Shown: piece by piece, positions 1 through 32,000 of the stretch
Layout: each line of letters begins with the position of its first letter
Numbering within the stretch: position 1 is the stretch's first letter
Assembly (NCBI RefSeq): GCF_051307035.1
Contig: NZ_CP195536.1
Coordinates: 1 to 32,000 of the forward strand
Length of the DNA: 32,000 bases
Direction: 5' to 3'
Source: Psychrobacter sp. DM4
GTDB taxonomy: Bacteria; Pseudomonadota; Gammaproteobacteria; Pseudomonadales; Moraxellaceae
Notes under the pieces: generated by a model
Seen by the model: the letters and a program-made list of their open reading frames with translations, nothing else
The model's database searches: none
What the model was told of the DNA's origin: nothing
Position numbers and translations under genes: made by a program

Positions 1-1467
1 ATGATAGAGACTGCTACCATCTGGGATAAGTGTTTAGACGACTTACGTTACCATGTTAAGGACAATGTCTTTACAATGTGGCTCAGACCCTTATCGGCTC
101 ATCAAGAATCAAAGACCTTAGTCATTCGCGCCCCTAATGACTACTTTGTTTCTTACATCAAAAAGAACCATCTGCAAGATATTCAGCAATTGGTTGCCAA
201 GCATAGTCAGGGTAGTATTGAGGAGGTAGTCGTTCGTGTTGACAATATAGGTCATAACGATGAAACTCCTAATGAAACCGCTCACGACTCGTCGTATACA
301 GACAATGTATCTAAGGACACCCCTACCCTACTGTCATCAAACTCAAAATATGACTATGGTAGCGATAATAATGAGCGACTACAGCGTGAGAATCACAATA
401 TCAGCGTACAACACAATCAGCTTATGGCGTCTGCGGATACCAAGTCACTGAGTTATCTAAACCCTGAATTTACCTTTGAGAGCTTTGTCACAGGCAAGTC
501 TAATAACTTAGCTTATAAAGCATGCTATGAGCTGAGTAAGCGTCAGTCAAAAAATCGTCATAATCCCTTATTTATATACGGTCCTTCTGGACTAGGAAAA
601 ACGCATTTAATGCATTCTGTTGCTCATCGATTTATTAAAAATAATAGAAGTTTTTATTATTTTACTTCTGAGAAATTTATTAACCAATTAGTCTATTCAT
701 TAAGAAATAATAAAATAGAAGATTTTAAAAAGAAAATTAAAAAAGTTGATTTATTAATTGTAGATGATATTCACGTTCTGGCGGGAAAGACTAAAAGTAG
801 TAACGAGTTCTTGACTTTGTTTGCTGATTTTACGAGTGGCGATAAGCAGCTGATACTAGCATCAGATCGTCATCCCTCACAGATGACTGAATTCGATGAA
901 CGTTTTCGTTCACGGTTCTCTTGGGGGTTAACAGTCGCAGTGGATCCACCTGAGATTGATACTAGGGTACAAATCCTCCAAAAAAAGGCACAGTCCTTTG
1001 GTATGGTATTACCCAAAGACTGTGCCTTGTTTATCGCGCAAAATGTGGTATCAAACGTCAGACGTCTTGAGGGCGCTCTCAATCAGGTGTTTGCAAATGC
1101 GAATCTAACAGGTGCGCCTATTACGCTTGAGATGGTACAGTATGCGCTAAAAGATATCATTGCTATACGTGTCCAAGCAGTGAACATGGACAATATACGT
1201 AAAGTGGTCGCAGAATATTACAATATTTCAATAAAAGATATGATGGGACGCAAGCGCACAAGAAGTATTGCAAGGCCGCGTCAAATCGCAATGTCTTTGG
1301 CTCGTGAGCTTACTGGTGATAGTTATCCTGATATCGGACAGTCATTCGGTGGACGCGACCACACAACCGTTATGCATGCCTGTGACAAAGTCGCTCAACT
1401 GCGCTCAACGGATCCTGCTTTTGATAAGGATTATAAATCGTTATCTATGATGCTACAAGCAGCGTAA
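1..1467 (+). CDS. dnaA: Chromosomal replication initiator protein DnaA
   Basis: 488-aa ORF. It has Walker A 'GPSGLGKTHL', Walker B 'DLLIVDDIH' and a C-terminal DNA-binding region 'RPRQIAMSLARELT..GGRDHTTVMHA'. It heads the canonical dnaA-dnaN-recF-gyrB order. Confidence 0.97.
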   Translation: MIETATIWDKCLDDLRYHVKDNVFTMWLRPLSAHQESKTLVIRAPNDYFVSYIKKNHLQDIQQLVAKHSQGSIEEVVVRVDNIGHNDETPNETAHDSSYTDNVSKDTPTLLSSNSKYDYGSDNNERLQRENHNISVQHNQLMASADTKSLSYLNPEFTFESFVTGKSNNLAYKACYELSKRQSKNRHNPLFIYGPSGLGKTHLMHSVAHRFIKNNRSFYYFTSEKFINQLVYSLRNNKIEDFKKKIKKVDLLIVDDIHVLAGKTKSSNEFLTLFADFTSGDKQLILASDRHPSQMTEFDERFRSRFSWGLTVAVDPPEIDTRVQILQKKAQSFGMVLPKDCALFIAQNVVSNVRRLEGALNQVFANANLTGAPITLEMVQYALKDIIAIRVQAVNMDNIRKVVAEYYNISIKDMMGRKRTRSIARPRQIAMSLARELTGDSYPDIGQSFGGRDHTTVMHACDKVAQLRSTDPAFDKDYKSLSMMLQAA

Positions 1468-1586
1468 ACCATGATAGTAGCGCTGTATTTAAGCCTACGA
1501 TTATGATTCACAATGACTTATAATAAACACAGTACACTATCAAATACAATCGTCCTATACATACGTCAAAATAAGAGTAGCTAAGC

Positions 1587-2762
1587 ATGCAATTATCGAT
1601 TAATCGAGAATCGTTACTAAAAGCCATTAATTTGATCGCAAAAGCGGCTGACAAGCGCCACAACATGGTTATCTTGGGTAATATCAAACTTCAGTTGTCT
1701 GACTCTGAGCTCATTTTGACGGCCTCTGATTTGGAGGTTGAGTTGACATCAACTTTGAAGTTGCCAGCAGGCGCTTGTATTGAAGCGGGAGCCACGACGT
1801 TGCCCGCTATCAAATTAAAAGATATCTGTAAATCTTTACCGACTCAAGCGCAGATCAATTTAGCCACGCAAGAAAACGAGCGTTGTTTATTGACCAGCGG
1901 TAAGAGTCGTTTTACTTTGGGGACGCTACCGAGCGCAGACTATCCAAGTTTAGGTAATCCTGAGAATATAACCCCCTTGAATGTTAGCCGTAGCCATCTG
2001 CTAGATCTCATTCACAAAACCCAATTTGCGATGGCTATTCAAGATGTTCGTTATTATCTAACAGGTATGTTATTTGATATCTCTGAGCAACAGCTTACAA
2101 CGGTTGCGACTGATGGACATAGACTGGCTTTGGCTCGTAGTGTCATCGATGTCAGTCAAGATCTAAACATGCAGGCTATTTTGCCACGTAAAGCGGTTAT
2201 TGAGCTTGAACGCTTGACCTCTGAGCTTGGTAAGATGCTTGGCGATCAAGATAACTCAGTAACGCTGAGTTTTGGTCGAGAGTTTTTGCAAGTGAGTTTG
2301 CCATTTGGTGATGTCGACAGTACAGGGCAGGTGAGTCAAGATCTAATGGTGACGTTCACTGCGCGTCTTATCGATGGTAAATTCCCCGATTACCGCCGCG
2401 TTATGCCGAGCAATACCGACAAGCTTGCGCTATTTAGTCAAGAAAAAATGACCGATGTCCTGCGCCGCGTGGCTATTTTGAGTAATGAAAAGTCTCGCGG
2501 AGTCGTTTTTAATTTTGCTAGTGACGGTATGGTCGAGGTTCGTGCTAACAATGCTGAGCAGGATGAAGCGGTCGAGATGTTGCAAGCTAAGTACAATGGT
2601 GAGCCAATGGAGTTGTCTTTTAACGCCGCTTATCTACAAGACGTCTTGGGAGTGATTCAAGGGGACTTGCAAATGCATATGAGTCAGTCTAACGCCTCAG
2701 TACTAGTCAATCAGCTGGGTGATGACTTTCATCAGTATGTCATCATGCCGATGCGTATATAG
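1587..2762 (+). CDS. dnaN: DNA polymerase III beta sliding clamp
   Basis: 391-aa ORF directly after dnaA. The N-terminus 'MQLSINRESLLKAINLIAKAADKR' and C-terminus 'YVIMPMRI' are typical of DnaN. Length and position fit. Confidence 0.96.
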   Translation: MQLSINRESLLKAINLIAKAADKRHNMVILGNIKLQLSDSELILTASDLEVELTSTLKLPAGACIEAGATTLPAIKLKDICKSLPTQAQINLATQENERCLLTSGKSRFTLGTLPSADYPSLGNPENITPLNVSRSHLLDLIHKTQFAMAIQDVRYYLTGMLFDISEQQLTTVATDGHRLALARSVIDVSQDLNMQAILPRKAVIELERLTSELGKMLGDQDNSVTLSFGREFLQVSLPFGDVDSTGQVSQDLMVTFTARLIDGKFPDYRRVMPSNTDKLALFSQEKMTDVLRRVAILSNEKSRGVVFNFASDGMVEVRANNAEQDEAVEMLQAKYNGEPMELSFNAAYLQDVLGVIQGDLQMHMSQSNASVLVNQLGDDFHQYVIMPMRI

Positions 2763-2868
2763 TCGTTTTTGCCAAAAAATACTCTTATTAGAGGCTTTAG
2801 CGCCATGACTTATAAACCAAGATTGATCAAGCAAATTCTTATAAGATGAATAGGCAGTTGTCAAAGTT

Positions 2869-4083
2869 ATGATTGAACGTCTACAGGTTTCGCATTTGCG
2901 TAATCTTGATCAATTAAGTCTCAAGGCATCGGCTTGCAATATTATCATCGGCGACAATGGTAGCGGAAAAACCTCATTGCTTGAGGCGATATTCCTCTTG
3001 TCACGGGGCAAAAGCTTTCGTCACCATCAGCCTAAACGCTATATTCAGCACCATCAGCCGACGGTTACGGTTCATGCCACGCTTTCGGCTGATCGAACCA
3101 TCGCCATTCAAAAGCAGCTCGATGCGACCACTGTACTACGCCTAAATCAAAACACTGTTTATACCCAAAGTGCGCTTACAGAACAGCTGCCAACACTACT
3201 GATAGATCCTTCAACTATGGATATGTTAGAGCAGGGTAGTGCTAGTCGTCGTCAACTCCTAGACTGGCTAGTGTTTCACATGAAACCAGGATTTCATTCG
3301 CAATGGGTATCGTATCAGCGTTTGCTCAAACAGCGTAATAGCTTACTCAAACAAAGTAGTCACTTGAGTCAAAATCAGCTCAAAGAGCTTGAGTCATGGG
3401 ACAAAGGTCTTGCCAGTCACGCCGCGCTCATTCATCATTATCGCGAACAGGTATTTAACGCTTGGCAACCTTATTTTGCCAAAAGTATCGCCCAGCTATT
3501 ACCGTTTTATGCGAACCAGTTAAGTTTAAGTTACAACGCCGGCTTTGATGCGAAAAAACCTCTCGATGAGCAGCTTAATGAGCGTTTGAACCAAGATCTG
3601 CAACTCGGATATACTCGGATCGGTAGTCACCGCGCTGATGTACATGTGCACTGGCGTTCAAATGAGAATACGTCTAAACAGACGGCTGATGACGCTTTAC
3701 AGCTTCCAGTATTAAAAGAGCAGGCTGCAAATGTGTTGTCTCGTGGCGAAAAAAAGCTGTTGATCACCGCACTGCGTTTATCGCAATTGCCTCTACTACT
3801 TAGTACACAGTTGCCTGATGAAAGAGAGCCAGTCGATGGTACTCGTTTAGAGAATATGATCTCTAAGCTAGATTCTTTTATAACGCCCGTTGTACTCCTA
3901 GATGATATTACCGCAGAGCTCGATGATAGGGCACTTGACATCCTACTATCGACATTAGCACAGCTACCATGTCAGGTGTTTATGACCAGCTTGACGACAG
4001 AGGTGATAGGGCTAGTGAACGAGTATTGGTCGTATTCTAGTGTGTTTCACATGAAACAAGGTGTCCTATCGTCTCTTGACTAG
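2869..4083 (+). CDS. recF: DNA replication and repair protein RecF
   Basis: 404-aa ORF with Walker A 'GDNGSGKTSLLEA', an SMC/ABC signature 'SRGEKKLL' and Walker B 'VLLDDITAELD'. It lies between dnaN and gyrB. Confidence 0.95.
   Translation: MIERLQVSHLRNLDQLSLKASACNIIIGDNGSGKTSLLEAIFLLSRGKSFRHHQPKRYIQHHQPTVTVHATLSADRTIAIQKQLDATTVLRLNQNTVYTQSALTEQLPTLLIDPSTMDMLEQGSASRRQLLDWLVFHMKPGFHSQWVSYQRLLKQRNSLLKQSSHLSQNQLKELESWDKGLASHAALIHHYREQVFNAWQPYFAKSIAQLLPFYANQLSLSYNAGFDAKKPLDEQLNERLNQDLQLGYTRIGSHRADVHVHWRSNENTSKQTADDALQLPVLKEQAANVLSRGEKKLLITALRLSQLPLLLSTQLPDEREPVDGTRLENMISKLDSFITPVVLLDDITAELDDRALDILLSTLAQLPCQVFMTSLTTEVIGLVNEYWSYSSVFHMKQGVLSSLD
3272..3287. other. parS: parS-like ParB-binding site inside recF (TGTTTCACATGAAACC)
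   Basis: 14/16 match to the widely conserved parS consensus TGTTNCACGTGAAACA. It is one of six such sites between 3.2 and 9.5 kb. Confidence 0.55.
4043..4058. other. parS: parS-like ParB-binding site inside recF (TGTTTCACATGAAACA)
   Basis: 15/16 match to TGTTNCACGTGAAACA. Like the site at 3272, it encodes the peptide VFHMK. Confidence 0.65.
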
Positions 4084-4431
4084 CACTGTTATTTTTGGAC
4101 TATACTTACAGTAAGATTATCTACCGTAATACACCAGTAAACAGTGACTTACAGACAAAAAAATGCTAAAATAACGCTTTATTTTTGTCCTATATTCAGC
4201 GAATTATCTTACGATTTAAAACTAATAGAAATATTTTTCCAATAACTGCTAAATTTATGATTAATAAGGGTTTCATTTGCCTTTGAATATAGAAATAGCA
4301 CATTTACATAAGTGGCTTTATTACTATTAGTTTTATCACATCAAGTTTAACTATTTGAGTTCTAGATAACATCAGGCTCGCCTCATTATTGATGCGTGCT
4401 GATGATAAGTAACTGATTATGGCTAGACTAA

Positions 4432-7101
<2,670 letters not shown>

Positions 7102-7150
7102 TCTAGCGCTTATAAGTTATCCAATACTTAATTAATGACCAACGATAAAA

Positions 7151-7178
7151 GTCATCTTGTAAGCAAGGTGGCTTTTTT
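7151..7178 (+). terminator. Rho-independent terminator of gyrB
   Basis: Stem gtcatcttg (7151-7159) pairs with caaggtggc (7164-7172): 9 bp including 2 G-U pairs, loop taag, then T6 at 7173-7178. Confidence 0.75.
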
Positions 7179-7193
7179 GTTTCATGTGAAACT
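7178..7193. other. parS: parS-like site (TGTTTCATGTGAAACT)
   Basis: 14/16 match to the parS consensus. It starts on the last T of the gyrB terminator T-tract. Confidence 0.6.
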
Positions 7194-7289
7194 TGTTTGG
7201 AAGCACGTTCTTTAGAAGCGCATTACTTAGAAGCATAGTACTATTTTAGTATCTAAGATAATTACTGGTAAATAGTTTGGAGAGTGTCT

Positions 7290-8798
7290 ATGTTAGATGA
7301 TCAACAAAAAGCTTGTCTGTCAAAATTACCCAAAGCGACTTTGGTTGATTTTATAGCCAATGTTCAGGGTATGGATAAACTATTAGATAAGAAAATTGAG
7401 CGCCTACTACTACAGTCGGATAAGCCTAAACTTATTAAGAAACTAACCTCTACCTTAAAGGGGTTAAGACGCCGCCGAAAAACTCTAAATTACTGGGAAT
7501 ATAACGACTTTGTCACTGAGCTGCATTATTTAACTGATGATGTGATGAGTCTTTATCCCGAACAGCCCCAAGAGTGCCTGATATTGCTTGAGTTATATAT
7601 GGAATCTACAGATTCTAGTATGGAGCGGGTGGATGATTCAACAGGAGAGATTAGCTCAATATACTCTCGTTTGACCTCATTATGGTTGCAGGTCGCGGCG
7701 CGTTGCTATGAGCAAGAAAAGCAGGATGTTGCCGTAGATGAGCAGGATATCTTGACGCAATCTTGGATATACAAGATCAAGGCTATGATAGATGATAATG
7801 AATACGGCACTAAAGATAATTTGCTACGTCATGTTAATCAGTTGTTCTCCACCTCTGAGCTTGAGAGTCTTGTTGAAGATTATAAGTATGATTACCAGAC
7901 TTTGCTCACTGAATCGTTTAACACTAGTGACAACGAGGAGAAGGGCAATGCTTTTAGCGCCTCAATGATGAGCGCCAATAGCTTACAAAAAAGAAGTTTG
8001 GAGCACGGACTAATAGAGTTGGCTTGGGCGTTAGCAGACATAACCAACTTTGAAGAGATATATGTATACTTGAGTGATAAGAGGCAGTTCTCATCAAACG
8101 AGTTCGATAAACTTATACAGTTTTTGCTCGATCAAGACGCTTATGAGGTTGCGCTACGTTATCTAAATGAGGATTGGCCAGGTCATAATGATATAGCAAA
8201 TACGCAAACAAATTTTAAAGCCTTTAGCTTACAGCGTCTAGACTGGCTGAGCATGATACATAGTAAACAAGCTGATACTGAGGCACTTTATAGTGTCTTA
8301 CTCGCTGCATTTGAGTTAGAGCCTTCTTATACGCGTTTTAGACAAGTGATGACTATCGCCAGTCCTGCTCAGCAAGCTCATATGCGCAAACGAGCGGTTG
8401 AGATTGCTGATGGGCAAGAAAACGTTATTATGGCGGTAGATTTATGGCTTGAGATAGGGGATTTCAAACGAGCTACGCAAGTCGCTAGTGCTCGTTATCA
8501 GGAGTTTGACTATGAGCACTATACGACACTAACGCAATGGCTGAAACGTCTTCCTGATGATACTAATCTTATTCGAGTAATGGTTTATCGTAGTTTACTC
8601 GATGATATTTTAGATAACGATCGCACGATGGCTTATGGACATGCTACCCGATATTACAAACATTTAACTAAGCTAAACGTCTTTATAGATATATCGGTCG
8701 AGGGCTATCAGAACCTGACTAGTCATCAAGATTATTTGGAATCACTGCAAAACGCGCACAGCAAAAAGCATAGCTTTTGGGAGAGGGTAGCGTATTAG
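7290..8798 (+). CDS. Hypothetical protein, predominantly helical, no motif recognised
   Basis: Long uninterrupted ORF with composition like the core genes. The ORF opens with GTG at 7284. GGAGAG at 7278-7283 favours the ATG at 7290. I could not recognise any catalytic or binding motif. Confidence 0.75.
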   Translation: MLDDQQKACLSKLPKATLVDFIANVQGMDKLLDKKIERLLLQSDKPKLIKKLTSTLKGLRRRRKTLNYWEYNDFVTELHYLTDDVMSLYPEQPQECLILLELYMESTDSSMERVDDSTGEISSIYSRLTSLWLQVAARCYEQEKQDVAVDEQDILTQSWIYKIKAMIDDNEYGTKDNLLRHVNQLFSTSELESLVEDYKYDYQTLLTESFNTSDNEEKGNAFSASMMSANSLQKRSLEHGLIELAWALADITNFEEIYVYLSDKRQFSSNEFDKLIQFLLDQDAYEVALRYLNEDWPGHNDIANTQTNFKAFSLQRLDWLSMIHSKQADTEALYSVLLAAFELEPSYTRFRQVMTIASPAQQAHMRKRAVEIADGQENVIMAVDLWLEIGDFKRATQVASARYQEFDYEHYTTLTQWLKRLPDDTNLIRVMVYRSLLDDILDNDRTMAYGHATRYYKHLTKLNVFIDISVEGYQNLTSHQDYLESLQNAHSKKHSFWERVAY

Positions 8799-8844
8799 AT
8801 GATTTGACACTATTATTTGAAACTTATTTAAATCCAGTACGTAA

Positions 8845-8860
8845 GGTTCCATGTGAAACT
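8845..8860. other. parS: Degenerate parS-like site (GGTTCCATGTGAAACT)
   Basis: 13/16 match to TGTTNCACGTGAAACA. It is intergenic, just upstream of the mntP remnant. Confidence 0.45.
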
Positions 8861-8883
8861 TTATATAGATAAAATAGAAAAAA

Positions 8884-9302
8884 ATGATCGAAGTTATATT
8901 GCTCGCTATTGCCCTAGCGATGGATGCGTTTGCCGTATCCATTGGATTGGGAGCGAAATGCTTTATGAAGCGTTTAACGCTACTACTGAGGTGGACATAA
9001 CTGATGCAGATTTTAGTCTGAACGATAGTACTGGTAATATCTATCATAAAGTCAGTCATCGCACCTTTCTTATCCTAGCTATCGCTACGAGTATCGATGC
9101 TATGGCTGTAGGATTTACGCTAAACTTGCTCTCTTTACATGCTTGGCTAGCGTGTGTAATCATAGCTATTATTACCGCTGGCTTTGGCTTTTTTGGAGTG
9201 TATCTCGGTCAAAAATCAGGAACTTGGCTTGAAGATAAGGCAGAATTATTGGGCGGTGTAGTACTTATCGGTATCGGACTAAAGATAATGTTTCTCGGCT
9301 AA
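8884..9302 (+). pseudogene. mntP: Manganese efflux pump MntP, disrupted by an internal deletion plus frameshift
   Basis: Frame 1 from ATG 8884 gives 'MIEVILLAIALAMDAFAVSIGLGAK...', the MntP TM1 'MDAFA' motif, and stops at 8998-9000. The C-terminal half 'LAIATSIDAMAVG...KAELLGGVVLIGIGLKIMFLG' is in another frame, the 8853..9302 ORF. The total span is about 140 codons against about 188 for intact MntP, so roughly TM2-TM3 are missing. Confidence 0.8.
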
Positions 9303-9332
9303 TCATTACTATCAAAAATAAGTAGTACTACC

Positions 9333-9367
9333 AAAAGAAACCACTTAAAATTTAAGTGGTTTCTTTT
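9333..9367. terminator. Bidirectional intrinsic terminator between the mntP remnant (+) and rlmF (-)
   Basis: Perfect 35-nt palindrome aaaagaaaccacttaaa-a-tttaagtggtttctttt with A/T runs on both sides. Confidence 0.8.
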
Positions 9368-9382
9368 GTTTCACGTGAAACT
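9367..9382. other. parS: parS-like site (TGTTTCACGTGAAACT)
   Basis: 15/16 match to the parS consensus with a perfect central palindrome GTTTCACGTGAAAC. It starts on the last T of the terminator. Confidence 0.75.
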
Positions 9383-9408
9383 GTCAGGTATTTTTGATAC
9401 AACATCAA

Positions 9409-9424
9409 TGTTTTATGTGAAACT
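9409..9424. other. parS: Degenerate parS-like site (TGTTTTATGTGAAACT)
   Basis: 13/16 match. It lies 42 bp from the strong site at 9367. Confidence 0.45.
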
Positions 9425-9453
9425 TACAGTATATCTGTTAACCGATTGAGCGG

Positions 9454-10494
9454 TTAATCTTCTTCTGCTTCATCCATCGTAAAGCGCCATGCTAATACTC
9501 GAGTGCTCTTTTGACCTTGGCTCATCTCGATAATACGCATCTGTGCAACATCTAGCTGCTTAAGTAATAGTTGCAAAGGTTTTACGTTTTCAGACTTTGA
9601 CACCAAACTTGTGAACCAACCGACATGCTCGGCAAAGTCTTTACTCTCTTTTATCATTTTAGTCAAAAAAGCAATTTCACCGCCCTCAGACCACAGCTCT
9701 TTATGCTGACCGCCAAAATTTAGGTTCTGTGCTGCATTGCCTGATTTGGTTGAGCGACGACTGATCTGTTCGTTCTCGTTTTTGCCGCGATGTCGTTGCA
9801 AATTATGCTGCTTACGACTATTGGCTTCCATTGCCTCCTCCATTGAGGCATGAAAAGGGGGGTTGCAAATCACGACGTCAAAGTAATCTTGACGACCGAT
9901 GATATTCTTAAAAATATATTTAGGTTCAGATTGTAGCTTCACTTTGATTGCGCCTTTAAGCTTTGGATTGGCTTGACTAATAACCGCAGCCGTATTGACA
10001 GAAACGGTATCAATATCACTTGCGGTAAAGCGCCAGCCATAGCTTTGACTACCGATAATGGGATAGATCGCACTGGCTCCTGTGCCGATATCGAGCGCAT
10101 GGATATCTTTACCCGTTGGCGGCGTATTATCAGCATTGACATGAGTGGTTTGCGCGAGCAAGTCAGCAATGTAATGAATGTAATCGGCGCGTCCCGGAAT
10201 AGGCGGGCATAAATAGCCCTCTGGAATGTCCCAAAACTTGACGCCATAAAACTGTGCTAATAGGGCTTGGTTAAGTACGCGTACGGCATCAACATCTGAG
10301 AAATTGATCGTCGACTCACCTTTTGGATTGGTGATCGTATGCTCAGCAAGTTTAGGTAAAGCGCGAGTTAATACCGCAAAGTCATAGCGACCCTGATGCA
10401 GATTGCGCGGGTGTAGCTGCCCTAGCTTTTTGGCAGTTCTAGGCGCGCGGTTTTTGTGTTTATGGCTGTCATTTTTTGAAGATTGGCTGGTCAT
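9454..10494 (-). CDS. rlmF: 23S rRNA (adenine1618-N6)-methyltransferase RlmF
   Basis: 346 aa with SAM-binding motif '[16 protein letters not shown]', the N6-adenine MTase motif 'CNPPFH' and the basic N-terminal tail typical of RlmF/YbiN. Confidence 0.88.
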
Positions 10495-10659
10495 GGGCTT
10501 ATCAGTCCGCGTGTTAAGCTAAAGAGGGAGAAATATAACCGAGCAGTGTAGCAGATTTGGTTCGCTGCTATCGGTTTATCCCAGACAAATGATCTACTGA
10601 TGCCCTAAAGGGATGCTGCTTGCGTTATACCGCGTAGGTGTCTATATTAAAAGCACACG

Positions 10660-11490
10660 ATGACCACAACTATAAAGGATAAGGCTATGACTACGCAAAA
10701 TAATAACGCCGCAGACCATCGCATCACCTATGAGACCGATGGATATATCTGTCTCATAGGCCTAAATCGCGCGGATAAGCGCAATGCTTTTGATAGTCAT
10801 ATGATTGAGCAACTCTCCAAAGCATTGACTCGTTACGACAACAATGAGAGTTTGCGCTGTGCACTTATATTCGCTCATGGCGACCATTTTACCGCAGGTT
10901 TAGATCTAATGGAGCTACAGGACAAATGGGACAAAGGTGCCTTTGAATTTGATGATAGCCAAATCGACCCTTGGGGTATCGGCGGCAAGTTACGTAGTAA
11001 ACCTATTGTCGTTGCGATACAAGGCACTTGCTTTACCGCGGGCATTGAGCTGATGCTAAATAGTGACGTGGTTATTGCTAGTGACAATTGCAACTTTGCG
11101 CAAATGGAAGTCCAGCGCGGTATCATGCCGTTTGGCGGCGCGACCGTACGATTTGTCGCGGCTGCTGGCTGGCAAAAAGCTATGCCTTACTTGCTTACGG
11201 GTAAGCCATTCGATGCGCAAACCGCTGACAGGTTGAATCTAGTGAGCGAAGTGGTGCCAAATGGGGAAGAGTATAAACGAGCTTTGACTATCGCAAAAGA
11301 GATTTGCACGGCTGCACCGCTTGGCGTAAAAGGGCTGTTGTCCTCAGCACAAGATGCCAGCCGTAATGGCGCAAAAGCGGCACTGGCCAATATCCATAGC
11401 TATCTACCGCATTTGTTTTATTCAGAAGATGCAAAAGAGGGCGCAATGGCAATGGTTGAAAGGCGCGAGGCTGAGTTTACAGGACGTTAG
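10660..11490 (+). CDS. Enoyl-CoA hydratase/isomerase (crotonase) family protein
   Basis: 276 aa with a crotonase fold signature: 'NRADKRNAFD', 'FTAGLDL', 'AIQGTCFTAGIELMLNSD', 'EGAMAMVERR'. The start could instead be the ATG at 10687. Confidence 0.88.
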   Translation: MTTTIKDKAMTTQNNNAADHRITYETDGYICLIGLNRADKRNAFDSHMIEQLSKALTRYDNNESLRCALIFAHGDHFTAGLDLMELQDKWDKGAFEFDDSQIDPWGIGGKLRSKPIVVAIQGTCFTAGIELMLNSDVVIASDNCNFAQMEVQRGIMPFGGATVRFVAAAGWQKAMPYLLTGKPFDAQTADRLNLVSEVVPNGEEYKRALTIAKEICTAAPLGVKGLLSSAQDASRNGAKAALANIHSYLPHLFYSEDAKEGAMAMVERREAEFTGR

Positions 11491-11520
11491 TTTTTATGCT
11501 AATGCTGTAGTCCTAGTCGT

Positions 11521-11548
11521 AAAAAACCTCGCTATTGCGAGGTTTTTT
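11521..11548. terminator. Bidirectional intrinsic terminator (crotonase + / adhesin -)
   Basis: aaaaaacctcgc-tatt-gcgaggtttttt: a GC-rich 6-bp stem extended by an A6/T6 pairing. Confidence 0.85.
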
Positions 11549-11581
11549 ATCTTTTGTGGAGTTAATATGTGTCAATGTTGT

Positions 11582-13267
11582 CTACCAAGCAAAAGTTACC
11601 CCGCCGCGCGCGCCGACTTTACCTGTATCAAGACCAAATCCTGCGCCCGCTGAAATCGTCATGCTATCGCTGACGCGTCCAGCAAATGAGGTGCTTAGCG
11701 CTGAGCCATTGTTATAGTATCCTGTACCGAACGTCATAGCGTAGCGCTTGCCTGAAGGTATGACTGGGGTCTCTAACGATAATGCCATCGCGATACCGTC
11801 TTCGGCTTCATCCAAGCGTTCTTCGTGACGGTTGTACTCGCTACGCAAATTCCCAATCTCTCTTGAGTTGTTCGCTGATGCTGTATTTAAATTAGCAACT
11901 TGGGTGTTGGTGTTAGCAAGCTGATTGGCCGTAGCTAGTGAGTCTACGGTGACACTAGCGCCCAAAGTACCGTTACCATCGGTAGTGACGATACTAGTCG
12001 ATCCTGTCTGTGAGGCGGTGCTGGCTTGTATTTGACCTACTCCACCAAGGGCAATCTGGTTATCGTTCGCAGCTGAAGATTGATTACCGATAGCGATACT
12101 GTTTAAGCCACCTGCTGCTGCCGCTTCACCGACTGCGGTAGAGCGTACACCAGTTGCTGATGCCAAATGACCGAACGCTTGTGCGCGCTCAGCACTGGCA
12201 GTCGACTGCCAACCTACTGCGGTAGCGCCAGCTTGCGTGGCTTGAGCTTGAGCGCCAATGGCTGTCGAGGACGTACCAGAAGCAGTCGTTTGACGGACAC
12301 CACTTCTATCTCCTCCTATAGCAACGCCATCAAGACCTGAAGCGACTGAGTTATTACCGATAGCAATTGCATTATCCGATGACGCTGCTGCTGCTTCACC
12401 AACTGCCGTAGAACGCAAACCGCTGGCATTGGCTAAATGACCGAACGCTTGTGCGCGCTCAGCTGTAGCTTCTGAGCGCCAACCGATAGAGGTGGAGCCG
12501 ACGCCTGTGGCATTGGCTTGACCACCGACGGCGGTAGCCGAGTTATTGCCTGCGTTCGCTGTATTACCGATAGCGACGGTATCGTTATCGCCGCCAGCGA
12601 TTGCCGCTTCGCCTACTGCTAGCGATCTTATACCATTCGCCTGAGCCAAATGACCAAAAGCTTGAGCTCTTTCGGCGTTTGCCCCTGACTGCCAACCGAT
12701 CGCAGTTGCACCAGCACCCGTAGCGACTGACTCACCGCCAACTGCTGTTGTGGAGTTGCCTTGAGCACTGGCACCAGCACCAATGGCTACAGCATCGTTG
12801 CCATTTGCATTTGAACCAACACCGTCTTCGTCCAAGTTTCCATCATTGTTTGCGTCGTTGTTACCACCAATAGCGATCGCCCCATTGCCTGTAGCAGTTG
12901 CATCTTCACCAACGGCGACGGATTGAACACCGATTGCAGAAGTCTGATGCCCAAGCGCTGTTGAGCGATTTCCTTGAGTAACCGCCTGCCAACCGATAGC
13001 GGTTGCACCAGGACCACTTGCAGACGATTCACCGCCGACTGCGGTGGTTGAGTTACCATTTGCAGTTGAGTCTGTACCGACTGCGAGGGCATCTATGCCA
13101 GTTGCAGTTGCATTAACACCGCACTCTAAAGCAGTTATTTGATCGCCAGCATTACAGTCTGCAGTTCCATCAGCTGAGGCAGAAACCGATCCTAGCATTG
13201 CAGCGCTAACTGCTAGGGTAAGCGCACTGATCTTAAGTACTGATTTGGGTAGAAAGTCCGTTTTCAT
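11582..13267 (-). CDS. Trimeric autotransporter adhesin (YadA-like head repeats, short stalk, C-terminal membrane anchor)
   Basis: 561 aa. There is a signal peptide 'ALTLAVSAAMLGSVSASA' and repeated A/G/N-rich head units '..ERAQAFGHLA.A.G.RS.AVGEAA..'. A coiled-coil 'NLRSEYNRHEERLDEAEDGIAMALSLETP' is followed by a 4-strand beta anchor ending 'GARGGVTFAW', which is the YadA-anchor hallmark. Confidence 0.88.
   Translation of the reverse strand: MKTDFLPKSVLKISALTLAVSAAMLGSVSASADGTADCNAGDQITALECGVNATATGIDALAVGTDSTANGNSTTAVGGESSASGPGATAIGWQAVTQGNRSTALGHQTSAIGVQSVAVGEDATATGNGAIAIGGNNDANNDGNLDEDGVGSNANGNDAVAIGAGASAQGNSTTAVGGESVATGAGATAIGWQSGANAERAQAFGHLAQANGIRSLAVGEAAIAGGDNDTVAIGNTANAGNNSATAVGGQANATGVGSTSIGWRSEATAERAQAFGHLANASGLRSTAVGEAAAASSDNAIAIGNNSVASGLDGVAIGGDRSGVRQTTASGTSSTAIGAQAQATQAGATAVGWQSTASAERAQAFGHLASATGVRSTAVGEAAAAGGLNSIAIGNQSSAANDNQIALGGVGQIQASTASQTGSTSIVTTDGNGTLGASVTVDSLATANQLANTNTQVANLNTASANNSREIGNLRSEYNRHEERLDEAEDGIAMALSLETPVIPSGKRYAMTFGTGYYNNGSALSTSFAGRVSDSMTISAGAGFGLDTGKVGARGGVTFAW
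12040..13090 (-). repeat. Intragenic tandem repeats of the adhesin head (imperfect units of about 250-270 nt)
   Basis: Near-identical nucleotide blocks recur, for example 'aaatgaccgaacgcttgtgcgcgctcagc' at about 12166 and about 12436, with a diverged copy at about 12648. The boundaries given are approximate. Confidence 0.7.
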
Positions 13268-13480
13268 AAGGTTAAATCCTTTTAAAAAAGCCGTCTTGGC
13301 CTAGTAGATGGTTTGGTAAATTCTGATAGGTCACAATCCTTGCAATATCAACATACTGCGACACAAATGACGCAGTCGTATTCCAATTCTGCAATACGAC
13401 TGTAACACTAATTTTTGGCTATTATTCAACTAATAATGCAGTTTTATTTTGAAAGGTCATTTGAGCCGATGAATAGACAA
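13268..13480 (-). promoter_or_regulatory. Adhesin upstream leader/promoter region, duplicated at 14575-14790
   Basis: It is collinear with the paralog's upstream region. Shared blocks include 'taaatcctttt', 'gcaatatca.catact' and 'tttgagccgat'. The last block sits exactly 203 nt from each start codon (13470 vs 13267; 14777 vs 14574). Confidence 0.6.
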
Positions 13481-13677
13481 CAATTTGCGAAAAGGTCTTA
13501 CTTAAACAAGATATAAGATCAATGTATCACTACTATCTATAAATGAGGTATACATTAGAATCTATTGATTTAGATAAAGATCTCATAGATATACTTTAGC
13601 GAATATCTTTATTCTGCTCACTCACTTATCAGTCAAAACACGAGCTTACAGACTAAACACGCCAACCAAAAAACCCC

Positions 13678-13699
13678 GCAATCGCGAGGTCTTATAGTG
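13678..13699 (-). terminator. Intrinsic terminator of the anchorless adhesin paralog
   Basis: The minus strand reads cctcgc-gatt-gcgggg-tttttt: a 6-bp stem with one G-U pair, followed by T6. Confidence 0.7.
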
Positions 13700-13749
13700 T
13701 TATCTAAACTCATTGGCTGACAGTTATGCCAACGTTAGTAAGTAACGTC

Positions 13750-14574
13750 TTAGCGAACTGATTTGTAGTAGTCAACCAGCATAGTGCCCAAAGTGCCGTT
13801 GTCATCGATAGTCACAATTCTGACCGTACCTGACTGTGACGCGGTGCTCGATTGCACTTGACCGGCACTGCCTAAGACGACTTGGTTGTTGCCTGCTGCC
13901 ATTGCGCCATTACCGATAGCGATGCTGTTCATGCCGCCTGCCATAGATTTATTGCCTACCGCTACCGAATTTGCCCCTTGTGCGGCGGCCGCTTCACCGA
14001 CTGCGGTTGAGCGTACGCCACTAGCGTTGGCGATATGACCAAAAGCTTGCGCGCGTTCGGCAGTGGCTTTGGACTGCCAGCCGATAGAGGTAGAGCCGAG
14101 ACCTGCGGCATTGGCTTCACCGCCGACGGCCGTTGCTGAGTTGAGCCCCGCGTTGGCTTTATTACCGACAGCGACTGTGTCGTTAGTGCCGCCGGCCATA
14201 GCCGCTTCACCAACAGCGGTAGAACGTACGCCAGTTGCCGAGGCTAAATGACCAAAGGCTTGTGCGCGCTCGGCGGTGGCTTTAGACTGCCAACCGACAG
14301 ACGTTGAGCCAAGGCCTGCCGCGTTGGCTTGACCGCCAAGAGCAGTCGCTGAATTAAGACCTGCGTTCGCCATATTACCAATAGCAACGGTGTCATTAGT
14401 ACCACCAGACATAGTGCTATTGCCTAATGCAACGGCAGTACTGCTCATAGCGTTGGCAGTCATTGGTTGAGCCTCAGCGGCAGTGGTCATATTGGAGCAA
14501 GCAGCGACGCCTGCGATTGCTAAAGTCAGTACGCTCATTTTGAGTGCTGACTGTAGTGAAAAGTCCATTTTCAT
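13750..14574 (-). CDS. Anchorless paralog of the adhesin head (YadA-like repeats), probable lipoprotein
   Basis: It has the same repeat unit '..ERAQAFGHLASATGVRSTAVGEAA..' (71 aa / 213 nt period) but terminates at 'NGTLGTMLVDYYKSVR', where the neighbour's stalk begins. There is no coiled-coil or beta anchor. The signal peptide has a lipobox-like 'IAGVAAC'. The start is set at 14574 (MKMDF..) rather than the ORF opening at 14601, by homology with the neighbour's start context 'AAAGGATTTAA..ATGAAA'. Confidence 0.8.
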   Translation of the reverse strand: MKMDFSLQSALKMSVLTLAIAGVAACSNMTTAAEAQPMTANAMSSTAVALGNSTMSGGTNDTVAIGNMANAGLNSATALGGQANAAGLGSTSVGWQSKATAERAQAFGHLASATGVRSTAVGEAAMAGGTNDTVAVGNKANAGLNSATAVGGEANAAGLGSTSIGWQSKATAERAQAFGHIANASGVRSTAVGEAAAAQGANSVAVGNKSMAGGMNSIAIGNGAMAAGNNQVVLGSAGQVQSSTASQSGTVRIVTIDDNGTLGTMLVDYYKSVR

Positions 14575-14790
14575 AATATTAAATCCTTTTAGATAAGCCA
14601 TTTTGGCTCAGATAGTGGTTTAGGCGAATGCTAATAACTCACAAGTAGTGCAATATCAGCATACTTTGCATCAATAATTTGATGACATCTAGAGTCTGCA
14701 ACAGTAATGTAACATTAATTCTGGACCATCATGCAAGTAATGATAGTGTTAAACTCTCAAAGGTTATTTGAGCCGATAAATGGTTGGTTA
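14575..14790 (-). promoter_or_regulatory. Duplicated upstream leader/promoter region (copy 2)
   Basis: See 13268-13480. The homology is collinear over about 200 nt upstream of the start codon. Confidence 0.6.
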
Positions 14791-14829
14791 TAACTCAAAA
14801 AAGCTCGCTATTCACTGATATAAAGGACA

Positions 14830-16005
14830 ATGCCAATGCCATACAATTTTGATGAAATCATCGACAGACGAGATACAGGGTCACTCAAATGGCATTATAA
14901 CGACGATACTATCCCGCTATGGGTCGCCGATATGGACTTCAAGGCTGCAGAGCCAATCTTGAATGCGATTGAGCAGGTGGCGCAGCATGGTATCTTGGGC
15001 TATACCAAACCGATTGAAGCTCTGTATAAAGCGATTATTAACTGGCACGGCAGTCGTTATGATTTAAAGTTGGCTAAAGAAAACATCTTGTTCTCGCCGG
15101 GTGTCGTACCCAGCCTCGCGCTAATGATGCACGTCTTTACTGAGGCAGGCGATGCGGTACTGGTCAACGATCCCATTTATACCCCGTTTATGACCAAGGT
15201 GAAGCAAAATAATCGCACATTGGTGATGTCAGCGCTAAAAGAAATCGAGGATAAATATCAACTTAATTTAGTAGATATTGAAGCCAAGATAATCGATCAT
15301 CAAGTAAAGCTACATCTACTATGTAATCCACATAATCCAGGCGGGCGGGTGTGGACGACAGGTGAGCTTAAAGCACTGCTAGTACTCTGTAAAAAGCATA
15401 ATGTGGCGATTGTCAGTGATGAGATTCATCAAGATTTAACCTTAAGTGGTCATAAGTTTACGCCTTTATTAACGCTAGCAGAAGCCGAAGGTTACGCGCA
15501 TAACGTCGTCAGCCTGACCTCCATGACCAAAACCTTTAATGTAGCGGGTATCAAAGGTTCGATGATATTTGCCAAAGATGAGACGCTGATCAAAAAAATC
15601 AGTCAGCAGCAAAACTTAAATGATGAATATGAGCTAAATTTATTTGCTTATACGGTGATGCAAAGCGCTTATGAAGAGAGCGGCGAATGGCTTGAGCAGG
15701 TACTGGCTTATATTGAAAAAAATATTGAGATTACGATAGACTTCTTAGCAGGGCATCTGCCTGATATCAAGGTAATGCGTCCAGAAGCGTCATATTTGAT
15801 TTGGCTGGACTGCTCAGCATACGGGCAAGATGATCAGGCGCTGTATGACAAACTGCGAGAGGCAAAAGTTGAGCTAAATTCGGGTATTAAATATGGTAGT
15901 GAGGGTCATCTTAAAATGCGTATTAATGTGGCTTGTTCTGAGGCGCTGCTGCGTGAGGGGTTAAATCGGGTTTATAAGGCTTTTAGGGGTGGTATTCAGT
16001 CCTAG
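14830..16005 (+). CDS. PatB/MalY-type PLP-dependent C-S lyase (cystathionine beta-lyase family aminotransferase)
   Basis: 391 aa. It has the N-terminal 'RRDTGSLKW', 'NPHNPGGRVW' and the PLP-lysine motif 'SMTKTFNVAGIKG'. The ATG at 14836 is an alternative start with better spacing to AAGGA at 14822-14826. Confidence 0.88.
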   Translation: MPMPYNFDEIIDRRDTGSLKWHYNDDTIPLWVADMDFKAAEPILNAIEQVAQHGILGYTKPIEALYKAIINWHGSRYDLKLAKENILFSPGVVPSLALMMHVFTEAGDAVLVNDPIYTPFMTKVKQNNRTLVMSALKEIEDKYQLNLVDIEAKIIDHQVKLHLLCNPHNPGGRVWTTGELKALLVLCKKHNVAIVSDEIHQDLTLSGHKFTPLLTLAEAEGYAHNVVSLTSMTKTFNVAGIKGSMIFAKDETLIKKISQQQNLNDEYELNLFAYTVMQSAYEESGEWLEQVLAYIEKNIEITIDFLAGHLPDIKVMRPEASYLIWLDCSAYGQDDQALYDKLREAKVELNSGIKYGSEGHLKMRINVACSEALLREGLNRVYKAFRGGIQS

Positions 16006-16046
16006 TTGTTTCTATATGGATTATCTGCGTAAAAGGGATGAGTAAA

Positions 16047-16229
16047 AAACTTATTAGGTTCAAAAGGCTGCTATTCTTGGCGCAAGAAGCTAGTCGTAAT
16101 GTCTTAGAAGTGGTACTTGCAAACATACATAGCCACCTACCACATTTATTACATTTGCAAGATATAGAAAAGGGTATGGTGGTGATGTTCGAAAGAGTAA
16201 ATTCAGGTTTCGTAGGTAGATGGTTTTAA
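16047..16229 (+). pseudogene. 3'-terminal fragment of a crotonase gene, paralogous to 10660-11490
   Basis: 'LLFLAQEASRN....LANIHSHLPHLLHLQDIEKGMVVMFERV' aligns with the last ~58 aa of the crotonase, 'LLSSAQDASRNGAKAALANIHSYLPHLFYSEDAKEGAMAMVERR'. The nucleotide alignment to 11337-11490 is also visible. About 218 codons of 5' sequence are absent. My count gives 63/160 = 39% GC. Confidence 0.8.
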
Positions 16230-16240
16230 AAACTCTTATT

Positions 16241-19123
16241 TCAGAGTTTAAAATAAACGTTTCCATGATTTAATTCTAACCATGCATCAACTATGAAGTA
16301 TCCGACTTCTTTTTTCTCTATTAATATATCTGGATCTACGTTATTCCAATCAAAGTAGTGTACAACCGTGCCCACTAGTTTTTCTTGTTCCAAAAACTTT
16401 ATTACTTCTTCTGGTTTTAATAATTCGGGTAATTCATTTGAAATTTTATTTTCTAAAATGTACCACTCTTTGTCCTCCCAGATGATGTTAAGCTTGTTTT
16501 GAAAACGTTTGGGTAAAAATGTTGGTTTACATATCTCTTCATAATCGTCAATACGTATAAATAGCCTTGAGCCAGACAAAAACTCTAGAAGGAAGTTCCC
16601 ATATAAGGCTCTATAATGATTTGTACTTGAAAACTCAAAGTAGTTTCTAACCCAATCTAGCCTACCAGATTTAGTATTACCAGGAACTTTAACAAAAGAG
16701 AAATCAGTGTAAAAACTGCTTAAAAGCTTTTTTTCTACAGTAGGACTATCATGGAATGGAATAATTTGAATTGAAGTTGGTTTGGATTTCACTATAGTTT
16801 GTTTATCTACTAGAGATATACCTTGTCTTGAAAACATAAAAGCACTAATGTAGCTATCTTTATGTCTACCAATTTCCCAGTTCAACCTTCTTAGGTTTAA
16901 AGTTTTCTTGATAGTATTTTCAACACTAATAAAGTCTGTTTTAGTAAAGCTTTCAAAGAAAACCTCTATGAGTTTATTTGTTACATCCTTACTTACTTTG
17001 CTTATAAAGCTTGCGTTTGAGTACGTAAGGCTAGTTCTCTGTATATCAAGCGGTACTCGCCCGTCTTGGTCATAAACTACTACAGTTGGATCTTCTGGAG
17101 TTAGTATTTGATGTCCTCTATTCCAAAGGAATTGTATGTTGCTATTGTATTTGACTGAATTTATGAATATACCATTGCATATCAATACTGAGAAATACTT
17201 GTTTGAATGATATTCACTATCTTTAGTTTCGAAACCTTCGTATGACCAAACTACATCGTCAAGTCCTTCAGTTTCCACTCTAAACCAGTTAGTGCCCTCT
17301 AAATTACTTCTAGATTGTGGAACTACTATATTTTGATCCAGAAACTTCGTATGTTTCTCGATAGAACCATTTACCTTAATCAGCTTTCTCTTTACTTTAG
17401 GCACTGATAAACAGTACCAATCCCAAGACTTCGGATTTTTGCTTAAATAATAAACAATATTTTTACTTGTCTTAATTGATATTCTAGTACCTATATGACA
17501 ATTAGTATGAGATATAGTTACAGACTTACTGCCTCGACTACATCGAAACTTCAAACCCTCATGTTCTGGACAACTAATGTGTCTAGTTTCAACCTCTAGT
17601 TCATCACCTAATAGATAAGCTGCTAATAGTCCGATGCCAAATCTTCCAGTACGATGAATGTCTGACCTGCCGTCAGTTTCATGAGTTTTCTTCCATCTAT
17701 CGCTATTTCTAAATGAAGCACCAATGTTCAAAAAGTAGTTTTCAATGATGTCAAGTGTCATACCGACACCGTAATCCTCTACAATCACTTCTCCATAATT
17801 TTCATGTTCAATGACAGATACGCAGACATCGTAGTCATCAGGTTTATCAACAGTAATACCTTGCTTACTGCTTATATCATCAACCTCTAGACATGCATCA
17901 ACCGCATTCTGTACTAACTCTCGAATACCAATTTCAGGTTTATCGCCATAAAGTGGCGCAATTAATAGCTCCATCATTTCTGAATCAGCAGTACGGAATT
18001 TTAAGACTTTTGGAATAAAATCAGGTTTTTTATCTTCAATATAAGTATTGATATCATCTAGTGATGAACGCAAACGACGAATATTGATACCCAAGTTAGA
18101 CATTTCATCGTATCTTCCATAGACTTCACCTAATACAGCCCAAACTTCGTCTAGTTCCCTCTGGATATCACTAAAAAGCCATCTTAAATCTTCAAAAATA
18201 AGTGCATTTTGAGGTTCAGCATCAATAAATAACGCTTCCGGATCTTCGTCTGCATGACTAATCTCTAGAATGGCATCGTGTTTTTTCCACTCACCTTTAG
18301 ATATAGGACTAATTAACGACTTGACGTTCAATAATTGTGAAGGTGCTCTGGTTGCTTGCACTTGAATATAATCAGAGATACGTAGTACAGACATTAAAAA
18401 TGGGACATGAGTATTTAGATGTATTCTTCTCTTTGGATAAGGAATTTTATCAACAGCTTGCCTCAACGACATATTATGACTTTTAGCGATAAAGCCACAT
18501 AAGTCTAAGAAGTGTCTTTTGGGTTCGTCAGATAGCTTAAGAGTTTTTCCATCAGTTCCTGGTACACCGTTAAAAACAATCTCATGCGCAATTCGAGCAT
18601 GATGTCTTCTAACAAATTCACCTATTAGTAATTTATCCCTAGTTGTTAGCTCTATTTTGTTTGCTGGAATATCGCTTACAGGTTTGGTATCGTTGAAAAT
18701 TGATTTAAGCTTATCAGAGTTAAAACGTTTAGCTTCTGCGATATAGTCAGACCACGTTACACTCCATTTAGGTTCTTCACTGACGTATTGAGATTTGATT
18801 GGTGGATAGGTATCTCTTATAAGAGAATAGAACCCATCTTCTGTAATATGCATCGCACAATCATGAAGTAACACAGAAATTATCATTGCTGATACGTCTT
18901 CGGGCGTGATGTTATCCCAACTTTCGTCCGTAATAATACTTTCAGCTGTCGCTAAAACCTCATTCAAATGTATAAAGCTATGGTCAGTATATTCAGGAAA
19001 AAATACTGTTGTGTTCGCATCTAACCAAGGTTTCAGGTCACTTACACTAGCTAAGGTAAAAGAATGAATACTAGAGTCTTTTTTTAGTATCCTTTCCATC
19101 ATGTTAGGAATATTTATTGACAC
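16241..19123 (-). CDS. HD-domain phosphohydrolase fused to a GHKL (Hsp90/MORC-like, HATPase_c) ATPase, with an uncharacterised C-terminal ~400 aa
   Basis: 960 aa. HD motifs are 'DHSFIHLNEV', 'VLLHDCAMH', 'RRHHARIAHE' and 'RISDYIQV'. GHKL motifs are N-box 'IRELVQNAVDAC', G1 'VEDYGVGMT' and G2 'TGRFGIGLLAAY'. The GTG start at 19123 is preceded by AAGGA with a 6-nt spacer. Two 60-nt lines I counted give 30-32% GC. Confidence 0.85.
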   Translation of the reverse strand: MSINIPNMMERILKKDSSIHSFTLASVSDLKPWLDANTTVFFPEYTDHSFIHLNEVLATAESIITDESWDNITPEDVSAMIISVLLHDCAMHITEDGFYSLIRDTYPPIKSQYVSEEPKWSVTWSDYIAEAKRFNSDKLKSIFNDTKPVSDIPANKIELTTRDKLLIGEFVRRHHARIAHEIVFNGVPGTDGKTLKLSDEPKRHFLDLCGFIAKSHNMSLRQAVDKIPYPKRRIHLNTHVPFLMSVLRISDYIQVQATRAPSQLLNVKSLISPISKGEWKKHDAILEISHADEDPEALFIDAEPQNALIFEDLRWLFSDIQRELDEVWAVLGEVYGRYDEMSNLGINIRRLRSSLDDINTYIEDKKPDFIPKVLKFRTADSEMMELLIAPLYGDKPEIGIRELVQNAVDACLEVDDISSKQGITVDKPDDYDVCVSVIEHENYGEVIVEDYGVGMTLDIIENYFLNIGASFRNSDRWKKTHETDGRSDIHRTGRFGIGLLAAYLLGDELEVETRHISCPEHEGLKFRCSRGSKSVTISHTNCHIGTRISIKTSKNIVYYLSKNPKSWDWYCLSVPKVKRKLIKVNGSIEKHTKFLDQNIVVPQSRSNLEGTNWFRVETEGLDDVVWSYEGFETKDSEYHSNKYFSVLICNGIFINSVKYNSNIQFLWNRGHQILTPEDPTVVVYDQDGRVPLDIQRTSLTYSNASFISKVSKDVTNKLIEVFFESFTKTDFISVENTIKKTLNLRRLNWEIGRHKDSYISAFMFSRQGISLVDKQTIVKSKPTSIQIIPFHDSPTVEKKLLSSFYTDFSFVKVPGNTKSGRLDWVRNYFEFSSTNHYRALYGNFLLEFLSGSRLFIRIDDYEEICKPTFLPKRFQNKLNIIWEDKEWYILENKISNELPELLKPEEVIKFLEQEKLVGTVVHYFDWNNVDPDILIEKKEVGYFIVDAWLELNHGNVYFKL

Positions 19124-19193
19124 TGAAAATCCTTAACTTAACTGACTTTTATCATAAAGTCATCGATTGATATTTTGTGAAGCCGCCATAGAT

Positions 19194-19205
19194 TAACAGC
19201 TGTTA
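19194..19205. promoter_or_regulatory. Perfect 12-bp palindrome TAACAGCTGTTA upstream of the HD-GHKL gene (possible operator)
   Basis: Read directly from the sequence, about 70 bp upstream of the GTG start. A second small inverted repeat, gacttt-tatcat-aaagtc, lies at 19144-19161. Function is unknown. Confidence 0.3.
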
Positions 19206-19257
19206 GTTATATAAGTCATTGTAGCGAAGAGAACTAGAGTTGACTTGAATATTAGCG

Positions 19258-19373
19258 CGTAGGGTGGGTTAGCGCAAGCGTAACCCACCGAATTTATAAT
19301 CTTCAATTTTGATGGTGGGTTACGCTTTGTCGTCATTCTCTTCGAGAACTTGACAATGCTAACCCACCCTACG
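19258..19373. repeat. REP/MITE-like nested inverted repeat
   Basis: The outer perfect 16-bp inverted repeat is cgtagggtgggttagc (19258-19273) / gctaacccaccctacg (19358-19373). The inner perfect 12-bp inverted repeat is gcgtaacccacc (19278-19289) / ggtgggttacgc (19314-19325). The 9-mer GGTGGGTTA occurs four times, twice forward and twice reverse. Confidence 0.7.
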
Positions 19374-19461
19374 GCTTACGATGCATAACGAAACCCTGCT
19401 TGTTCTATAAAGGCTGCCCTAAAAAGCGGTTTAGCCGTGACTGACGCGGTATCCTGTGCGA

Positions 19462-19542
19462 CTAAGCGGGTTGCGGGCACTTGGCTAGAGGGGGTCGCTC
19501 GAATGTTGGAACGCCTCTAGCTTTAGTGCCCGCCACGCTTAG
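19462..19542. other. Long GC-rich three-segment hairpin (candidate structured RNA or recombination/repeat element)
   Basis: ctaagcg/cgcttag (7 bp), gcgggcact/agtgcccgc (9 bp) and ctagagg/cctctag (7 bp) stack with small internal loops around a 22-nt apical loop. All 23 pairs are Watson-Crick. No coding potential. Confidence 0.5.
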
Positions 19543-19649
19543 GGGTACAGACACAAGCAGAAGGCGCGATTAGCTCCCCAATATTATCAGCCAAAATCAT
19601 CCCACCTTTTAACTACTCCCAATACGCCGACACCTTAAACTCGCGCAGA

Positions 19650-21215
19650 CTACTTGGCAGGATATCCTGTGATGTCTTGAATGCTTTGATATATAGGTTT
19701 TAGGCGCTCGTACATTTTTAGATATACCTCATTATAGAGACGTTTGTAGAGCTGAACATTGGCTTCAATAGGGACGAATTCATCACCTAAATGAGTCATA
19801 GCAGCGCTCGCACTAGTGTGATCGGGATAAACGCCAAGACCCACCGCGCAGTTAATGGCAGCGCCTAATCCTGTGGCCTCAAACGTATGTGGACGATAAG
19901 CGGGCATACCAAAGATATCGGCGGTGAGCTGCATGGCAGAATTGCTTTGCGAGCCGCCGCCTGAGACGCGCAGGTGTTTAATGGGTTTACCAGTGCGTAT
20001 CGAAATCGTATCAAAGCCAAGCTTAAGCTCGTAAGCCAGCCCCTCTAAGATGGCGCGGTACACGTGTGCGCGTGTGTGTACATCGCCGAAACCGATGAGT
20101 GCGCCCTTGCCTTCAGGCCCTGGATGACGCACGCCCGGTGACCAATAGGGCTGCATCATCAGTCCCATACAGCCCGCTGGAATATCTTTGACGGCTGCAT
20201 CAAGGAGTTGTTCGGTATCGATACCTTGGGTCTTAGCTAATTGCTGCTCATAGTGGGCGAACTGTTCTTTGAACCAGCTGACCATCCAAAAGCCGCGATA
20301 AATCATGTATTCGTGGTTGTAGTAGTGCGGGGCGGCGGCGGTGTAGGCGGGCATGTGTTTGAGGATTTCGATGTAATCGGGCGAGATGGTATTGATGGTT
20401 GCGGTGGTACCGAAGCTGAGGCAAGCGGTATCGGCTGCCAGACCCGCTGCGCCTAGGGCTTCGCAGGCTTTGTCACTGGCGGCGGCAATCATGGGCGTGC
20501 CCTCTAGGATACCTGTGGCCTCGGCAGCTTTGGCGCTAATGTGACCGAGCTTTTGGCTTGGCGGGACGATTTTGGGCATTTGCTCAGGCGTACAGCTGAA
20601 TAGTCGCCATTTAAGGTCTTTGGGTTTTAGCCACTTTTGCGCTTTGTAGTCGTACGGCAGGTAGCCTACCGCATGACCGTTTGAGTCGATAAGCTCGTTT
20701 GTAAGCTGATAGGTGAGGTAAGCGGAGAGATTGATGTAGTGCGCGGTCTTCGCCCATATCTCAGGCTCATTTTGCGCGAGCCAATTACAGCGGGCTTTTT
20801 GCTGGGCGTCTTTGACTAACTCGCCCATGCCGATGATTTTGGTTAATGGGTTTAAGAAGCCGATATCGTGAGTTTCAGCGCGACGCAGATCCATCCAGAC
20901 GATAGCAGGGCGTAGGGGCCGTTTGTCTTTATCAAGGCAGATCATGGTATAGCGCTGGGTCGCGAGACTGACGCCAGCAATTTGTTCAGGTTTAATCTCG
21001 CAGGTTTGCCACAGCTTTTGACAGGCCTCACATAGCTTTTGCCAATAGTAGTCAGCATGCTGTTCGGCAAAGCTTGGCTGCTCGGAGAAATACGGCTCGA
21101 TAGGCACGCGAGCTTTGGCAATCTCAGCACCGAATTGATCAAAGATAAGCGCTCTGACGCTTTGGGTGCCATTATCGATAGCTAAGAAATAAGTCGGTTC
21201 GTTAGGGGTGGTCAT
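19650..21215 (-). CDS. FGGY-family carbohydrate kinase
   Basis: 521 aa with N-terminal 'LAIDNGTQSVRALIFD' (the FGGY phosphate-1 motif) and C-terminal 'RVSGGGSQSNSAMQLTADIFG'. Confidence 0.88.
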   Translation of the reverse strand: MTTPNEPTYFLAIDNGTQSVRALIFDQFGAEIAKARVPIEPYFSEQPSFAEQHADYYWQKLCEACQKLWQTCEIKPEQIAGVSLATQRYTMICLDKDKRPLRPAIVWMDLRRAETHDIGFLNPLTKIIGMGELVKDAQQKARCNWLAQNEPEIWAKTAHYINLSAYLTYQLTNELIDSNGHAVGYLPYDYKAQKWLKPKDLKWRLFSCTPEQMPKIVPPSQKLGHISAKAAEATGILEGTPMIAAASDKACEALGAAGLAADTACLSFGTTATINTISPDYIEILKHMPAYTAAAPHYYNHEYMIYRGFWMVSWFKEQFAHYEQQLAKTQGIDTEQLLDAAVKDIPAGCMGLMMQPYWSPGVRHPGPEGKGALIGFGDVHTRAHVYRAILEGLAYELKLGFDTISIRTGKPIKHLRVSGGGSQSNSAMQLTADIFGMPAYRPHTFEATGLGAAINCAVGLGVYPDHTSASAAMTHLGDEFVPIEANVQLYKRLYNEVYLKMYERLKPIYQSIQDITGYPAK

Positions 21216-21263
21216 AGTCGTCCTTAACTATGTGGGATGTAAAGTTTTCGAGGTATAAAAGCA

Positions 21264-22910
21264 TTAAGCCGCAGGCAAGTGATAATAACGCTGCCATAAC
21301 TCAGTATAGCGATCCACTTCTTGCTGCCACTTTTGCTCATCCCAGCCGAGTTCCTCGTGGCAGATTTGCTTGAGTCTAGCCCTAATCAAGGGTGTCATCG
21401 CGCCATTAGGTAGGATTAAGCCTAAGCGTGTACGTCGTAATAATAAATCATCTAAGTGTATGACCTGCTCAAAGCGCGCAGCAAAGCGAATTTCCGCCCA
21501 AATGGTATTGCTATCAGTAACGTAAGTGAGATCATCGTCATGTGCTAGCGCTAACAAGTTATCTAACTGTAGACCATAAAACCCTTGCAAACGCTGTTGT
21601 AGAGGTTTTGGCAAAGTGACGAATTTGGGATGGGTAGGTGCTACTTTGCTAAAGACGTGGTCGCTATTTATAGCTTGGTTTTGAGTGGTAGACTTATCGA
21701 GGTCGAGGACTTCTTGACATTTCTCAAGCACATCGAGAGCTATTAGGCGAAAGGTGGTGAGTTTGCCACCGCTGACAGTCACTAGATTGTTATCGAGCCA
21801 AACGCTATGATCGCGTTTTTCTTTGCTAGGGCTAACGCGCTTGCCATCGCCGCCTTCTGAAATCAGCGGACGCACGCCTGCCCAAGTGCTGATGACATCG
21901 TCTCGATTGAGCTTGGCATCATCAAACAGCTCATTGGTCGCGGCTAATAGATAATCGACTTCCTGACTCGTAATGCCGACTTCTTTGTCATCAAGTGGCG
22001 GGTGATCCAAGTCAGTGGTGCCAAGGACGGTGCGGTTCTCCCACGGAAAGACAAACACCGCTCTTTTATCAGTAGGATGCAAGAAGGTATAGGCTTGTGA
22101 GGTAGGTAAGCGCTCTTGACTGACGACTAGGTGACTACCGCGCGAGGGACGGATTTGCTTGTTGAAGCTTTGCTCGGTCTCATTACTGGCTTGCATACGT
22201 AAGGTATCCGCCCAAGCGCCAGTCGCACTGACCACCACTTTGGCATGGATATCGTAAGTCTGATTGCTATCTTCAGAAGAGGTATCTTTAAGATTTGCGC
22301 CGACCACTAAGCCCTGCTCATTGGTGATCAATGACTCAGCTTTTAGATAATTAATCGCCTGCGCGCCATCATTGATCGCTTCATCAAGCACACGCATGAC
22401 CAGACGCGAGTCATCAGTGACCGCATCGCTAAACTGACTGGCGCCCAAAAACTTATCTTGCTTGATAGTAGGATTTAAACTTAGAAAAGCATCTCTTTTA
22501 AAGTACTTAAAATAGCGATTGCCCGCTATCCTATCGTAGATACGAAGTAAGGTATTAAATATCCACGGCGGTGGAAACTTGCCTTTATAATGCGGCATGA
22601 CGTAGTGCATCTCGTTAACGAGACCGCTGGCCTCGTTAAGCATACGTTCACGTTCGCGCACGCTAAGTAAAGTGGTCTTATAATCACCTGAGGCTATGTA
22701 GCGCAGGCCGCCATGTACCATTTTGCTAGAGCGGCTGGAGGTGCCCCAAGCAAAATCTTTTTGCTCAATCAGTAATACTGCTAGACCACGCCTGGCTGCT
22801 TCACGCGCAATTCCCGCACCAGTGATACCACCACCGATAATGAGCATATCCCAAGGTTCAGATCTCAATAAGGGCGCTAAGGCTTGCTGGCGCTGTGTGC
22901 TTTGAGTCAT
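21264..22910 (-). CDS. FAD-dependent glycerol-3-phosphate dehydrogenase/oxidase family protein (GlpD-like)
   Basis: 548 aa with a dinucleotide-binding 'DMLIIGGGITGAGIAREAARRGL' followed by 'DFAWGTSSRSSKMVHGGLRY', which is diagnostic of the GlpD/GlpO family. Confidence 0.88.
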   Translation of the reverse strand: MTQSTQRQQALAPLLRSEPWDMLIIGGGITGAGIAREAARRGLAVLLIEQKDFAWGTSSRSSKMVHGGLRYIASGDYKTTLLSVRERERMLNEASGLVNEMHYVMPHYKGKFPPPWIFNTLLRIYDRIAGNRYFKYFKRDAFLSLNPTIKQDKFLGASQFSDAVTDDSRLVMRVLDEAINDGAQAINYLKAESLITNEQGLVVGANLKDTSSEDSNQTYDIHAKVVVSATGAWADTLRMQASNETEQSFNKQIRPSRGSHLVVSQERLPTSQAYTFLHPTDKRAVFVFPWENRTVLGTTDLDHPPLDDKEVGITSQEVDYLLAATNELFDDAKLNRDDVISTWAGVRPLISEGGDGKRVSPSKEKRDHSVWLDNNLVTVSGGKLTTFRLIALDVLEKCQEVLDLDKSTTQNQAINSDHVFSKVAPTHPKFVTLPKPLQQRLQGFYGLQLDNLLALAHDDDLTYVTDSNTIWAEIRFAARFEQVIHLDDLLLRRTRLGLILPNGAMTPLIRARLKQICHEELGWDEQKWQQEVDRYTELWQRYYHLPAA

Positions 22911-22934
22911 AAATTACTCTTATTAATTTGTCTG

Positions 22935-24689
22935 CTACTCTTCAAGCAACACACCTGGATTCATAAGTTGCTCAGGGTCTAGGCTCCTAATCATATCTCT
23001 AGTCACTTGTAGACCAAGCTCGCCTTTTTCAGCAGCGAGGTAGGGGGCGTGATCACGACCGACGCCATGCTGATGCGATATCGTCGCTTTACCATTCGCG
23101 AGGCTAGTGCTAGCCGCATGTTTAATTTTTTGCCAGCGTTTTAAGGTAGTCGCATGATCTTTAGCGGCCCGAAAGAAGTAAGTGGTATATAGACTCGCGC
23201 CTTGCTTGTAGACATGGGAGATATGAGTAAAGGCCATGACTTCCTCACCTTCATCAGCTAGCGCCGTTTTTACCGCCTCTTGCATTTGTGCCATCTGCTC
23301 GTCGATACGATTCCAGTTGGTCGCGGTCTCAAAGGTATCGACCATGATGCCTTTATCCCAAAGCGTACCGCGCAAATAAGGGAACTTAAAGCGACCATGC
23401 GCCCACACGCTACCCATGATATTGGTGATTTTGCCCGTGACACTACCATTTTTCTTTAATAGTTTATTGAACTGAGTCACTGCTAGTTTATTCTGCGCTT
23501 TATCGCCTGAAAAACCATAAGTAAGCATGACTTTATCTGAGCTAAGACCGCGCGCTTTAAGGTACGTGCTAATCGCTAAAAACTGGCTTGGCGACGTGCC
23601 TAAGTGTAGGTGCGCATTGGTCTCAACCGCATTACTTAGGCGTAGCATTGAGAGGCGAATATTACTTTGTACCGCTTGTTTGAGTACCGCTTTGCCTGCC
23701 TCCCAACTCGGCAAAAAGGCGACTTTAAACAGTTCTTCCTCTGGCTGCGTCTGCACGCGCATTTTGACTGTCGTAAAGATACCCGCGCGGCCTTCCGTGC
23801 CCATCATCATCTCACGCAGATCAGGCCCTGCGGCTGACGCAGGAATGTCGGCAATGTTCAATACGCCTTGCGGGGTGACGAGTGTGCCGCCCGCAAACAT
23901 CTGCTCGATACGTCCATATCCCAACGACTGCTGACCACTAGAGCGCGCCGCTATCCAGCCACCGAGCGTTGATAGCTCCCACGACTGTGGATAATGTCCC
24001 AAGCGGTATCCCTGCTCGTCCAGCTGTGCTTCGACCGCAGGGCCTTGCGTGCCCGCACCGAAAGTGGCGATTTGGCTCTCAACATCTAAGTGGGTAAGCT
24101 GCGCCATTTGACTCATAGCAACCGTTAAAACAGGACGCTCTCCTTTTTGTGGGTTGATATGTCCCACTACCGAGGTACCACCACCAAACGGAATGACGAT
24201 TAGATCGTGCTCTTGGGCTAACTTTAGCAATTGCTCGACATCAGCAGTAGATTCAGGAAAAGCGACACCATCAGGAAAGACTTCAAAGTCGCCACTGTGC
24301 ATCGCGATCCAATCAGGGAAGCTCTGACCACGCGCATGTCTGAGCCTGACCTCTTGATCGGTTGAGACCATATCTAAATCGGTAAGCTCAGCAGGCAAGC
24401 GTGATGTAGGAACCGTTTTGAGCACGTGTTGCAAGCTGACCGAGGTTAGCTTTTTAGTTTTGCCGATATGCGATTTAATTAGCTTTGCGCCGTGTGACGA
24501 GACTTTTTTATTGATACTCACATTTCCCCAGCCGTTCCAGCGCGTTTGCTCGATAGGGGTGTTGTTTTGAGAGACAGTTCTTTTTATATCAGCATCTTGA
24601 CTAGTGTTGTCGGCGTTTTTGCTATCAGAAGTGACTGCGAGAGGAGTGCGTTTGTCATTTTTACGGATAAGGGATTTGATTTTGCGCAT
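22935..24689 (-). CDS. FAD-linked oxidase (FAD_binding_4 / alkyl-DHAP-synthase-like flavoprotein)
   Basis: 584 aa with 'VIPFGGGTSVVGHINP' and a VAO/PCMH-type FAD-binding fold. It is first in an apparent 3-gene operon with only 24-48 bp between genes. Confidence 0.82.
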   Translation of the reverse strand: MRKIKSLIRKNDKRTPLAVTSDSKNADNTSQDADIKRTVSQNNTPIEQTRWNGWGNVSINKKVSSHGAKLIKSHIGKTKKLTSVSLQHVLKTVPTSRLPAELTDLDMVSTDQEVRLRHARGQSFPDWIAMHSGDFEVFPDGVAFPESTADVEQLLKLAQEHDLIVIPFGGGTSVVGHINPQKGERPVLTVAMSQMAQLTHLDVESQIATFGAGTQGPAVEAQLDEQGYRLGHYPQSWELSTLGGWIAARSSGQQSLGYGRIEQMFAGGTLVTPQGVLNIADIPASAAGPDLREMMMGTEGRAGIFTTVKMRVQTQPEEELFKVAFLPSWEAGKAVLKQAVQSNIRLSMLRLSNAVETNAHLHLGTSPSQFLAISTYLKARGLSSDKVMLTYGFSGDKAQNKLAVTQFNKLLKKNGSVTGKITNIMGSVWAHGRFKFPYLRGTLWDKGIMVDTFETATNWNRIDEQMAQMQEAVKTALADEGEEVMAFTHISHVYKQGASLYTTYFFRAAKDHATTLKRWQKIKHAASTSLANGKATISHQHGVGRDHAPYLAAEKGELGLQVTRDMIRSLDPEQLMNPGVLLEE

Positions 24690-24819
24690 AGAGACATACC
24701 TGTCAAATTATAATCGTTATACTTTGGATTGAGTCTGAAACCATAACTTTTAATGAAATAAAAATGGTCTAATCGCAGATTACTCAATCAAAATAAGGAT
24801 AAAGACACCATACTAATTA

Positions 24820-24842
24820 TTTTGTATTACCGCAATACAAAA
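24820..24842. promoter_or_regulatory. Inverted repeat ttttgtatt-accgc-aatacaaaa in the operon/cupin intergenic region
   Basis: 9-bp perfect arms with a 5-nt spacer, about 130 bp upstream of the FAD-oxidase start. It could be an operator, or part of the cupin gene's terminator. Confidence 0.35.
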
Positions 24843-24853
24843 AACTATTGTTT

Positions 24854-24881
24854 ATAAAATTCTATACGCATAGAATTTTAT
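24854..24881. promoter_or_regulatory. Perfect 12-bp-arm palindrome ataaaattctat-acgc-atagaattttat
   Basis: Read directly from the sequence. It lies 30 bp downstream of the cupin stop on the minus strand, so it may be a terminator, an operator, or both. Confidence 0.4.
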
Positions 24882-24910
24882 ATGCATAACATCGCTATCA
24901 ATAACTCATT

Positions 24911-25405
24911 TTATAGCTGGTTTAAGTCTGCTAAGTCTACATACTCTTTTTCGCCATGAATGGTGTACATTCTGCGTTTGATATCTGGGTAATTGGTGAT
25001 ATCAATCGGTGGTCTACTGCCACCCATTAGGTAGGTGGCGTCGCTATCACTATCATTACGCATAGAATGCGCGGCACCGTGCGCTGGAAAGCCAACAAAA
25101 TCTCCAACATTTAGCTGATAACTCTCATCGCCATAACGCAGTGTCAGCTCGCCTGATAAGACATAAATGAATTCATCTGACTCTTCGTGATAGTGATGTT
25201 GGGTGGTCTCATCGCCTGACTCGACGCGCACGAGATGCAAGCCAAAGGTCGTAAGACCAACGACATCGCTCAGAGACACCGTGTGCCGAATAGCTTGCTC
25301 ATTGAACTGATGCACGTGTCTGGTTTCAGGAATAGTGTCGATATCGGACTTGGTTAAAATGTAATCCTTTGGGTGGTCAAATTTAGTTTTAGGTATTTTG
25401 TTCAT
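24911..25405 (-). CDS. Cupin domain protein
   Basis: 164 aa with the two cupin motifs 'G.ETTQHHYHEESDEFIYVLSG' and 'GDFVGFPAHGAAHSMRN'. Confidence 0.8.
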   Translation of the reverse strand: MNKIPKTKFDHPKDYILTKSDIDTIPETRHVHQFNEQAIRHTVSLSDVVGLTTFGLHLVRVESGDETTQHHYHEESDEFIYVLSGELTLRYGDESYQLNVGDFVGFPAHGAAHSMRNDSDSDATYLMGGSRPPIDITNYPDIKRRMYTIHGEKEYVDLADLNQL

Positions 25406-25683
25406 TAGTTATCTCCGTTGTTCATATTTTGAGTTTAAGCTTATAGTAGTCGTGACTATATGAGTGTATTCATTAAATCACGTAGAAAGTATAATTATCA
25501 GACTTTTAATTGCCTTATTATTAACTTCGATATTTTTCATTTGCCTATCATTTGCTCACTTTTAATCTCATTTAATCCACGTAAGCGTCAATAGTCACTA
25601 ATAATCGAACATCTAATAGCCAATCCTTTGTCTAAACTTGTTAAAATAGACCACCACTTTTATCTATTGATGGACATCTCTTT

Positions 25684-27306
25684 ATGACCACTGCCACTAC
25701 GTCACGCGCTGCCACTCCTACTATCAAAGAAGATCGCATTCTTATCCTCGATTTTGGCTCGCAATACAGCCAGCTCATCGCTCGCCGTGTGCGTGATTCA
25801 GGCGTATTCTGTGAGATGCTACCCTTTGATATCGATACTCAACGCATTATTGATTTTGGCGCAAAAGGCATCATTCTATCGGGCGGTCCTGAGAGCGTGC
25901 ACGCAGAGAATAGCCCGCGTATTAATGAGGCGGTGTTTGAGCTAGGCGTGCCCGTACTCGGCATCTGCTACGGTATGCAGGCGATGGCGGAGCGTTTTGG
26001 CGGGCAAGTTCACGCGAGCGATATCCATGAGTTTGGTGCAGCAACGATAGACGTTAATGGTCATTCAGCCTTAACCGACGGTATCGAAGACAGCAGCACG
26101 GAAGGGAAGTCAGCCAAGCTAAACGTTTGGATGAGTCATGGCGATAAAGTCGTTGAAGCGCCCAAAGGCTTCGAGATTATCGCTAGTACGACAAGCTGCC
26201 CGATTGCGATTATGGCGAATGAGTCGCGTCATTATTATGGTCTCCAGTTCCATCCTGAAGTGACCCATACCTTACAAGGTGAGGCGTTGCTTAGTCGTTT
26301 TGTCCATCAGATTTGCGAGTGCGCGGGCGATTGGACACCAGACAATATCGCTGATATGCGTATCGCGCAGCTCAAAGAACAAATCGGCGATAAGCAAGTC
26401 CTGCTGGGTCTCTCAGGCGGCGTCGATAGCTCGGTAGTCGCGGCGCTCTTGCACAAGGCGATTGGCGATCAGCTCACTTGCGTGTTCGTCGATAATGGTC
26501 TGCTGCGCTTGCACGAAGGCGATCAAGTGATGCAAATTTTCGCAGAAAACATGGGTGTCAAAGTCATCCGTGTCGATGCCGAAGATCTGTTTTTAAATGC
26601 CTTAGCGGGCGAGTCCGATCCCGAAGCCAAACGTAAAATCATCGGCAAAACCTTTATCGATGTCTTCGCTGATAGCGCCCGTCAAGTCAGCGAGCAAAGC
26701 GATGGCAAAGTGGTTGAGTTCCTAGCGCAAGGTACGATTTATCCCGACGTGATTGAATCAGCGAAGTCGCACCAAGGCAAAGCGCACGTGATCAAAAGCC
26801 ATCATAATGTTGGCGGTCTGCCAGATGACTTAGCATTTAAGCTGATTGAGCCATTACGTGATTTGTTTAAAGATGAAGTGCGTAAGCTTGGTATTACCTT
26901 AGGCCTACCAGCTAAAATGATCTATCGTCATCCGTTCCCAGGTCCAGGTTTGGGCGTGCGTATCCTGGGCGAAGTCACCAAAGAATTTGCGGATATTCTG
27001 CGTCAAGCCGACGCGATATTTATGGCAGAGTTAGAGAAGTCAGGCTGGTATGACAAGACTGCGCAAGCCTTTGCCGTATTCCAACCGATCAAATCGGTCG
27101 GCGTGGTCGGTGACGGTCGCCGCTATGCGTGGGTGATTGCGCTACGTGCCGTTGAGACCGTAGACTTTATGACCGCTCGCTTTGCGCATCTGCCGTATGA
27201 GCTAATCGAGACGGTATCGAATCGCATTATGAATGAAATCGCTGAAGTGTCACGCGTGACTTATGATGTGTCGAGCAAGCCGCCTGCGACGATTGAGTGG
27301 GAGTAG
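25684..27306 (+). CDS. guaA: GMP synthase (glutamine-hydrolysing)
   Basis: 540 aa. It has the GATase catalytic 'GICYGMQ', the ATP-pyrophosphatase P-loop 'SGGVDSSV' and the canonical C-terminus 'KPPATIEWE'. Confidence 0.97.
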
Positions 27307-27336
27307 GGGTTTTACATTAGATAATGGCTAAAAAAT

Positions 27337-27371
27337 AAAGAACGTAGCTTTTATGGTTACGTTCTTTTTTT
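27337..27371 (+). terminator. Rho-independent terminator of guaA
   Basis: Stem aaagaacgta (27337-27346) pairs with tacgttcttt (27358-27367) around an 11-nt loop. The T-run continues to 27371. Confidence 0.7.
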
Positions 27372-27416
27372 ATATGCATTATTAAACTTGGAAAGTAACT
27401 AAAATAAGGAAGCTTT

Positions 27417-29390
27417 ATGCAACGTGCATACTACTCAAACTCAATTCAAGATTTTTTATTGGAGTCCGAAGAGGGTATTCTAGGTCGATTAACAGCAAAT
27501 CATAGCAATAGAACACTTGAAGAATTACAGATCAATGCGTGGCGAAAACAAATCAAAGTTCTAAAAGACCAGCTCGCCTTATTTAAAGGACAAATCTATT
27601 TTGAATTTACCATACCTAGGATGGGTAAACGAGTAGACAATATAATTATCATAAATAATGTCATATTTGTCATTGAGTTCAAGGTTGGCGATGGAGGTTA
27701 TTCAAAACATGCTGTAGAACAGACTATTGATTACACCATTGATTTAAGGAATTTTCATGAGGGTAGTCATCATGCTAAATTAGTACCTATTTTGGTTGTC
27801 ACAGAAGCTAAGATCTCTCCAACTACAAGTGATCATACAACCATTATCAATCATCAAGATGTTGCCAAAACAAATCAATTCGATTTAGCCCAAACACTTA
27901 ATAAGTTTATAGATGGAGATACTCTAGCTATCGATGTAGCACGTTGGCAAAATTCAATCTACAAGCCTACTCCGACGATTGTTGAAGCCGCTCAGGCTCT
28001 ATATAAAGGTCATAATGTTAAAGAAATCACACGATCAGACTCAGGCGCTATCAACCTTGGCAAGACGACTGATCAAATCAATCGAATAATTGAGGTATCA
28101 AAGCGCAATAAAAGGAAATCCATTTGCTTTGTTACAGGTGTACCTGGTGCTGGTAAAACCTTGGCTGGTTTAAATATTGCTGTCGAGCGAATGAAGGCTG
28201 ATGAAGAGGAACATGCGGTTTTTCTCTCTGGTAATGGTCCTTTGGTTGATGTATTGCGAGAGGCTTTAACGAGAGACTCTGTAGATATATCTAAGCAGAC
28301 AGGGGACAAGCTTACCAAGAAGCAAGCTGCTATAAAGGCAAATGCCTTTATACAAAACATTCATCACTTCAGAGATGATAATTTAAAGTCTGATAATGCT
28401 CCAACTGAGAAGGTTGTCGTATTTGATGAAGCACAAAGAGCTTGGACTAAAGCGCAAGCAAACTCTTTTATGAAGAGAAAAAAAGGCATTGAAAACTTTA
28501 ATATGTCAGAACCTGAGTTTTTGATTAAGGTTATGAACAGACACCCTGACTGGTGCACCATTGTTTGTTTGATTGGGGGTGGACAAGAGATTAACACTGG
28601 AGAAGCTGGATTAGAGGAATGGGTAAACTCACTAAAAAATAGCTTCCCAAATTGGGATGTCCACTACTCAAACTTAATTATTGATAGCGATAATTATATC
28701 AAATCTAAAAGCGCAAAAAATTGGTTGATAGAGAAAGGCCATAGTAAACCTGAACTACATCTAGCTGTATCAGTTAGATCATTTCGGTCTGAGAAGCTAG
28801 CTTACTTTATTCACGAACTTTTAGATCTGAATGGAGAGGTTGCTAAAAGTGTTTATGCGCAGATTAAAATAGACTACCCTATTTTTATCACAAGAGACAT
28901 TGACACTGCTAAAAACTGGCTACGAAATCAAGCAAAAGGAAGCGAGAGAATTGGGTTGATTAGTTCGTCTGGCGCTAAAAGGTTAAGACCTTTAGGTATA
29001 GATGTTAAAAACACAATCTCAGCACCTAGTTGGTTTTTAAATGATAGTAGGGATATTCGTTCATCTTACTTTTTAGAAGAGGTAGCGACCGAGTTTGATA
29101 TTCAAGGTTTAGAAATTGATTGGGCATGCGTTGCTTGGGGTGGTAATTTTCATATAAAAAACGATAGTTGGCAGTATCTAAATTTTAAAGGCACTAAATG
29201 GCAAGTAATTGGCCAAGATATAGCTAAGGAGTATTTAAAAAATACTTATCGTGTTCTACTTACTAGGGCTAGACAAGGTATGATTATTTTTGTGCCTGAA
29301 GGAAGTACTCTTGATCATACAAGACCGAAAGAATACTACGACGATACTTGGAACTATTTAAAATCAGTTGGAGTTCAAGAGTTGAAGTAG
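27417..29390 (+). CDS. DUF2075-type P-loop NTPase/SF1-like helicase with an N-terminal PD-(D/E)xK-like nuclease module
   Basis: 657 aa. The N-terminus 'YFEF..GKRVDNIIII..VIEFKVG' fits an E...D...ExK pattern. It also has Walker A 'GVPGAGKT', Walker B 'VVVFDEAQRAW' and C-terminal 'YRVLLTRARQGMIIFVP'. The RBS is AAGGAAG. One line I counted gives about 33% GC. Confidence 0.82.
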   Translation: MQRAYYSNSIQDFLLESEEGILGRLTANHSNRTLEELQINAWRKQIKVLKDQLALFKGQIYFEFTIPRMGKRVDNIIIINNVIFVIEFKVGDGGYSKHAVEQTIDYTIDLRNFHEGSHHAKLVPILVVTEAKISPTTSDHTTIINHQDVAKTNQFDLAQTLNKFIDGDTLAIDVARWQNSIYKPTPTIVEAAQALYKGHNVKEITRSDSGAINLGKTTDQINRIIEVSKRNKRKSICFVTGVPGAGKTLAGLNIAVERMKADEEEHAVFLSGNGPLVDVLREALTRDSVDISKQTGDKLTKKQAAIKANAFIQNIHHFRDDNLKSDNAPTEKVVVFDEAQRAWTKAQANSFMKRKKGIENFNMSEPEFLIKVMNRHPDWCTIVCLIGGGQEINTGEAGLEEWVNSLKNSFPNWDVHYSNLIIDSDNYIKSKSAKNWLIEKGHSKPELHLAVSVRSFRSEKLAYFIHELLDLNGEVAKSVYAQIKIDYPIFITRDIDTAKNWLRNQAKGSERIGLISSSGAKRLRPLGIDVKNTISAPSWFLNDSRDIRSSYFLEEVATEFDIQGLEIDWACVAWGGNFHIKNDSWQYLNFKGTKWQVIGQDIAKEYLKNTYRVLLTRARQGMIIFVPEGSTLDHTRPKEYYDDTWNYLKSVGVQELK

Positions 29391-29403
29391 TTCATATGAC
29401 GAT

Positions 29404-29435
29404 AAAAAACACCTACTACTTTAGTAGGTGTTTTT
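29404..29435. terminator. Bidirectional intrinsic terminator (DUF2075 gene + / acuI-like gene -)
   Basis: aaaaaa-cacctact-acttt-agtaggtg-ttttt. Confidence 0.8.
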
Positions 29436-29466
29436 GTTTGTAAATAGATTCTTCCAAACCAAAACC

Positions 29467-30471
29467 CTAACCCCGAACATTTACCACATAACGCCCAACC
29501 GTCTTACTCGCCATAAAGCGATCTAAGTACTCAGGCGTCTGCTCAAGCGTAATCTCTTCAGCATAACTTTCTAGATTAGGCAGTTTCATATCGGTTGAAA
29601 CACGTTGCCAAATGGCTTTTTTATCGTCCAGTGGAATATAGACCGAATCGATACCGAGTAGGGACACCGCGCGAGTGATAAACGGCAATACCGTCATCGT
29701 AAACTCAGCGCCGCCCGCCAACCCGCAAGAGGTCACCGCACCGCCCGATTTGGTTTGCTTAAGCAGATTGGCTAGATAATCGCCACCAATCGTATCGATA
29801 GCGTTGGCCCACAGCTCGCGACCGACAGGTCGACTACCGACTTCATTGATGCTATCACGATGACGGACTTCAGTAGCGCCCAGCTCTTTTAGATAGTCGC
29901 TTTGCTCAGGCTTACCAGAGAAGGCGATAACCTCATAGCCAAGCTGACTTAAAATCGCGATGCTGATACTACCGACACCGCCCGTTGCACCCGTGACGGC
30001 GACTGGTCCGTCTTTAGGTTCTGCGCCCATTTTTTCCAGCTTTTGCACGCTTAACGCTGCAGTGAGACCGCCCGTACCATAGATCATGGCTTCTTTTAGT
30101 GTTAAAGATTCTGGACAGGCTACCGCCCAATCGGCAGGGATAGCAATCATTTGGCTTAAGCCGCCATCCGTATCCATACCCAAGTCATAACCGAATACCA
30201 CGACCTCTTGACCCTCGGAAAACGTGCCAGACTTGTCATTGATGACGATACCAGCGGCATCGATACCAGGAGTGTGCGGATAGTTTCTAGTGATTCTCTT
30301 ATTGCCCGATGCTGACATGGCATCTTTGAAATTTAGAGATGAATAATGCACTTCGATTAACAAATCATTCTCAGGTAAATCGCTAACATTACGCTGTTGA
30401 ATGCTTTTTTTAAACTTACCGTCGCTGGCCTCGTGGACCACTAAGGCTTTAAAGGTTTTGTCATTAGACAT
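29467..30471 (-). CDS. YhdH/AcuI-type MDR oxidoreductase (acrylyl-CoA reductase family)
   Basis: 334 aa with 'LIEVHYSSLNFKDAMSASGN', 'YPHTPGIDAAGIV' and the NADPH-binding 'VTGATGGVGS'. Confidence 0.85.
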   Translation of the reverse strand: MSNDKTFKALVVHEASDGKFKKSIQQRNVSDLPENDLLIEVHYSSLNFKDAMSASGNKRITRNYPHTPGIDAAGIVINDKSGTFSEGQEVVVFGYDLGMDTDGGLSQMIAIPADWAVACPESLTLKEAMIYGTGGLTAALSVQKLEKMGAEPKDGPVAVTGATGGVGSISIAILSQLGYEVIAFSGKPEQSDYLKELGATEVRHRDSINEVGSRPVGRELWANAIDTIGGDYLANLLKQTKSGGAVTSCGLAGGAEFTMTVLPFITRAVSLLGIDSVYIPLDDKKAIWQRVSTDMKLPNLESYAEEITLEQTPEYLDRFMASKTVGRYVVNVRG

Positions 30472-30513
30472 AGTATTATTCCTTTTTTAGTAGTTTTGTT
30501 TTATGCAAATATC

Positions 30514-31494
30514 TTAAGGCTTAATCAATATTTTACCTTTTTTCTCTGATTGCACTTTTTCAGAGACCGCCGTTTGAATATCATCTAGCTTATAGATGCC
30601 GCCAGTAGGGAGTTTGAATTTGCCACTTGCCGCATTTTCAATCAGCTCTTTGACTAAGCGCTGTTTGTTATCTTCGCTGATCTCTTGCATCAGATCGCTC
30701 GCCCAAAAACCCTTTATCTTCGTTAAATTAAAGATTAGATTGCTAGGATTAATCATCAAAGGGTCGCCCGACACAGAACCCAAAGACGCCATCGCGCCAT
30801 ATTTACCTAATAAGGATAAAAGCTCGCCACCAGGTTTACCACCTACGGCATCGACAGCGCCCTTGATTGAAGCATTGCCAACGATTTTTTGTACTTGCTC
30901 TTTCCAGTCCTCATGATCGGTGACGACGTTGTTTTCGGTGATGCCTAGATCGATAAGCTCTTGTTCTGATTCTTTGCTGCGCACCAAGTTAATCGTATTG
31001 ATGTTACGCTGTGGAGCGAGCATCGCCATGGACTCGCCAACTGCGCCATTAGCCGCGTTTTGGATGATCCATTGACCGGGTTCAATATTTAAGAACTCAA
31101 TAAGCAGTAACGCACTCATCGGCATAGCAATTAATTGTGCTGCCATTTCATCGTCGATAGTATCTGGTATCGGAATGAGACTTTGAGCAGGCGCGATAAA
31201 ATACTCCGCCCACGTGCCTTGTATGCCTGATACGACAACGCGTTGACCTTTCTCAAAGCCTTTTACGTCTTTGCCAAGAGCATCGATTTCCCCTACCGCC
31301 TCACTACCACCAGCGGCAGGCAACTCAGGTTTATTGCCGTATTCGCCTTTGATAGTGACGATGTCATGATTATGAATAGAGGATAAAATCGTCTTGATAC
31401 GGACTTCGTTATCCTTTGGCTCTGGAGTAGGGCTGTCAGTAATATTAAGGACGTCTGAAGGTTTGCCAAATTCGTTATAAGTTGCGATACGCAT
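30514..31494 (-). CDS. Zinc-independent MDR family NAD(P)H quinone/enoyl reductase
   Basis: 326 aa with an MDR fold: 'IKTILSSIHNHDIVTIKGEY', 'GGSEAVGEI' and cofactor loop 'QNAANGAVGES'. Confidence 0.8.
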   Translation of the reverse strand: MRIATYNEFGKPSDVLNITDSPTPEPKDNEVRIKTILSSIHNHDIVTIKGEYGNKPELPAAGGSEAVGEIDALGKDVKGFEKGQRVVVSGIQGTWAEYFIAPAQSLIPIPDTIDDEMAAQLIAMPMSALLLIEFLNIEPGQWIIQNAANGAVGESMAMLAPQRNINTINLVRSKESEQELIDLGITENNVVTDHEDWKEQVQKIVGNASIKGAVDAVGGKPGGELLSLLGKYGAMASLGSVSGDPLMINPSNLIFNLTKIKGFWASDLMQEISEDNKQRLVKELIENAASGKFKLPTGGIYKLDDIQTAVSEKVQSEKKGKILIKP

Positions 31495-31694
31495 AGGATT
31501 TCCTTTTTATTTTTTTGAGTCTTAAATGGTGATTAATAACTAAGCATTAACCTTAACAATTCAAGCTAAGGGTTCTCAAGCTAACTTTAGTTAAGGAACG
31601 TTGTGACTGGCTTAGAATTGTAAAGTAGTCGAGGTTAAGCATAACGCTTTATTGACCAGTGCTACTTGTACAGTAATTATTTAGAAGTTCGCAC

Positions 31695-31726
31695 AAAAAA
31701 GCAGTGCTCTTATAAGGAACACTGCT
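31695..31726 (-). terminator. Intrinsic terminator of the partial MDR gene
   Basis: The minus strand reads agcagtg-(13 nt)-cactgct-tttttt. Confidence 0.55.
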
Positions 31727-31761
31727 ATAAATAGATGATATTTAAGTGTAGTAAATACAGC

Positions 31762-32000
31762 TTATGGTTTCAACAGCACCTTACCGTTCTTACCTGATTG
31801 CAACTTACCATCGACCGCTTTGGTAATGTCCGCCAAATCAAAAGTCGCCTCTACTGGCAGTTTGAGCTTGCCATCTACCGCGCGCTCGACTAGCTCATCA
31901 ACTAGGCGTTGTTTGTTGTCCACACTCATCTCTTGGCTGAGCTTGCTACCCCAAAAGCCTTTTAGCGTGGCTTGTTTAAAGATGACATCAGTAGGATTAA
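31762..32000 (-). CDS. MDR-family oxidoreductase paralog, C-terminal part only (continues beyond the window)
   Basis: My manual reverse translation ends '..LQSGKNGKVLLKP*', parallel to '..VQSEKKGKILIKP*' of the neighbouring gene. The frame is open to the window edge. It is not in the supplied ORF track because no start codon lies in the window. Confidence 0.65.
   Translation of the reverse strand, partial: NPTDVIFKQATLKGFWGSKLSQEMSVDNKQRLVDELVERAVDGKLKLPVEATFDLADITKAVDGKLQSGKNGKVLLKP

What the first reader, a model, noticed from the sequence alone, without database searches (positions are those of the whole stretch)
16241..19123. Low-GC single-gene island encoding an HD phosphohydrolase fused to an Hsp90/MORC-like GHKL ATPase: candidate uncharacterised defence/conflict system
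The sequence shows a 960-aa ORF with three regions.
1. An N-terminal HD module, with 'HLNEV', 'LLHDCAMH', 'RRHHARIAHE' and 'ISDYIQV'.
2. A central GHKL ATPase with all three diagnostic boxes: 'ELVQNAVDA', 'DYGVGMT' and 'GRFGIGLL'.
3. About 400 C-terminal residues in which I recognise nothing.

Lines I counted inside the gene are 30-32% GC. One line of the adjacent FGGY kinase gene is 58%.

The gene sits between conserved metabolic genes. On its left is a truncated crotonase gene remnant. On its right is a 526-bp non-coding stretch containing a REP-like nested inverted repeat and a 23-bp hairpin.

From established knowledge, GHKL ATPases (MORC/paraMORC, Hsp90-like) act as ATP-driven clamps or sensors in prokaryotic conflict systems, and HD domains act as nucleases or (d)NTP hydrolases in immunity.

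My inference is that this is a self-contained ATP-gated effector, with the unknown C-terminal domain as the sensor. I cannot place the architecture in any named defence system from memory.
Basis: partly seen in the sequence, partly recalled or inferred. Interest (0 to 1): 0.86.

Follow-up and report, generated by a model that had tools for sequence, protein, structure and literature searches.

The report
HD effector fused to Hsp90-like ATPase
A horizontally acquired single gene in a Psychrobacter chromosome encodes an HD "conflict-effector" phosphohydrolase fused to an Hsp90-type ATPase, a kind of candidate anti-phage protein that comparative genomics has already predicted but that, as far as I could find, nobody has tested.

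Summary
A 960-aa ORF (16241-19123, minus strand) has 34.7% GC against 44.7% for the rest of the window. It carries Pfam PF24391 "HD-CE" (residues 42-325, E=1e-36) and a GHKL ATPase. The ATPase is Hsp90-type, not MORC-type. The "unrecognised" C-terminus is probably an Hsp90 middle-domain-like region (weak fold evidence; invariant N650, D685, R696) followed by a fast-evolving ~240-residue tail.

It is a stand-alone gene: no neighbouring family recurs in ~75 loci from many phyla. It is mobile. Its GC is below that of its flanks in 69 of 72 loci. In the window it moved as a 3.2-kb cassette with a fragment of its former neighbour, and a related strain has the empty site. Elsewhere it lies in a lambdoid prophage, beside a filamentous prophage, or between Drt8 and a helicase-nuclease. 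The HD and ATPase catalytic residues are intact in 72-73 of 73 homologues.

Best explanation: an Hsp90-switched, nucleotide-degrading immune effector. This class was predicted by Nicastro et al. 2023 (recalled from memory; the paper was not readable here). No PADLOC v2 model matches it, and I found no experimental test. It is a typical member of a predicted kind, so interest is moderate.

The parts
16241..19123 (-). Complete gene for the 960-aa HD-CE / Hsp90-like fusion protein. GTG start; stop codon at 16241-16243.
   Evidence: ORF and translation. 100% identical to an NCBI protein of Psychrobacter sp. DM4. dN/dS 0.09 against the L001 orthologue.
18149..19000 (-). HD-CE phosphohydrolase domain (residues 42-325). 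Metal and catalytic candidates are H48, H52, H87-D88 (18860-18865), H175, H216 and D251. Conserved arginines are R172, R221, R248 and R259.
   Evidence: Pfam PF24391, E=1.3e-36. These residues are present in 72-73 of 73 homologues from many phyla. No solved relative was detectable by sequence.
17438..18148 (-). Conserved linker (residues 326-369) and Hsp90-type N-terminal ATPase domain (residues 370-562). Motif I is E402/N406 (17906-17920), motif II is D450-G452-G454, the G2 box is G493-RFGIG-498, and motif IV is G545-T546.
   Evidence: PF13589. NCBIfam HtpG and HSP90 partial matches over residues 375-562. PDB profile hits to GRP94, HtpG and Hsp90 at E~1e-17, including the Hsp90-specific N-terminal strand/helix. 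hhalign against E. coli HtpG gives 98% probability. All motifs are invariant in 73 of 73 homologues.
16952..17437 (-). Conserved block (residues 563-724), probably the first part of an Hsp90 middle-domain-like region. It includes the loop D685-x5-P691-L-D-I-Q-R696; the R696 codon is 17036-17038.
   Evidence: N650, D685 and R696 are invariant in 73 of 73. Full-length Hsp90 structures align over 490-510 columns. The C-terminal-only model has Hsp90/HtpG middle domains as its best matches, but only at E 0.013-0.35. Sequence profiles of this block alone are NOT significant against Hsp90.
16244..16951 (-). Fast-evolving C-terminal tail (residues 725-960), a mixed alpha/beta region of unassigned fold. 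It is the proposed specificity/sensor part and possibly the dimerisation part.
   Evidence: Column conservation is 0.19-0.25 here against 0.46-0.65 in the enzymatic domains. Identity to distant homologues is 19% against ~60%. dN is 4-8 times that of the N-terminal half. The last ~1 kb is 89-93% nt identical to L001, against 79-85% upstream.
19124..19254 (-). 130-nt leader that travels with the gene. It presumably holds the promoter; an AAGGA ribosome-binding site lies 7 nt before the GTG.
   Evidence: It lies inside the 3193-nt block shared with L001 (window 19254-16071, 83.5% identity). Sequence read. The promoter scan was no better than chance.
16062..16229 (+). Remnant of the 3' end of an enoyl-CoA hydratase (ECH) gene, carried along with the cassette. 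It marks the gene's former neighbourhood.
   Evidence: It aligns with the 3' end of the full-length ECH genes that flank the orthologue in L001, L013 and L059. It is 71% nt identical to the window's own ECH. The full-length ECH lies at 10660-11490.
19255..19649 (.). Window-specific structured spacer between the cassette and the FGGY gene. It contains a REP-like nested inverted repeat (19258-19373), which starts 4 nt from the cassette edge, and a long G+C-rich hairpin (~19445-19545).
   Evidence: It is absent from L001, where the FGGY and aminotransferase genes are 30 nt apart. Inverted repeats. MFE -161 kcal/mol. No Rfam family.

Best explanation
The gene encodes a self-contained, single-protein immune (anti-phage / anti-mobile-element) effector of the 'Hsp90-coupled conflict effector' kind.

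Shown here:
- An intact HD-CE phosphohydrolase domain is fused, through a conserved linker, to an Hsp90-type ATPase.
- Both catalytic centres are essentially invariant across phyla.
- The gene is a horizontally moving, stand-alone cassette.
- Its C-terminal third diversifies and recombines.

Inferred mechanism:
- The Hsp90-like module works as an ATP-driven conformational switch and sensor, in the way STAND/NLR NTPases do.
- The middle-domain-like block and the variable tail bind an infection-derived 'client', most plausibly a phage protein.
- This drives or stalls the ATP-dependent closing and N-terminal dimerisation cycle typical of Hsp90.
- Because the HD-CE domain sits directly N-terminal to the ATPase domain, closing brings or rearranges two HD-CE domains and releases their activity.
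- The active HD-CE then hydrolyses free nucleotides (dNTP/NTP or a related pool). Replication of the invader stops, and growth of the cell probably stops too (abortive infection).
For: Domain identity:
- PF24391 HD-CE, E=1e-36, plus PF13589.
- 'CE' means conflict effector, and the sister Calcineurin-CE family has been shown experimentally to deplete dNTPs in phage defence (PMC12871103).
- The ATPase is Hsp90-type.

Both activities are needed:
- H48, H52, H87, D88, H175, H216 and D251 are intact in 72-73 of 73 homologues.
- E402, N406, D450, G452, G454, G493, G496, G498, G545, T546 and R696 are intact in 73 of 73.
- dN/dS is 0.09.

Stand-alone gene:
- No recurrent neighbour in ~75 loci.
- Intergenic gaps are tight in Enterobacter.

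Mobile and accessory:
- 155 relatives among 185,579 species representatives, across many phyla, and only two Psychrobacter representatives among the 80 best.
- GC is below the flanks in 69 of 72 loci, median -7.5 points, p=2e-13.
- The window and L001 are reciprocal empty sites.
- No match in 5,426 E. coli genomes, searched by DNA similarity (blastn) with the Enterobacter gene.

Conflict contexts in some loci:
- Inside a lambdoid prophage.
- Beside a filamentous prophage.
- Between a PDC-S37/Hhe-like helicase-nuclease and Drt8.
- In this window, 8.3 kb from a full-length PDC-S41 candidate gene.

Sensor-like evolution of the C-terminus:
- 19% identity against ~60% in the enzymatic domains.
- dN is 4-8 times higher.
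- The C-terminal ~1 kb was exchanged recently, while flanking housekeeping genes are saturated at dS 1.6-1.9.
Against: - There is no experimental evidence for defence, for nucleotide hydrolysis or for any trigger.
- No PADLOC v2 model matches.
- Most loci are solitary insertions among housekeeping genes. Only 1 of 25 loci examined closely had clear defence neighbours within three genes. My near-versus-far PADLOC comparison (142 against 14 families) is confounded, because a few proteins hit many models each.
- The family is nearly absent from phage and plasmid collections.
- The HD-CE substrate is unknown. No solved relative exists, and HD domains can also be nucleases.
- The middle-domain assignment rests on predicted structure. 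Sequence profiles of that region alone are not significant, and the short loop motif also matches ankyrin repeats by chance.
- The key paper (Nicastro et al. 2023, NAR 51:11479) could not be read here. What I say about it is from memory.
Confidence: 0.55

Rival explanations
1. Same defensive role but a different chemistry. The HD domain is a nuclease, as in Cas3, and the GHKL module is an ATP-driven DNA clamp, as in MORC/paraMORC, MutL or the GHKL-Shedu protein VcSduA. Invading DNA or RNA is cut rather than nucleotide pools being drained.
For: Single-protein GHKL-plus-nuclease defence proteins exist (VcSduA; PMC12137116). The weak PADLOC and NCBIfam matches of the GHKL region are to type II restriction enzymes of the BbrUII/HgiDII kind. 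The HD-CE substrate is untested, and no structure is available.
Against: The ATPase is Hsp90-type. All significant PDB and NCBIfam matches are Hsp90, HtpG, GRP94 or TRAP1. Two topoisomerase VI subunit B models gave only marginal matches (E 5e-4 and 0.12). No MutL, GyrB or MORC transducer domain appeared among the fold matches of the C-terminal half. The HD domain falls in the HD-CE family; its sister CE family acts on nucleotides. Several invariant arginines around the HD site (R172, R221, R248, R259) fit phosphate-rich small substrates, though this is only suggestive.
Confidence: 0.17
2. Not immunity. The protein is an accessory stress or proteostasis factor, a specialised Hsp90 paralogue whose HD domain hydrolyses a signalling nucleotide (for example an alarmone or a cyclic nucleotide), linking protein-folding stress to nucleotide signalling.
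For: The Hsp90-type ATPase has all catalytic motifs. Three Psychrobacter species keep the gene next to the same ECH gene. Most neighbours are housekeeping genes. Some sources annotate homologues as 'molecular chaperone HtpG'.
Against: It scores far below the HtpG equivalog cut-off (78.5 bits against 371). Its distribution is very sparse and patchy. It has foreign composition in 69 of 72 loci. It relocates within the genus and occurs inside prophages. The C-terminal region diversifies and recombines, which is unusual for a housekeeping chaperone.
Confidence: 0.1
3. A selfish or element-serving gene rather than a host defence: a prophage or island 'moron' that excludes competing elements, or that stabilises its carrier by harming cells that lose it.
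For: It sits inside a lambdoid prophage at a moron-like position and next to a filamentous prophage. It moves as a compact cassette.
Against: No antitoxin-like partner is conserved, although ORFs under 70 aa were not clustered; in Enterobacter the 84- and 103-nt gaps leave little room for one. Only 2 of 2.9 million viral contigs carry it, and no plasmid has a close homologue. This reading largely overlaps with the best explanation in mechanism.
Confidence: 0.1

Closest known systems
Hsp90-coupled nucleotide-targeting 'conflict effector' systems predicted by Nicastro, Burroughs, Iyer & Aravind 2023 (NAR 51:11479). Pfam PF24391 HD-CE derives from that work (recalled from memory; the paper is not held in the library).
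   Same: An HD-CE effector domain fused to an HSP90-related ATPase module in one polypeptide. Sporadic, horizontally transferred distribution. The predicted logic is that the NTPase acts as the switch and the CE domain as a nucleotide-degrading effector.
   Different: Nothing distinguishes the window's protein from the bulk of this family; it has more than 1,300 homologues with the same two Pfam domains. Added here: invariance of R696, N650 and D685, the conservation gradient, recent exchange of the C-terminal module, and the cassette boundaries.
Canonical Hsp90 / HtpG chaperones
   Same: A Bergerat ATP-binding fold with motifs I-IV. The Hsp90-specific N-terminal strand/helix. Similar overall module length (585 aa against 624 aa for E. 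coli HtpG). Predicted-structure alignment over ~500 columns. A candidate catalytic-loop arginine at a similar distance from motif I (294 residues; about 324 in HtpG, from my own knowledge of HtpG numbering).
   Different: Well below the HtpG equivalog score (78.5 bits against 371). It has an N-terminal HD-CE domain. The region after the ATPase domain is not detectably similar in sequence. The last ~240 residues are hypervariable. It is accessory and mobile rather than core.
PUA-Calcineurin-CE-HAD system (PMC12871103)
   Same: It uses a 'CE' phosphoesterase effector coupled to a sensor. It has been shown experimentally to abort phage infection by collapsing dNTP pools. It is the only tested relative of the CE-effector concept that I could read.
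   Different: A different effector fold (calcineurin-like rather than HD). A different sensor (a PUA domain binding m6-dAMP). Two genes and filament assembly rather than one Hsp90-fused protein.
HD-domain dNTPases in immunity: bacterial dGTPases, Clover CloA (PMC12265719) and SAMHD1
   Same: An HD phosphohydrolase that restricts viruses by depleting dNTPs. Activity is controlled by oligomeric state and nucleotide ligands.
   Different: No detectable sequence relationship to solved dGTPase or SAMHD1 structures. Regulation here would come from a fused Hsp90-type ATPase, not from allosteric nucleotides or an accessory nucleotidyltransferase.
VcSduA / paraMORC3-type Shedu (PMC12137116)
   Same: A single polypeptide combining a GHKL ATPase, thought to gate the effector, with an effector domain. 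The ATPase and effector mutants that were tested both abolish defence.
   Different: The GHKL there is N-terminal and MORC-like, and the effector is a DUF4263 PD-(D/E)xK nuclease. Here the effector is N-terminal HD-CE and the GHKL is Hsp90-type.
Phage RIIA proteins
   Same: After a giant-virus Hsp90, they are the best structural matches to the model among viral proteins (E ~1e-10 to 1e-11 over 400-650 columns). They also have a GHKL/Hsp90-like core and take part in phage-host conflict (T4 rII against Rex; own knowledge).
   Different: They are phage-encoded, lack an HD domain, and act on the phage's side. Whether the resemblance has any functional meaning was not tested.

Membership tests
Pfam PF24391 HD-CE (HD 'conflict effector' domain) | Match to the family model above its curated gathering score | tested here: met
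   127.1 bits against a cut-off of 27; E=1.3e-36; residues 42-325 cover profile positions 1-262 of 263.
Pfam PF24391 HD-CE (HD 'conflict effector' domain) | Intact HD-superfamily metal-binding and catalytic residues (H...HD...H...D) | tested here: met
   H48, H52, H87 and D88 are present in 72 of 73 homologues; H175, H216 and D251 in 73 of 73. All are present in the window's protein.
Pfam PF24391 HD-CE (HD 'conflict effector' domain) | Hydrolysis of free nucleotides as the effector activity | not testable with these tools
   There is no biochemical data and no solved relative (best PDB sequence match E=0.067). The prediction is taken from the family's authors, recalled from memory.
Hsp90 family (HtpG, Hsp90, GRP94, TRAP1) | GHKL/Bergerat ATP-binding motifs I-IV | tested here: met
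   E402, N406, D409, D450-G452-G454, G493-x2-G496-x-G498 and G545-T546 are invariant in 73 of 73. PF13589 is above its cut-off.
Hsp90 family (HtpG, Hsp90, GRP94, TRAP1) | Hsp90-specific N-terminal strand and helix preceding motif I, and best similarity to Hsp90 rather than to other GHKL clades | tested here: met
   The profile aligns 'PkvlkFrtadselleLliaPLYGdkPeiGiRELvqNavDA' to GRP94 '[39 protein letters not shown]'. The 60 PDB sequence hits listed (of 148 matched) are all Hsp90-family proteins. NCBIfam HtpG and HSP90 are the top matches. hhalign against E. coli HtpG gives 98% probability.
Hsp90 family (HtpG, Hsp90, GRP94, TRAP1) | Middle domain carrying the catalytic-loop arginine (yeast R380, 'LPLNxSRE') | tested here: inconclusive
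   For:
- R696, in 'PLDIQR', is invariant in 73 of 73.
- The full-length model aligns to full-length Hsp90 over 490-510 columns, with target-normalised TM up to 0.56-0.59 for N+M fragments.
- Hsp90/HtpG middle domains are the top matches of the C-terminal-only model.

Against:
- Those matches have E values of 0.013-0.35 and TM scores of 0.2-0.3.
- Profiles of this region alone find no Hsp90.
- The short motif also hits ankyrin repeats.
Hsp90 family (HtpG, Hsp90, GRP94, TRAP1) | Orthology with the housekeeping chaperone HtpG (NCBIfam equivalog cut-off) | tested here: not met
   NF003555 scores 78.5 bits against a cut-off of 371, and only over residues 375-562. The protein is a divergent paralogue, not HtpG.
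MORC / paraMORC / MutL-type GHKL ATPases | GHKL domain followed by an S5-fold transducer domain; best similarity to the MORC/MutL clade | tested here: not met
   No MORC or MutL family appears in the Pfam, NCBIfam or PADLOC results. No MutL, GyrB or MORC chains appear among the 50 best fold matches of either model.
Named or candidate defence systems in PADLOC-DB v2.0.0 (including Shedu, Tiamat and the PDC candidates) | Significant full-length match to a system protein model | tested here: not met
   Only short GHKL-motif matches were found: REase_II E=7e-5 over residues 429-539, and TmtA E=0.011 over 30 residues. DefenseFinder and later PADLOC releases could not be run.
Hsp90-coupled CE-effector immune systems (Nicastro et al. 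2023, computational class) | CE effector domain physically coupled to an HSP90-related NTPase module | tested here: met
   HD-CE and the Hsp90-type ATPase are fused in one ORF. The same two-domain architecture is seen in all 120 listed homologues.
Hsp90-coupled CE-effector immune systems (Nicastro et al. 2023, computational class) | Genomic behaviour of a conflict system: sporadic distribution, horizontal transfer, association with mobile elements or defence islands | tested here: inconclusive
   Sporadic distribution and transfer are met. It is found in a prophage, next to a prophage, and in one clear defence island. Most loci are solitary, and no statistically sound enrichment test was possible.
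Hsp90-coupled CE-effector immune systems (Nicastro et al. 2023, computational class) | Demonstrated protection against phages or other mobile elements | not testable with these tools
   No held paper reports a test.

The most novel reading that the evidence does not exclude
The Hsp90-like module is a true chaperone-fold pattern-recognition receptor. Its middle-domain-like block and hypervariable, recombining tail would capture a phage protein as a 'client' (for example an abundant, slowly folding structural protein). The client-dependent ATPase cycle would then license the fused HD-CE domain to drain nucleotide pools. This would be the first experimentally tractable case of an Hsp90 fold used as an innate immune sensor-switch in place of a STAND/NLR NTPase, with specificity reprogrammable by swapping the C-terminal module, as the DM4/L001 mosaic suggests happens in nature.
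Probability: 0.3. Interest if true: 0.75.

Novelty: new member of a known kind. Interest (0 to 1): 0.42.

Why it matters
If the prediction holds, this is a compact, one-gene immune system. A chaperone-type ATPase would replace the usual STAND/NLR switch, and an HD enzyme would starve the invader of nucleotides. That would add a new sensor principle to bacterial immunity and give a parallel to SAMHD1-like nucleotide depletion.

The family is widespread (more than 1,300 clusters at 90% identity, in many phyla) yet absent from PADLOC v2 and untested, so one positive phage assay would annotate thousands of genes.

The Psychrobacter alleles offer natural material for mapping the sensing part. They have conserved enzymatic halves (84-88% identical within the Psychrobacter clade) and divergent or recently exchanged C-terminal thirds.

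For genome annotation, the finding corrects labels such as 'chaperone protein HtpG' and 'HD domain-containing protein'.

Tried and rejected
Literature:
- Searches for 'HD-CE', PRTase-CE, iHD-CE, PF24391 and Hsp90 combined with defence terms returned noise or unrelated papers.
- The defining paper (PMC10681802 / 10.1093/nar/gkad879) is not held. Papers that cite it do not discuss the Hsp90 fusions.

Middle-domain sequence tests, all negative:
- hhalign of the C-terminal alignment against E. coli HtpG.
- hmmsearch of two C-terminal profiles against PDB sequences.
- hhalign of the cross-phylum block against HtpG, which placed the loop on HtpG's 'LPLNVSRE' but at 0.3% probability.

Other negative results:
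- The window protein's own contig is not on record, so its context had to come from the window and from relatives.
- No relative in 5,426 E. coli genomes by DNA similarity.
- No Rfam family in the window or in the structured spacer. No tRNA gene as an integration site.
- Promoter-like sites are at chance level and no terminator was predicted.

Weak or rejected lines:
- The PADLOC near-versus-far neighbour comparison (142 against 14 families) was discounted, because two or three proteins account for most of the hits.
- The MzaA hit in L015 is rpoD and so a false positive.
- A pseudogene or decaying remnant was rejected on dN/dS 0.09 and invariant catalytic residues.
- A conserved partner gene was rejected. 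ORFs under 70 aa were not clustered, but the Enterobacter gaps of 84 and 103 nt leave little room for one.

Full report
**1. The observation**

All seven quoted motifs are in its translation.

The GTG start is shared by three Psychrobacter orthologues. An AAGGA lies 7 nt upstream (sequence).

The gene is 34.7% G+C against 44.7% for the rest of the window. Inside it, 500-nt windows run from 31 to 39%; the neighbouring FGGY gene runs from 49 to 56%.

The protein is 100% identical to an NCBI entry from Psychrobacter sp. DM4 annotated 'HD domain-containing protein'.

**2. Domains**

*HD domain.* Pfam places residues 42-325 in PF24391 'HD-CE' (E=1.3e-36, full-length match). Residues 398-518 fall in PF13589 HATPase_c_3.

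- 'CE' stands for 'conflict effector'. I took that meaning from PMC12871103, which describes the sister family Calcineurin-CE and credits Nicastro et al. 2023.
- That HD-CE was defined in the same paper, and that the paper describes HSP90- and HSP70-related modules coupled to such effectors as analogues of STAND NTPases, is my recollection of its abstract. The paper itself is not held.

*ATPase.* It is Hsp90-type rather than MORC- or MutL-type.

- The best NCBIfam models are HtpG and 'HSP90 family protein', over residues 375-562.
- A family profile matches only Hsp90-family chains among the 60 PDB sequences listed (GRP94, HtpG, Hsp83, Hsp90-alpha; E about 1e-17). The match includes the Hsp90-specific N-terminal strand and helix before motif I.
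- hhalign against E. coli HtpG gives 98% probability.
- The protein is not an HtpG orthologue: it scores 78.5 bits against the equivalog cut-off of 371.

**3. The 'unrecognised' C-terminal 400 residues**

An AlphaFold2 model of the whole protein (mean pLDDT 83.8, pTM 0.69) aligns with full-length Hsp90, HtpG, TRAP1 and GRP94 structures.

- The alignments span 490-510 columns at E values down to 7e-16.
- Target-normalised TM scores reach 0.54-0.59 for N+M-domain fragments.
- That is more than the ~200-residue ATPase domain could give.

A separate model of residues 553-960 (pLDDT 79.9, pTM 0.82) was then searched on its own.

- Its best PDB matches are HtpG and yeast Hsp82.
- Isolated middle domains of HtpG and human Hsp90 also recur among its top 20.
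- These matches are weak: E 0.013-0.35, TM 0.2-0.3.

In the family profile search, the stretch 'fDqDgrlPlnleR' was laid on GRP94 'vDsD-dLPLNVSRE'. From established knowledge this is the middle-domain catalytic loop, whose arginine (R380 in yeast Hsp82) contacts the ATP gamma-phosphate.

- The corresponding R696 is invariant in 73 of 73 full-length homologues from many phyla, as are N650 and D685.
- Sequence evidence for this region on its own is not significant. Four tests failed, and the short motif also matches ankyrin repeats.

I therefore call residues 563-724 a probable Hsp90 middle-domain-like block. The fold is supported and the sequence statistics are inconclusive. I leave residues 725-960 unassigned.

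The whole Hsp90-like module (585 aa) is about as long as E. coli HtpG (624 aa).

**4. Conservation pattern**

Both catalytic centres are under strong constraint.

- HD residues H48, H52, H87 and D88 are present in 72 of 73 homologues. H175, H216 and D251, and arginines R172, R221 and R259, are present in 73 of 73.
- GHKL motifs I-IV are present in 73 of 73.

Identity to distant gamma- and betaproteobacterial homologues falls along the protein:

| Region | Identity |
|---|---|
| HD-CE | 61% |
| Linker | 64% |
| ATPase | 57% |
| Residues 553-700 | 35% |
| Residues 701-960 | 19% |

Homologues from other phyla align only over residues ~1-720.

Among four Psychrobacter alleles the gene is under purifying selection: dN/dS is 0.09 against L001. 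dN in the C-terminal half is 4-8 times that in the N-terminal half.

Against L001, the last ~1 kb of the gene (window ~16260-17260) is 89-93% identical at the nucleotide level, against 79-85% upstream.

- dS is 0.3-0.5 in that part, against 1.0-1.5 upstream.
- Seven flanking housekeeping genes of the same two strains are saturated at dS 1.6-1.9.

So the C-terminal module has been exchanged between lineages long after the genomes diverged. The breakpoint lies near the ATPase/middle-domain boundary.

**5. Genomic behaviour**

*Stand-alone gene.* I clustered all ORFs of at least 70 aa within 10 kb in ~75 non-redundant loci. No neighbouring family occurred in more than 3-4 loci, and those few are Psychrobacter synteny. 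In Enterobacter hormaechei only 84 and 103 nt separate the gene from maeA and from a Y1 (RAYT-type) transposase gene.

*Sparse and patchy distribution.*

- There are 155 relatives among 185,579 species representatives. They span Proteobacteria, Acidobacteriota, Bacteroidota, Myxococcota, Planctomycetota, Verrucomicrobiota, Chlorobi relatives and a Firmicute. Only two Psychrobacter representatives are among the 80 best.
- More than 1,300 homologous clusters exist in the large protein collection. All 120 listed have the same two Pfam domains.
- A blastn search with the Enterobacter gene found no match in 5,426 complete E. coli genomes.
- No close homologue was found in 72,556 plasmids or 50,697 phage records.
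- Only 2 of 2.9 million viral contigs carry it.

*Foreign composition.* The gene's G+C is below that of its flanks in 69 of 72 loci (median -7.5 points, down to -27; Wilcoxon p=2e-13).

**6. The window's locus**

The window lies next to the replication origin genes. Its gene order is:

- dnaA, dnaN, recF, gyrB
- DUF6880, MntP, an RNA methyltransferase
- ECH (full length, 10660-11490)
- two YadA-head repeat genes
- an aminotransferase
- the ECH fragment, then HD-Hsp90
- FGGY kinase, two FAD oxidoreductases, a cupin, guaA
- a Schlafen-type helicase

In three other Psychrobacter species the orthologue lies convergent to a full-length ECH gene.

In the window a 3.2-kb block is homologous to that arrangement in L001 (83.5% identity). 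It spans 16071-19254 and holds the gene, 130 nt of leader and ~170 nt of the ECH 3' end. Here it sits 5 kb away, between the convergent aminotransferase and FGGY genes.

In L001 those two genes are 30 nt apart. The window's own ECH is followed directly by a YadA-like gene. Each strain is therefore an empty site for the other's position.

The ECH fragment is in frame for ~57 codons but only 71% identical to the resident ECH. It is an old or imported copy, not a fresh duplication.

The upstream edge of the block (19254) lies 4 nt from a REP-like nested inverted repeat (19258-19373). This repeat is part of a 395-nt window-specific, highly structured spacer with no Rfam match.

**7. Contexts elsewhere**

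| Locus | Context |
|---|---|
| Aeromonas hydrophila | Solitary, next to cysS |
| Morganella morganii | Solitary, next to guaA |
| Vibrio diabolicus | Immediately after a filamentous prophage (Zot, Rep_trans, Phage_CRI) |
| IMG/VR contig L099 | Inside a lambdoid prophage, between the Q-region/lysis/terminase genes and DnaT/RecE-like genes; a moron-like position |
| Serratia isolate L016 | Probably the same prophage context as L099 |
| Acidobacteriota MAG L023 | Between a PDC-S37/Hhe-like helicase with an MTES_1575 nuclease domain and a Drt8 reverse transcriptase (E=2e-115) |
| Bacillus mycoides plasmid (distant relative, 23% identity) | Among 'beta family'/'sce7726 family' genes, DUF3800, an SMI1/KNR4 protein and IS3 fragments |

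Of 150 proteins within three genes in 25 loci, most are housekeeping.

The PADLOC comparison of near neighbours with far neighbours gave 142 against 14 families matched. It looks striking but is driven by a few proteins that hit dozens of models each. I treat the defence-island question as unresolved.

**8. Mechanism**

The following points are shown:

- the fusion;
- intact catalytic sites in both enzymatic parts, and their universal retention;
- the single-gene status;
- the mobility;
- the diversifying, recombining C-terminus.

The rest is inferred. The Hsp90-type module would act as an ATP-dependent switch whose middle region and variable tail recognise an infection signal. In Hsp90, ATP binding closes the dimer at the N-termini (established knowledge). 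The HD-CE domain is attached there through a conserved linker. Closure is therefore a natural way to assemble or release two HD-CE domains, which would then hydrolyse nucleotides and stop replication.

The nucleotide target is taken from the family authors' prediction and from the demonstrated dNTP depletion by the sister Calcineurin-CE effector. Defence dNTPases of the HD superfamily provide a precedent (PMC12265719). A nuclease activity cannot be excluded.

**9. Comparison with what is known, and novelty**

The architecture is that of a computationally described class, and its HD domain has a Pfam family of its own. So this is a typical member of a known (predicted) kind, not a new kind.

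It matches no PADLOC v2 model. I found no experimental study in the held literature.

This analysis adds four things:

- the Hsp90 (not MORC) identity of the ATPase, and the probable middle-domain nature of the region after it, with an invariant arginine;
- the steep conservation gradient;
- evidence for recent exchange of the C-terminal module;
- a precisely bounded 3.2-kb cassette with reciprocal empty sites.

**10. Verdict**

- Most likely it is an Hsp90-switched HD-CE nucleotide-depleting immune protein (confidence 0.55).
- Interest is 0.42. It is not surprising to a specialist, but it is a clean, compact and testable candidate from a large untested family.

Noticed in passing
window 27417-29390 (+): A second low-GC (35-39%) single gene lies directly after guaA. 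It is 657 aa and matches the PADLOC candidate system PDC-S41 end to end (E=8e-290), with a Schlafen group-3 helicase domain (PF09848). It lies 8.3 kb from the HD-Hsp90 gene, so this origin-proximal region holds at least two single-gene defence candidates.
   Followed up: partly
window 7284-8798 (+) and 8853-9302 (+): A 504-aa DUF6880 protein sits between gyrB and a short MntP ORF (149 aa, matching only profile positions 49-152). In the related strain L001, gyrB and a 193-aa MntP gene are adjacent. This looks like another strain-specific insertion that may have truncated mntP. It has no PADLOC match.
   Followed up: partly
window 19255-19649: A 395-nt spacer is absent from the related strain. 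It holds a perfect nested inverted repeat (REP-like, 19258-19373) that starts 4 nt from the edge of the transferred cassette, plus a long G+C-rich hairpin (~19445-19545). Its MFE is -161 kcal/mol and no Rfam family matches. It may be a REP/MITE-type element at a recombination junction. In Enterobacter the homologous gene is flanked by a RAYT-type Y1 transposase gene.
   Followed up: partly
full-length model of window 16241-19123 against the viral structure library: After a giant-virus Hsp90, the best structural matches among viral proteins are phage RIIA proteins ('protector from prophage-induced early lysis'), at E ~1e-10 to 1e-11 over 400-650 aligned columns. Whether RIIA-like proteins could mimic or antagonise Hsp90-type immune switches was not examined.
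   Followed up: no
window 11582-13267 (-) and 13750-14601 (-); L001, L013, L059: Two YadA-head-repeat (trimeric-autotransporter-like) ORFs are internally repetitive and high in GC. They differ in number, length and order among the four Psychrobacter loci, and the aminotransferase/YadA/HD-Hsp90 gene order is rearranged in each. This is a recombination-prone region close to the origin.
   Followed up: partly
L099 10001-12739 (IMG/VR UViG) and L016 (Serratia montpellierensis): The homologue (45% identical) lies inside a lambdoid prophage. On one side are DUF1367, DUF1133, lysozyme, a Ser/Thr kinase, a PP2C phosphatase and the small terminase subunit; on the other are DnaT-like and RecE-like genes. 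It sits at a moron-like position on the opposite strand.
   Followed up: partly
L023 4772-8050 and 13302-15866 (Acidobacteriota MAG): Here the homologue is flanked by a PDC-S37/Hhe-like helicase with an MTES_1575 nuclease domain and by a Drt8-type reverse transcriptase fused to a PNP_UDP phosphorylase domain (E=2e-115). It was the only clear defence island among the 25 loci examined closely.
   Followed up: partly
L098 7983-10484 (Bacillus mycoides plasmid p507): A distant relative (833 aa, ~23% identical over residues 1-516, annotated 'ATP-binding protein') lies next to 'beta family' and 'sce7726 family' genes, DUF3800, an SMI1/KNR4 protein and IS3 fragments. The HD + GHKL combination therefore also occurs on a Firmicute megaplasmid in an accessory region.
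   Followed up: no
L093 (Morganella morganii) and the window: In Morganella the homologue lies directly beside guaA. In the window guaA is 6.5 kb away and is itself followed by the PDC-S41 gene. The guaA 3' region may be a recurrent landing site for such single-gene islands.
   Followed up: no

Follow-up and report, generated by a model that had tools for sequence, protein, structure and literature searches.

We report that a single-gene cassette directly downstream of guaA in Psychrobacter sp. DM4 probably encodes an Nhi-like anti-phage defence enzyme that works as a single protein (PADLOC candidate PDC-S41; SG141 of Millman et al. 2022). This family was described previously, and the DM4 gene, though real, is a largely unremarkable member of it; the behaviour of the slot in which it resides and the cross-domain conservation of its clade are the only points that are mildly new. 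The analysis was carried out on a window of 32,000 nucleotides (positions 1 to 32,000 of contig NZ_CP195536.1).

Organization and base composition of the cassette

The interval singled out by the original prediction (27372-29403) comprises a 657-aa ORF and its untranslated flanks (Table 1). In protein database comparison, the product and "DUF2075 domain-containing protein [Psychrobacter sp. DM4]" are 100% identical. The claim that this ORF sits between two hairpin terminators is borne out; both hairpins fold strongly. The post-guaA hairpin has a folding energy of −18.4 kcal/mol (z = −5.7), and the downstream hairpin reaches −21.4 kcal/mol on the + strand and −16.6 kcal/mol on the − strand (z = −7.5 and −6.8, respectively). 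Because an A-run and a T-run lie on either side of it, the downstream hairpin could work in both directions; it is absent from the list returned by the consensus terminator scan. An Rfam match of this hairpin to AbsR25 was sub-threshold (33 bits; gathering score, 47) and was treated as a terminator artefact. Scanning upstream of the Nhi-like gene revealed no convincing sigma-70 promoter on the + strand.

Table 1. Coordinates of the cassette, its parts and its borders in the window.
Feature	Position	Strand	Basis
guaA (GMP synthase), conserved left border of the variable slot	25684..27306	+	540-aa ORF
Cassette-specific upstream region: post-guaA hairpin and 45-nt leader with ribosome-binding site AAGGAAG	27307..27416	+	
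Intrinsic-terminator-like hairpin after guaA	27337..27374	+	Stem 27337-27367, 13 pairs, then T-run
Nhi-like / PDC-S41 nuclease-helicase gene	27417..29390	+	ORF listing, ATG to TAG, 657 aa
Predicted PD-(D/E)xK nuclease core (aa 56-128) with RecB-type QxxxY motif	27582..27800	+	Conservation, model, fold matches
Very conserved nuclease-helicase linker (aa 177-230; W..S.YKPTPTIxEAAQALYKGHNVKEIxRSD..INL)	27945..28106	+	Near-invariant across the subfamily
SF1 helicase domain (DUF2075 / Schlafen group 3 helicase; aa 234-627)	28116..29297	+	Pfam PF09848
Downstream hairpin, usable as terminator by the Nhi-like gene and by the ADH gene convergent with it	29405..29435	.	14/14 complementary arms, 3-nt loop
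Zinc-type alcohol dehydrogenase / quinone oxidoreductase-like gene (ADH; originally called acuI-like), conserved right border of the slot	29467..30471	−	Pfam ADH_N and ADH_zinc_N

The low GC content of the gene relative to guaA, which had been estimated by eye, was confirmed (36.9% vs 51%; 0.369 vs 0.512), with individual 60-nt lines spanning 0.25 to 0.47. Its GC3 is 0.296. The remaining genes of at least 150 aa in the window have a mean GC of 0.463 (sd 0.048) and a mean GC3 of 0.449 (sd 0.065). Comparison of the DM4 gene with its counterpart in Psychrobacter sp. 2Y5 yielded a dN/dS of 0.09; the gene is under strong purifying selection and is intact in four lineages.

A predicted nuclease fused to a Schlafen-type helicase

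All the motifs named in the original prediction were found, both in the N-terminal part (YFEF at aa 61-64, VDNIII at aa 73-78 and IEFK at aa 86-89) and in the helicase (GVPGAGKT at aa 241-248, VFDEAQ at aa 335-340 and LLTRARQGMIIF at aa 614-625). The proposed nuclease pattern is supported by invariant catalytic residues, by the predicted topology and by weak PD-(D/E)xK fold matches. Across 44 homologues with identities down to 41%, E63, D74, E87-x-K89 and Q102-xxx-Y106 never vary, and the predicted N-terminal topology is alpha-beta-beta-beta-alpha-beta (strands 59-62, 75-79 and 82-89, helix 97-113, strand 121-128). A structure model was built from the window and database proteins (pLDDT 74.8). 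The best PDB fold matches of the N-terminal model, individually weak (best E 1.8e-3), are nearly all PD-(D/E)xK nucleases and include VC1899, Cdn1, Card1, Can2, MspJI, Hjc, Mus81, McrC and Dna2; sequence and profile searches of the PDB with the N-terminus gave nothing useful. Conserved residues and model together indicate that the N-terminus is a RecB-type PD-(D/E)xK nuclease with intact catalytic residues.

The assignment of the other half of the protein to DUF2075 P-loop NTPases held up against Pfam, in which PF09848 matches with an E value of 4.9e-81 (273 bits, cut-off 24) over profile positions 1-353 of 354. Helicase motifs are located at 241-248 (Walker A), 337-340 (DEAQ), 387-392 (GGGQEI), 563-566 (QGLE) and 616-621 (TRARQG), and all 50 homologues compared share K247, D337, E338, Q340, Q390, R617 and R619. 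The best Foldseek matches are SLFN11, SLFN14, Dna2, Upf1, Sen1 and RecD, and NCBIfam returned P-loop matches only, all sub-threshold. The linker between the two domains, modelled at low confidence (pLDDT 47-56), has an equivalent in the B. cereus Nhi-like protein that is recognisable as YEPSPSMLEAARSIL in the BLASTP alignment.

Relationship to the Nhi-like family

The suspected link with Nhi-like immunity was correct. PADLOC gave a full-length match to PDC-S41 (E 8.2e-290; aa 1-656 aligned with positions 1-653 of the 657-position profile), and BLASTP against the experimentally verified Nhi-like protein of B. cereus FSL H8-0482 (gene 2729017301), of which 399 residues were readable in the supplement of Millman et al., showed 30% identity over aa 38-402 (E 1e-41). 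The two sequences align colinearly, from the nuclease motifs and the linker through Walker A, LSGNGPLVDVL and FDEAQRAW to GxGQEI. A B. cereus plasmid protein that is 89% identical to the verified one also matches PDC-S41 (E 2.3e-115), and matches the Nhi profile only at E 2e-6. Moreover, Flavobacteriia and Psychrobacter members occur in the Nhi-like family list of Millman et al. (2022); Zhouia amylolytica CGMCC 1.6114 is listed there, as are two Psychrobacter strains, and the Zhouia genome encodes a homologue 72% identical to the DM4 protein. By the tests run here, PDC-S41 and the Nhi-like family SG141 are one family. A literature search for the label "PDC-S41" found no papers, and the label is missing from the text of the supplement of Payne et al.

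One member of the Nhi-like family has been verified as defensive (Millman et al. 2022), and phages escape the B. cereus protein through inactivation of their own DNA methylase. In E. coli, PsNhi-like gives protection against 7 of 11 phages, and the purified protein degrades the DNA of T7, SECphi17 and SPO1 while sparing genomic as well as plasmid DNA from E. coli (Ragucci et al. 2025 preprint). These clues to target choice diverge, as sensitivity requires a phage methylase in one case whereas cleavage of T7 DNA is reported in the other.

The guaA-ADH interval is a variable slot

The 3′ end of guaA is a target of some genomic islands, such as those of the GIsul2 type. We compared the interval between guaA and the ADH gene in the window and in eight other Psychrobacter-type genomes, and the variable cargo of these relatives supports the island-like placement that had been proposed. 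Three of the eight carry an Nhi-like orthologue, and the other five contain different cargo (GmrSD, a Schlafen-AlbA_2 protein, a trypsin-like protein and unknowns). In total, seven kinds of content occur among the nine genomes, and no function could be recognised for about half of the alternative cargo. The slot GmrSD of one relative matches PADLOC HEC-06, Orf5 and SspE, the slot of Psychrobacter pulmonis holds an SLFN_AlbA_2-domain protein, and further alternative cargo partially matches PDC-S45. In one locus (L088), a type I R-M system lies immediately upstream of guaA. The gene is missing from the slot in five of these eight relatives, and its composition is foreign (GC3 0.296 vs 0.449). 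In these nine genomes the slot has the features of a defence hotspot, in which conserved flanks surround differing, partly defence-type cargo.

The borders are sharply defined. On the left, where the homologues of the guaA product are named GMP synthase in Psychrobacter (81-94% identity), similarity between genomes ends within a few bases of the guaA stop codon. On the right, seven of the eight other genomes have the ADH gene in synteny, and there similarity starts again about 12-25 nt ahead of its stop codon. The cassette-specific region upstream of the Nhi-like gene reaches an identity of 88% in strain 2Y5 and of 100% in two metagenome contigs with the same gene, and has no detectable similarity in the five genomes with other cargo. 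L088 and L089 have a different hairpin in place of the post-guaA hairpin of DM4, and six other genomes have another one (GCAGCAC...GTGCTGC type) at the place of the downstream hairpin. Since both DM4 hairpins lie within the strain-variable segment, neither is fixed guaA or ADH sequence. The 657-aa gene is the sole ORF of the slot in the window, where, as stated originally, no integrase and no flanking direct repeats above chance were found; a tRNA scan was also negative. In locus L078, the guaA 3′ end occurs as three direct copies that separate cargo modules, the ADH border gene is absent and the slot extends to a second ADH paralogue.

Distribution and origin of the homologues

In the phylogenetic tree, the four slot copies form one clade that is nested among Flavobacteriia-type sequences, with the verified B. 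cereus protein as a long-branch outgroup (about 28-30% identical). Clade members from Bacteroidota, Campylobacterota, Chlorobiota, candidate-phyla bacteria and a Methanobacterium retain about 60-75% identity. A locus labelled "Actinomycetes" (L009), which ends just past the homologue gene, has the same upstream flank as the Acidulodesulfobacterium locus L008; it is probably a binning duplicate and was not counted as a separate phylum. The identity of 61% between the Psychrobacter and archaeal copies and the housekeeping-like dN/dS are unusually high conservation for a defence gene and count against a defence reading.

No neighbour recurs in 71 homologue loci, which rules out a conserved partner gene and indicates a stand-alone gene. 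Immediate neighbours are mostly housekeeping genes, defence or mobility genes being a minority, and homologues are also present on Persicobacter plasmids and Bacillus megaplasmids. A phage-borne origin was rejected, the only homologue in the phage collection being located on a single unverified fecal contig. Recent insertion was likewise rejected, as the orthologues of four lineages share the slot, track GuaA divergence and form one clade. A Psychrobacter ancestor probably acquired the gene once from a low-GC, Flavobacteriia-type donor, after which it was inherited in some Psychrobacter lineages and replaced by other cargo in others.

Discussion

In the mechanism that we consider probable for the DM4 protein, the C-terminal SF1 helicase (Upf1/Dna2/RecD-like) would spend ATP on loading onto invading DNA and travelling along it, the N-terminal RecB-type PD-(D/E)xK nuclease would cut this DNA, and cutting would be licensed by some feature of phage DNA that host DNA does not have. 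By analogy with the relatives studied experimentally, we expect that the protein acts against phages, degrades phage DNA selectively, depends on its nuclease residues and is linked to phage DNA methylation.

The licensing feature could be a foreign methylation pattern. The protein would then act in modification-dependent, type IV-like restriction, translocating and cutting only DNA so marked rather than replication intermediates. This possibility, which we advance tentatively, is consistent with the methylase-inactivating escapers of B. cereus Nhi-like, with the lack of a partner methyltransferase in the window and in the 71 homologue loci, and with the occupation of the same slot in another Psychrobacter-type genome by GmrSD, a bona fide type IV enzyme family. 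However, simple methyl-dependence misfits the in vitro behaviour of PsNhi-like, which cuts T7 and SECphi17 DNA and leaves the genomic and plasmid DNA of E. coli intact, and Pfam and NCBIfam revealed no recognisable modified-base reader domain (SRA, YTH/EVE, DUF262) in the protein.

Other readings dispense with anti-phage immunity. The gene could be selfish or serve element maintenance, acting mainly against plasmids or other mobile DNA or persisting as the leftover of a degraded guaA-targeting island with no anti-phage benefit in this host, given that the 3′ end of guaA is repeatedly used for insertion, as the three direct copies of L078 illustrate, and that plasmids and megaplasmids carry homologues. 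We find this unlikely for a gene that is accompanied in the window by no integrase, repeats or other island genes, that remains intact and under purifying selection in four lineages tracking host divergence, and that is nearly absent from phage records. Less plausible still is a housekeeping nuclease-helicase of DNA repair or recombination, engaged in Dna2/AddB-like end processing. The patchy presence of the gene, with different genes in the slot of five of the eight other genomes, its foreign composition, a phylogeny that crosses phyla and domains, and the phage resistance conferred experimentally by family members all speak against such a role, despite a Dna2-like architecture with Dna2 among the fold matches, the low dN/dS and the many homologues located among housekeeping genes.

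The closest known system is the Nhi-like protein of B. cereus FSL H8-0482, which resembles the DM4 protein in combining an N-terminal PD-(D/E)xK domain, a YxPxPxxxEAA linker and a DUF2075 SF1 helicase in a single polypeptide and in matching the same PADLOC HMM over colinear homology; it differs in length (611 vs 657 aa) and falls outside the separate, very conserved Flavobacteriia-type clade of the DM4 protein. Nhi of Staphylococcus epidermidis (SERP2475) shares the domain order, the Pfam helicase and the status of stand-alone defence gene, and degradation of phage DNA by nuclease and helicase was proposed for it (Bari et al. 2022) as it is here. Nevertheless, it has no full-length sequence relationship to the DM4 protein, in which the PADLOC Nhi profile matches the P-loop region only (E 1.2e-7, aa 224-356), and membership in the staphylococcal Nhi family was rejected on this ground. 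AbiO of Lactococcus, a single-gene phage resistance determinant, likewise combines a PD-(D/E)xK N-terminus with an SF1B Schlafen-type helicase (2026 review), but is matched only at the P-loop level (PADLOC AbiO E 5.7e-8, aa 224-273) and is reported as an abortive-infection system with toxicity at high copy. The group III Schlafens SLFN11 and SLFN14 have PF09848 and are the best PDB structural matches (E 9e-9 to 5e-6), but their N-terminus is an AlbA_2-type RNase instead of PD-(D/E)xK and their identity to the DM4 protein is 11-15%. Dna2/RecB-family enzymes also fuse RecB-type motifs (D, ExK, QxxxY) to an SF1 helicase, and Dna2 is found in the fold matches of both the full and the N-terminal models; its iron-sulfur cluster and its role in replication and repair have no evident counterpart in the DM4 protein. 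Finally, guaA-targeting islands of the GIsul2 type, compared here by their general description, similarly place cargo directly after the guaA stop codon and find a further parallel in the tandemly duplicated guaA 3′ ends of L078, whereas the window has a single gene, no integrase and no duplicated guaA end.

A further, speculative reading is that the clade is an unusually conserved group of Nhi-like proteins that moves as a bare single-gene unit and may recognise a different and very general feature of invader DNA than the B. cereus enzyme does. It would sit in one of at least two neighbouring integrase-free Psychrobacter hotspots (guaA/ADH and aminotransferase/FGGY kinase), where defence cargo is apparently swapped by flank recombination, with duplicated guaA or ADH ends as scars.

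These results leave current understanding unchanged. They place an unnamed DUF2075 domain-containing protein in an experimentally supported defence family, and join two labels, the PADLOC candidate PDC-S41 and the Nhi-like family of Millman et al. The guaA-ADH slot, and with it another slot that lies 8 kb upstream, offer natural test beds for the integrase-free exchange of single defence genes, and its cross-domain conservation makes the clade a convenient, compact candidate for finding what Nhi-like enzymes recognise.

Family assignment of the gene downstream of guaA

A PADLOC search, suggested along with the original prediction, returned a match over the whole 657-aa protein with the model PDC-S41 (E 8.2e-290). 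The PADLOC models for Nhi and AbiO fit only the surroundings of the P-loop (E ~1e-7), and we therefore rejected the protein as a sequence relative of staphylococcal Nhi; architecture alone is common to it and to Nhi and AbiO. The PDC families are 145 candidates discovered through their embedding in BREX, DISARM, type I R-M or Hma systems, and the label PDC-S41 is absent from the papers returned by our literature search.

Millman et al. (2022, preprint) verified Nhi-like, a single-gene system that consists of an N-terminal nuclease and DUF2075. Our reference was the Bacillus cereus FSL H8-0482 protein of this system (611 aa; 399 residues can be read in the supplement). Over these readable residues the window protein is colinear with it (30% identity, E 1e-41), and the alignment spans the nuclease motifs, the linker, Walker A, LSGNGPLVDVL, FDEAQRAW and GxGQEI. 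PDC-S41 is also matched, at E 2.3e-115, by a plasmid-encoded B. cereus protein that shares 89% identity with the verified Nhi-like protein, and the match of this plasmid protein to Nhi reaches just E 2e-6. The family table of Millman et al. includes Zhouia amylolytica CGMCC 1.6114 and two Psychrobacter strains; the Zhouia genome encodes a homologue 72% identical to the window protein, which is presumably the gene listed there. Based on this alignment, the PDC-S41 match of the plasmid protein and the family table, sequence comparison indicates that PDC-S41 and Nhi-like are one family and that the window gene belongs to it, in agreement with the link to Nhi-like proteins initially raised.

Domain architecture

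The original prediction described a nuclease-like N-terminus joined to a DUF2075 P-loop NTPase; each peptide it quoted was found where expected in the ORF, and our results support both its description and its interpretation. Pfam, NCBIfam and PDB sequence searches did not recognize the N-terminus. Nevertheless, E63, D74, E87, K89, Q102 and Y106 are invariant in an alignment of 44 homologues with identity in this region down to 41%, resulting in the pattern E...D...ExK...QxxxY. The model of the domain (pLDDT 74.8, pTM 0.73) has an alpha-beta-beta-beta-alpha-beta core, and its matches in the PDB, each weak (best E 1.8e-3), are nearly all PD-(D/E)xK nucleases (VC1899, Cdn1, Card1, Can2, MspJI, Hjc, Mus81, McrC, Dna2 and Bax1). 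Invariant residues, modelled core topology and fold matches are three lines of evidence that identify the N-terminus as a predicted RecB-type PD-(D/E)xK nuclease. The linker between the two halves stands out for its conservation at aa 177–217. Its motif, nearly invariant across phyla, can also be recognized in Nhi-like of B. cereus; no known domain corresponds to the linker, and this region is modelled with low confidence.

Residues 234–627 correspond to PF09848 in Pfam (DUF2075, Schlafen group 3 helicase, E 4.9e-81). This half carries the full SF1 motif set (Walker A GVPGAGKT, DEAQ, GGGQEI, QGLE and TRARQG), the key residues of which are invariant across 50 homologues. The best structural matches of the full-length AlphaFold model, which is of moderate quality (pLDDT 69), are the SF1B-type helicases SLFN11, SLFN14, Dna2, Upf1, Sen1 and RecD.

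Features of the window and of related loci
Feature	Sequence	Position	Strand	Remarks
Nhi-like gene	window	27417-29390	+	ORF, 657 aa
Linker between nuclease and helicase	window	27945-28106	+	aa 177-230; W..S.YKPTPTIxEAAQALYKGHNVKEIxRSD..INL
Upstream hairpin	window	27337-27374	+	13 pairs and T-run; -18.4 kcal/mol
Downstream hairpin	window	29405-29435	both	perfect 14 pairs, A-run and T-run at flanks; -21.4 and -16.6 kcal/mol
HD-CE (PF24391) and GHKL-type HATPase_c_3 gene	window	16241-19123	-	960 aa; GC 0.347, GC3 0.268
ORFs with YadA_head repeats	window	11582-13267, 13750-14601	-	unusually high GC, 0.53-0.54
Direct copies of guaA 3' end	L078	8504-8649, 9796-9941, 11022-11167
Hairpins after guaA-end copies	L078	9932-9969, 11159-11196
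SLFN_AlbA_2 and HATPase_c_4 protein	P. pulmonis	8679-10109		476 aa

A variable slot between guaA and the dehydrogenase gene

The window gene is foreign in composition, with a GC of 0.369 and a GC3 of 0.296 against means of 0.463 and 0.449 for the remaining window genes that encode 150 aa or more. As had been noted from the sequence alone, its GC is below that of guaA (0.512), two terminator hairpins bracket it, and an integrase and direct repeats are absent. In our scans of the window no flanking repeat exceeded chance expectation, and no tRNA was found.

Comparison of the interval between guaA and the acuI-like zinc-type dehydrogenase (ADH) gene across relatives, also proposed at the outset, revealed that its content varies among genomes. 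Psychrobacter sp. 2Y5 (L076) carries an orthologue (90% identical) and a DUF5996 gene, and the more distant loci L088 and L089 carry orthologues (77% identical); a type I R-M system lies immediately upstream of guaA in L088. Elsewhere, the slot holds a Tcf25-like gene, unknowns and GmrSD (L078; PADLOC matches HEC-06, Orf5 and SspE), a trypsin-like protein with a partial PDC-S45 match (L080), an SLFN_AlbA_2 protein (P. pulmonis CP199809), or genes of unknown function (VH5, P. celer and L085). Both hairpins are part of the variable segment, because similarity between genomes ends at the guaA stop codon and returns ~12–25 nt before the dehydrogenase stop codon. The dehydrogenase-side hairpin is of another kind in six other genomes.

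Since an SLFN_AlbA_2 protein fills the P. pulmonis slot, a single bacterial locus accommodates, as alternative cargo, both halves of the group III Schlafens of eukaryotes (AlbA_2 nuclease and DUF2075 helicase); in PADLOC the P. pulmonis protein has partial matches only, to Argonaute-associated models. Tcf25-family proteins (Pfam, 326–328 aa) are encoded directly 3′ of guaA in L078 (8675–9655) and L085 (8669–9655) and have no PADLOC match. Tandem repeats were observed in P. pulmonis immediately upstream of the ADH-side hairpin (~10119–10184, at least 6 copies of ACGCAAATGA) and in L078 at the right end of the slot, in or beside a small ORF (14056–14175, ~6 or more copies of the 15-nt CAGGACACTATTAAA).

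In L078, the guaA 3′ end is present in three direct copies that divide successive cargo modules (the Tcf25-like gene, a 197-aa gene and GmrSD), and similar hairpins follow all three. This arrangement, in a slot lacking an integrase, is the footprint of insertions that occurred repeatedly at the end of guaA. In 2Y5, a ~200-nt duplicate of the ADH 3′ end (11975–12238) lies right after the Nhi-like gene and is followed by the DUF5996 gene and the complete ADH gene, which suggests module insertion at the right-hand border as well. The window bears no scar of either type. Two metagenome contigs with an identical gene end ~30 nt inside guaA and 25–76 nt inside the dehydrogenase gene, a pattern that is only suggestive and would be expected from the coexistence of strains that differ in cargo.

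In our tree, the copies from the four slots group together as a single clade within Flavobacteriia-type sequences, and their divergence tracks that of GuaA (identities for GuaA and Nhi-like of 92% and 90% between the window and 2Y5, 89% and 77% between the window and L088, and 95% and 92% between L088 and L089). Between DM4 and 2Y5, dN/dS of the window gene is 0.09, and dS is 0.56 compared to 0.82–1.32 in flanking core genes. We interpret these observations as a single old acquisition from a donor of low GC, after which some lineages kept the gene under purifying selection and others replaced it. The copy in Psychrobacter sp. HD31, 66% identical and at a different locus, is a separate acquisition.

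Other loci of the window

A low-GC HD-CE gene without PADLOC match lies between an aminotransferase gene (14830–16005) and an FGGY kinase gene (19650–21215). At this position, VH5 has no called gene, P. celer a YobI-ATPase, L085 an SMC/AAA_21 protein, and P. pulmonis a DNA methylase and a HATPase_c_3 protein. The interval looks like a second variable slot and may be a second hotspot of conflict genes. The two ORFs with YadA_head repeats may represent a single gene for a trimeric autotransporter adhesin, interrupted or mis-split.

Distribution of the family and possible mode of action

The N-terminal domain alone retrieved 2323 clusters at 50% identity (E of 1e-3 or better), and full-length members (~645–830 aa) share the architecture of the window protein. 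Close homologues (48–75% identity) occur in Bacteroidota, Campylobacterota, Chlorobiota, Gracilibacteria, Saccharibacteria, Fusobacteriota, Acidobacteriota and Proteobacteria, and Methanobacterium oryzae encodes one with 61% identity. In 46 of 55 loci the GC of the gene is below that of its flanks, with an extreme difference in Sedimenticola (0.39 vs 0.59) and a Pyrinomonadaceae genome (0.33 vs 0.53), which indicates repeated export from low-GC hosts. No recurrent neighbour was found across 71 loci. The 140 immediate neighbours are mostly housekeeping genes, with a minority of integrases, mad genes, Drt2, GajB-like proteins, PDC-S14, PDC-S19 or methyltransferases. Plasmid homologues were found on two Persicobacter plasmids (69% identity) and 44 Bacillus megaplasmids (~28%); only one phage-labelled contig, unverified, carries a homologue. 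Loci assigned to Candidatus Acidulodesulfobacterium (L008) and "uncultured Actinomycetes" (L009) share the same gene and a near-identical gene layout on the upstream side, which is the side compared as L009 stops ~140 nt past the gene; a binning error probably accounts for one of these two taxonomic assignments.

In published work, phages escaped the B. cereus Nhi-like protein through inactivation of their own DNA methylase, which suggests that phage methylation sensitises DNA to this protein. PsNhi-like, a second member, gave E. coli more than 20-fold protection against 7 of 11 phages; the purified protein, active at 1 µM only, degraded T7, SECphi17 and SPO1 DNA and spared E. coli genomic DNA as well as plasmid DNA. 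Staphylococcal Nhi combines nuclease with bipolar helicase activity and prevents phage DNA from accumulating. Given these studies, we propose that the window protein would translocate along invading DNA at the expense of ATP, that translocation would be coupled to PD-(D/E)xK cleavage, and that target choice would be set by some DNA feature such as modification, ends or replication structures.

The window gene is therefore a fresh member of a known family with experimental support in other members. Mildly new are the equivalence of PDC-S41 and Nhi-like established by our comparisons, the behaviour of the guaA slot as a hotspot in Psychrobacter, and the unusual cross-domain conservation of the clade to which the protein belongs.
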